From Octopus sinensis (taxonomy: Eukaryota): 64,000 bases of DNA. Shown one piece after another: positions 1 to 64,000 of the stretch (position 1 is the stretch's first letter; the number at the start of each line of letters is the position of its first letter). Below the pieces are notes generated by a model. The model did not search any database and was not told where the DNA came from. It saw only the letters and a list, made by a program, of their open reading frames with translations. The DNA lies in assembly GCF_006345805.1 (NCBI RefSeq), contig NW_021831404.1, forward strand, positions 190,149 through 254,148, written 5' to 3'. The translations under genes and the position numbers were made by a program.

Positions 1-151
1 AAAGAGCAACAGCCCAGAGTGAGAGGAAGGAGACTGCAGAGAGAAAGAGAGGGAGCAAGAGGAGAAATAGCTAGAGGGAAAGACAGCATGGAGCAGAGAA
101 GGAAAAAAGAAAGAGAAAATCAAGAAAAGAACACGAATGCACAGAACTTAC

Positions 152-246
152 TTTTGTTAGTATCGTACAGAAAGGCATCTTCTTCAAACTTGACCATTGG
201 TTTGTGGGAACATAGGACAGGTTCCTGGAGCATATGGTCCACAGAC
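152..246 (-). CDS. SNX24: Sorting nexin SNX22/24-like, coding exon 5 (internal; final exon is outside the window)
   Basis: Minus strand ttcattttgaag|G...AAAA|gtaagt, 95 nt. Entry phase 2 matches exon 4. Translates (E)SVDHMLQEPVLCSHKPMVKFEEDAFLYDTNK, resembling the SHQPVLLF..D motif of the SNX22/24 C-terminal region. Confidence 0.8.
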
Positions 247-364
247 CTTCAAAATGAAGATAGGAAATAATCAAGTTATAAGGATTGGGGTTTGATATTT
301 TTTGTATTGGTCAGGTTTACTGAGAAAGTTTTGCAGGGAACAGAATTAAGGTTCAGGTTTACAG

Positions 365-1406
365 CAGTGATTCTCAACCATTTTTTTTACCTATGGACCC
401 TTTTGATTGTTATTTTACTCGGGTGGACTCCTATAACCATTTGGTGCTTTTAAAAAATACCATTATGTTTTTATAATTAATAATTACTAGCAGTATCGCC
501 CGGCATTGCTCGGCTTTGTTTCGACCCGCTGGAATTGGAATTTTTGAAAAGTAAAAATTTTGCATTATGTAGCTTGTTATTCTCTTTAAGTGAACATTTT
601 TCTGGTTGAAATACACCGAAAAATGGCGGCACAGCAGTCAAAATATCGTAAAAAATAGGGATTTTCATAGAAAAAAAAGCACCTTTTTGATGTAAATAAT
701 TTTTGGTCTTAACATGGTCTGATTTGAATTTTATCTTCTACGGAATGAAGAGCAAGCCTTCTTCTATCATACTCTCAATTTTGGTCAACTTGCCCCGCAA
801 GGTCTCGGAGGAGATAGTATTAGTTGAAGGCAACCAAACCTGCCACACACAGACAACTTCAGCTTTATATATATAGATTAGGAATTGCATTTTAAAAAAT
901 TCATTAAAAGTTTTCTGTATTATTCTTTCTTTTATTTTTTTACTTGCTTCAGTCATTTGAGTGTGGCCATACTAGAGCACCACTTTGAAGGGTTTTAGTC
1001 AAACAAATTGCCCCCAGGGTTTACGTTTTTTTAAAGCCTAGTATTTATTCTATGGTCTCTTTTGCCGAACTACTAAGTTACAGGGACACAAACATGCCAA
1101 CACTAGTCGTCAAGGAGTGATGAGGACACGCACACACACACATACAATGGGTTTCTTTCAGATACTGTATACCAAAATCCACTCACAAGGCTTTAGTCAA
1201 CCCAAGGCAATAGAAGGAGACACACTTGTCCAAGGTGCCACGCAGTGGGACTGAACTTGGTACCATGTGGCTGGGAAGGAAGCTTCTTACCACACAGTTA
1301 CACCTGTGCCTATTGTAGAAGCATAACCAGTTTATTGCACATAAATTTTAACAAAATCTTCCATGGGCCCACAAGGGTCATATTGGACCCAGATTGAGAA
1401 TCACTG
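365..1406. mobile_element. hAT (Charlie-like) MITE with nested Helitron and SINE
   Basis: TIR CAGTGATTCTCAA / TTGAGAATCACTG, exact 8-bp TSD GTTTACAG (357-364, 1407-1414). Confidence 0.9.
487..877 (-). mobile_element. Non-autonomous Helitron
   Basis: Minus strand 5' A|TC and 3' hairpin + CTAG|T; near-identical family member at 40228-40618. Confidence 0.85.
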
Positions 1407-4394
1407 GTTTACAGTAAACAGAATTAAAGTTTTAAAATCAGTAATTTGTGGAGATTAGATTAGATGACAGTGAGAGTTTGTAGTGTTTGCCATGATTGGA
1501 GTTAGGATAGGGTTGTGCCATAATCCATCATTTTGTGGGGCTTTTTTTTTATCAAATTAAGCAGCATGCTGCAAATTTAAAAGAAGGCGAGAAGGTGACA
1601 TTCAAACCTTTTTAATCTGCATTTGCAATATAATTAGACTTTTAGAGGTCATCACTAAATTAGCACATGTTAAAAAGTTGTCACAAATACTGGTCCAGAA
1701 ACTTTTATAATCCATACAAGTTTACCCAACAGGAACTTAAAATTCCCATGGCTGCCAGACTAATTTATTGGTATCTTGCACAGTACAGTATTAATCCACT
1801 TAGCGTCGTCTTACTGGCACTTGTGCTGGTGGCATGTGAAACAACATTGGAGCAAAATCGTTGCCAGTGCTGCTGGACTGGTTCCTGCGCAGGTGGCACA
1901 TAAAAAGCACTACTTGAGCGTGGCCGTTGCCATTACCGCCTGACTGGGCCCTAGTGCCGGTGGCACATAAAAGCACCCACTACACTCTCAGAGTGGTTGC
2001 ATCAGGAAGGGCATGCAGCTGTAGAAACTCTGCCAGATCAGATTGGAGCCTGGTGCAGCCATCTGGTTCACCAGACCTCAATCAAATCGTCCAACCCATG
2101 CTAGCATGGAAAGCAGACGTTAAACGATGATGATGATGATGCATCAGTTATGTACAAGTACTTGTATTTTGTTAAATTATTTAACCCTTTAGCAGTTAGA
2201 TTTCTCGGTCAAATGTAAGGGTAAATGAAAAGGACCCCCTTCGGTCATGAATGACCATGGATTGCACCAACAACGTTACCTTCCAAGGCACAAGTCCGGG
2301 CAAGGTTGTTTATGGTAGGTCAGCAGTTGCCCATGCATACCAGCCTCCTCTCTCCACACCATTATATGTACATGGCGTATAGGGTAAAGACCCCCTTCAG
2401 TCATGAATGACCATGGGGTTGCACCTAGAAAGTTCTCCTCTGAGTCACAAGTCTAGGCAAGGTTGTTTATGGAAGATCAACGGTCACCCGTGCATACCAG
2501 CCTCCCCTCTCCAGACAATTGATGTTATCCAAGGGAAAGGCAAAGGCCAATACAGATTGGCACCAGTGATGTTGCAACTCATTTTTACAACTGAATGAAC
2601 TGGAGCAACATCAAATAAAGAGTCTAATCATCATTATCATCATCATCATCATCATCGTTTAGCATCTGCTTTCCATGTTGGCATGGGTTGGACGGTGCAA
2701 CTGGGGTCTGGGAAGCCAGAAGGCTGCACCAGGCCCAGTCTGATCTGGCAATGTTTTTATGGCTGGATGCCCTTCCTAATGCCAACCACTCCATGAGTGT
2801 AGTGGGTGCTTTTTACATGCCACCGGCACAGGTGCCAGACGAGGCTGGCAAACTGCCATGGTCGGATGGTGCTTTTTACGTGCCACCAGCACGCAAGCCA
2901 GTCGGAGCGTCGCTGGCACGGCCACGTTTAGATAGTTCTCTTATGTGCCACTGGCACTGGTATCACAGCTGCTTATTTATTTACATTGATATGGAATTTC
3001 AATGACATGATTGTTTATTTCTGGAATAATATTGCCAGGTAAGTGTGAGAGGCCAGATCTGCCCAGTTTGAAGATAATACAGGTAGATTACTTTGGTCAG
3101 ATATGGCCCGTTTAAATGCTAAAGGGTTAAGTAAATTTAATATTTGTTTAATTTAGAGTGAATTCACTCTAGTTTGGAAAAAAATCAGTTATCCAAGAAG
3201 GCTTTGGAACCAAGTGTACCAGAAAATTGATGTAGTACCAGCATATTTTTTCTTTTTTTAATATTCTAAATTCAAGGGATTAAGAAGAAAGTAAAAAATA
3301 ACAAAAACCTAGACATGAGATTTTCAATCTCTTCCAAATTGTATTCGCAGCAGGCATCAAATGAGGAAAGCTTCAATCAGGAGTTGAAACCAAATCAAAG
3401 TCATGACTAGTCAGGAATGTGTACCTTTTTTGCTTTGCAATGCTAGTCAGAGTTGTATACAATATTGAATTTCCAAATTAGCACAGAGCCACAAAATATG
3501 AGGACATGATCATCCCATTTGCTTAGGAAATGTTTAGCAAATATGGCTCCAGTTCTATGATAGCATATTGAAGAAAATGCTTGGCATAATTTCTTCCAGC
3601 TCTTTATGTTTTGAGTTTATATTCTGACAAAATCAACTTTGGCATTTCATCCTTTCTGGCTTGATAACATAAGTACCAGTTGAACACTGGGGTTGATGTT
3701 ATTGCTGGCCTTGTGCCAAGATTAAAGATTTATTATTCTTTTCTACACTAGGCACAAGGCCTCCAAAGCTTTTAGTGAGGGGGCCAGTCGATTAGATTGA
3801 CCCCAGTATGCAACTGATATTTAAATTATAGACTCCAAAAGGATGAAAGGCAAAGTTGACCTCGGTGGAATTTGAACTTAGAATGCTAAGCATTTCGCCC
3901 GGCATGCCAACATTTTGGCCAGTTTGCTGCTATCAATAATATTAATAACAATAATAATAATAATAATATTAATAATAAATCTCTAAAAGGGCAGCGAGCT
4001 GGCAGAATCGTTATCACACCAGGCAAAATGCTTAGCGGCATTTCACCCATCTTTACATTCTGAGTTCAAATTCCACCAAGGTCAACTTTGCCTTTCATCC
4101 TTTAGGGGTTGATAAATTATGTACCAGTGAAATGCTGGAGGCAATGTGAGCAACTAGTCCTCTCCTTCAAACTTTCAGGCCTTATTATTATTATTTTTTT
4201 TTTTTTTATTTATTTTTTTTTATTATTATTATATAGGGTGGCAAGCTAGCAGAATCATTAGAACACCAGAGAAAATACTTAGTGGTAATTTCTTCCAACT
4301 TTATTTTCTGAGTTCAAATTCCATCAAGGCCACTTTGCCTTTCATCTTCCTGAAGTCAATAAAATAAGTTCCTGTCAAGCACTAGGGTTAATAT

Positions 4395-4790
4395 AATGAA
4401 ATTACTGTATACAGTGCTCAGGTGCACCACAACTTGTCAGAAAGTGCATATAAAGTATATGCAGTAATGTACAAATGTCTGGAAAGCGAACAATGTATGA
4501 GTCAGATACATGCTTGTGTGTGTATGGAGGGGAGAAAATCAGGTGTAGTGTCGGCGAATCTCAGAAAGCATGGAAGTTTTGAAGGATGCAGTGCTCCAAC
4601 AACTAACAACTGATGCCAGCAGTTTGTTTCATGCTTCAGCAACTTTCAGCGTGAAAAAATGTTTCCTAAAGTCATGGGAGCTGTGCTGTTTTCTGACTTT
4701 GTAAATTTGTCCACAGGTGTTAGACGGGTGGAGTTTGAAAATGTGATCAACTAACTTCATTCGCCAAATTTCAGGCTGTGTGCTTATAGT
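4395..4790 (-). mobile_element. CR1-clade LINE 3' end
   Basis: Minus frame KVRKQHSSHDFRKHFFTLKVAEA*NKLLASVV...SFK, the typical CR1 ORF2 C-terminus. Confidence 0.75.
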
Positions 4791-4853
4791 AGAAACGGTT
4801 ATTACTATAAGTATTTTATGATGATGATGATGATTTGAAATGCTGCTACTTAC

Positions 4854-4942
4854 TCAAAGCCAGGTTCATATGGCTCCAGTTCTAAGAAATTGAACAATGC
4901 CGGAGGAATGTAACCATTGCTGCTGGTGGTTTGACATACAGT
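4854..4942 (-). CDS. SNX24: SNX22/24-like coding exon 4
   Basis: ttcttttacag|ACT...TTTGA|gtaagt, 89 nt, phase 0 to 2. Translates TVCQTTSSNGYIPPALFNFLELEPYEPGF, the end of the PX domain (LP..L.DFL-like helix). Confidence 0.85.
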
Positions 4943-5074
4943 CTGTAAAAGAAGAAAAGAAGCATTAGTATTTGACTTTCATTGATGTTGTAAAAAAAAC
5001 TTCACTACCAACATATAATTCAATGACATAAGTGGCTTTGCTATTTCATATTATTGACAATAACATAACTCTTT

Positions 5075-5455
5075 ACTCTTTTTACTCTTTTACTAGTTTC
5101 AGTCATTTGACTGCGGCCATGCTGGAGCACCGCCTTTAGTCGAGCAAATCGACCCCGGGACTTATTCTTTGTAAGCCCAGTGCTTATTCTATCGGTCTCT
5201 TTTGCCGAACCGCTAAGTGACGGGGACGTAAACACACCAGCATCGGTTGTCAAGCAATGCTAGGGGGACAAACACAAACATACATACATATATATATATA
5301 CATATATACGACAGGCTTCTTTCAGTTTCCGTCTACCAAATCCACTCACAAGGCATTGGTCGGCCCGGGGCTATAGCAGAAGACACTTGCCCAAGATGCC
5401 ACGCAGTGGGACTGAACCCGGAACCATGTGGCGGGTTAGCAAGCTACTTAGCACA
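5075..5455 (-). mobile_element. tRNA-headed SINE family A (internal TA/TG microsatellite); about 25 copies in the window
   Basis: Head GGCTGTGTGGTAAGTAGC...GGTTCAGTCCC (A/B-box-like), tail GGTGCTCCAGCATGGCCGCAGTCAAATGACTGAAACAAGTAAAAGAG. Other copies near 935, 5830, 10320, 17520, 23870, 27540, 28730, 30480, 32298, 33490, 39480, 40830, 42316, 45935, 48480, 53500, 58355, 58870, 60920, 63400 and 63680. Confidence 0.9.
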
Positions 5456-6289
5456 CAGCCAACAAAAAAAAAAAACTTTACTACCCATGCATTATTGACA
5501 ATGATATAAGAGGCCTCACTACAACTATTATTAACAAAACAGACATTACCATCTACACGAGTGACATTGATGTAAGAGGCCTAACTACCGACATACTATA
5601 GTCACTGATACAAGAAACCTCATTACTGACATATTATTGACAGAAGAGATCTTGCTATTTATACATCGTTAGTATTGATGTGATAGGATTCACTATCATA
5701 TTCTCCATTATGACACAGATATGAAGAAAAAAGAAAAAGAAAATAAACTCCAGTATCAGTTCAATCTTACACCTTTACTAATGAAATCATCAGCAGATCT
5801 GTCTGTCTGTCTATATATATATATATATACTCTTTACTCTTTTACTTGTTTCAGTCATTTGACTGCGGCCATGCTGGAGCACCGCCTTTAATCGAGCAAC
5901 TCGACCCCGGGACTTATTCTTTTTGTAAGCCCAGTACTTATTCTATCGGTCTCTTTTTGCCGAACCGCTAAGTGACGGGGACGTAAACACACCGGCATCG
6001 GTTGTCAAGCGATGTTGGGGGGACAAACACAGACACACAAACACACACACACACATACATATATATATACATATACGACAGGCTTCTTTCAGTTTCCGTT
6101 TACCAAATCCACTCACAAGGCATTGGTCGGCCCGGGGCTATAGCAGAAGACACTTGCCCAAGATGCCACGCAGTGGGACTGAACCCGGAACCATGTGGTT
6201 GGTTAGCTAGCTACTTACCACACAGCCATATATATATAAACTTGGTACTAGTTCAAATATGTCTGAGAAATATTTGAGCCTCTAAGAAA

Positions 6290-7490
6290 TAAGTAGGAAG
6301 GCAGATAAATCATAAATTCCTTCAGGTAGATGGCACAGCACGATCTGTAGAAAAGGCATAGGTAGAAACTCCATGAGATGTACCCAGTGCAAGCTATGGA
6401 CCTAAGAGGTATAGCAATATCAAAGGAAAGTTAACTGGGAAGATAGTTCTTGTGTGTGTGGCAGATGCACAGGTGCAATAAACACTGAAGATGTATAGAA
6501 AACATTTTCCATCACATGCCAGGGGGAAAAACTAGAAGTAGTTGATAGCTTCCTTTACCTAGGTGACTAAGTCAGTAGTGGAGGTGGATGCTCTGAGAGT
6601 GTAGCTGCTAGAATAAGAATAATCTGGGCAAAGTTCAGAGAGTCCCTAAATCTGCTGGTAACAAAAGTCCTCTTGCGAAAGGTAGATTGTATGATGCCTG
6701 TGTGCAAACAGCCATGCTACACAGCAGTGAAATATGGGCTGTGACTGCTGAGGACATGCATAAGCTTGAAAGAAATGAAACCAGTATGCTCCGCTCAGTG
6801 TGTAATGTCAGTGTGCATAAACAACAGAGTGTAAGCACTCTGAGAAAAAAGTTGGACATAAGAAGCATTAGATGTGGTGTGCAAGAGAGACAATTGTGCT
6901 GATATGGTCATGTGTTGTGTATGGATGAGGATAGCTGTATGAAGAAGTGTTACACTCGAACAGTGGAGGAAACCTGTGGAAGATATGGGATGAGGTGGTG
7001 AAGCATGACCTTCGAATGCTGGGCCTCACAGAGGCAATGACAGGTGATGAGACCTTTGAAGATATGCTGTGCTTGAGAAGACCCGGCAAGCCAAGTGAGA
7101 TTGTAGCCATGGCTGATGGCAGTGTCGCATAACTGACCCATTTAAAACACCCTTCAATTGTCGGGCAATCTGCCATGCTTGTGAAGACCTACTGAACCAA
7201 GTGAAATCATAGTTGTGTCTGATGCCAGTGCCGCCTAACTGGCACCCGTGCCAGTGGTATGTAAAGAGCACCATTCGAGCATGACCAATTCCAGTGCCAC
7301 CTGTCTGGCACCCATGCTGGTGGCACATAAAAAGCACTCATTACACTCTTGGAGTGGTTGGCATTAGGAAGGGCATTCAGCTGTAGAAACCTTGCCAAAT
7401 CAGATTGGAGCTTGATGCAGCCTCCTGGCTTGCCAGTTCTCAGTCAAACCATCCAACCCATGCCAGCATGGAAAGCAGATGTTAAATGAC
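6290..7490 (+). mobile_element. RTE-clade LINE 3' fragment
   Basis: Decayed frames LEVVDSFLYLG, GRLYDACVQTAMLHSSE, WYGHV, WDEVVKHDL, followed by the family 3' UTR ending CAACCCATGC...(GAT)n. Confidence 0.85.
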
Positions 7491-7805
7491 GATTATGATG
7501 GCAATGATGATGAAGTTGATTTACTCCTTCAAAGCCATGGTGTGTTTACACAGCATGGTCAATTCAGAGCACTTTCTCTTAGACTGATGGATGAATGCAT
7601 TTTGAGTCAACTTCTGGTACAAATGTTTACATTTTGTATGTCATCTACAACAAAAAAAATTCTGGAAACGATCTACTCATCTAATTTACGCAACCCTTAA
7701 AGTTAATTTTTGTTTTTGCGAAAAAAGTGCATAAATTACATGGGATTTTACGGTAATCACTAAAATCCCTAGGGCTTAACATCTTGAGAAAGTTATTGCC
7801 TTGAT

Positions 7806-8101
7806 CAGTGGTTCCAATCTTTTCACTACTAAGGACCCCTTTTATTTAACCCTTTCGTTACCGCATTCATTTTGAGATGCTCTGTGTTTCTTTCAATTAT
7901 TTTAAATATAACAAAGAATTTAGTAAAATAACTTTGTTATCATTAAGCTAGTGTTAGGAACATAAATTGTGACTAATGTTTGGTGGTATATTTTAATGAG
8001 AAACTTATGAAAACAAGACATTTATACTACAGAGCCAGAGCCGGTTTTGGCAAAAGGGTTAAATGAGCTTTCCCACAGATACCTTTTAATATGCTTATCC
8101 T

Positions 8102-8147
<46 letters not shown>

Positions 8148-8230
8148 AAATTTTGCATTTAGTTCATGGATCCCCAGTACTACCTTTGCGAACCACCAGG
8201 GGTCCGCAGACCCCAGGTTAGGAACCACTA
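7806..8230. mobile_element. hAT MITE with nested piggyBac-like MITE
   Basis: CAGTGGTTCC...GGAACCACTA, 8-bp TSD GCCTTGAT/GCCTAGAT. Confidence 0.8.
7850..8058. mobile_element. piggyBac-like MITE
   Basis: TTAA|CCCTTT...AAAGGG|TTAA; same family as 53807-54026. Confidence 0.85.
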
Positions 8231-8389
8231 GCCTAGATTGAATTATATTCTACAATCAACAGACACATTTGTCCAATCCCAGACAAAATCGAAATCATCA
8301 TTGCCCCCATTGTAACTTCAGAGCAAAATCCATACCTGAACTCAGATTACATTCATGCATCCATCGCAAATAGATGCAGCTTCTTTTAT

Positions 8390-8568
8390 TTTTAATCCTT
8401 TTCCCGCCAATGTCGACTTTGCTTTACCTTCTTTCAGGGTCGATAAATTATGTAGCAGTGAAGCACTGGGGTTGATGTAATCGACCAGTCCCCCCTCCCC
8501 ACAAATTTCAGGCCTTGTGCCTTTAGTAGAAAGGATTATTATTATTATTATTATCATTATTATTATTA

Positions 8569-8614
<46 letters not shown>

Positions 8615-9500
8615 TGCTGAGTGAAATGCTTAGCAGTATTTCTGAGTTCAAATTCTGCTGAGACCGACTTTGATTTTCACCCTTTGTGGTCAATGAAATA
8701 AGTACCAGTCAACTACTGGCGGTCAATGTAATTGACTAGTCACCTCTCCTTAAAATTTCAGGCCTTGTGCCTTTAGTAGAAAGGATGATTATTATTATTA
8801 TTATTAAGGCAGCAAGCTGGCAAGATCGTTAGCATGTCAGGCAAAATGCTTAGTGGCATTTCATGTCTTTATATTATGAGTTCAAATTCTGGCAAGATTG
8901 ACTGACTTTTATTTTTTGAGGGTTAATGAAATAGAACCAGCTGAACACTGCAGTCAGTGTAATTGATTTGCCCACTCCCACAAAACTTCAGGCTTTGTGC
9001 CTATAGTAGAAAGGATGATGATGATTATTATTATATTATTATTATCATTATTATTATTATTATTATTAAGGTGACAAGCTGGCAGAATTGTTTGCACACC
9101 AAGCGAAATGCTTAGCGGTATTTTGTCTGCTGCTACATTCTGAGTTCAAATTCCACTGAAGTCGACTTTGTCTTTCATCCTTTCAAGGTTGATGAAATAA
9201 GTACAAGTTATGCACTTGGCCTTATACCCAAGAGTAGAAATAATTATTATTAAGATGGCAAGCTGGCTGAATCATTAGCGCACCAGGTGAAATGCTTAGT
9301 GGCATTTTGTCCATCTTCACATTCTGAGTTCAAATTCCACCATGGTTAACTTTGCTTTTCATCCTTTTGGGGTCAATAAATTAAGTACCAGTGAAAAACT
9401 GGGATTGATGTAATCGACTTATTCCCTCCCCACAAATTTCAGGCCATGTGCCTACAGTAGAAAGAATTATCATTATTATTATTATTATTATTATTATCAT
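8390..9500 (+). mobile_element. Five head-to-tail copies of SINE family B separated by (ATT)n
   Basis: GGCGGCGAGCTGGCAGAA...GAGTTCAAATTC...GCCTTTCATCCTTTCGGGGTCGATAAA...GGCCTTGTGCC..AGTAGAAAGG(ATT)n. Other copies near 3730, 3988, 4236, 11880, 15668, 25615-26690 and 46320. Confidence 0.85.
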
Positions 9501-9572
9501 CATCATCGTCATCATCATCATTACGAAAGTGTAAAAAGTGAGGTTAAATATCAGAATGCAAGAACTCACAGA

Positions 9573-9603
<31 letters not shown>

Positions 9604-10956
9604 CAATGTCTCCTAAGCATTTTCCATAGCACTGAGAGACAGTGCAGAAGGATGTTTGTGAGCCAGTGTGCTTTGCTCTAGTTTTGCATGGCAGGAAGTG
9701 AATGGGAGGAAAAGAATCTCCCGCCTACCTCACAACCCACATCCCACCTACCCCACCCTGGAGTAAGATGCCAACATTAAAACACAAGAAACATGGCTGC
9801 GCTCCCAAGTGGTCTACTGCTCTGATTCCTGTGATTGAAGCCATGTACAGAAAATTTGATATAAAAAAAAAAATCATAAAAGATTGTTTAACTCTTTAAT
9901 ATTTGATCTGGCTATATCCAGCCAAAATATGCTGCCTGTCTTATGTTCAAACAAGCCAGATCCAGCCTCTCACACCTACCCTACAATGCCATTCTAAAAG
10001 TAAACAACAACATCACCCAAATCTCAAAGTCATGAGGTAATCCATGATTAATTCAAATTAATATAAATAAATAAGGATTACACTTGACACAGTAATCTGA
10101 ATGCTAAAAGGTTAACTCTCTGATTATAAAACCTGCCAGAAACTGTCCATTCTAAAGAGTTTGTATTTCTGTTAAAATTTCTATCAAAATAACATAAAGG
10201 TGGTGCTCCAGCATGGCCACAGTCAAATGACTGAAACAAGTAAAAGAGTAAATATAAAAAATAACTTGAGACTCCAGTTGGCAAACACCAACATAAAATA
10301 TATCAGTATACAAGCACAGGCATGGCTGTGTGGTTAAAATGCTTGCTTCCCAACCACACAGTTCTGGGTTCAGTCCCACGGCATGACGCCTTGGGCAAGT
10401 GTCTTCTACTACAGCCTCAGGCCAACCAAAGCCTTGTGAGCGGATTTGGTAGACGGAAACTGAAAGAATCCCATTGTATGTGTGTGTGTTTGTCCCCTCT
10501 CCCCCACCATCACTTGACAACCAATGTTAGTGTGTTTACATCCCTGTAACTTAGCTGTTCAGCCAAAGAGACCAATAGAATAAGTACCATGCTTACAAAG
10601 AATAAATTCTGGGGTGGATTTCTTCAACTAAAACCCTTTAAGTGGTGCTCCAGCATGGCAAGCTTAAATGCTAAAGTGTTACAAAGAAAAGGAAAGAAGG
10701 AATGAAAAGAAAAAAAAAACATCATCCTTATAGTTTTAATAGATATTTTTCATACTTGAAGGATCAGACAGAATTCATTGAGGTAGCCTGTTACCAACCC
10801 TCACTTGTTTCCAAGTAAGGCAAAGGTAATATTTTCTCCCATGACTAGACATATTTTTATGGACGACTGGAAATGAAGGACACCACTTGTATGACAGTGA
10901 CACTCGTTTACAACTATCAAACACTATTAAGACAAAGGGGCAAACACACACACATA

Positions 10957-11299
10957 CAGTGGAACCTCAGTTTGCAAATTTAATTCATTCCTGAAGGTCG
11001 TTCATCACCTGAAATGTTTGTAAACCTAAACTATTTTTCCCATAGTTAATTCAAGTGGAAGCACAGCGAATTCATGCAAGGATGTGCACTGAGGGAAAAC
11101 GAGACAGAAACTTACCTTCTACTGCTGATGGCCCCGCCAGCTTGTCACCAACCGTTATTATCAGCTTGCGTATTCATTACTCAAGACAGTGTTCATCAAC
11201 TGGGACACCATGCATCACCCAAGGTGTTTTAAGTTCAGAAAATTGTTCGTAAACCAATTTGCTCATGATGAGAGGTGTTCATTAACTGAGGTTCCATTG
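10957..11299. mobile_element. Tigger/pogo-like MITE
   Basis: TA|CAGTGGAACCTC...GAGGTTCCATTG|TA. Confidence 0.8.
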
Positions 11300-11523
11300 T
11301 ACCTATATAATCATGACAAACTTCTTTCAGTTTCCATCTACAATATCCACTCAAAACACTGGCCGACCCAGGGCTCTTGCAGAAGACATTAGGCCAAAGC
11401 GCCAAAAAGTGGGATTGAACCCAAGACTACATAGTTGAGAAGCAGACTTAACCACACAGCAATAGCTGCACTCATAACAACAACAACAACAACAACAAGC
11501 AGATAAAACTGCATAGGAATTAC

Positions 11524-11628
11524 CTGGATGTAAAGTTGAAGACGCTGCCTTCTTTGTTCCAACACTTTGTGGTTCCATTTTAACATCTTCTTTGGAGGGA
11601 ATTCTGGAGTAGCAATCAGTTTCTTTAG
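11524..11628 (-). CDS. SNX24: SNX22/24-like coding exon 3 (PX domain)
   Basis: ttttgcag|CTA...CAG|gtaatt, 105 nt. Translates LKKLIATPEFPPKKMLKWNHKVLEQRRQRLQLYIQ, with the PX proline loop and the LEQRR..L..Y motif of SNX22/24. Confidence 0.95.
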
Positions 11629-12180
11629 CTGCAAAAGTCAAGTTTACCATTATTTAAGAAATAAGTAACCAAAGTATTCAATAACTGAAATCATTCATCA
11701 TCATCATCGTTTATCGTCCGCTTTCCATGCTAGCATGGGTTGGCCGGTTCGAATGGGGTCTGGGAAGCCAGGAGGCTGCACCATAAAAACTATTATACAT
11801 AAAATGGTGGAAGCAGAGTTCTGGGATCTACATTTTCTCTCATAAATTCGATGATCATCTTCTGATGTCCCTATGTCGTATTTCTTTATTGCCCACAGGG
11901 GGATAAACACAGAGGGGACAAGCAAGGACAGACAAAGGGATTAAGTCGATTACATCGACCCCAGTGCGTAACTGGTATTTAATTTATTGACCCCGAAAGG
12001 ATGAAAGGCAAAGTCGACCTTGGTGGAATTTGAACTCAGAACGTAACAGCAGACGAAATACCTCTAAGCATTTCGCCCAGCTTGCTAATGTTTTTGCCAG
12101 CTTGTCCCAATGTCTTATTTCCAGCACATGACCAGTTCCAGACCACCAATGTCTCCTAAGTGTAAGGAACTATAAAGACA

Positions 12181-12690
12181 TGTTCTGAACTCAAGTGCTT
12201 CAAAGCCAAAGCTAAACTCATGGTGAAGTGTTAGTGCTAAACTCCAGTACTTCAGAATTACTTTTAAACTTCAGTAGTGAAAAGTCAGCACAAACATCAG
12301 TTCTTCAGGATTAGTTCTGAACTCTAGTACTTAAAGGCCAATGCTAAATTTCAGTGCATAACCTCCTAGTTCTGAATTCCACTGTTTAAGGGCCATTTCT
12401 GAACTCCAGTACTTAAGGGCCAAACTTTAACTCCAGTACATAAGACGTAGTTCTGAACTCCAGTACTTAAGGGCCAGTTCTGAACTCCAGTACTTAAGGG
12501 TCAGTTCTGAACTCCAGTACTTAAGGCCCAGTTCTGAACTCCAGTACATAAGGCACACAGTTCTGAATTCCAATACTTAAGGGACAGTTCTGAATTCCAC
12601 TACTTAAGGGCCATTTCTGAACTCTGGTACTTAAGGTCCAGACTTTAACCCCTGTACATAAAGCACACAGTTCTGAATTCCAGTACTTAA
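12181..12690. repeat. 27-bp minisatellite array A (degenerate), unit AGTTCTGAACTCCAGTACTTAAGGGCC
   Basis: About 12 clear units at 12368-12690 plus decayed units back to about 12181. Ends at a TTAA where a piggyBac-like MITE begins. Confidence 0.9.
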
Positions 12691-12912
12691 CCCTTTTGAT
12701 ACAAACCCACTTGAGAACATCTCTGCTTTTATGATACAAGCTCCCTGTTTAAAAGCAATTTAAATTAAAACTTTCCATCGAAATTTCATGTCAATTTTTG
12801 TTCTAAACACCAGCCTAATGATGAAAAAGTCATTTTACTGAATTCTTAATTATTATCGACGTTAAATGAGGCCAAGGCAGCATGTTTCAACAGAAATATG
12901 GTAGCAAAAAGG
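12691..12912. mobile_element. piggyBac-like MITE (second family), inserted at a TTAA of minisatellite A
   Basis: TTAA|CCCTTTTGATAC...; right end degenerate. Homologue with intact right end at 58022-58224. Confidence 0.65.
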
Positions 12913-13093
12913 TAGGAAATAAATTCTCTTAGGATATAATACCGACTTATATTTGGTAGTATTCCTGGAAAATGCGGTAGCTATTCCCCAACTATTAAAT
13001 TCATTAGAGACTAAACTGATTAACATCTAATAGGCCAAGATTTAACAGAAATTTTGAAAAGATAATGACAAGAATAAAGATGTGAATTGTTAC

Positions 13094-13177
13094 CTGTTTG
13101 TGCAGATCTTCAAATTCAGTATAGCGTCTTTCGACCGAATTATATCTTCCAGACATCCATACTTGGACATAAAATAC
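13094..13177 (-). CDS. SNX24: SNX22/24-like coding exon 2 (PX domain RRY motif)
   Basis: tttcatag|GTA...CAG|gtaaca, 84 nt, phase 0-0. Translates VFYVQVWMSGRYNSVERRYTEFEDLHKQ (PX RRYxEF..LH). Confidence 0.95.
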
Positions 13178-13333
13178 CTATGAAATATAATTAATGAAGA
13201 CGGTTTAATCTTTCTTTTCCAGTCACTGAGAGAGAGAAGAAAAAAATACAAATAACAAACTTTCCAACTTATAAACGAGGAAAAAAAAGAAGTGGTTCTC
13301 TCCCTTGAAGTGCATAGATTCTCCCTTCCTTCG

Positions 13334-13375
<42 letters not shown>

Positions 13376-13789
13376 CCATAATAGAACATCCACAATGCAA
13401 CAAACACGTGGATTTAATATAAAGTGCTTCTTTTACAAGCTAAAGTTGTTAGCAATACAGTGTTTCTGGTTTCCATTTTCTATCTAACACGCTAAGTAGC
13501 TCCACGCATGAGTGTGTGTGTGTGTGTGTGTGTTATGTGCGTGTGTCTGTTTATCTCTGTGCAAAGTTCTACATAAAGTACAAACATGCATTTTAAACTC
13601 TTTTCTACTCCAGGCACAAGGCCCAACATTTTTGGGGAGGGGTCCAGTTGATTAGATCGACCCCTCGAAAGGATGAAAGGCAAAGTCGACCTCAGCGGAA
13701 AAACATGCATAAAACTAAAGGCTTGTTCAATAATTTTCAAGAGTACCACACTTGTATTATTCTAACATAACAAAGGAAAGGTTGATAGT

Positions 13790-14115
13790 GACTTCGAAGT
13801 ATGAGCTTACTTGCTGTCATCAGACAGTTCCGATTAACCAACAATGGTTAACTGAAAAGAACCACTTCTCTATGACAGCATCAGACCAAATGTCTTTTAC
13901 ATGGTTCTTCAGAAATTGAACAAATTCAGCTATGAAACCCTACCTCATCAAACTTATCCATCAGATAGACTATTATTTTCCCAAGCATCTCAATAACTTC
14001 CTGCAAAAATAGGTCTTCAACAACCAAACTGCAGCTCAAAATGCCAAATACATTCAAAGAATTCTTCAGTATCAGGATTTCCAGAATTATATTTCACTGG
14101 AATAAATAGATACGT
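13790..14115 (+). mobile_element. Mariner transposase C-terminal remnant
   Basis: LLYDSIRPNV..LQKLNKFSYETLPHQTYPSD, YYFPKHLNNFLQK*VFNNQ, matching mariner HDNARPH...LPHPPYSPD...FKHLDNFL. Confidence 0.8.
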
Positions 14116-14197
14116 GAATGGATTTGGTAGACAGAATATGAAAGAAGTGTGGCACCTAGAGTAAGTACCTTCTACTATAGCCTCAGTTCGACCAAAG

Positions 14198-14722
14198 CTC
14201 TTAAGTATTGGAGTTCAGAACTGGCCCTTAAGTATTGGAGTTCAGAACTGGCCCTTAAGTATCGGAGTTCAGAACTGGCCCTTAAGTATCGGAGTTCAGA
14301 ACTGGCCCTTAAGTATCGGAGTTCAGAACTGGCCCTTAAGTATCGGAGTTCAGAACTGGCCCTTAAGTATCGGCGTTCAGAACTGGCCCTTAAGTATCGG
14401 CGTTCAGAACTGGCCCTTAAGTATCGGCGTTCAGAACTGGCCCTTAAGTATCGGCGTTCAGAACTGGCCCTTAAGTATTGGCGTTCAGAACTGGCCCTTA
14501 AGTATTGGCGTTCAGAATTGGCCCTTAAGTATTGGCGTTCAGAACTGACCCTTAAGTATTGGTGTTCAGAACTGGCCCTTAAGTATTGGTGTTCAGAACT
14601 GGCCCTTAAGTATTGGTGTTCAGAACTGGCCCTTAAGTATTGGAGTTCAGAACTGGCCCTCACGTACTGGAATTCAAAACTGGCCCTCACCTACTGGAGT
14701 TCAGAACTGGCCCTTAAATACT
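14198..14722. repeat. 27-bp minisatellite array B (homogeneous, about 19 units), reverse complement of array A
   Basis: Unit GGCCCTTAAGTAYTGGAGTTCAGAACT with variants. Inserted inside a SINE-A copy whose halves lie at 14149-14197 and 14723-15050. Confidence 0.97.
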
Positions 14723-17700
14723 AGATTTAGTAGATGGAAACTGGAAAGAAGCCTGTCATATATATATATATATATATATTAATATATATATGTGTGTGTG
14801 TCTTTGTGTCTGTTTTTGTCCCCCACCACTGCTTGACAACTGGTGTTGATATGTTTATGTCCCCCGTAACTTAGTGGTCTGGCAAAAGAGACTGACAAAT
14901 TACCAGGCCTGAAAATAGAAAAGCACTGGTGTTGAAAAAAAAAGTCGAGTAAAATAAATATCAGGCTTCAAACAAATTAGTTCAAAGGTTGATTCTTCAA
15001 GGTGGTGCCCCAGCATGGCCACAGTTTACTGACTGAAACAAAAAAAAAAATAAAGATATGCACACACACAGTGTGAAGCATAGAATGGGAAAGTATTACT
15101 ACTTATTTGTAAAAATGTAATACTAAATCAAATATTTAACAGAAAACTTGGAAAAAAAACAAAGGCGGGTAAGAAAAAATATAAGCAAAAATATAACCCG
15201 AAACTTTATCATATTCCACTAATATACATCACAGATGTTAACAGTCAGGGGATAGAATTTCAGTCCAATATTTTTAACGGGATTTAGTTATAAGAGTTTA
15301 ACCGAGTTTCACCATATATGTGGATTGTTATTTTAATTCATATTAGCACTGTCACATGGTTGAAGGTTGGGTCTTTAGAATATGGCACTTGTCACATTCC
15401 AAGCGACAGCGTCTGTTAATAGTTAATTTCCATAATGTGAGCATTCTTGTGAAGGAAGCATAGCTTAGTGGATAGGGTATTTGGCTCGCGATTGTAACAT
15501 TGAGTTCAATATCTAGCACCGCGTTATGTCCTTGAGCAAGACACTTTATTTCATGTTGCTCCAGTCCACTCAGCTGGCAAAATTGAGTAGTACCCATAAT
15601 TCAAAGGGCCAGCCTTGTTACACTGCGTCATGCTGAATCTCCCTGAGAGTTACATTAAGGGTATGTGCGGCGAGCTGGCAGAAACGTCAGCACGTCGGGC
15701 GAAATGCTTAGCGGTATTTCGTCTGCCGTTACGTTGTGAGTTCAAATTCTGCCGAGGTCGACTTTACCTTTCATCCTTTCAGGGTCGATAAATTAAGTAC
15801 CAGTTACGCACTGGGGTCGACGTAATTGACTTAATACCTATGTCTGTCCTTGATTGTCCCCTCTATGTTTAGCCCCTTGTGGGTAATAAAAAAATAGGTA
15901 TGAGTGTCTGTGGAGTACTCAGCCACTTGCACATTAATTTCACAAGCTGGCTGTTCCATTGATCAAATTAACTGGAGTTAGGAAATTTGTTGCATGAAGA
16001 ATATCAAAGATGGAATTTTGCTTCTCTTTGGGTCATCAAATCCAAGATAAGGCAGTCCAAGATACATTTCGCCTGAAAACGCTGACGGGATGGGGTGACT
16101 ATGGTTCAAACTTGATAAGGGACCAAACAAAAACAGAAAAAACGATATTGATGAGACTCAGAGAAAAGATAAGATAAAATAAATAAATAGATAGATAAAG
16201 CACATTGCATTTATAAATTAATCCTTGCATCCTAATTAGCGATTACTTGTTAATTGTATACTGATTGACAATCTGTCAAGGAGTGTGTCTGTGTGTGGTG
16301 TGTGTGCGCATGTGTGTATGTTCAGGTACAGTATGTATGTGGCATGCATTTTGTTTTCGCTAATATATGTAAGTATTTAACCACACACACACACACACTC
16401 ATCATTGGTAGCTTCGGGTGACTCACTAAAGTTGGTCTGATATAATCCTGCCATAACGGTTTTCAATGAACAAGTTTTCCTTCCTAATTAAAATACCTTA
16501 CTTACATTATACGGTTCCAATCACTATAACCTTTGATTAGTCCAACTAATTAGTAATCTCGCTCCTCTTACTCCACGACATATATCTACACCTGCAGACC
16601 ATTATATTGGTCAACAGAGGGCATATGGTTTCACCAGTTGTAAATGGCAACCAGATAAATCTGCCCTCAAAATTCACACCCTATTTGCCACTGCCACTGC
16701 CACCACCACCAATTCTAATTCTTTTTTCGTGTTCTGAGTCCAAATCCTGCCGAGATCAAATGTGCCTTTCACTCTTCCGTGGGTCATGTATAGTGCCATA
16801 TCAAGGTATGGGTAATTAAAAAGAATGATTTAAAAAAGAAAAATTTCCAGTCATGGCTATCCCATCCCGTCCTTGTTTTCACGTCAAGTATCCAGGACTG
16901 AAATGAGACAATTTCGCACAGCTGTCTGGACACTGACATTTTGGTACAACAGAATGGACATTCAGCCTGTTTGGGCAACAGTACTTTTTGGAACCAGAGG
17001 CAAACAACCTGCCCCCACACACACACACGTGTGTTAGCAGAAATATAGACTTACAGATATAAAGGAGAGAGAGATTACAATTTATGAATTGAATATAACT
17101 GACCTTCTTCAATTTCTGCCTACCAGTTTTACTTACAAGATATTGATCAAGTTGCAGCTATAGTATGAAAGCATTAGCCAACATGGCTATGAGTTAACAA
17201 GTTTATTTCCCAACCACATGTTTCCAGGTTCACTCCCAATGTGGGGACTGCAAATTTACCACAAGGGGATTTCTCATGTGGTTTTATGGTGCATATGTGG
17301 TTCACTTGTTTACACCGCTAGTGGGAAACAATTACCGCCTTTCCTGCTGCAAGGACTACCTGATCATGGGATTTCGGCCTTCTTTGGTCTTGTCACTGGT
17401 AGATACCTGACTGTTGGAAACAGTAGTAATTGTCCTGCTGGTGATATACACACTGACAGAGCTCAATCAAGCACTGGTGTTGCTAAAAGCCAGATATAAA
17501 TATATATATGTGTGTATAGTGGCTGTCTGGTAAGTATAGGCGCAGGAGTGGCTGTGAGGTAAGTAGCTTAAGTGTACAGTAGAAGTGTCTTCTACTATAG
17601 CCTTGGGCCGACCAAAGCCTTGTGAGTGGATTTTGTAGACGGAAACTGAAAGAAGCCCATCGTATATATGTATGTACTTGAGTGTATATGTCTGTGTTTG

Positions 17701-18134
17701 TCCCCCCAACATCGGTTGACAACCGATGCTGGTGTGTTTACGTCCCTGTAACTCAGTGGTCTGGCAAAAGAGACTGATAGAATAAGACCTGAGGTCGATT
17801 TGCTGGACTAAAAAGCGGTGCTCCAGCATAGCCACAGTCACATGACTGAAAGAAGTGAAAGAGAAAAAAATGTATGTATGTATGTATGTATGTATGTATG
17901 TATGCAGGTATATATGCATCTGTGTGTGTGATTCTATGCTTGTGTTTGTCCCCTACCATTACTTGGCAACTAATATTGGTTTGTTTACATCCGCGCAACT
18001 TAGTGGTTCAGAAAGAGAGACTGATAGAATAAGTACCAGGTTTTAAATAAGCACTAGGGTTGATTTGTTTGGTTAAAATCCTTTGAGGCAGTGCTTCAGC
18101 ATGGCCACAGTCGAATGAAGCAAAAATTAAAAGA

Positions 18135-18168
<34 letters not shown>

Positions 18169-18703
18169 TGCTTTGACACAGCATAATATTTGTAAACGAG
18201 TGTCACTCTCATCCAGGCAGTGTTGTTTATCTCCAATATTCTTCATAAACATGCTTGGAAAAAGCTGTAGGTTGGCAACTGGAAAGGCATCCAGCCATAG
18301 AAAAAAAAAATCCGTCCAAATAAACCCATCCAACCCATACAAGCATGGAAAAGAGGACGTTAAGCCGATAACGATGATAATGATTGTGATAAATAAACGG
18401 GCAAAACGGAACAAAAATAACCTAGTGATTAATTATGAATACATGCGTTTGCTTAAGAGTAATTTGTCCTGTTTGTTATGATGGTGGCGGTGACAGCTGT
18501 GGTGGTGGAGGTGGTGGTGGTGGTGTAGTGGTAGTAGTTGTTACTGGTGCTGCTGTTAGTTGAAAATTCAGTCCTGATCGAACCAGCCTATGATTAAAAG
18601 TTCTTGCCATGACTACTCAACTTTCTATTCAGACATTGTGTCTCCTGGACTATATTAGTTAAAAAAAGGTCCTTCCTTTCCTTTTGCTAAACATTTGTAA
18701 GTT

Positions 18704-19133
18704 GCTCAACATTAAGCTGCTACTTCTAGTGAGCCTAGAGGCCATACAAAGGCTCTTTCTCTCTCTCTCTCATCAAGTTGTTTAACCAAAGTTAGCCCTG
18801 ACAGAGGAGTCCTATGACAAAAGGCTCTCCAGCCAGGGCAATCTCTACAGCTTTTCTTTTTCTGTTTCAGAAATGCTTATTAAAACCCAACATTATCCAA
18901 TGCACCCTTCATATTTGCTCAACATTAAGCTGCTACTTCTAGTGAGCCTAGAGGCCATACAAAGGCTCTTTCTCTCTCTCTCTCTCTCATCAAGTTGTTT
19001 AACCAAAGTAAGCCCTGACAGAGGAGTCCTATTACAAAAGGCTCTCCAGCCAGGGCAATCTCTACAGCTTTTCTTTTTCTGTTTCAGAAATGCTTATTAA
19101 AACCCAACATTATCCAATGCACCCATCATTTTT
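18704..19133. repeat. Tandem duplication of about 213 bp
   Basis: Second unit starts at 18917; differences are mainly (CT)n length and a few substitutions. Confidence 0.9.
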
Positions 19134-20100
19134 GTTCTAAAGACAAGGTATGACTTAAAGGAGATATAGTTGCTATTTCTAGCAGCTTCAATGGTCACAG
19201 GAAGGTTTCAGAGTTAGCTTGTTTTTTTTTTGTTTTTTTTTTCGTGGTTGCAGAGTTGATGTTATTGGTGTCAGAGCAGATAATGGTTACTCTTTGCCAT
19301 GAGATCTGTTATTACTATCCAGCATATGACACAGTAATTTTGAGTTATCCTACAAACTAATTGGCGTTTGTTAAGGGCCTTAAGTTCAAATTGCTTTCTC
19401 TATTCTTTTCTCTTTTTTTCTCTGCCCTCTGCTATTTTTAATTTATTCTTATTCCGAGTCTATTTTTCTCTTCTCTTTTATTTGTTACAAGTCATGAGAC
19501 TGCGGCCAAGCTGTGGCACCATCTTGAAGAGCTTTTAGTCCAACAAATCGACCCTAGAATTTTTTTTTTTTTTTTAAAGCCTGGCATTTATTCTATTGGT
19601 GTATTTTTGCTGTGCTGCTAAGTTACAGGGCTATACACAAACCAACACCAGATTCCAAATAGTTTTGATGGGGCGGAGGACAAACAGGCACAATAACACA
19701 GGCGTGCGCACACACACACACACACACACGATGGGCTTCTTTCAGTTTCTGCATACCAAATCCATATACACACACACACACACACGCGTGTGTGTAAATA
19801 TGTCACGGAGTAATTAATCAAACACTAACCTCATTAAGTCATAATATTATCATACAAATGAAGCAAAACAACTGCGTTTAAATAAAGTATGGGATGGTCA
19901 CAGCTGCAACATTTCTGATCACAGACCTGCTCAATCAATCCCGACCTAGGGTTAAACAACTTAAACAACAACTGTAACAAGACACTGGGACATGAAATCA
20001 TTGCAGTGTATGCCAATGACAAGGATGTAATAATTAAACTACGTGATTGTAATTGAAGTCGGCACATAGAGGAATGCGATAAGCCCTCATTTCCCTTTAT

Positions 20101-20182
20101 CACAAGATTAGGGTTGCAAGGGAAGAGCCTGTATGTGGTTGCCCCTACATACAGGCTCTTCTCCTGCAACCCTAATCTTGTG
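20101..20182. other. Near-perfect 82-nt hairpin built from an inverted RTE 3' tail
   Basis: Arms 20101-20136 and 20147-20182 differ at 2 of 36 positions; 10-nt loop. Confidence 0.85.
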
Positions 20183-20340
20183 GGCTTGTAAGTGCTGGTG
20201 CCACATAAAAAGCACTGGTGTATATATCTGTAACAAAGGGCATTGTAACATCATAAATATGTGTATATATATATATAGATGTATGCATATATTACATACA
20301 TATGTGGGTGACTCAGAAATGAGTAATCTATCTATCTATC

Positions 20341-20372
<32 letters not shown>

Positions 20373-20510
20373 CGATAAAGTGCATATTTATACACATAAG
20401 GAATCCATTTAGCGTGAGATTCAACACATTAGAGAGAACAGCTAGGTTCTATAAACCACAAAAATAACGGATAAAATTCGACAGGAATAAATTTGGAAAT
20501 GAAAAACATG

Positions 20511-20548
<38 letters not shown>

Positions 20549-20559
20549 GTATATATAGA

Positions 20560-20790
20560 TGCATATGAATGAGGACAGTTGCATCAAGTGGTGCTGTTCT
20601 CCAATTGTAGAAGAACCATGTTTGAAGGAATAGACTCAGGAAGATGTGGGACGAAGTGGTGAGAGACGTTGGGACACAAAACAGACGACAAGGGACTGGA
20701 ACACATAGCAGTTTGCTGTACTTGAAAAGACATGTCACGTAAAAGCGTCCTTGCCCTTACACACAAGCTCTTCCCCTGCAACCGGAATCT

Positions 20791-20793
<3 letters not shown>
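20560..20793 (+). mobile_element. RTE-like LINE 3' end (different subfamily)
   Basis: MNEDSCIK...KMWDEVVRD-like residues, then tail TTGCCCTTACACACAAGCTCTTCCCCTGCAACCGGAATCTTGT. Confidence 0.6.
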
Positions 20794-20827
<34 letters not shown>

Positions 20828-21589
20828 TAGCAGAAGTGCTGGGCGTTGCTTTGGGGCTTAATTGCTTTATTTTTTTAATATTTTTTTATGCACCCTTTTC
20901 AAGCTCATGGGCCCGGTTTCCCGGTTTCTGTGCCGTATGTGTTCCTCCCAGCCTGGACGGGATGCCAGTCCATCGCAGCATTACCCAAGAATCAGGAAGA
21001 AAGAGTGAGAGAAAGTAGGGGTGAAAGAGTACAACAGGGGTCGCCACCACCCCCTGCCGGAGCCACGTGGAGCTTTACTTGTTTTCGCTCAATAAACACG
21101 CACAACGCCCAGTCTGGGAATCGAAACCGTGATCCTCCGACCGCGAGTCCGCTGCCCTAACCACTGGGCCATTGCACCTTCACCAATTGCTTTAAGTAGT
21201 CTTAATGATTCTACTCAATTACGATTATTGAGGCAAAGATTGATATAAGTTTACGGCCAGCTAATTGATTTGCAACTGGATAGAAAGCCCTGCCAAGAGC
21301 TTTGCACCACACTCAGGAAGGGGTAACAATGGAATGTGAGGTGGCCCTGGAAAGGCTGTGTTATCATTCTCACAATTGAAACAATTTGGTAGGCAGTCCT
21401 GGAAGTGTGTGTAAAATGTTCGCAGGTGAATACGGTGTCTTCGTTTTCCACCAACAGCAGCGGACACGCTGTTACAAAACTTCATGCTCTGTGAAAACAG
21501 AATAGATGCCCTATGGAGGAAAGAGGGAGATTAATCATAGGTAAGTAAATACGGGTAAGCTTGAAAATATACACCAATAGCATCTATTC

Positions 21590-23100
21590 ACCATATGTCA
21601 GGGTGTCGAGGAAAAAAATTCCCCAAGCTTTGTCCCGGACAGAATTAATAACGGAATTGTAAGCGAACTTAGTTGTGGAAGGAGCTTTGGCTCATTCTCC
21701 GCTATGTACTGGGCAAGCTAGTCAACATTATAAGATGTCTCACGCAGCAAATCCGAAGACAGTGTGTTTGCACCTTCCTGGTTTGTTGAAGGTAGGCCAT
21801 ACACTGCCAACGCACTACCGCCCATATTGAGAACAGTATCTTCGATTTCAAGTAGCGCCCTGTTGTAGATAAGGTCACTGTACCCAACCTCCGTTGATGG
21901 ATTTAGCAACTGAGCCTGACGCAGGAAATCTTCAGACATGTAATCTTTGTAGGTAAGCCATAAAGAGGCGGGATCACCCAAGTCGGAGCATTGGAGTAGA
22001 ATAGCGAAAAGCAATCTTAGTCTTTTAGGGAATTTTAACAAAACGCCCTCTGCCATAGTGGCGCCCCATTGTGAATCATCCTCGAAAAGTCCACGCCTGA
22101 AGCAGGCTTCCCGGAAAGTGTCACATAATTCACCGTCAACAGTTCTTATGTCTCGAAAGCTTTGTGGGTGGAAAACGTCATGGAGGAGAAGGTGCAGGTG
22201 AAGACGCTCATGCTGGTTGGGAGGTACAGTGTACACTCTTCGTAGACAACTGTTAAACTTGACACCGGGATGTCCTTGAACATCCTGACCTGACTTCCTA
22301 CACACCCAAGTGTTCTTTGACCACACATATTAGGACAGGACCTGAGGGTATAAAAGTGTTTTGGAAAAATGTGTCAAGTTGGCAAAGCCTAAAGAAACCA
22401 GTCAAAGTTGTTTCTTTTGGACTGGCTGCCAATTGTGCAGCAGTCTGTTCAGTAAAGTAAGCCCACTGGCCGTTTTCCAAATGAACCGCTAGTTGTATTA
22501 TGGTGGGGTGCCTTTGGTGAAGTGGAAACCCGAATATCTGCCGAAAAGCTTCACCACTGCTGATATATCAACCTAGCAAGTACTGCGACACCTCATCCAT
22601 GCTATTGTCCTTTTGAAGGCTGAGCATGGCAGCATGAGTACCCTTGTTAACATATTTACATATGTACTTTATTGATTTTATTGAATGACAGAACTCCAGA
22701 TTTATATGACCGTTGAAAATTTTCATCAGAAATGGACAGTATGGGACCACCCATCTATTATCAAGTTGATGACCCCTTAACATCATAGTGAATCCCCCAT
22801 TCTCAGGCCGCATTCATCTGTACAGTGGATATCCATCGCCAGGCCCGCATGGACTATGCACCATGTGTGCCTTCACAATGTCGTACTGGGATTTCTGCTG
22901 TGATGATGTCATCTAGAACTGTAGGGTCTATTTTGGTGACCAACCAAACCAAAATGTGTGCATGTGGCAACCCTGTCTTCTGCCACTCAACAGTATACAT
23001 GTGGCAGTTGACAGGCCCAAAAACCTGCCCTTTTTTTATTAAATCAATTAGCTTAGCCAGCTTCTGCCTGAAAACCCTGGCAATAATATCATGCTGACGG
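21590..23100 (-). mobile_element. Decayed autonomous Helitron, Rep/helicase fragment
   Basis: Minus-strand frames give ARVFRQKL, EWQKTGLPHAHIL (HUH motif), DNRWVVPY...HINLEFCHSIKSIKYICKYVNKG (tyrosine motif), TFREACFRRGLFEDD and GIFFLDTP (start of helicase motif I). Frameshifts, stops and an internal deletion are present. Confidence 0.95.
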
Positions 23101-24815
23101 CAGCAAAGGGTGAAAGTTACATGTACAGAGAACTCGTCTTGGAAAGTATGCGTAAAATTGAAGGGGGGAAAGGGTGATAAGAAATGGCAAATAAATAAAC
23201 TGACAGGTATTTGTATGTATGTATGTATGTATTAGTGTGTTTTCATCATTGTTTAACATCCGTTTTCCATGCTAGCATAGGTTGGACGGTTCGACTGGGG
23301 TCTGGGAAGCCGGGAGGCTGCACCAGGCCCAGTCTGATCTGGCAGTGTTTCTACAGCTGGATGCCCTTCCTAACGCCAACCACTCCGTGAGTGTAGTGTG
23401 TGCTTTTTACGTGCTAGGCGAGGCTGGCAACGGCCATGATCGGTTGGTGCTTTTTACGTGCCACCGGCATGGAGGCCAGTGGAGACAGCACTGGCAACGG
23501 CCACGTTCGGATGGTTCTTTTATGTGCCACCGGCACGATTTCGATTTCATTTGCCTCAACAGGTCTTCGCAAGCAGAGTTTTGTCTCCCAAGAAGGAAAG
23601 GTATGCATAAGTGGTCTGGCTACATCCCAGGTAAAGGCCACGGGTTATGGCCTCACTTGTCCTGCCGGGTCTTCTCATGCACAGCAAACTTCCAAAGGTC
23701 TCGGTCACTAGTCACTATTGTCTGTATATATATATGTATGGTAGTAAGTAAATGTGTTTTAAAAAAGATTTGTTAAAAATTCAGTTTGTAGGGAATAAAT
23801 ATTTGTCAATTGTATTTGAAAAAGATTGGCAGTTATTTGTATGTATGTGTGTGTATTCTCTCTCTATACATATATTACTCTTTTACTTGTTTCAGTCATT
23901 TGACTGTAGCCATGCGGGAGCACCACCTTTAGTCAAGCATGTCGATTGCAGGACTTATTCTTTATAAGACTAGTACTTATTTTATCGGTCTCTTTTGCCA
24001 AACAGCTAAGTTACAGGGACATAAACACACCAGCATCGGTTGTTAAGCGATGTTGGGGAGACAAACACAGACACACACATACATATATACGACGGGCTTC
24101 TTTCAGTTTCCGTTTACCAAATTTACTCACAAGGCTTTGGTCGGTCCGAGGCTATAGTAGAAGACACTTGCCCAAGGTGCCACGCAGTGGGACTGAACCC
24201 GGAACCATGTGGTTGGTAAGCAAGCTACTTACCACACAGCTGCACCTGCACCATATATATATATATATAATATATATATATATATATAATATATATATAT
24301 ATTATATATATATATATATATATAATGTTGATGCAAACAGAAAAAACAGAACTCAAAATATGAGTATATGTATATTTTTATTAATATTTAGTAGAAACAA
24401 CAGAGTGACTCAAAGTTTGAGAGTTTCGTGTGTCGGCACTCACCAGTTTGATAAGGACACATAAATATAAATACATACATCCATATAGACAGACAGATAT
24501 GCTGATGCTTATCAGTTTCATAAGCACTAACTGATAAATGCCAATACACGAAACTCACTTCCCTTGAGTCACCCTGTTGCTTCTGATAAATATTAATAAA
24601 AATACACACACACACACATACATATGTATCCTTAGCATCAGGCTTGCATGGCTCAGCCAAAGTCTGTTGTGGGTAGATTTTTTCTGGGACTGAATGTTCT
24701 CCCTTGTTACCAAGCAAGGTAATATTTTCCCCAGTCTTTCAAACGTGAACCACACAACGCCCAGACATGTTTTCACAAGAGATTACCATACTAAAATCAC
24801 CACTTATAATAATAA

Positions 24816-25331
24816 CTAGCAGCATAGCCCGGCATTGCCCAGGTATGTAAGAGCCCCTGGAGCAGACATGATGCTCGCTGTGAATTTTTAAAAAATTCCT
24901 GCCAATTTGTGAAAGATATTGTCGAAAATATGTCATCTTGAATTTGAACGCGATTTCCCAAAGTGGCATGATTTTATCGATTTTTTTCTGATGGTAAGGT
25001 ATTGCATGGAAAACTAACGCCAGAATTAAGTTTCTTAGGGTAACATTAAGATTCACCATGAGTTTGGTGAAAATCGATTGCAAGTTGCGAAAACTACAAC
25101 AGAAAATGTGTTGCAAATAAAAAGCTTAGATTCTCAACCCCATGTCAAATTTATCAATTTTTTTCAGAACTGGGGAAACTTTTCAAACTTTTCGCTGCGT
25201 TAGTTTTGAATTATGACATTGGGCTATGTGTGTGTCAAGTTTCATCAGAATCAGTTGAAAGCCGTGGTCAGGGTGAAGGTACAATCTGACAGACACACAG
25301 ACAGACAAACTGCCATTTATATAGAGAGAGA
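24816..25331 (-). mobile_element. Non-autonomous Helitron (second subfamily)
   Basis: TC 5' end and GC-rich hairpin + CTAG|T 3' end on the minus strand. Confidence 0.75.
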
Positions 25332-25334
25332 TAA

Positions 25335-25608
25335 TAATAATAATAATAATGAAATTATTGTATACAGTGCTCGGTGCACCACAACTTGTCAGAAAGTGCG
25401 TATAAAGTATATGCAGTAATGTACAAATGTTTGGAAAGCGAACAGTGTATGAGTCAGATACATGCTTGTGTGTGTATGGAGGGGAGAAAGTCAGGTGTAG
25501 TGTTGACAAATCTCAGGAAGCATGGAAGTTTTGAAGGATGCAGTGCTCCGACAACTAACAACTGATGCCGGCAGTTTGTTCCATGCTTCAGCAACTCTCA
25601 GCGTGATA
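25335..25608 (-). mobile_element. CR1-clade LINE 3' end with (ATT)n tail
   Basis: Nearly identical to 4395-4660. Confidence 0.75.
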
Positions 25609-25928
25609 ATTATTTATGTCTTTATTGCCCACAGGGGGGGTTAAACATAGAGGGGACAAACAAGGAGAGACAGAGGGATTAAGTGGATTACAGTGACCCC
25701 AGTGCATAACAGGTACTTATTTAATCGACCCTGAAAGGATGAAAGGCAAAGTCAACCTAGGCAGAATTTGAACTCAGAACGTAACGGAACTTGAACTCAA
25801 GAGTGCCAACAATAGTCTTTATAGATCAATCAATTAAAGAAACATTAACTAATTAACTAGTTAATAATTAATATCAAGGACACTGTACATCCAAGGCTGA
25901 TGCAACTACATGATGTACATTTATTGCA

Positions 25929-25960
<32 letters not shown>

Positions 25961-26734
25961 GTGATAATAATAATCGTTTCTACTATAGGCACAAGGCCTG
26001 AAATTTTAGGGAGAGGGATAGTCGATTACATTGACCCCAGTGTTTCACTGGTACTTAATTTATTGACCCCCAAAAGGATAAAAGGCAAAATTGACCTCGG
26101 CGGAATTTGAACTCAGAACGTAGCAGCAGGTAAAATACCGCTAAACATTTCACCCTGAGTGCTAACGATTCTGCCAGCTCGCCGCCTTAATAGTAATGAT
26201 AATAATGAATGAAAGAATAAATAAGAATAAAGATGGTTTTTCAATTACATAAAAGTTGTCTTCATTCTTATTCATTTATAATAACAATCCATTCTACTAT
26301 AGGCACAAGGCCTGAAATCTGGGGGGAGAGGGGGTCAGTCGAATGGATTGGTCCCAGTACACAACTGATACTTAATTTATCGACCCCGAAAGGATGAAAG
26401 GCAAAGTCGACCTGGACGGAATTTGAACTCAGAACGTAAAGACTGACAAAATACTTATTTCTTTACTACCCACAAGGGGCTAAACACAGTGGGGACAAAC
26501 AAGGACAGACAAACGGATTAAGTCAATCATGTCGACCCCAGTACATAACTGGTACTTAATTTATCGACCCCGAAAGGATGAAAGGCAAAGTCAACCTCGG
26601 CGGAATTTGAACTCAGAACGTAAAGACAGACGAAATACCGCTAAGCATTTCACCTGGTGTGCTGACGATTCTGCCAGCTCACCACCTTAGTGATAATAAT
26701 GATAAAAATAATAATAATAATAATGATGATGATA

Positions 26735-26955
26735 TTGAACAGATGACAACGTTTCTCTAAAAAAAAAAATGGAGAAACTTTCAAAATACAAAGACCTGGA
26801 AATAGAGGTAACTCGAATCTGGAGTCTAAAAACAGAAACAATTCCTATCATAATAGGCGCATTAGGTATGATAAAGAAATATTCAGACAAATACATAACA
26901 AAAACATCAGGACTAACAAACATATATAGCATACAGAAAATAGCACTACTAGGCT
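26735..26955 (+). mobile_element. R4/Dong-clade non-LTR fragment (restriction-like endonuclease C-terminus)
   Basis: EKLSKYKDLEIEVTRIWSLKTETIPIIIGALG...IQKIALLG, located next to a (TAA)n tract. Confidence 0.8.
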
Positions 26956-27695
26956 GTGTGTTATGCTCTTGAGCAAGACACTTTATTTCATGTTGCTCCA
27001 GTTCACTCAACTGTAGAAATGAGTTGTGACATCACTGCTGCCAAGCTATATCGACCTTTACCTTTCTCTTGGATAACATCGGTGGCATGAAGAGGGGAGG
27101 CTGGTATGCATGGGTAACTGTATAAACAACCTTGCCCAGACATGTGATTGGCAGGGGAATTTTCTAGATACAATCCCATGGTCATTTATGACTGAAGGGG
27201 GGCTTCACCCTTTTTACTATGTGTCAACTACTGGGACAGAAGTAATGCAATAGGATTATGGGCAGCCTGTATGCAGCAAATGCACAGGAGTGAGGGTTAG
27301 TGACAGGAAGGGCATCCAACTAGAAAACAATACCTCAATAATATATTCACTTAACCCACGCTAACCCAAATGGCAGGAAGAATACACATCAAATGATTTC
27401 TTTCAAACAGTCAAGAGGCTTATTAGAAGTAATTGACAGTTTATCTCATCTAGCTGACCAAAGTAACCCTTTTGCTGTCATATTTCTTTTGAAATACAAG
27501 GTGCTTTTAATATAACGAAGAACATGGTAAAATAACTTTTGTGGTTGTGTGGTAAGAAGCTTGCTTCCTAACCACATGGTTCCAGGTTCAGTCTCACTGC
27601 GTGGCACCTTGGGCAAGTGTTTTCTACTATAGCCTCAAGCCAACTGAAGCCTTGTAAGTGGATTTGGTAGACGAAAGCTGAAAGAAGGCCATTAT

Positions 27696-27762
<67 letters not shown>

Positions 27763-27824
27763 ATATATATATCATCATCATCATCGTTTAACACCCCCGC
27801 TTTCAATGCTAGCATGGGTTGGAC

Positions 27825-27867
<43 letters not shown>

Positions 27868-27929
27868 ATATATATATCATCATCATCATCGTTTAACACC
27901 CGCTTTCAATGCTAGCATGGGTTGGACGA

Positions 27930-27966
<37 letters not shown>

Positions 27967-29815
27967 TACATACACACATACATATACACACATATGTATA
28001 TATATTTATGTGCGTATGTGTGTCTTTGTCCCCCACCCCCGCCCATCGCTTGACGACTGATGCGGGAGTTTTCATGTCCCTGTAACTTAGCAGTTCAGCA
28101 AAACAGACCAATAGAACAAGTACTAGGATTACAAAGAATAAGTCCCGGGGTTGATTTCTTCAACTAAAACCCTTTAAGATGGTGCTCCAGCATGGCCACA
28201 GTCAAATAACTGCAACAAGTAAAAGAATAAGAGAACATAGAGGTGTGTGTGTGTGTGTGTGGTGTGTGTGTGTGTGTGTAGGTGTCTTTGTGTCTGTATT
28301 TGTCCTTCTACCACGACTTGGCAACAGATGCTGGTGTGTTTGCATCCCAGTAATTTAGCAGTATGGCAAAAGAGATCAATAGACTAAAGTCCAAGCTTAA
28401 AAACAAGCAAGTATTGGGGGTCAAATTCATTCAACTAAAAATTCTTCAAGATGGTACCCAGCAAGGGTACCATCTGAAATAAATAAAAGAGAGGGAAAAA
28501 ATAAAAAAAGATAATTAAGCTGGCATTTGGGACATAATCATTTGTACTTTATGCACAAGGCCAGCAATTTAATGGGACCAGGGAAAGATGATTACATCAA
28601 CTCCAGTATTTGGTTGGTATTTTGTTTTATCAACCTTGAAAAGGAGAAAGGCAAAGTTGACCTTGGTGAAATTTGAACTCAAAACATACATTACCAGAAG
28701 AAATACATTTTAACCAGCATACTCTCTTTCTCTTTACTCTTTTACTTGTTTCAGTCATTTGACTGTGGCCATGCTGGAGCACTGCCTTTAGTCGAGGAAA
28801 CTGACCCCAGGACTTATTCTTTGTAAGCCTAGTACTTATTCTATCGATCTCTTTTGCCAAACTGCTAAGTTACAGGGATGTAAACATACTAGCATCGGTT
28901 GTCAAGCAATGTGGGGGGGGGTCAAGCACAGACACACAAACACACACACATATATATACATATACATATATATGACAGGCTTCTTTCAGTTTCCGTCTAC
29001 CAAATCCACTCACAAGGCTTTGGTCGGCCCGAGGCTATAGTAGAAGACACTTGCCCAAGGTGCCATGCAGTGGGACTGAACCCGGAAACATGTGGTTGGT
29101 AAGCAAGCTACTTACCACACAGCCACTCCTGTGCCTATGGTAATTATTCTGCCAACTTGCTGTCTTTGGAACATAACTGACATGGAATTTTAATGGAAAG
29201 TGTTAATTTCAAATAAGCTAATTCTGAAATCTCTGTAAGAGATGAATGCAGTAGCCATACCGGCAAGTAATGTTTGTTGTCACTTCAACATGGCTGTACT
29301 ATATGAATGAATATTACTGTGATTTTTTTACCCCAAGAGGACATTTTCCCCTAATCGGTTAATGATACACACCTGCATCTGATATAGTGCAAATAGGGGA
29401 GTGAACTCCTACCACCTTCTAGCAGTGGGACCAGTAGACCAGCTGATATCAGGCCATTTTCTACCCATCTTCAGTACTGGACACCTCGTTAAAAAAATCA
29501 AGTAATGTCCGTTCGAACGGAACAGCTATGTTCTAGTGGCAACAAACATTACTTGCCAGTGTTAATTTCATTTGCTTTTAAACAGGAAGCTGGCATCATA
29601 CAACCAGGGACAGTCTCAGACCATTTGGTATCAAAAGCGTCGACAGTGGAGGTACCATATTTTCCAGCATACAAATTGAATTCTGTAGACCAAAATTTAC
29701 TGCCAAAAAAGGTAGGTCAACTTATACACCAAGACGACTTCAGATGACCAAAACAGAGGATATACAGGAGAATTTGGAATGATAGCAATGATGTTTGAAT
29801 GTTTACACTATATAC

Positions 29816-31017
29816 CAGTGTTTTTCAACCTTTTTACCCTTGCATAAACCTTAAAATAAATTACAAGGCTCAAGGAAGCCCTGCACAAAGAAAATTATAT
29901 ACCATATCTTCCTCATATTTTTTTCATCATAGTTTATGTAGTAAACTAGCAGTATCGCCCGGCGTTGCTCGGGTTTGTAAGGGAAATAACTATATAAGCA
30001 TTTTTAGAGAGTTACTTCCTTTATAGATGCCAATTCGGGCTTTCTTAGCCATTTCTGTTTTGGTGTCTTCAAGCCATGAAGTCGTTGTTCTAAAAGAAAC
30101 CTGGTCTCCTTGACAACGCTTTACGACGTTGATTTCCTTACACTGCCTTCCCTACAGCTTCACGAGGGAGGGAAGAAGGGGGAGAAGCAAACACAGGTGC
30201 AGGTGTTTGAGCGTGGACGCCAACTCCGCTGTCATCGACACACGAAAAATTATGCATTAAAATGGAATAAAAAATGATGTTAAATTATTTTTTAAATCGT
30301 AGACTCATCGTAGACGCGCGATAATAGCCAGACGGGCTCGATATTAATAACGACTATAAGATACCCGAATTTGGTTAAACTGCACCGCAAAATGTGGGAG
30401 GAGTTAGGAATCTAAATCGAAGGGGACAGACACTCACACAACGTCAGTTTTATATATATAGATATCATATATATTTATTCTTTTATTTGCTTCAATCATT
30501 TGACTGCAGCCATGCAAGAGCACTGCCTTTAGCTGAACAAATCAACCCCAGGACTTATTCCTTGTAACTTATTCTATCGGCCTCTTTTGCCAAACTGCTA
30601 AGTTACAGGGACATAAACACACCAACATCAGTTGTCAAGCGATGGTGGGGGGGGGGACAAACACAGACACATATATATACGATGGGCTTCTTTTAATTTC
30701 TATCTACCAATCCACTCACAAGGCTTTGGTCGGCTCAAGGCTATAGAAGATACTTGTCCAAGGTGCTACGCAGTGGGACTGAACCCAGAACCATGTGACT
30801 GGTTAGCAAGTTACTTACCATACAGCCACTCCTGCACCTATCAAACTTATTATGTTATCAAAAAAATTGTCATATTTTTTGATAACATCATAGGTTAGAT
30901 AAGATGGTGTCTATTACAATAATACGATCATGAAATTAGCATTAGCTTTCTCTTGAAAGCCCTAAGAACCTTTTGCAGAACCCTAGGGTTCCAGGGAACT
31001 CCGATTGAGAAATGCTG
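29816..31017. mobile_element. hAT MITE with nested Helitron and SINE
   Basis: CAGTGTTTTTCAAC...GATTGAGAAATGCTG, TSD CTATATAC/CTATGTAC. Confidence 0.8.
29946..30462 (-). mobile_element. Non-autonomous Helitron, nested in a hAT MITE
   Basis: TC...CCCGAGCAACGCCGGG-CGATACTG-CTAG termini; same family as 47470-48466. Confidence 0.85.
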
Positions 31018-31019
31018 CT

Positions 31020-31500
31020 ATGTACTATGTGATTTTGTACGCCAGAAGATATGGTAGGTGTTGTGAGAGCATAGTAGCAAGAGTAAGTATTGGGTAAAAA
31101 AACAAAAGCTCAGGTACTTCTCTGAGTGAAAAACAGATTGTATGATGCTCATGTATGAAGTCTGATATAACATGATAATGAAACATTGGCAATGAACACA
31201 GAGGATGGGTGAAATCTGGATAGATGACCAAGAAAGCATGCCTCGCTGGAAGTGTTATGTTAGTGTGCATGAATGATGGAGCACAAGTGATCTGAATGGA
31301 ATAACATGGATATAGGCAGAACCTTGTTAGGGACAGGGATATGACATGTATGAAGGGTGGAAAGAAGTGCCAAGGAATCAAACTTGAAGAAACTTGTGAA
31401 AGTGGAAGACATAGGAGAAAGCAGCAAAAGCTGAATATATGATAAGGAACCACACGAAAATGGCAAAAAGCCCACAAGTGACAAGATGCTGTACTGTAAA
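31020..31500 (+). mobile_element. Old RTE-clade LINE fragment
   Basis: Decayed GRCCESIVARVSIG, RLYDAHV and SMPRWKCYVSVH, colinear with the 6.3-7.1 kb copy. Confidence 0.65.
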
Positions 31501-32297
31501 AGGCTCCTGAAAGTAAAGGGGAAATATATATGTATGGAAAGAGAGAGAGAGAGGCGAATACTCTGCAGAATAGACACCTCTTAAAAATTGGACAAAAAAA
31601 ACTGTAGTTTTTTAGGTTTTTTTTTTTTTTTCATTACAGGGTTTGCCTTGCTTTTTATCATTCTGATCTCGATTAAATTAAGTACTAGTAAAATAACGAA
31701 TCGAATTAATCACTAGGCTTCGCAAGTCACCAAAAGAAGCCATCAGGGCAGACAGAAGAGCCAACTTCACTGAGTTCATGACCGAAATCAAACTCGATGA
31801 CTGGCATCCGTGCAAGTGGAGCGCTAAGAGTACCATCCGAGTGTGATCATTGCCAGAGCAGCAAACTGGCTTCCATGCCGGTGGCACGGGAAAAGCACCA
31901 TTCAAGTGTGATCGTTACCAGCGCCGCCTTACTGGCACTTGTGCCGGTGCCACGTGAAAAAACATTCGAGCGAGGTCGTTGCCAGTGCCGCTGGACTGGC
32001 TCCTGTGCAGGTGACATGTAAAAAACACCACTTGAGCGTGGCCGTTGCCAGTACTGCCTGACTGGCCCTCGTGCCAGGGGCACGTAAAAAGCACCCACTA
32101 CACGCTCGGAGTGGTTGGCGTTAGGAAGGACATCCAGCTGTAGAAACTCTGCTAGATCAGATTGGAGCCCGGTGCCGCCATCTGGTTCGCCGTCCTCACT
32201 CAAATCGTCCAACCCATGCTAGCATGGAAAGCGGACGTTAAACGATGATGATGATGATGTAATTGCGTAACAAGCAGAAACATATGAGAAGGTTTAC

Positions 32298-32700
32298 AGT
32301 GGCTGTGTGGTAAGTAGCTTGCTAACCAACCACATGGTTCCGGGTTCAGTCCCACTGCGTGGCATCTTGGGCAAGTGTCTTCTGCTATAGCCCCAGGCCG
32401 ACCAATGCCTTGTGAGTGAATTTGGTAGACGGAAACTGAAAGAAGCCTGTCGTATATATGTATATATATATATATGTGTGCGTTTGTGTGTCTGTGTTTG
32501 TCCCCCTAGCATTGCTTGACAACCGATGCTGGTGTGTTTACGTCCCCGTCACTTAGCGGTTCGGCAAAAGAGATCGACAGAATAAGTACTGGGCTTACAA
32601 AGAATAAGTCCCGGGGTCGATTTGCTCGACTAAAGGCGGTGTTCCAGCATGGCCGCAGTCAAATGACTGAAACAAGTAAAAGAGTAAAAGAGTAAAGAGT
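32298..32700 (+). mobile_element. SINE family A, well-preserved copy
   Basis: Complete head, microsatellite, body and (GTAAAAGA)n tail. Confidence 0.9.
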
Positions 32701-33686
32701 AAGTGGTAGCTTTAAAATGACAGCGTTATGTACCGTATACATCGTAATATTCTCCTTTACACTGATGCATACATAACGCTTTATTTGTAAGGTTGTCAAC
32801 AGACAAGGAGGAACCATAGCGAGCTTAAGTCAGTGTTGAAAGCACAATTATTCTAAGTCAGTCAGTGACAGTTTTCTTCAGATATGAATGGACAGCTGTC
32901 ACATTATATATACCGCATAAACCAAACCTAACCCTGTTACAAGCCGACTCCTAATCTGTGGCCAGGAAATACGGAATTTTTCAAGTACTTCCAATAAAAG
33001 TTAACCCTAGATTTTTAGGTCTCTTTTAACATATATATTACCAAATCTAGTGTATCATTACATGTCGAACTTGACCCACACTTTCTAGCATCTTAAGTGC
33101 AGGCACACTTTTCTGCTACCATAATCCAAAGACAGAAGAACGAAGGAAAAGTTTTCGATTAGCCGACCTTCTGGAACGTATCACCACATGTTGCCAGAAC
33201 AAATTAGCCACGATAATGATTTATTAATGAGAGACTTTTCAGCAGGACGTTATCTTTAGATGCATACAATCACATGTAAATAACCATAAATCTTCGTTTT
33301 ATAATGATTTATACGTATATTAGAATTAAGCTTCTGCTAATCAAAATTTCAAACAAAATTAAACATGAATTTTTAATTTCCTGAAAAAGTGGTATCCCGA
33401 TATCCACATAAAAGTAGGCCCCTTAAATTCAGCCTTAGAAAATGGTCCGAAAAGTTCAACTTTTACTGGGATATATATATATATATCTTTACTCTCTTTT
33501 ACTCGTTTCAGTCATTTGACTGTGGCCATGCTGGAGCAGCGCCTTTAGTCGAGCAAATCGATCCCAGGGCTTATTCTTTGTAAGCCCAGTACTTATTCTA
33601 TCGATCTCTTTTGCCGAACCGCTAAGTTACGGAGACGTAAACACACCAGCATCGGTTGTCAAGCGATGTTGGGGGTACAAACACAG

Positions 33687-33762
<76 letters not shown>

Positions 33763-35305
33763 CAGGCTTCCTTCAGTTTCCGTCTACCAAATCCACTCAC
33801 AAGGCTTTGGTTGGTCCGAGGCTATAATAGAAGACACTTGCCCAAGGTGCCATTCAGTGGGACATATATATATATATATATGGTAAACATTAACTTCAGA
33901 TACAGACAGGACCAGATACATATAAAATTCAGCATCAAACGAGGACGGAATCCAGGTAAAGAAAATTTGGCCCTGGGCAATACACCGGTCGAGCAAATGA
34001 AAATATGGCGGTAAATAATGCCGTTAACAACCACCTGTGTTTCCTTGTGCTTGTGCATCTTCGTTGCAAATGCGATAGATGCAGTAGACCACGAGTTAGG
34101 CTGACATCAAATATCATTCATTCCATTTCATTCTTGTACACAAAACAAAGGCAAGCATCGTACTGTATGATTATTCTTACAGAAAGATTTACAGCCATGT
34201 GACACCGAATTTGGTCCCACTGCGTGGCACATTGGGCAAGTGTCTTCTACAACAGCACCAGGCCGATCAATGTCCTGTGAGTGAATTTGGTAAGCGGAAA
34301 CTGAATGAAACCCATTGTATACATATGAATGTACATGTGTGTACACGTAACGAGTTGTAAAGGGTTTCAATTCTTGGCTATGAGTTCAAAAAAAAAATAA
34401 AAAACGATCTCTGACGTGTGTGTTTGTTCTCCATCACGTCTTCACAACTGGTGTAGGTTTGTTTACGTCCCTGTAACCTATCGGTTCAACAAAATGTCCG
34501 ATAAAAAGAAATACAAGGGTTGATTTTTTTTTTGACTAAACTCTCTCAAAACAAAGAATCTGTACTCATCCTCCCCACTTCTTTTAAACATAAAATAACA
34601 ATGACCAAAATAACATTCTTTTATGCAATGTGTCCCATACATCTTAACATATTTTTCCATCTTGATTCTATACGGTTTTTGCTGCATCACCAGTTGTTGT
34701 CTACAATTTCTTGTCAATAACAAACGTTTGTTTATTTTTCGAAGAGGCAAGAAACGGTAAGACACTGAACTAAATGACGTTTCGACCTGTTTTCTTGTTA
34801 GATTCTTTTGTCATCGACTCGACCTTGCCTTCTATTATATACTGCCAGAGCTAAACCCACGAAACAAATATGTACCATTTTTGTAAGATTACGTGACATT
34901 AACGTTTGCCTGAGTCAGATCTGGAGCAGAGATGGCGTGTAATTGAGAAGGTCGCGAATGGCGACGACGTAAGAGCTTTGACAAACCTAACCGAGTGATT
35001 GATTGAACGATCCTGTTAGTTAACTGGTTAAACTGCTGGCCAATTGACAAACAGGTATAAAGAAACGAAATAGAACCAGTGCGTGTGTTTATTACTGGCA
35101 TAATGACCCTCCCAGGATTCCACAAAATGTTTCGATACACGAGCTCACATCAAGAATCTTGCAAACCAAATACAAAAACGAAATTACACACACACACACA
35201 CACTTATTTGTAAATAGATATGAGGCATAATGCCATGAGAACCTTAGTACGAGTATCAAAGATGGTTTAGAATGAAGTTCATAATTATTCTTGAAAATAT
35301 ATATA

Positions 35306-35358
<53 letters not shown>

Positions 35359-35480
35359 ATTATATATATGAGAGAGAAAGGTTGAGTTCAATTTGAACCT
35401 TTTACTTTGGGAGTTCCGAAGTTAGATTTCTAAATAAGATTCTTCATATTAAATTTGTGGCTTACTATTGCAAGTATTGC

Positions 35481-35804
35481 ATAAGGAAAATAAGACAAGG
35501 TAGAAAATGCTAAAATAATTTTATCACGAAGAACATTTTAGTACTCTTGTGAGTTCCCTGCCACCTAGAACTCACAAGAGTGAAAAAGAAAGACAGAAAC
35601 AGACATAAAAGGAGAATGTCCCTGCATTTGAAAACTATGGAAATATTAAAAAAAAAAAAACCATTTCATTTAATTTTTCCACAATTTTATTGTTTTTCAT
35701 GCTTTAATCTAAGTTGGAAAAGTCGCAAAGAATTAAACCGGTACTAAGATATTCTTCATGATAAAATTATTTTAGTATTTTCTACCTTGTCTTATTTTCC
35801 TTAT
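35481..35804. mobile_element. MITE-like element with inverted arms of about 64 bp
   Basis: 35481-35544 is the reverse complement of 35741-35804 with few mismatches. Confidence 0.65.
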
Positions 35805-36110
35805 ACATATCATCTCGTGTGTTCCTTTTCAACCTTCTACACACACACACATATATATATCCATATAGGATCTTTAAGGTAAAGATTCTCTCTCTCTATA
35901 TATATATATATAAATATATATATATATGTATGTGTGTATGTATGTATATATATATATTATATACATGTGTATATTTTGTGAAGTTATTAAAATATTGTTC
36001 CTTATGAGTGAGTACAACACAAACACACGTGTTATATATACATTGCATGTGTGTATACACCTAACGTATGTGTTCTATTACAACCCAGTTTTATATATAC
36101 ATGATCGATC

Positions 36111-36142
<32 letters not shown>

Positions 36143-36309
36143 CAGAGTGACAGAGACAAATGAGCACACACAGATACCCTATCTATATGTGTGTTTGTGT
36201 TGTAGACGTGCCTTTATGCCTGTTATATCTATCTATACGTAAATAAACATAGCAGTATGGAATAAAATAAAACAAGAAAGCTTCTGTAAAGAGGTTCCTG
36301 TATATTTAC

Positions 36310-36372
36310 CGTGTAGCTTCTGTCATTTTCACCTTCAACTTTACGAAAACTGGGAATTGAAACTCGTATCAT
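36310..36372 (-). CDS. SNX24: SNX22/24-like coding exon 1 (start codon)
   Basis: ATG at 36372-36370 with an in-frame TGA upstream. Translates MIRVSIPSFRKVEGENDRSYT then donor gtaaat; matches the V.IPSFR...R.YT N-terminus of SNX22/24 and is in phase 0 with exon 2. Confidence 0.9.
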
Positions 36373-36664
36373 TATTGTATCACCAGTTGTGGCTCAGGGA
36401 GCCATTCATTCACACGACAGCAGAATACATAAAAACGAAACTAATACTGCAAGTATGTGCGGTAGCAATCGTCGTTTTAGTGGCTGGTGATGACTGTTGT
36501 AGTAGTTGTAGTGGTTGTTGTCGCTGGTTCTGATGACAGTGTCTTGTTATTGCTCCTGCTCTGTTATTTATGGTAGTTATAGTGACGGTGGTGGAGACAG
36601 GCACTTCTTGATATCCATGTTGATGTCTAGAGGGTAGTGTTGTAGTAGCAACGATGTTATTGAC

Positions 36665-36794
<130 letters not shown>

Positions 36795-37947
36795 TGCTGC
36801 TGGTGCCTTGTTATTGGCGATGGTAGTAGTTAGAATGGTGTGTTTTGATGTGGGGTAGTTGTAACGAACTGATGTGTTTGTAGGGGTGGCAATGAGGATT
36901 TTACAATAATTATGTGTACGTATGTATATATATATGTGTGTGTGTATTTGTTGCGGTGTAGTAGTGTAGTGGTTATATGTGATTACGGATAGCTGTACTT
37001 GTGATAGTGTAATTAAAATGTAAATGGTGACGATGAAACAACGTCAACAAACTCACAAACCGCGATCAGGGGTTGAGGTTTAAAGCACCACCGACATCAA
37101 CAACAACTTCTATGGAACTACAAACACAACTACTACAACCACTGCTAGTAGCAATAGTGGTGTTACTTAGTACATGTGGAAATCCGTTACAGGACACTGG
37201 TCACAAACCAGTATCTTTTACACAGTCACAGTTAGTATATCCACGAATACGGACAGCATTGACGAAACTTCCACCCAACAATATCTCTTCTCACCCATTT
37301 TACTCCCTCTACCTATCTTTCTTGCGAGTCTTTGTCACTCCCTCTATCTGTCTTCCTTTCCCTTTCTTACTCACTCCTCCCTACACTATCTATCTTTCTA
37401 TCTCTTCCTTGTCACTCCGGTTATCTAGTTTCCTTTCTATTTCTCATTCACTTCCCCTCTAATCATATTCTGCCTTTCTTCTTTCTCTACTTCTCCTTCT
37501 CAATGTTACTATGTATTCTTCCTACTCCTTCTACTCCAGTCTACTGTGTGTTTCGTTTCAGTGCAACTTCCTCTTATCCTCCTCCTCAGCACGTTCTCTC
37601 TATTTATTTATCCTTCTAATAATTACTCTCACTAAAGTTTACGCCTTTTTCTATTTCTCTCTCTTATTCTCCTCTGCCACCCTCTGTCTTTCTCTCTCTG
37701 TCTCTCTAATGCATAATATCCTTGTTTCGTTCTCTTTTTCCTCCCACTCTGTATCAACGCTATGATTTCTTTATCTTTCTTCTTTGTTCTTATTTCTCCC
37801 CTCTCCTTAAGCTCTTTCTTTTTATTACTCCTACCGCTACATCAACTCTCTCTTTAATAAACCCCCTATCTTTCTAACACATATCACTCCCTCCCTTTCT
37901 GTCTCTGTTTCTTTTCCCCCACCACTTTCATATTGATCTTTTTTTCT

Positions 37948-37956
37948 ACCGGAAGT
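37948..37956. promoter_or_regulatory. ETS-type motif ACCGGAAGT in a CpG-containing non-repeat patch, candidate SNX24 promoter
   Basis: Exact motif about 1.6 kb upstream of the SNX24 ATG; positional inference only. Confidence 0.3.
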
Positions 37957-38189
37957 TGTTCCCAAACCATGTTTTGATGATGTCATCGTTTACATATTCC
38001 CGGGTTTTTTTCCCCTCTCTTCTACCGGTCATCTATTTAGAGCAACACCCCACGCGTATGCAGTCATACCTTTTGAGTCTCTTAGTCAATCGATGTTCCT
38101 TGCTTTCACGCATTTAAAATCACTAACACATATATATATATATATATATTGTTGTATATATATATATATATAATATATATATATGTGTT

Positions 38190-38413
38190 AGCGTAGAAGG
38201 TGTTTATAAGCTATTTAAGAAACACACAAAAACAGTTAGAGTCACTTCAACATTCAAATTTAATTTCTCCAAAATATTTAAAATGTTGAAGTGAATCTAA
38301 CGGTTTTTGTGTGTTTCTTAAATGGCTTATAAACACCTTCCACGCTGCAATTGTTTTCGTTCCAGCACACGATCTCAGATCAGGGCATTTGCTATGCAAG
38401 TACATCTCCGTAA
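38190..38413. mobile_element. Second PLE-like repeat with inverted 65-bp arms
   Basis: 38190-38254 versus 38282-38346, 4 mismatches. Same family as 39285-39471, which carries the G3-C8 motif. Confidence 0.55.
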
Positions 38414-38469
38414 GATATTGTTGTATGTATATATATATATGTGCGTGTGTGTATGTATATATATACATA

Positions 38470-38754
38470 TCTTTATATATAAAAGTGAAGTTGTGTGTCT
38501 GTCTCCTACGATTTAGATTCCTAACTACTCCCACATTTTGCGGTGCAGTTTAACCAAAAGCAGGTATCTTATAGTCGTGATTCATATCAAGCCCTTCTGG
38601 GTATTAGCGCGTGTCTACGATTTAAAAAAAAATTTACTATTACTTTTTCCCATTTTTAGTGCATTTTTTGCTATTATTTAAGGGAAATAACTCTAAAAAT
38701 GCTTATATAGTTATTTCCCTTACAAACCCGAGCAACGCCGGGTGATACTGCTAG
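38470..38754 (+). mobile_element. Non-autonomous Helitron (short)
   Basis: A|TCTTTATATATAAAAG...CCCGAGCAACGCCGGGTGATACTGCTAG|T. Confidence 0.85.
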
Positions 38755-39286
38755 TATATATATTTATATATATATATATTGTATATTTATATATATATAT
38801 ATATTGTTGTGTCTGGGGAAAGTCATTATGTTTTAATGCCTTATTAATTAACACATCGGTTCAATTTCCACTCATTTTCCTGTCCTAAAATTTTCGTTTC
38901 TTCGTGCAACCTCTCCTATAGTTGTTAACTCTGTCCGTTATCGGAGCTGTGTGTGTGTATGTGTACATTTGTATATATGTATTCTGCATAATCATGCGTT
39001 TGTGGGTGTTTGAGTATGTCTGTGTGTATGGGTTCGTGTGACTATGTACACGTGTCTGTTATGCATGCATGTGTCTCCATATGTGTCCTTGCGTGGACTG
39101 TGCGTGTATGTATATGGTCTTGTGTTTCCGTCTGCTGTGTATATGCGGGCTTGTCTGTCCGTATTACCTATCTATGTTCGCCTACATATTCATTTACTGC
39201 TCTCTACTTTAAGAGTATGCTTCTTTTTCGGGTATGTGATACATTGACAATATATATATATACAAATATATATATATATATACAAA

Positions 39287-39330
39287 CAGTGAACAGGTCG
39301 CGGTCTCAAAGCGACGAAAATATTTTGACA
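39287..39330 (+). ncRNA. Hammerhead-like motif with G3-C8 covariant core (5'-truncated copy)
   Basis: CA-GTGAACA-G-GTCGC-GGTCTCAAA-GCGAC-GAA-AATATT-T-TG; helix I is only 2 bp here. Confidence 0.45.
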
Positions 39331-40227
39331 AATTAAATCTGAATGTTGAAGTGAATCTAACGGTTTTTGTGTGTTTCTTAAATGGCTTATAAACACCTTC
39401 CACACTGCAATTGTTTTCGTTCCAGCACATGATCTCAGATCAGGTCACTTGCTATGCAAGTACATCTCCGTAATATATACTCTCTTTACTCTTTTGTTTC
39501 AGTCATTCGACTGCCGACATGCTGGAGCACCGCCTTTAATCGAGCAACTCGACCCCGGGACTTATTCTTTTGTAAGCCCAGTACTTATTCTATCGGTCTC
39601 TTTTGCCGAACCGCTAAGTAACGGGGACATAAACACACCAGCATCGGTTGTCAAGCAATGCTAGGGGGACGAACACAGACACACAAACACACACACGCAT
39701 ATATATATACATATATACGACGGGCTTCTTTCAGTTTCCGTCTGCCAAATCCACTCACAAGGCTTTTGTCGGCCCGAGGCTATAGTAGAAGACACTTGCC
39801 CAAGGTATATATATATATATATATATATTAAGATTCAGGTGCATAAGGCAATTAAAGGTAAGGCGCCGGGTTAGGTCAGAATTAAAATGCATACAGCAAT
39901 TATAGACGGATACCATCATTGGTACAGTACTGGCAGAAGCATATTCGGGTTATGTATACAATTAACTGAATCCAACAGAGTATATATCATCAGCGTTTGG
40001 GCTAATCCACAAACATACATTTTTTATTAAATACACGGGTCCTATAATATACTTCGGAACACGCGAGGGGCCGGTTTCGAGAGAGACGTTTATGTATTTG
40101 TTTTGCAGGCTCCTGATGTGAAATCGTGTGTTGAAACAGATGTTGGTATACTTGGGGGATGGTCATATTTTGCAAGTTAAACAAACACACACTATGTATT
40201 TGCTGTTCACTTGAGCTTTATTAGTAA

Positions 40228-40618
40228 CTAGCAGTATCGCCCGGCGTTGCTCGGGTTTGTTTCGACCCGCTGGAATTGGAATTTTTGAAAAGTAAAAATT
40301 TTGCATTATGTAGCTTGTTATTCTCTTCAAGTGAACATTTTCCCGGTTGAAATATACTGAAAACTGGCGACACAGCAGTGAAAAAATCGTAAAAAATAGG
40401 GATTTTCATAGAAAAAAGCACCTCTTTGATGTAAATAATTTTTGGTGTTAACATGGTCCGATTTGAATTTTATCTTCTACGGAAGGAAGAGCAACCCTTC
40501 TTCTATCATACTCTCAATTTTGGTCAACTTGCGCCGCAGGGTCTGAGAGGAGACAGTGTTAGTTGAAGGTTACCAAACCTGGCGCACACAGACAACTTCA
40601 GCTTTATATAGAGAGAGA
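40228..40618 (-). mobile_element. Non-autonomous Helitron
   Basis: Same termini and internal sequence as 487-877. Confidence 0.85.
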
Positions 40619-41209
40619 TATATCATAAGATATATTTTAGTTTTTAGTTTATTTTTATTTTTGCCTATCCTTTGACAAAGAAACAAAACTAATAAAGTTA
40701 AAATGAAGACCAAATATGTAGTGCGTGTGTTTAAGAGGCAAAATAAGACAAGCCCCAAGTACAATAACGTATATATATAAATTCGCATATATACATATAT
40801 GTACATACCTACATATATATGTAAATATAGGAGCAGGAATGGCTGTGTGGTAAGTAGCTTGCTTACCAACCACATGGTTCCGGGTTCAGTCCCACTGCGT
40901 GGCATCTTGGGCAAGTGTCTTCTACTATGGCCTCGGGCCGACCAAAGCCTTGTGAGTGGATTTGGTAGACGGAAACTGAAAGAAGCCCGTCGTATATATG
41001 TGTGTATGTTTGTGTATCTGTGTTTGTCCCCCTAGCATTGCTTGACAACCGATGCTGGTGTGTTTACGTCGCCGTTACTTAGCAGTTCGGCAAAAGCAAC
41101 CGATAGAATAAGTACCGGGCTTACAAAGAATAAGTCCTGGGGTCGATTTGCTCGATTAAAGGCGGTGCTCCAGCATGGCCGCAGTCAAATGACTGAAACA
41201 AGTAAAAGA

Positions 41210-41683
41210 GTATACATGCATATATGGATACAGGACGTCAAAAATATGTGAGCAAAATGAGAAACGAGAACATGGAAAACGAACACTTTTTTTTTTCGAA
41301 CGACGAAAGAAACAACTAGAGAAACGAGACATGCAACATGAAGGACATTCCCTTCATCAGTTGTCCCCTGTTTTATCTACTTCGAAACGCGGAGTAGATA
41401 AAATGGGACAACTGACGAAGGGAATGGTATTTTGCCTGTCTCGTTTCTCATTTTGTTCACGTTTTATGACGTCCTGTACCCATATATGCATGTATATATA
41501 CTTTTTTCTCTCCTCGTTTCTCTCCTTGTTTTTTTTTCTGTGTATCTTTCTGTCGAAGAGCGTAGGCCCGAAACGTAAAAGACTTTTTCTATTTCTATTC
41601 CTGAGCGCTATACTAATACATTTGTTTGTTTGTACTCCACCTGCCTTCGTCTTTTGTTTCTTTTCGTAAACTTTCCCGTTATA

Positions 41684-41750
<67 letters not shown>

Positions 41751-41820
41751 CGGGAAAGTTTACGAAAATAAACAAAAGACAGGCAGGTGGTGTACAAACA
41801 AACAAATGTATATTTCGTTT
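41210..41820. mobile_element. Penelope-like (PLE) terminal-repeat remnant with two inverted arrangements
   Basis: Palindrome 41210-41500 centred near 41388, a second palindrome around (TA)n 41690-41748, and a hammerhead-like motif. Family copies at 44460-44660 (-) and 51282-51375 (+). PLE assignment is inferred from the ribozyme and inverted termini. Confidence 0.55.
41545..41582 (+). ncRNA. Variant minimal hammerhead-like motif (CUGUCGA core) in a Penelope-like repeat
   Basis: TCTTT-CTGTCGA-A-GAGC-GTAG-GCCC-GAA-ACGT-A-AAAGA; palindromic ACGT in place of helix III. Confidence 0.55.
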
Positions 41821-41966
41821 TGGGGAAAGTCATTCTCTTTTGATACCTTATTAAATATTTAACTTATATATATATATATATATTTATATACACACACACA
41901 CATAGACGCTAAAGTAGCTGGCTTTAAAACCTCTGAAAGAGATTCACATAGTGATAGTACGAAACA

Positions 41967-42147
41967 GTAATGTCCGTTGCCACTTGTACATGACTGGTCT
42001 ACGCAGAACAAATGTTACATTTCAACCCCAGGAAAACATCTTTTCCCGATGGTTAACGACAGCAGCAAAATATGTTTTCCTGGGGTTAGAATGTAGTAAC
42101 ATCTGTTCTGCATAGAGCAGCCACGTAAAAGTGGCACCGGACATGAC
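41967..42147. repeat. Foldback palindrome (arms about 73 bp)
   Basis: GTAATGTCCGTTGCCACTT...CCCAGGAAAACAT / ATGTTTTCCTGGG...AAGTGGCACCGGACATGAC. Related ends occur at about 29265 and 29499-29556. Confidence 0.75.
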
Positions 42148-42153
42148 TATATA

Positions 42154-42184
<31 letters not shown>

Positions 42185-42729
42185 ATATAATGTGGGTGTC
42201 CTTTGTCACTTCCTCACAGAAAAAGGCCATCTCTTCCGTTATCAAACGTGCAATCATGAGATCTCATGTGACTAGCAAGTTTGACTTCAGACAAGCAGAC
42301 TCCGCTGCACAATACTCTCTTTTACTCTTTTAATAGTTTCAGTCATTTGACTGTGGCCATGCTGAAGCACCACCTTTAGTCGAGCAAATCGACCCCAGGA
42401 CTTATTCTTTGGAAGTCTAGTACTTATCCTATCGGTCTCTTTTTGCCGACTCGCTAAGTTACGGGGACGTAAACACACCAGCATCGGTTGTCAAGCGATG
42501 TTGGGGGACAAACACAGACACACAAACATATACACACACATACATACATATATACGACGGGCTTCTTTCAGTTTCCGTCTACCAAATTCACTGACAAGGC
42601 TTTGGTCAGCCCGAGGCTATAGTAGAAGACACTTGCCCAAGGTGCCACGTAGTGGGACTGAACCCTGAACCATGTGGTCGGTAAGCAAGCTACTTGCCAC
42701 ACAGCCACTCCTCAAGCAGAAAAGACTTA

Positions 42730-43560
42730 AATATTAACATAAACATTTATTTACACGACAGAAAACTACTGGGCGGATTTCATCTAATTCTTCCAAATCT
42801 TTATTAAAACTGTATTGGAACCAATTGTCGGGATTTTTTTTGTTTTATCACAGCAACTGGTCGCACACCACAAGTTTTATAACGGAACCTACTGAAGCAA
42901 GCCAGCACGCTCACAGCATTACCACGGGCGATGGCGAGACTAAGACCTTGAAAAGCCAGGCGCCCTCACGTGCATCACCTGACACCTAGGTGAGGCGAGC
43001 TGCCAACGTTGACAAGAACTTCGCAGTTGGTGGCCCAGTCTCTCCAAACGTCTCAAACATCGCAGGCTGGAAGTGATAGTTCACTGTCAGGTCCCGATAC
43101 TTCAGGGCTTTCTTCTGTTCGGCTACGGAACCAGTAACCCTCCCATTAGCTGCGGCATCCAGGATGCGGGAAGTAGCAAAGGAGTTGCAGACTGTGACGT
43201 ACCAAAGAAGGCACCTGCCTCTAAGCCAGGGACAGAGGGTATGACCATCTCGTTTCAAGATGGGACGTTCGATTCTCCGTCTTTCAAATGCTTTGCAACT
43301 ATCGTAGATCACTTCTTTCCAAAGCGATCGCATTTCCGTCATCTGCTCCAAGTTTTCAATATCTCAATAAGGTTTATGCCTTGGATGTTTAACACGTTGC
43401 AACTCCCCGTGAAACAATTGCTTAGGTCACCAGTCATACGAGGAAAGTGCCCAGCGCAACCCATTTGATTGCACGAGAGGGTGCTGGAAAGTTTCTGGTT
43501 TTAAGGGTGTCACGAAAGGCCCCTCGAGTTTTTTTGTTTTTTTTAACAGGATTTAGAAAA
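42730..43560 (-). mobile_element. CRE-clade non-LTR 3' fragment (Zn-knuckle remnant + RLE)
   Basis: LSC...GHFPR, DGHTLCPWLRGRCLLWYVTV, KYRDL...FQPAMFETFG, and frameshifted LSLAIARGNAVSVL; AATAAA in the putative 3' UTR. Confidence 0.8.
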
Positions 43561-43680
43561 ACTGAAGGACCGCTGCAATAAGTGCGTGAATCTGAGAGGG
43601 AAATATATTGAATAAAATTATAATTAACTGATCCTCCTGTATTTTCTTTTGCCCAGAGCCAGGAACTTTTCATCACCCCT

Positions 43681-43711
<31 letters not shown>

Positions 43712-44190
43712 GCTTCAATTAAAATAGTAATGAGGAATCGTGGCACTCTGTCAGTTACGACGACGAGGGTTCCTGCTCGTGAAATTAACGAGTGAGTGGC
43801 TGAGCACTCCACACACACACAGGTGTACCCTTAACGTAGTTCTCGGGTAGATCCAGCGTGACACAGTGTGTGACAAGGCTGTCCCTTTGAAATACAGGTA
43901 CAACAGAAATAGTAAGAAAGAGTGAGAGAAAGTTGTGGTGAAAGAACGCAGCAGGGTTCGCCACCTGCTGGAGCATCGTGGAGCTTTAGTTGTTTTCACT
44001 CAATAAACACTCACAACGCCTGGTCTGGGAATCGGGACCGCGAGTCCGCTGCCCTAACCACTGGGCCATTGCGCCTCCACAATGAGGAATATACAAAATT
44101 AATTCTGCTAACGTCGTAATGAAATACAACGACAACCCGAAATTTTCATCTAGAAATCTACCTTGCCTGGACAGACATATTACATTAATA

Positions 44191-44297
44191 CAGTGTTTCT
44201 TAACCTTTTTACCCTTGCATAACCCTTAATATAAATTACATGCACAAATAAAAATATCTTTCTCATTTTTCCTCGTAGTTCACGTGGTAAATATTTA

Positions 44298-44364
<67 letters not shown>

Positions 44365-44387
44365 TTATCTATCTATCTATCTATCTA

Positions 44388-44462
<75 letters not shown>

Positions 44463-44781
44463 ACGGGAAGGTTTACGAAAATAAACAAAGGACGAAGGCA
44501 GGTGGAGTACAAACAAACAAATGTATTAATATGGCGCTCAGGAATAGAAATAGAAAAAGTCTTTTACGTTTCGAGCTTACGCTCTTCGACAGAAAGATAC
44601 ACAGAAAAAAAAACAAGGAGAGAAAAAAATGCGTGTAGGAGCTAACGATCTATCATATTATATTATATTATATATAACGATCATAAAATTAGCATTAGTT
44701 TATATCAATCTTTCTCGCGGAACCCTTAGGGATCTTTTGCGAAACCCTGGGGTTCTGGGGAACTCTGGTTGAGAAACGCTG
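44191..44781. mobile_element. hAT MITE (same family as 29816) with nested microsatellite and Penelope-like piece
   Basis: CAGTGTTTCTTAACC...GGTTGAGAAACGCTG; TSD not preserved. Confidence 0.75.
44560..44597 (-). ncRNA. Variant minimal hammerhead-like motif (second copy, perfect helix II)
   Basis: TCTTT-CTGTCGA-A-GAGC-GTAA-GCTC-GAA-ACGT-A-AAAGA. Confidence 0.6.
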
Positions 44782-44821
44782 CGTTACTGTTAATTGAGGT
44801 GTGGATGCAGAATTTTCTTTC

Positions 44822-45040
44822 AATTTTTTTCCCACGAGAGTTCCGGACCCCAGTAATGCATACAACCAATCAGAGCTCGCCTTGACTTTGTCAAGTTAGC
44901 AAACACACTCTACCAAGTAAACTCAAGACAAAGAACAGCGTTGCAAGTCGACCGATCGCCAAGTTATGCCTGATTTTAGGATTGGCTGTATGCAAATTAG
45001 TTCATAAGTGAGGTCCGGAACTCTCGTGGGAAAAACAATT
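44822..45040. mobile_element. Unclassified MITE with 24-bp perfect TIR
   Basis: TTTTTCCCACGAGAGTTCCGGACC (44826-44849) and its reverse complement (45012-45035), plus a sub-terminal inverted GCATACAACCAATC. Confidence 0.75.
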
Positions 45041-45335
45041 TTGCGAGCCGGCTCTTGTCTTAACTCAGGAGACGCGAACAATTAATATATAGAATGATGT
45101 ATTTGTTATTAAGCCATGTTTCTCAATACTTGCTTGTTTGCGTCGCATTTCTAATCCAAGGGAAGTAATTAATTTTATTGAGAAACGGAGTTACGTCCCT
45201 TATCTTGTACACTGTTCTTGCTAATAGAATTATTGCAGTTTACATCTCTTAGCTTTGCAGCAACATCCATAAATTTTATTAATTGAAATTGTAATCATTA
45301 GACTTTACACATTTTAACTTACAAGAAAGAAATTT

Positions 45336-45599
45336 GAATCTTTTCCTTATGAACGGCACTTTTCAACACAATTTCTAGTTAACTAAACACTTTTAAACTT
45401 CGTATACTGGTAGAATGTGTCAAACTAAAACATTTTTTTCTCTTGGCTTTCTGGAGAAAATTGTAATTTGTAAGTTTAACGTAGTTTAATTTTTCGAATT
45501 TTAACTAATCCTATGCCCCCTATTTAGCTAAAATCATTTGCTGCGTCTAAAACTGAGACAACATTGTGTTGAAAAGTGCCGTTCAAAGGGAAAAGATCC
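45336..45599. mobile_element. Unclassified MITE with TIRs of about 35 bp
   Basis: ATCTTTTCCTTATGAACGGCACTTTTCAACACAAT versus ATTGTGTTGAAAAGTGCCGTTCAAAGGGAAAAGAT. Confidence 0.7.
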
Positions 45600-45629
45600 A
45601 TAAATTTATATATTCTTCTAGCTTAGACT

Positions 45630-45925
45630 TTGAATCCTTGGAAGGTATTTTTGAGTTGCTGTTTGGTTATTGAAAGCCTTCTTTTGAAAGAAGTTAACGA
45701 AATGCTAGAAAAACCAAGAAGTCTTGGAAGTAAGATGGGTGAGGTAGAGTTTCACAGTTCAGTTTATACGATTTCTGCAGTCATTTGCATGAAATGTGGT
45801 TAAGTATTATCATGAAGAAGAACCGTTTCTTTCTTCCTTTTGTTTTCGATTAAATAATACTAAACGTAAAGTGTAGTTTGTTGATTTCTTGGCAAAACTT
45901 CAATGTTGTGATTTGATTCCCCAAG
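45630..45925 (-). mobile_element. Second mariner remnant
   Basis: Minus frame LNCETLPHPSY and FQKKAFNNQTATQ, homologous to the 13.9 kb remnant. Confidence 0.7.
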
Positions 45926-46550
45926 TAGTAGACATAGGAGTGGCTGTGTGGTAAGTAGCTTGCTTACCAACCACGTGGTTCTGGGTTCAGTCCCACTGCG
46001 TGGCACCTTGGGCAAGTGTCTTCAACTATAGCCTCGAGTCGACCAAAGCCTTGTGAGTAGATTTGGTAGATGGAAACTGAAAGAAGGCCGTCGTATGTGT
46101 GTGTGTTTGTGTGTGTGTGTGCTTGTGTGTGTGTGTGTGTGTCCCGCCATCGCTTGACAACCGATACTGGTGTGTTTACGTCCCAGTAACCTAGCGGTTC
46201 GGCAAAAAGTAACCGATAGAATAAGTACTAGGCTTCCAAAGAATAAGTCGTGGGGTCGATTTGTCCAGCACGGAGCAAATGACTGAAACAAGTAAAAGAA
46301 AAAGAATATATGTGTATCACAAGGCGGCGAGCTGGGCGAAACGTTAGCACGGTGGGCGAAATGCTTAGCGGTATTTCTTGTGCCATTACGTTCTGAGTTC
46401 AAATTGCGCCGAGGTCGACTTTGCCTTTCAGCCTTTCGGGGTCAATAAATTAAATACCAATTGCGTACTGGAGCAGATCTAATCGACTGGCCCCGTCCCC
46501 CAAAATTTCAGGCCTTGTGCCTAGAGTAGAAAAGAATGAAAGACAAATAT

Positions 46551-46596
<46 letters not shown>

Positions 46597-47006
46597 ATAG
46601 CCATCGGAAAATAATAAAATAACAGCTCGTAAATCTATCAAAAATAATTTTAAAAAACGTTTCGTTCAATTCGTGTGATATCCAGTTACAGAATTTTTTC
46701 TTTTTTATCTTTTACTTCCTAATGCTGTGCATATGCTTTACAGTTTTTCCATCTTAAATTTCCCAGCCTAAAATAACAAGAACAAACAGTAAACGCAAAA
46801 TCATTAGCATAAAAAATATGTACAGAAATCTTCGCAAGGAGTGTAGGTAAAGATTAAGTTCGTCCCCAAATAAGCGTCAAAGTTTAAAATTACAGAAAGA
46901 AAAGGAAAAAAAGGCTACGCGTGTGTGATCGGATGCATGTGTGCGTGTATACGAATGGATGTGTGTGCAGTCACAGGTATGGCTGTGTGGTCTGTCTGTC
47001 TACTTA

Positions 47007-47078
<72 letters not shown>

Positions 47079-47272
47079 ATATATATATATATATTATATA
47101 TATATATATATGTATGTATGTATATATAAACAACTTATAAATAAGGGCAGACGAAAAATTTCTAATGCCAAATATGCCGAAAATTGGACATATTGTCCAT
47201 TACCATATTATTTATTACAATATGCACGCTACTCGAAAAAAAGCTGACAGAAATTTCTAAAAAATTCCATTA

Positions 47273-47332
47273 TTACCATATCGGGTCGATTTCAGGGTTA
47301 GTTCATAAGAACCCTCCCTTCGTCAGTGATAA
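47273..47332 (-). ncRNA. Type I hammerhead ribozyme, canonical core
   Basis: Minus strand TTATCA-CTGACGA-AGGG(AG)GGTTC-TTAT-GAACT(AA)CCCT-GAA-ATCG-ACC-CGAT-A-TGGTAA. All core nucleotides and three helices are present; predicted cut after AUA (47279/47278). Confidence 0.85.
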
Positions 47333-47404
47333 ATGTGGTAAAGAAATAAATGAGTTACTTACTCATACTCATGGAAGAAGCAAAACACTAAGTCATGAGC
47401 ACAA

Positions 47405-47469
<65 letters not shown>

Positions 47470-47475
<6 letters not shown>

Positions 47476-48466
47476 CTCTAGTTGTGTGAGTGTCTGTCCC
47501 CTTCGATTTAGATTCCTAACTCCTCCCACATTTTGCGGTGCAATTTAACCAAATTCGGGTATCTTATAGTCGTGATTCATATCGAGCCCGTCTGACTATT
47601 AGCGCGCGTCAACGATGAGTCTACGATTTTAAAAATAATTTAACATCATTTTTTATTCCATTTTAATGCATAAAATGCATCGTGTGTCGATGGCGGCGGA
47701 GTTGGCGTCCACGCTCACAGCTGCACCTGTTTGCTTCTCCCCCTTCCCTCCCTCGTGAAGCTGTGGGGAAGGGAGTGTAAAGAAATCAACGTCGTAATGC
47801 GTTGTGAAGGAGACCAGCGTTCTTTTAGAACAACGACTTCATGGCTTGAAGACACCAAAACAAAAATGGCTAAGAAAGCCCGAATTTATAAGGGAAGTAA
47901 CTCTCTAAAAATGCTTATATAGTTATTCCCTTACAACCCCGAGCACGCCGGGCGATACTGCTAGTATATATATAAACTCTAGTTGTGTGAGTGTCTGTCC
48001 CCTTCGATTTAGATTCCTAACTCCTCCCACATTTTGCGGTGCAGTTTAACCAAATTCGGGTATCTTATAGTCGTGATTCATATCGAGCCCGTCTGACTAT
48101 TAGCGCGCGTCAACGATGAGTCTACGATTTTAAAAATAATTTAACATCATTTTTTATTCCATTTTAATGCATAAAATGCATCGTGTGTCGATGGCGGCGG
48201 AGTTGGCGTCCACGCTCACAGCTGCACCTGTTTGCTTCTCCCCCTTCCCTCCCTCGTGAAGCTGTGGGGAGGGAGTGTAAAGAAATCAACGTCGTAATGC
48301 GTTGTGAAGGAAACCAGCGTTCTTTTAGAACAACGACTTCATGGCTTGAAGACACCAAAACAAAAATGGCTAAGAAAGCCCGAATTTATAAGGGAAGTAA
48401 CTCTCTAAAAATGCTTATATAGTTATTTCCCTTACAAACCCGAGCAACGCCGGGCGATACTGCTAG
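47470..48466 (+). mobile_element. Two head-to-tail non-autonomous Helitron copies
   Basis: Two near-identical units of about 500 bp, each ending in hairpin + CTAG (47961-47964 and 48463-48466). Confidence 0.9.
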
Positions 48467-48689
48467 TATATATATATATCTTTCTCTCTTTTCTCTTTTA
48501 CTTGTTTCAGTCATTTGACTGCGGCCATGCTGGAGCACCGCCTTTAATCGAGCAACTCGACCCCGGTACTTATTCTTTGTAAGCCCAGATTCTATCGGTC
48601 TCTTTTGCTGAACCGCTAAGTGATGGGGACATAAACACACCAGCATCGGTTGTCAAGCTAGGGGGACAAACACAGACGCACAAACACAC

Positions 48690-48721
<32 letters not shown>

Positions 48722-48726
48722 TATAT

Positions 48727-48769
<43 letters not shown>

Positions 48770-49042
48770 TATACAACGGGCTTCTTTCGATTTCCGTCTA
48801 CCAAATCCACTCACAAGGCTTTGGTCGGCCCGAGGCTATAGTAAAAGACACTTGCCCAAGGTGCCATAAAATTTTAAAATAGGATAAAATCTTAATAAGA
48901 ATTTATCAAGTAGTTAGCGGGAAAAACCTCATAAGAGAAAAAAATCCACCAATTTTTCCATATATATGTATATGCATGTATATATATGCGTGTGTGTGTA
49001 TATGTATGTATGTATGTATATATATGTGTGTGTGTGTGTGTT

Positions 49043-49074
<32 letters not shown>

Positions 49075-49075
<1 letters not shown>

Positions 49076-49633
49076 TTTTTCCCACTAGGCCGCTGGTGGC
49101 AAAAGGAATTCTACAAAATTTTTTTCACCACCCTATATTGATTAATTATGAATTTTCTGGTTAATTCCGTAATGGAATCGACGGCTTATATTTATTTGCT
49201 GCCGATAAATTTGGCGCGAGTACGACGATTTGAAAATTTTAGGTCAGATATTGCCTTGGCAGGGTTGGAAATGCCTCGTGAAAATATCTGTCCCGACTTG
49301 GCTATTTCTTGCTGAAGAATCTGAGGGCCTATGGAAGATTGGCTTGATTTAATTTAATCAGGTTAGTTTACCATTAAACAGCAGACGAAACGGTGCATCG
49401 TACAAGAAATTACAGGGTAAATGTTTTTTTAAATTTTCTCCTGTTTACGGCATTGATCTTTATTTGCGGTTGAAGCTTTGGCTGTTATTTCTAGTGGGTG
49501 AATGGCCTATTAAGGCCGTTCCTTGATTGTTGATGTTGAACTTAAAAATGGTCTACGACTATTTAATTTTTTCCCACTAGGCCGCTGGTGGCAAAAGGAA
49601 TTCTACAAAATTTTTTTCACCACCCTATATTGA

Positions 49634-49640
<7 letters not shown>
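49075..49640. repeat. Identical 74-bp direct repeats flanking 418 bp
   Basis: 49075-49148 equals 49567-49640 (TTTTTTCCCACTAGGCCGCTGGTGGC...TTGATTAATTA). Confidence 0.9.
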
Positions 49641-49673
<33 letters not shown>

Positions 49674-50119
49674 TATTTTACTCATGTCTTATGTGGTTTC
49701 GGGTTCAGCCCCACTGCGCGACTCCTTGAGCAAGTATCTTCTGCTATAGGTCCATGCTGACCAATAACTTATGAGTGAATTTGGTAGAAGGAAACTGTGG
49801 GGAAGCCGTTTTTTTTGTGCGTGTGTCCCATCATCATCACCACTTTACAACTATTGTTGCTGTGTTTATATCCTCGTAACTTAGAGGTTGTCAAACAACA
49901 AAACAGAAATAGCACTCAACATTGAGAAATACGTTCTGCGTCCGATTTATTCCACTAAACCCGTCAACGCAGTGCCCCAGCATAGCCGCAGTCCAGTGAA
50001 TGGAACAAGTTGAAGGTAAATGTTGAGTGACACAAGCTGTAATATTTGTCTCAGAGAAATTTCTCATGAAAAGCTTTGTGTGTTAAAACCACCATCGTCC
50101 AGAATGATACCCGCGAATT

Positions 50120-50162
50120 GTCAGACACACATGTTTCGACTTGATTTAGCCTCTTCAGGGAC
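50120..50162 (-). ncRNA. Minimal type I hammerhead ribozyme, canonical core
   Basis: Minus strand GTCC-CTGAAGA-GGC-TAAATCAA-GTC-GAA-ACA-TGTG-TGT-C-TGAC. GUC cleavage triplet; helix I has a mismatch next to the core. Confidence 0.65.
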
Positions 50163-50339
50163 GAACGTCTTCGTACATTCTGTTTTAGATCTGAACATTT
50201 TGTGTGATACAGAAATCAACAGACAAAATATTTAGTGATTTGTGTGGAAGTTGATCAAGCTTGAATTAAAATAATATTCATCTGTGTGTGTGTGTGTGTG
50301 GTATGTGCGTGTGAATGTATGTGAACGTGGTGTACGTAC

Positions 50340-50379
<40 letters not shown>

Positions 50380-50839
50380 GCGTGTGTGTTTGTGTATGTT
50401 TGTGTGTGTGTGTGTGTGTGTGTGGGTGTGTGAGTAATGTCCATGTGAGGCCGTTGTGTGGTCATATCACTTCCTTTTCCTTTCTTCCGGCAGATAGGTC
50501 ACACTAGCTTAACAACAGGAAATAAATAAACCTCATTCTGATTCAGAAACTAAATTCTTCATCGCCATTGTTGACTGTCTGAGTAACTTACAATTATTTG
50601 TCTCCACGATCCAGGTTAAGATGCGTAACGACCTCGTGATGTAATAAATCGAAAGAATGCCTCATTCTCTTTATCCATTAAATTTTGGCTTGCATCCTAA
50701 GCAAAAACAACAGCACATCATGTAAGACTATTTCTCAGGTAACGGAACACTTCTAAATAATTAATTCGAAGCGAATGAATGAATGAATTAATTAATTCAC
50801 GCCGTCGCTACCAAAATATTAAATATTATTTATTTCCAG

Positions 50840-51032
50840 TCCGGGACTTGGTTAGTTTTGGTTTAAAGTTCTGTGACAAAGAAATGCCCATCTTGTTTCA
50901 TGGTTTCCATCGTTAGAAATAATAATAAATAAATAAAAAAATTTAAGCTGGAAGTTGTGGTGGAACTGTCATTGTTCTCGTGGAACTTCAAGCCTTTGTT
51001 CATAAACGAAGATATACGAACTACGTTGATAT
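50840..51032 (+). other. Candidate non-coding 5' UTR exon of the ZNF gene
   Basis: Acceptor tatttatttccag at 50839 and donor AT|GTAAGT at 51033 in non-repeat sequence. ETS-like CTTCCGG (50484) and YY1-like CGCCATTGTT (50563) lie upstream. Splice signals only. Confidence 0.3.
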
Positions 51033-52261
51033 GTAAGTATTAAAAATACATTGAATTGGCAAGACTTATTTTTTGTATTTCCTTATTTTGGCCCGTATTC
51101 TTTTAGTCACACATTTGATAGTGAGTAGATCTATTCCGAAAGTGCTCCCTCCGTGACCATCTGGTTGGTAGCAGTGATCGAGTTTCATTAATAACAAGCG
51201 CCCGCATATCTCCATCTTCCTTCCTTCTTTCCTTCCTCCATCCATCCACCCATACATACAGACACATACACACACATACATAGACTTTTTCTATTCCTGA
51301 GCGTTATACTAATACATCTGTTTGTTTTGTACACCACCTGTCTCCGTCTTTTGTTTTTTTTCGTAAACTCTCCCTATACATACATACATACATACATACA
51401 TAGATGAATACATACATACATACATTCGTACATACATACATTCATACATCATACATACATCATACATACATACATCATACATACATACATCATACATACA
51501 TACATCATACATACATACATCATACATACATACATCATACATACATACATACATACATACATACACACATACAGAGAGACACATACCTACATACGTCTTC
51601 TGCTATAGTGCTGGGTCAACCAATTCCTTGTGAGTAGACGGAAACTGGAAGTTCGTTGTGTGTGTGTGTGCGTACAGTACGTGCAGGCATGTGTTTCGTT
51701 GCACCCATGAACTTGACAACTGGTGTTGTTTTGTTTACGTCCCCATAATCTCGCAGGTCGACAAAACCGACTGATAGCACCAAAAAATTAAAAAAAAAAG
51801 GCCCGCAAGCCCATATGTAAAAAAAAAAGGAGTTTTTTACGGAAATCGACGGAAAGGTCTACTAGAAACGAAAGATTGCCAAAAGGCCCTTAAAAGGAAT
51901 AAGTACAGGGATCGATTTGATCGATAGAATAAGTACTAGGCTGACAAAGAATAAGTCGTGGGGCCGATGTGCTCGACTAAAGGTGGTACTCCAGCATGGC
52001 CACAGTCAAATGACTGAAACAAGTAAAAGTTAGTAAAGAGTATAGTCTAAAGATGTAACTCTTGTGAATCTGAAGACTTCTCGTAAGGTTGTATGATATT
52101 TTTTTTTGTAAAGTATTAACCCTTTTGATACCAACCTGCCTGAGACCAACCCTGGTTCTGTGAAACAATTTCACTGCTTTAAATTGATTTAATTTAGTAT
52201 CTGCCATCAGAATTTTGTGCTACTTTATGTTCTGAGCACCAGCTTAACCCTTTAACATTCT

Positions 52262-53250
52262 GATATATGAAAGACAGAGTAAAAGGTAGACTGAATGACG
52301 TATGTGTACGAACAGCCATGCTACATGGCAGTGAAGCATGGGCTGTGACTGCTGAGGACATGCGTAAGCTCGCAAGGAATGAAGCCAGTATGCTCCGATG
52401 GATGTGTAATGCCAGTGTGCATACTTGACAGAGTGTAAGTACCTTGAGAGAAAAGTTGGACCTAAGAAGCATCAGATGTGGTGTGCAAGGGAGACGACTG
52501 CACTGGTATGGCCATGTGGCGAGAATGGATGAGGATAGCTGTATGAAAAAGTGTCACATCCTAACAGTTGATGGAAGACCTGGGATGAGGTGGTGAAACA
52601 TGACCTTCGAACATTAGGCCTCACCGAGGCAATGACTAGTGACCGAGACCTTTGGAAATATGCAGTGCGTGAGAAGACCCGGCAAGCCAAGTGATTTCAT
52701 AACACATGGCCTATGCCAGGGGTGTAACCAGCCCACTTATGCATACCTTTCCTTCCTTGGACACTAAACTCTGCTTGTGAAGACCTGTTGAGCCAAGTGA
52801 AATCGAAATCAAATCAAATTCGCTAATTTGATGACTGGCACCCATGCCAGTGGAGCACTAAGAGCACCATCCGAGCATGATTGCTGCCTGAGCAGGTCAC
52901 TGATCATTACCAGTGTCGCCTTAGTGGCACTTGTGCCTGTGGCATGTGAAAAAACATTCGAGCGAGGTTGTTTCCAGTGCTGCTGGACTGGTTCCTGTGC
53001 AGGTGACATGTAAAAAGCACCACTTGAACGTGGCCACTGCCAGTACCACCTGACTGGCCCTCGTGCTGGTGGCATGTAAAAGCACCCATTACACTCTCAG
53101 AATGGTTGGCATTAGGAAGGGCATCCAGCTGGAGAAACTCTGCCAGATCAGATTGGAGCCTGGTGCAGCCATCTGGTTCGCCAGTCCTCACTCAAATCGT
53201 CCAACCCATGCTAACATGGAAAGCAGACGTTAAACGTTGATGATGATGAT
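52262..53250 (+). mobile_element. RTE-clade LINE 3' fragment
   Basis: Homologous to 6660-7490, including the WDEVVKHDL segment and (GAT)n tail. Confidence 0.85.
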
Positions 53251-53806
53251 GACAATGATATGGCTTCTCTTAGATACAAGCTTATTCATTCATGTTATTT
53301 TGAATTAATTATGCATTATCTCAAAGCTTCAAGGTTATGATGATATGATTGTATATTTTTAGAATGACATTGTAGGTTAGGTGTGAGAGGCCAGATCCAT
53401 CTAGTTTGAACGTAGACCAAGTTGAATATTTGGACTGGATACAGCTGGTTTAAATACTTAAGGATTAATTATGAAAAGTTATTATCTTTATTTTTTATAC
53501 TTATTTCAGTCATTAGACAGTAGCCATACTGGAGTACTGTCTTGAAGAGTTTTTAGTCAAATGAATGGACCCCAGTCTTTTTTTTTCTATCAGTGTCTTT
53601 TGCCAAAACATTAAGTTACAGGGATGTAAACAAACCAACACTGGTTGCCAAGCAGTGATGGAGTGCAAAGAGAGATAAAAATAACCCAGACATATAGTTG
53701 TATATATATATATGTGTATACAATGGGCTTCTTTCAGTTTCTGTCTATGTAATCCATTCACAAGGCTTTGGTCAGCCTGTGGCTATAGTAGCAGACCCTT
53801 GCTTAA

Positions 53807-54026
53807 CCCTTTCGTAACTGTATTTATTTTGAGATGCTCTGTGTTTCTTTCAATTAATTTAAATATAACAAAGAATTTAGTAAAATAATTTAGTTATCAT
53901 TAAGCAAGTGTTAGGAACATAAATTGTGACGAAGGTTTGGTGGAAGATTTTAATTCAAAACATATGAAAACAAGACATTTGTACTCGGAGCCAGAGCCGG
54001 TTTCAGCCGGATTGGTAACGAAAGGG
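53807..54026. mobile_element. piggyBac-like MITE inserted in a SINE-A copy
   Basis: TTAA|CCCTTTCG...CGAAAGGG|TTAA. Confidence 0.85.
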
Positions 54027-54222
54027 TTAAGGTGCCATACAATGGGACTGAACTCAGAACCAAGTAGTTGGGAAATAAATGTCTTATATATATAGCCATG
54101 CTTGTGTCTAGCATGCTAAATTCTTCAATAGTTTCGAAATTAATTTAAAAAAAAGGCAAAGTATTTAAACCTTTACTATTCAGATTACTTTGTGAAATGT
54201 TATGCTTATTTATTCACACTGT

Positions 54223-54581
54223 TCGTGGAAGCGCAATGGCCCAGTGGTTAGGGCAGCGGACTCGCGGTCGTAGGATCGCGGTTTCGATTCCCAGACCGGG
54301 CGTTGTGAGTGTTTATTGAGCGAAAACGCCTAAAGCGCCACGAGGCTCCGGCAGGGATGGTGGTGATCCCTGCTGTACTCTTTCACCACAACTTTCTCTC
54401 ACTCTTACTTCCTGTTTCTGTTGTACCTGTATTTCAAAGGGCCAACCTTGTCACTCTCTGTGTCACGCTGAATATCCCCGAGAACTACGTTAAGGGTACA
54501 CATGTCTGTGGAGTGCTCAGCCACTTACACGTTAATTTCACGAGCAGGCTGCTCTGTTGATCAGATCAACCGGAACCCTCA
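54223..54581 (+). mobile_element. tRNA-headed SINE family C with target-site duplication
   Basis: Head GCGCAATGGCCCAGTGGTTAGG...GGTTTCGATTCCC; TATTCACACTGT duplicated at 54211 and 54586. Minus copies near 20915-21183, 43742-44080 and 55062-55345. Confidence 0.85.
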
Positions 54582-55341
54582 TTCATATTCACACTGTATT
54601 GAATTGATCATAAATTAACTTGTAACTTTTTAGAATGACATTGTAGGTTAGGTGTGAGAGGCCACAATAATGTGATAGATTGACATTGTATGGTAGGTGT
54701 GAAAGGTCAGATCTGGCCAGTTTGAACACAAAGCAGGTAGAATATTTTCGCTGGATATGGCCAGTTTAAATGCTAAAAGATAGGCAAAGATATCGTAATA
54801 AAAGGGTTTACAAACAAAATTCAGTTGTTTTATATCCATAGTTTATCAGTATAGAACTACGGAAATATCACACTGTAGAACCTTTTACTTCTTAAGTTCA
54901 GAACTTATACTTTATAAATATCTTTAACTTACACTGTTTATTTCTCTATTATTTCAGATTATCAAGTGACGCTGGCATTGAAATAATTCCATTCTTAATA
55001 AGCATCAAAAGTTTTTTTCATCTGTTTAAAAATATATATATATATATATATCATGTGATCATGTGACCGACCAGACCATCAGATGTTGTTACACATCGCT
55101 GGTCACAATGCGTTCGCATTGTTTTAGCCTTTGAATGACGCCACCCCGCTGGCTAAGCGAGCAGGCCAACAGAAGAAAGAGTGGTGAAAGAGTACAGCAG
55201 GGATCGCCACCCCCTGCCGGAGCGTCGTGGAGCTTTTAGGTGTTTTCGCTCAATAAACACTCACAACGCCCGGTCTGGGAATCGAAACCGTGATCCTACG
55301 ACCACAAGTCCACTGCCCTAACCACTGGGCCATTGTGCCTC

Positions 55342-55374
<33 letters not shown>

Positions 55375-55642
55375 GTGTGGATGAATTACTATGAAACATT
55401 TCCAATGAAATGAGATTAGAAACAACATTTCTCTACTCTTCTACCTGGAGTGTGTACAAGACAATCTTGCATTCTAATTAAATGTGGAAAATTTATTGAA
55501 GATGTAACTGGCTCCCCTGTGTAAGAAATCTAAGACCAAGATCACGGTGGCTGGAATGTAGTTGAAGAAATATTTGAAAGAAATCAGATATTGAACTTAA
55601 CACAAAATAAATATCCATATATTATAGTTACAGCAGAAGATT

Positions 55643-56839
55643 ATGGAAAATGAATTGTGTGAGACCCAGGTTATTTATAAAACGCATTCCAAAAGGACCG
55701 AATTTCCTGATGAGATTCTGAAACAGATAGGAAAAACATCATACTACTGTGATATCTGTAAAAAGTCATTCTCTAAAAAAAGTAACCTAACACGACATGA
55801 ACGTATTCATACAGGGGAGAAGCCATATCATTGTGATATCTGTGGTAAATCATTCTCTCAAAATAGTGTCTTGACTACTCACATACGTATTCATACAGGA
55901 GAGAAGCCATATCATTGTGATATCTGTGGTAAATCATTCTCTGAAAGTGGTAACTTAACTACTCATAAACACGTTCATACGGAAGAGAAACTGTATCACT
56001 GTGATATCTGTGGTAAATCTTTCTCTACAGTTGGTAATCTAGCTACTCACAAACATATTCATACAGAAGAGAAACCATATCACTGTGATATATATAGTAA
56101 GTTATTCTCTGAAAGTAGTAAAGTAACTACTCGTAAGCATATTCATGCTGGAGAGAAGCCATATCACTGTGATATCTGTGGTAAATCATTCTCTACGTCG
56201 TTTCTGTCAACTTCTCACAAACGTATTCATACAGGAGAGAAGCCATATCACTGCGATATCTGTGGCAAATCATTCTCCATAGGTAGTAATTTAACTATTC
56301 ATAAACGTATTCATACAGGAGAGAAACCATATCACTGTGATATCTGTGGTAAATCATTCTCTCAAAGTAGTGTCTTAACCACTCACATACGTATTCATAC
56401 AGGGGAAAGGCCGTATCACTGTGACATTTGTGGAAAATCATTCTCTGTTACATGCAGCTTAACTAAACACATACGAATTCACACAGGAGAGAGGCCATAT
56501 CACTGTGATATCTGTGGTAAATCATTCTCCATAGATAGCCATTTAACAACTCACAAACGTATTCATACAGGAGAGAAGCCATATCTCTGCGATATCTGTG
56601 GTAAAACATTCTCTCGAAGAAGTTACTTGAATTCTCACAAATGCATTCATGCAAGCAATAAACCATTTCTTTGTGATATCTGTGATATTTCATTCTCTCA
56701 AAAGGGCGAGTTAACTTCTCACAAACATACTCACACAGGAGGTAAACCATACCTCTGTGATATCTGTGATAAGTCATTTTCTGGGAAAGGTGGTTTAACT
56801 CGACACAAACTCATCCATATGGAAGAGAAGCAGTGCTAA
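55643..56839 (+). CDS. Tandem C2H2 zinc-finger protein, 398 aa, 13 fingers (finger 5 degenerate); no KRAB/BTB/SCAN domain seen
   Basis: Repeated [11 protein letters not shown]......HxRIH with TGEKP linkers. Uninterrupted ORF, candidate acceptors at 54957 and 55633/55636, AATAAA at 57230. Style matches the expanded octopus C2H2 family (established knowledge). Confidence 0.97.
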
Positions 56840-57523
56840 ATTTTTCTCACAGAATCCATTTTTCACACAGAACAATAAGTACAATGCATTGGTACATTTC
56901 ATCTGGAAGAAATACTTTGTTCAAACTTTATGATACCAAAATGCCTGAGAAAGACTCTGGTTTTATGATACAAGTTCTGTTTTAAAGTGATTTGAATTAA
57001 AATCTCCCATCAAAATTTCATTCCAAACCCCATCTTAATATTGACAAAGTTATTTTACTAGATTCTTTCTTATTTTCAAAATTAATTCAAACAAAGATTG
57101 TGTTTTTCGACAAAAAGGATATATTCTCAAAGGAGAGATGATGTAATGGTATAATAACTATTCAATACTATTATATAGAATTGAAAATGAATCTACATTG
57201 GTGAGATTAACTTCCTCTGTAATATTTTTAATAAAAACATTTATTCAGAATATTCATATATATTTCATTTTAGAAATTTCTAAAGAAAAAAAAAATTACC
57301 ACTGATTTATTTGATATTGTCAGCAGAAACTGAGAAATGTCTTTGTCCTAAATTAAAAATTACATCACTGTACAACTTGCTTTAAATAAAATACACAAAC
57401 CATACAAAAAATATTTCATAGTACTGTAAGATAATATATATGAGATCTTATGTGTTCTAAATCTTGTATTCATTCATTCTTTCATATATTTTATGTATAT
57501 TCTGGTCTGAAATTGATAGTGTA

Positions 57524-57566
<43 letters not shown>

Positions 57567-57809
57567 TACAGGGTTTGCTCCTCAAATTGGACATTACCTA
57601 TTCAATCTTGTCAATATCATCCTCAAATTCATCATTCTCACTTATATTATATTCAGTCTTGACTACATTTTCAGCTTTCTCAATTTCATCAACTTTGATT
57701 TTGCCATTAGCTTTCATTTCACTATGGTCAACTTAAATTTAATGTTTATCAGAAGTATTGTTCTCCACCTGTCGTAGCCAACCAGAGGAAGAAAATTTTA
57801 AATGATATT

Positions 57810-57995
57810 AGAAAACTAATTGTGACAAATTATAATAAAGTTTGTACTGTGACTGAAATTGTCTCCATATTAGATAGCCTTCGGGCAAGCATTCAAAATA
57901 TTATTTTAGTTTGCAAACAGAAAGAACGTATTGAACAAAAAAATCAAGGAGGTTTCCAAACCAGTAAAATTTCAAAAGATATTAAAATCTTAAGT
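57810..57995 (+). mobile_element. Possible Tc1-like transposase N-terminal HTH remnant
   Basis: IRKLIVTNYNKVCTVTEIVSILDSLRASIQNIILVCKQKERIEQKNQGG resembles the paired-like HTH of Tc1 elements; no catalytic part seen. Confidence 0.35.
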
Positions 57996-58021
57996 AGATG
58001 AAAATTGTCATATATATTTAA

Positions 58022-58224
58022 TCCTTTTTATACCAACCTACCTGAGACTGATCTTAGTTCTTTGATACAAGTTTCTTATTTTAAAGGAATCAAAATTTCA
58101 TGTTAATTCATGTTTTAAACACAAACTTAATTACAACAAAGTTGCTTCATCGAATTCTTCATCATTTTCAAAATTTATTCAAACAATGACAGTGTACTTC
58201 AACAGAAATATGGTAACAAAAGGG
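58022..58224. mobile_element. piggyBac-like MITE (second family)
   Basis: TTAA-flanked, ends AAAAGGG|TTAA. Confidence 0.7.
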
Positions 58225-59444
58225 TTAAAAATGCTGTCCAATGTGGTTTTTGTGTATTTGAATGTGAAGTTGTCAAAAACAGGTGTTTATAAATGCAATA
58301 AAAGTCTCCTTTACACATTCAAGAGGTCTAATGGAATTTATTCAAACAATGACAGTGGCACCTTGGGCAAGTGTCTTCTACTATAGCCTCGGGCCGACCA
58401 AGGCCTTGTGAGTGGATTTGGTAGACGGAAACTGAAAGAAGCCCGTCGTATATATGTATATATTTATATATGCGTGTATGTGTTTGTCCCCCAAGCATTG
58501 CTTGACAACCGATGCTGGTGTGTTTATGTCCCCGTCACTTAGCGGTTTGGCAAAAGAGACCGATAGAATAAGTACTGGGCTTACAAAAGAATAAGTCCCA
58601 GGGTCGATTTTCTCGATTAAAGGCGGTGCTCCAGCATGGCCGCAGTCAAATGACTGAAACAAGTAAAAAGAGAGAAAAAAAAAATGTGTGTCTCACTCCA
58701 AGCCCTAAGATCAGTCTCAAGCAGGTTGGTATCAAAAGGGGTTAAAGATATGACATTTTTCAGCCACTTAAGACTGTATAAAGATTTTAATATCTTTTGA
58801 AATTTTACTACTTTGAAAACCTCCTCAATTTTTTTTTGTTCAAAACGTTCTCTCTGTTTGTATCATTACTCCTTTTACTCTTTTTACTTGTTTCAGTCAT
58901 TCGACTGTGGCCATGCTGGAGCACCGCCTTTAGCTGAGCAATTCGACCCCAGGTTTTATTCTTTGTTAGCCTAGTACTTATTCTATCGGTTTCTTTTTTG
59001 CCAAACCACTAAGTTACGGGGACGTAAACACACCAGCATCGGTTGTCAAGCGATGTTGGGGAGGACACACACACACATAAACATATACACACGCATACAT
59101 ATATATACATATATACGACGGGTTTCTTTCAGTTTCCGTCTACCAAATCCACTTGAGGATTTGGTCGACCCGAGGTTATAGTAGAAGACACTTGCCCAAG
59201 GTGCCACGCAGTGGGACTGAACCCAGAATCATGTGGCTGGTAAGCAAGCTACTTACCACACAGCCACTCTTGTGCCTAAATAACAGTTTTAAACACTTGC
59301 CTGAAGACGTTCTAATATGGAGGTGATTTCAGTTACAGTGCAATCTTCATTACAATTTGACACAATCAGTCTTCTAACATCATTTATATTTTTCTTCTTC
59401 TGCTTGGTGTACTTATAAGTGTTAATGCACTAAAACTTTTTTTT

Positions 59445-60340
59445 ACTCATGGATGTATAATGTCAATGTGCATACTCGACAGAGTGTGAGTACCTTGAGA
59501 GAAAAATTGGACCTAAGAAGCATCAGATGTGGTGTGCAAGGGAGACGACTGCACTCGTATGGTCATGTGGCGAGAATGGATGAGGATAGATGTATGAAAA
59601 AGTGTCACACCCTAGCGGTTGAGGGAACCTGTAGAAGAGGTAGACCCAGGAAGACCTGGGATGAGGTGGTGAAGCATGACCTTCGAACATTAGGCCTCAC
59701 CGAGGCAATGACTAGTGACTGAGACCTTTGGAAATATGCTGTGCTTGAGAAGACCTGACAAGTCAAGTGAGATCATAACCTTGTGGCCTAGGCCAGAGGT
59801 GTAACCAGTCCACTTATGCATGCTTTTCCTTCATTGGACACTAAACTCTGCTTGTGAAGACCTGTTGAGCCAAGTGAAATTTAAAAATCGAAATCAAATT
59901 CGATGACTGCATCCATGCTAGTGGAGCACTAAGAGTACCATGGCCAGAGCAACAAGCTGGCACATTAAAAACACCATTCAAGCGTGATCATTACTTGTGT
60001 CGCCTTACTAGCATTTGTGCTGGTGGCATGTGAAAAAACATTCGAACGAGGTCGTTGCCAGTGCCGCTCATCTGGCTCCTGTGCAGGTGACACATAGAAA
60101 GCACCATTTGAGCATGGCCATTGCTAGTACCTCCTGACTGGCCCTCGGGCCAGTAGCACGTAAAAGCACCCACTACACTCTCAGAGTGGTTGGCGTTAGG
60201 AAGGACATCCAGCTGTAGAAACTCTGTCAGATCAGATTGGAGTCTAGTGCAGCTATCTGGTTCGCCAGACCTCAGTCAAATCGTCCAACCCCTGCTAACA
60301 TGGAGACTGGTCATTAAACTATGATGATGATGATGATGAT
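59445..60340 (+). mobile_element. RTE-clade LINE 3' fragment
   Basis: ORF ...YGHVARMDEDRCMKKCHTLAVEGTCRRGRPRKTWDEVVKHDL plus 3' UTR and (GAT)n. UTR-only copies also occur near 1800-2140, 2640-2980, 23245-23710 and 31770-32258. Confidence 0.9.
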
Positions 60341-61138
60341 ATATTCTTTAGTTAACCAGGATACCATCAGTTTCATGGTTAGTGATATCTCTCTCTTACC
60401 ATGGAACCAATAGTAGCCTGGTTAACCACAAAATAAAAATATTTATCCACCAATATTAGTGTTGAGCACTCATTCTCACTGTTTGATATTAATATATATA
60501 TATAAATATTTTTTTAATTTTATTTATTTATTTATTTTTTATTTTATCTAGTTTCAGCTCACGAGCTGTGGCCATGCTGGGGCACCGCCATATATTCACT
60601 AAATAAGCCATAAATTTTTATATATATATATACTGACAACCGAATTTAGCCAAACCATCAAGTAAGCCTACAACTGATAGGCAAAACTAATCTAATCTAC
60701 TGATCGTAGGGGGTGATCATGGGGTGGTTTTCTCCCCTTCAGTGTATATATATTGCATGCTTCTTACAGCATTCGGTGTTTTTAACTTATTTCTTGCAAT
60801 ATAGGTGCCTTGGCACCCTCTGTCACAATTAGTAATGATAAAATTTTTCGTTTATGGTATTATATTGCCTCTAGCTGTTGATATTAATTTTTAGTATATA
60901 TATATATATATATATATATATACTCTTTTACTCTTTTCAGTCATTTGACTGTGGCCATGCTGGAGCACCGCCTTTAGTCGAGCAAATCGACCCCAGAACT
61001 TATTCTTTGTAAGACTTATTCTATCGGCCTCTTTTGCTGAACCGCTAAGTTACAGGGACGTAAACACACTAGCATCGGTTGTCAAGTGATGTTAGGGGAG
61101 GGGGGGGCAAACACAGACACACAAACATATACACACAC

Positions 61139-61169
<31 letters not shown>

Positions 61170-61263
61170 TATATACAAAATAAGAAAATGGAGAAATACA
61201 TCTAGTATATTGGATATATGTTATCCCATGGAGGGTTGCATTTACAACCCCTATCTCAATTTG

Positions 61264-61303
<40 letters not shown>

Positions 61304-61681
61304 TATATACGACGGGCTTCTTTCAGTTTCCGTCTACCAAATCCACTCACAAGGCTTTGGTTGGCCCGAAGCTATAGTAGAAGACACTTGCCCATTAGCC
61401 ATGCAGTTGGACTGAACCTGGAACCATGTGGTTTGTAAGCAAACTACTTACCACACAGCCACTCCAATATATATATGGCGTTAGGAAGGGCATCCAGCCG
61501 TAGAAACACTGCCAGATTTGACTGGGCCTGGCGCAGCGTTCTGGCTTCACAGACCCCAGTAGAACCGTCCAACCCATGCTAGCATGGAAAACGAACGCTA
61601 AACGACGATGATGATGATGATATATTCTTATGCTAGCCACTTGATAAGATCAGTATTTTAAATAACGATCTTATCCTTATT

Positions 61682-61720
<39 letters not shown>

Positions 61721-62419
61721 CAGGCTTCTTTCAATTCCTGACTATCAAATCTCACAAAGATTTGGTTGCGCCAGGGTTATAGTAGGAGACATTTTTTAAG
61801 GTTCTGCACAGCCACTCAATGCTTTGTGAGTGAATTTAGTAGACAAAAACTAGAAGAATGATGTTAAGAGATGCTGCTAATGATATATACACACACACAC
61901 ATACAGATATAGATAGATAGACTGAGATAAATAGACTAGAATAGAGGGGGAGAGAAAAGAGAAAGAAATATGCATGTACCAGCTTTTGAATCCATCACCA
62001 CCATCTTGAATACAAAACTCTCTCAAGCCACATCGTTACTACATTTCCAAAAACACTCCCCTTCCTGTAAACCAGGTGGACCTCTTGTGCATTTAACGAG
62101 CCATAACAAATCATGCAGGGCCTGTGTAAATAGTGCGGTGTTTTAAGTGTGAATCACACGCCAGGGGGTACTAAACACTCCCCTCAAAAAAAAAATCCGA
62201 TTAAGAACGGATGTGAAAATATAGAGAAGAGAGAAATATACTTGTGTGTATATCTGTGTGTACGTGTGTCCGTTATACTGTGTGTGAAAGTGTGAATGGA
62301 TGTAATATGGTGTATGCGGATAGGTTTTAGCGTGTGGCTGTGTGTGTGTGTGCGTGTATGCGCTGGATTAAGAATGGATAATTAATAAACTATTGCATAT
62401 TGCACATATATATAGCTAC

Positions 62420-62461
<42 letters not shown>

Positions 62462-64000
62462 TGCCCCAGGGTGGCCAGTCTAATGACTGAAACAAGTAAA
62501 AGATAAAAGATATACATACATGTATATGTGTGTGTGTGTGTATAAATATATATGTGTGTGTGTGTATATATACACACACACACATACATACATGCATATA
62601 TACACATGCACATTACTGACATGTTCATGCATAAACACACGCATGTAAACATGTATGTATATTTTTATTTTCATACATTTATGTATGCATGCATACACAC
62701 ACACACACACACAAACAGAAGCTGACAGACATTTTTTATGTAAACCATAAACAGTTATGCTCACACACACACACGCATACACATGTAAACAATATATGTG
62801 CATGTATATGCACTCATACACACACGCACACATGTAATTTAGTTATTGCTTTAAGCGTATACAAATACATATAAGTGTGAAGTGTACACATGTATGTTTG
62901 TGTGTGTGTGTGTGTGTGTGTATGTTTGCGTGTATGTGTGTGTGTGTGTATTTAGTTGTGTGTTTGCGTGTGTGTGTGAACAGAGGTTTTCAAAATGTTA
63001 AATGCTTTGTAATACAATTCCTCCAACTTCTGAAATAGTAATCAAGGTCAAAAGAGAATTGTCACACAAGACTGGTTCAATTCCCGTCAGTTCTCATCAC
63101 GTGCATTTACCCCCCCCCCCCCCCCACCTCAACCTCCATCCCACCCACCCGGTCCCCACCCCCATAACATCTTATACTGTAGACTGTTCTTTATCATATT
63201 CTTTCTGCCTTTACTTTCTACTCTTTCCACCACCACCACCGCCACCACCACCACCACCGCCGCCGACTATTACTGTTTAGAAGCAATTGTGCAAAAGAGG
63301 AGAGAAAGAAGAGAGAAGGAGGTTAGAGGTAGGAGGTGAGGAAAGAGGGAGAAAGATGAGGGTGGTTGCCAGTTATGAGAATAAGAATAAGGAAAAGATG
63401 AATGGCGTGGCTGCGTGGTAAGAAGTTTACTTCCCAATCACATGGTCTCAGGTTCAGTCCTATTGCATGGCACCTTGGGCAAATGTCTTCCACTACAGAC
63501 TCGGACCAACCAAAGCTCTGTGAGTGGACTTGGGAGATGGAAACTGAACAAAGCTCATCTTACACTTACATACATACATATACATATATATATATTTATA
63601 TATATATATATATATGTGCAGATTTTAGGTCAGTTAAAATGACATATTTCAACTGCCAAAAGGCAAATTCACTGCTTGTTACTCTTTACTCTTTTACTTG
63701 TTTCAGTCATTTTATTGTGGCCATGCTGGAGTACCACCTTCAGTCGAGCAAATCAACCCCAGGACTTATTCTTTGTAAGCCTAGTACCTATTCTATTGGT
63801 CTCTTTTGCTGAACCGCTAAGTTACAGGGATGTAAACACACCAGCATTGGTTGTCAAGCGATGTTGGGGGGACAAACACAGACACACACAAACATACATA
63901 CATATATATATAATATACATATATCTATATACACAATATATATATACACACATATATATATATACACACATATATATATATACACACATATATATATAAC

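What the first reader, a model, noticed from the sequence alone, without database searches (positions are those of the whole stretch)
12181..14722. Inverted 27-bp minisatellite arrays bracket the in-frame-skippable PX exon of SNX24
Seen: array A (intron 2, 12181-12690) and array B (intron 1, 14198-14722) are reverse complements of about 500 bp each, 1.5 kb apart. I saw no copy elsewhere in the window, and the only exon between them is the 84-nt phase 0-0 exon encoding RRYTEF. Inference: in pre-mRNA they can pair in many registers into a long dsRNA that loops out exon 2. Flanking inverted repeats are known to promote exon skipping, back-splicing and ADAR editing, and coleoids edit heavily. This could be a length-tunable satellite switch producing a lipid-binding-dead SNX isoform or a circRNA.
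Basis: partly seen in the sequence, partly recalled or inferred. Interest (0 to 1): 0.75.

Follow-up and report, generated by a model that had tools for sequence, protein, structure and literature searches.

The report
Inverted minisatellite arrays flanking SNX24 exon
Two roughly 500-bp blocks of one 27-bp tandem repeat sit in opposite orientation on either side of a small, ancient exon of an octopus sorting-nexin gene; they could pair as RNA, but nothing here shows they regulate splicing, and inverted repeat pairs around exons are common in this genome.

Summary
Array A (12181-12692, degenerate) and array B (14196-14723, 19 units, 96% alike) are reverse complements. They lie 1.5 kb apart and have no other copy in the window. 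They flank the 84-nt, phase 0-0 exon 2 (13094-13177, minus strand) of an SNX24-like PX-domain gene of Octopus vulgaris.

As pre-mRNA, the two arrays are predicted to form about 310 imperfect base pairs, in many registers.

Four findings argue against a dedicated switch:
- Array B is a young insertion inside an ordinary SINE copy. Array A is old and bounded by other mobile elements.
- A second inverted pair, made of SINEs, also brackets exon 2.
- 17% of the window lies inside some inverted pair with a spacer of 2 kb or less, and 54% at 5 kb or less.
- An 84-nt exon is a poor substrate for circularisation, and octopus circRNAs are few.

My best reading is a neutral by-product of repeat turnover whose likeliest molecular consequence is intronic A-to-I editing.

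I could not test genome-wide abundance of the unit, the same locus in other species, or RNA evidence.

The parts
12181..12692 (+). Array A: about 19 units of the 27-bp minisatellite (consensus AGTTCTGAACTCCAGTACTTAAGGGCC on the + strand). It is old and degenerate, with 3- and 4-unit higher-order periods. It lies in intron 2, about 400 nt downstream of the exon 2 5' splice site in the transcript.
14196..14723 (-). Array B: 19 units plus one partial unit of the same minisatellite, with the consensus on the minus strand. Units are 96% alike, with variants in blocks of 3-4 adjacent units. It lies in intron 1, about 1,020 nt upstream of the exon 2 3' splice site.
13094..13177 (-). Exon 2 of the SNX24-like gene: 84 nt, phase 0-0, encoding VFYVQVWMSGRYNSVERRYTEFEDLHKQ, the N-terminal part of the PX domain. 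The same 84-nt exon with the same boundaries exists in a chiton.
36310..36372 (-). Exon 1 coding part (MIRVSIPSFRKVEGENDRSYT), ending in phase 0 at a gt donor.
11524..11628 (-). Exon 3 (LKKLIATPEFPPKKMLKWNHKVLEQRRQRLQLYIQ): 105 nt, phase 0-0.
14149..14198 (+). Left part of the SINE-1 copy that hosts array B (consensus positions 80-129, 84% identity).
14724..15059 (+). Right part of the same SINE-1 copy (consensus positions 140-296 and 352-407). Other copies of the family are contiguous across the point where array B sits.
11879..12106 (.). SINE-2 copy abutting the outer side of array A. It is the downstream arm of a second inverted pair around exon 2.
15673..15896 (.). SINE-2 copy in the opposite orientation: 88% identical over 224 nt to 11879-12102, with 206 bp predicted to pair with it in the 4.1-kb fold.
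12691..12913 (+). MITE-like repeat starting CCCTTTTGATAC directly after the TTAA of the last unit of array A. There are four other copies in the window. It marks the inner end of array A.

Best explanation
These are two arrays of one 27-bp minisatellite family. They lie in opposite orientation in the two introns that flank the ancient 84-nt PX exon of an SNX24-like gene in Octopus vulgaris (assembly GCA_951406725.2, record OX597828.1). They are most likely a neutral product of repeat turnover in a very repeat-rich genome. Array A is the older array: it is degenerate, has higher-order periodicity, and is bounded by a SINE and a TTAA-flanked MITE-like element. Array B arrived later. It interrupts a SINE-1 copy, replaces about 10 nt of it without a target-site duplication, and then grew by local duplications into blocks of near-identical units. 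I infer that B was seeded by a templated copy from nearby array A during break repair, rather than by an independent insertion from a dispersed family. I hold this only at about 60:40. In the pre-mRNA (minus strand), the two arrays can form a long, imperfect duplex in many registers: about 310 bp, longest perfect helix 22 bp, enclosing a loop of about 1.5 kb that holds exon 2. The likeliest consequence is that the duplex is an ADAR substrate and gets clustered A-to-I editing, like other intronic hairpins in octopus. I expect little or no regulated effect on exon 2 inclusion. The anatomy, the SINE context and the pairing energy are shown. The order of events, the editing and the lack of function are inferred.
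For: The exon is conserved with identical boundaries in the chiton Liolophura, so it predates the arrays. B lies inside a SINE-1 copy whose two halves are collinear with the consensus, and seven other copies are contiguous at that point. The unit is not significantly similar to the replaced SINE segment. The flanks immediately next to A and B share no homology, so no common transposon carries them. Co-folding gives -551.6 kcal/mol against -155.4 and -151.1 for the arrays alone, with 310 intermolecular bp. Shuffled A gains only about -6 kcal/mol. The pairing survives in a 4.1-kb fold. It comprises 41 helices (longest 22 bp) holding 167 adenosines, and pairs in many registers. On background: 17%, 28%, 54% and 96% of window positions lie between the arms of an inverted pair with a spacer of at most 2, 3, 5 and 10 kb, and all three exons are bracketed within 10 kb. 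O. vulgaris is 66% repeats, 11.6% SINEs (PMC13282606). Most octopus editing is in introns and 3'UTRs, where hairpins lie, and circRNAs are scarce (PMC9699675).
Against: No copy of the unit occurs in the other 61 kb of the window. Two arrays placed at random in about 67 kb would lie within 2 kb of each other only about 6% of the time, so the pairing is not simply background density. Within the window the arrays are each other's only partner, which favours pairing across the exon over pairing within an intron. Both arrays are about 19 units long. Exon 2 is exactly the exon whose in-frame loss would remove the phosphoinositide-binding motif. Neutrality is a default, not a result. I had no RNA data, no population data and no orthologous locus.
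Confidence: 0.6

Rival explanations
1. One reading: the inverted arrays are a functional RNA switch. Their pairing loops out exon 2 and drives regulated skipping (a PX-dead SNX24 isoform) or back-splicing (a circRNA). The output is tuned by array length and by ADAR editing.
For: There is strong predicted pairing in many registers with no competing partner in the window. The exon is in frame and carries RRYTEF. Inverted intronic repeats are known to promote circularisation and can shift exons to alternative splicing (PMC4201285, PMC2533698).
Against: B is young and lies inside a SINE, and A is decayed. The arrays are about 1,020 and 400 nt from the splice sites, whereas the RABL5 effect needed the repeat within tens of nucleotides. 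The exon is 84 nt, and exons of 400 nt or less circularised poorly. Not every inverted pair supports circularisation. Octopus circRNAs are few, and ADAR is reported to antagonise them. Inverted pairs bracket much of this window anyway.
Confidence: 0.08
2. Chance juxtaposition: the 27-bp unit belongs to an abundant dispersed satellite or repeat-borne family of the octopus genome, and A and B are two independent arrivals that happen to be close and inverted. The molecular consequences would be the same as in the best explanation.
For: The genome is 66% repeats. B is demonstrably a secondary insertion into a SINE. No flanking homology links A and B. The orientation is a coin toss.
Against: There is no other copy in about 64 kb outside the pair. 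Proximity within 2 kb has a chance of about 6% for two random placements in this stretch. No open reading frame made of this repeat occurs among about 15 billion predicted proteins, though that is a weak proxy.
Confidence: 0.25
3. A Foldback-type transposon: the two arrays are the long terminal inverted repeats, built of short tandem repeats, of one mobile element.
For: The overall form matches Drosophila FB elements (my own knowledge): inverted arms made of tandem short repeats around a central loop.
Against: The loop contains an exon with mollusc-wide conserved boundaries, in the correct orientation for the gene. The arms differ greatly in age and homogeneity. B sits within a SINE with about 10 nt of target lost and no duplication. 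The outer flanks show no matching duplication. No other copy is in the window.
Confidence: 0.03
4. Assembly artefact: a fold-back or chimeric read produced a false inverted duplication.
For: Long-read assemblies can contain palindromic artefacts (my own knowledge).
Against: The arms are only about 83% complementary and differ in internal structure. The 1.5 kb between them is unique, non-palindromic sequence holding a correctly oriented exon, and each arm has its own distinct flanks.
Confidence: 0.02

Closest known systems
Inverted intronic Alu pairs (IRAlus, or reverse-complementary matches) flanking exons in primates
   Same: Both are repeats in opposite orientation in the two introns flanking an exon, predicted to form about 300 bp of imperfect dsRNA. 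They would be expected to be ADAR substrates and could influence back-splicing or exon inclusion (PMC4201285, PMC2533698).
   Different: Here the arms are tandem minisatellite arrays rather than single SINE copies, so they can pair in many registers and probably vary in length. The enclosed exon is only 84 nt. No editing, skipping or circRNA has been shown. A conventional SINE pair of this kind (11879-12102 with 15673-15896) is also present around the same exon.
Foldback (FB) transposons of Drosophila
   Same: Both have long inverted arms composed of short tandem repeats around a central segment.
   Different: The central segment here is host intron plus a conserved exon. The arms are of unequal age. 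There is no target-site duplication and no other copies were seen, so this is not a member.
Intronic minisatellites (VNTRs) that act as splicing or expression modifiers
   Same: Both are head-to-tail arrays of a unit of tens of bases inside introns. Array B has the homogeneity typical of a length-variable locus.
   Different: Known cases act as single arrays, through bound factors or spacing. A complementary pair of arrays across an exon is not a described class, as far as I know.
Competing long-range intronic RNA pairing that selects exons (Dscam docking/selector sites, 14-3-3 zeta, FGFR2)
   Same: Both involve intronic base pairing across exons with several alternative partners or registers.
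   Different: Those elements are short, conserved and positioned next to the regulated exons. These are long, fast-evolving repeats far from the splice sites.

Membership tests
SNX24-like PX-domain sorting nexin (host gene) | PX domain detected above the curated threshold | tested here: met
   The translation of exons 1-3 scores 50.1 bits against PF00787 (cut-off 21.6).
SNX24-like PX-domain sorting nexin (host gene) | Closest named relatives are SNX24 | tested here: met
   The best hits are 'Sorting nexin-24' of a spider and 'sorting nexin-24-like' of a chiton, at 57-70% identity. tblastn with them recovers the same three exons.
SNX24-like PX-domain sorting nexin (host gene) | Conserved R-R-Y-x-E-F phosphoinositide-binding motif, encoded in exon 2 | tested here: met
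   VERRYTEFEDL lies in 13094-13177. Its role in lipid binding rests on established knowledge of PX domains and was not tested here.
SNX24-like PX-domain sorting nexin (host gene) | Full-length protein including the C-terminal part | not testable with these tools
   Only exons 1-3 were detected in the window. No octopus SNX24 protein was returned by the protein search.
Exon-flanking reverse-complementary intronic repeats that drive back-splicing or skipping | Repeats of one family in opposite orientation in the upstream and downstream introns | tested here: met
Exon-flanking reverse-complementary intronic repeats that drive back-splicing or skipping | Pairing across the exon is favoured over pairing within one intron | tested here: met
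   The unit has no other copy in the window, which holds all of intron 1 and intron 2. A-B pairing of 310 bp is kept in the 4.1-kb minimum-energy fold. This is thermodynamic prediction only.
Exon-flanking reverse-complementary intronic repeats that drive back-splicing or skipping | Enclosed exon(s) long enough to circularise efficiently | tested here: not met
   Exon 2 is 84 nt. In the ZKSCAN1 system, exons of 400 nt or less circularised poorly or not at all (PMC4201285). A circle of more than one exon would need a different repeat pair.
Exon-flanking reverse-complementary intronic repeats that drive back-splicing or skipping | Back-splice or exon-skipping junction reads | not testable with these tools
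   No RNA-seq access. SNX24 is not mentioned in the supplements of the octopus transcriptome paper.
Exon-flanking reverse-complementary intronic repeats that drive back-splicing or skipping | Clustered A-to-I editing over both arms as proof of pairing in vivo | not testable with these tools
   This needs RNA reads. The predicted duplex holds 167 adenosines.
Foldback transposon | Inverted terminal arms built of short tandem repeats | tested here: met
   (form only)
Foldback transposon | Target-site duplication at the outer ends, with an interior that belongs to the element | tested here: not met
   The outer flanks do not match. B replaces about 10 nt of a SINE without duplication. The interior holds an exon conserved in a chiton.
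Foldback transposon | Multiple copies in the genome | not testable with these tools
   There are none in the 64 kb window plus 2.8 kb. No searchable octopus genome collection was available.
Minisatellite / VNTR | Head-to-tail array of a 10-100 bp unit | tested here: met
   The unit is 27 bp, with 13.8 copies in the clear part of A (about 19 by unit parsing) and 19.2 copies in B.
Minisatellite / VNTR | Copy-number variation between individuals | not testable with these tools
   Only one assembly holds the locus.

The most novel reading that the evidence does not exclude
An inverted pair of minisatellite arrays acts as a multi-register RNA clamp around the PX exon of SNX24. Because array B varies in length and the duplex can be edited, exon 2 inclusion (and hence the ratio of lipid-binding to lipid-blind SNX24), or a back-spliced product, would vary with allele length, temperature or ADAR activity. 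This would be a heritable, fast-evolving splicing rheostat built from satellite DNA.
Probability: 0.05. Interest if true: 0.65.

Novelty: new member of a known kind. Interest (0 to 1): 0.22.

Why it matters
If the arrays did control exon 2, this would be a clear case of satellite length variation tuning an isoform choice through RNA pairing, in an animal known for heavy RNA editing. As it stands, the locus mainly shows how repeat-rich octopus introns routinely create long complementary segments around exons. It is also a convenient natural test locus: it has one exclusive array pair and one ordinary SINE pair around the same small exon, so public total-RNA data could show which intronic duplexes actually form and get edited.

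Tried and rejected
(1) In-situ origin of the unit from the SINE-1 segment it replaces. The junctions suggested microhomology, but local and semi-global alignments of the unit to the SINE consensus were no better than shuffles (about 12% and 49% of shuffles scored at least as well). I rejected it as not shown.

(2) A large palindromic duplication comprising SINE-2 plus array on each side. The SINE-2 pair is 88% identical, no more alike than other SINE-2 pairs at 86-89%, and the spacings are asymmetric. Rejected.

(3) Mirror collinearity of unit variants between A and B, which would indicate a whole-array inverted copy. The outer edge of B pairs best with the middle of A (pair I25). There is no support.

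(4) Genome-wide abundance of the unit. Exact-pattern scans of viral and metagenome contigs found nothing, and neither collection holds octopus DNA. As a proxy, I searched the array's translated frames against the protein collections. The word-indexed search found nothing. The full phmmer scan found only unrelated 9-residue repeats. The array's open reading frame is not a called gene. This is uninformative about abundance.

(5) Sampling more octopus DNA through paralogues of the zinc-finger gene.

(6) An orthologous octopus SNX24 locus. No octopus SNX24 protein is in the searchable collection, so none could be fetched.

(7) Coding potential of the arrays. Three frames are open in B, and one (LSIGVQNWP) is invariant across the variant units. 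However, the variable sites are 3 nt apart, one unit carries a stop, and there are no homologues. I treat this as chance.

(8) Rfam scan of the window at gathering thresholds: no family matched.

(9) My guess that the open reading frame at 21718-22326 is Helitron-like: no Pfam match, so I dropped it.
Full report
**Source and gene.** The window comes from the chromosome-level assembly of Octopus vulgaris (GCA_951406725.2, record OX597828.1, near 19.4 Mb, reversed). This was shown by an exact look-up of the zinc-finger protein encoded at 55643-56839. The gene around the finding is on the minus strand. tblastn with a human SNX24 sequence that I recalled from memory (a lead only), and then with spider and chiton SNX24 proteins returned by the protein search, recovers three exons. 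Reading the splice sites gives:
- exon 1 coding part, 36372..36310 (ATG...ACG|gt);
- exon 2, 13177..13094 (ag|GTATTT...AAACAG|gtaac; 84 nt);
- exon 3, 11628..11524 (cag|CTAAAG...TCCAG|gtaat; 105 nt).

All junctions are in phase 0. The 84-residue translation matches the Pfam PX domain at 50.1 bits. Without exon 2 the score is 24.1 bits and the first 29 matched profile positions (3-31) are lost. Exon 2 encodes VERRYTEFEDL. In the chiton Liolophura sinensis the homologous exon is also 84 nt, with the same first and last codons (VF...HKQ) and the same ag|...|gt boundaries. The exon is therefore old, and whatever lies in its flanking introns in octopus arrived later.

**The observation.** Tandem Repeats Finder reports a 27-nt array at 12313-12690 (13.8 copies, 74% matches, with 83- and 110-nt higher-order periods). 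It reports another at 14200-14717 (19.2 copies, 96% matches). The two consensus units are reverse complements apart from one base. Parsing unit by unit gives about 14 clear and 5 degenerate units for A (12182-12692), and 19 units plus a partial one for B (14196-14723). In B, the variants at two positions of the unit (TCCAAT, TCCGAT, GCCGAT, GCCAAT, ACCAAT) lie in runs of 2-4 adjacent units. The two outermost units carry the CCAGTA variant that is the consensus of A. This is the pattern of recent stepwise duplication. Inverted arms of up to 186 nt are 81-86% complementary in a ladder of registers. The unit matches 26 times at 3 mismatches or fewer, only in the two arrays, with none expected by shuffling. 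A word-7 search finds nothing else in the window or in the 2.8 kb beyond it.

**Context of each array.** Array B interrupts a copy of a roughly 400-nt SINE, here called SINE-1, that gives about 30 matches in this window. Positions 14149-14198 match consensus positions 80-129, and 14724-14895 match positions 140-296. The tail of the SINE follows at 14999-15054. Seven other copies in the window are contiguous across that point. About 10 nt of the SINE (CTTGTGAGTG) are replaced, and there is no target-site duplication. The unit is not detectably derived from the replaced segment. B therefore entered, or was copied into, an existing SINE copy and then expanded.

Array A abuts a copy of a second SINE family (SINE-2, 11879-12106) on its outer side. 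On its inner side it ends at the TTAA of its last unit. A MITE-like repeat starts there with CCCTTTTGATAC and has four other copies in the window. The sequences immediately next to A and B share no homology, so there is no sign of a common transposon carrying the arrays.

**What the RNA could do.** Folding the transcript strand gives -155.4 kcal/mol for B alone and -151.1 for A alone. Both values are ordinary for their composition (z = -0.9 and -2.1). Together they fold to -551.6 kcal/mol with 310 intermolecular base pairs, a gain of -245 kcal/mol. Shuffled versions of A gain about -6. The duplex consists of 41 helices; the longest has 22 uninterrupted pairs, and the duplex holds 167 adenosines. 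A five-unit probe from B pairs at -150 to -187 kcal/mol across most of the well-preserved part of A. In a minimum-energy fold of 4.1 kb (11850-15950), the A-B pairing is kept in full. The loop is about 1.5 kb, with B ending about 1,020 nt upstream of the 3' splice site and A starting about 400 nt downstream of the 5' splice site.

**Why I do not read it as a switch.**
1. The arrangement is not unusual for this genome. A second inverted pair, two SINE-2 copies 88% identical over 224 nt, also brackets exon 2 and pairs with 206 bp in the same fold. That pair is no more alike than other SINE-2 pairs, so it represents two independent insertions.
2. Counting all inverted pairs of at least 100 nt and 78% identity, 17% of window positions lie between arms 2 kb or less apart. 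The figures are 28% at 3 kb or less, 54% at 5 kb or less, and 96% at 10 kb or less. Exons 1 and 3 are bracketed as well. O. vulgaris is annotated as 66% repeats, 11.6% SINEs (PMC13282606).
3. The histories of the two arrays differ. One is decayed and one is freshly expanded inside a SINE, which is not what a maintained complementary pair would look like.
4. Published tests of the mechanism set conditions that are not met here. In the ZKSCAN1 system, exons of 400 nt or less circularised poorly or not at all, and not every inverted pair supported circularisation (PMC4201285). In the RABL5 case, the effect of paired Alus on the neighbouring exon disappeared once they were moved more than about 68 nt from it (PMC2533698).
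5. In O. vulgaris itself, circRNAs are few (296 of high quality). Alternative splicing rates are unremarkable. A-to-I editing is concentrated in introns and 3'UTRs, where hairpins lie (PMC9699675).

The most likely fate of an A-B duplex is therefore clustered intronic editing, not regulated exon choice.

**What keeps the question open.** The two arrays are the only copies of their family in about 67 kb. Two random placements in that length would fall within 2 kb of each other only about 6% of the time. I therefore think a local origin is more likely than two independent arrivals, for example B seeded by a templated inverted copy of A at a break in the SINE. This is inference.

The decisive data could not be reached, namely the number of arrays of this unit in the genome and the state of the orthologous introns in other octopods. 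The DNA collections on hand hold no cephalopod sequence. The protein collection returned no octopus SNX24. My attempt to sample octopus DNA through zinc-finger paralogues returned no cephalopod proteins. Searching the array's translated frames as a proxy found no related open reading frames among the predicted proteins. That result says little either way.

**Verdict.** The functional part is untested and has a low prior. I file the locus as an ordinary example of a known kind, exon-flanking inverted intronic repeats. Its uncommon detail is that the arms are minisatellite arrays. A direct test with public RNA-seq and a genome-wide BLAST would settle the question quickly.

Noticed in passing
window 55643-56839 (+): An intact single-exon open reading frame of 398 aa with about 12 C2H2 zinc fingers (84-nt DNA periodicity in Tandem Repeats Finder). 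It is a called gene in the public assembly. The closest proteins returned were non-cephalopod (mostly vertebrate) KRAB-type zinc-finger proteins at about 50-58% identity.
   Followed up: partly
window, whole; e.g. 28700-29150, 32285-32715, 42300-42725, 58865-59290: A roughly 400-nt SINE (here called SINE-1; consensus built) gives about 30 matches in both orientations in 64 kb. That is on the order of a fifth of the window, and it is the main source of inverted pairs.
   Followed up: partly
window 14114-14147: A 34-nt piece matching SINE-1 positions 133-166 sits directly upstream of the piece matching positions 80-129. The host SINE of array B therefore already carried an internal duplication or a second fragment before or alongside the array.
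   Followed up: partly
window 25615-26679 and 9059-9427: Clusters of several SINE-2 copies lie head to tail: four copies at 25.6-26.7 kb, and a 184-nt-period dimer at 9.06-9.39 kb.
   Followed up: no
window 12691-12913; also 52112-52247, 29558-29640, 56928-57085, 58018-58225: A MITE-like repeat of about 220 nt begins CCCTTTTGATACC and ends ...AAAAGGG, next to TTAA. This suggests a piggyBac-type target. Each 27-bp unit contains a TTAA, and this element sits at the TTAA of the last unit of array A.
   Followed up: partly
window 14196-14723, + strand frame giving LSIGVQNWP: All common unit variants of array B are synonymous in one open frame (the peptide LSIGVQNWP is unchanged across 17 units). 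The variable sites are 3 nt apart, one unit has a stop, and no homologous protein exists, so this is probably chance.
   Followed up: partly
window 18702-19134: A 217-nt segment is duplicated in tandem (2.0 copies, 96% matches).
   Followed up: no
window 31847-32212 (-), 23282-23776 (+), about 53012-53140, about 60162-60224: Another repeat family has an internal 66-nt tandem repeat (31876-32095) and similar pseudo-ORFs (…FLQLDxLPNANHSxSVVxAF…). It is present in several copies on both strands.
   Followed up: no
window 13334-13371 and 13512-13551: (TC)19 and (GT)n microsatellites lie in intron 1 between exon 2 and array B, within the loop that the arrays would enclose.
   Followed up: no
locus L002 1-309 and 3001-7296 (Liolophura sinensis): The chiton has two adjacent PX-domain gene calls with nearly identical C-terminal exons, about 3 kb apart. 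This suggests a tandem duplication of its SNX24-like gene.
   Followed up: no
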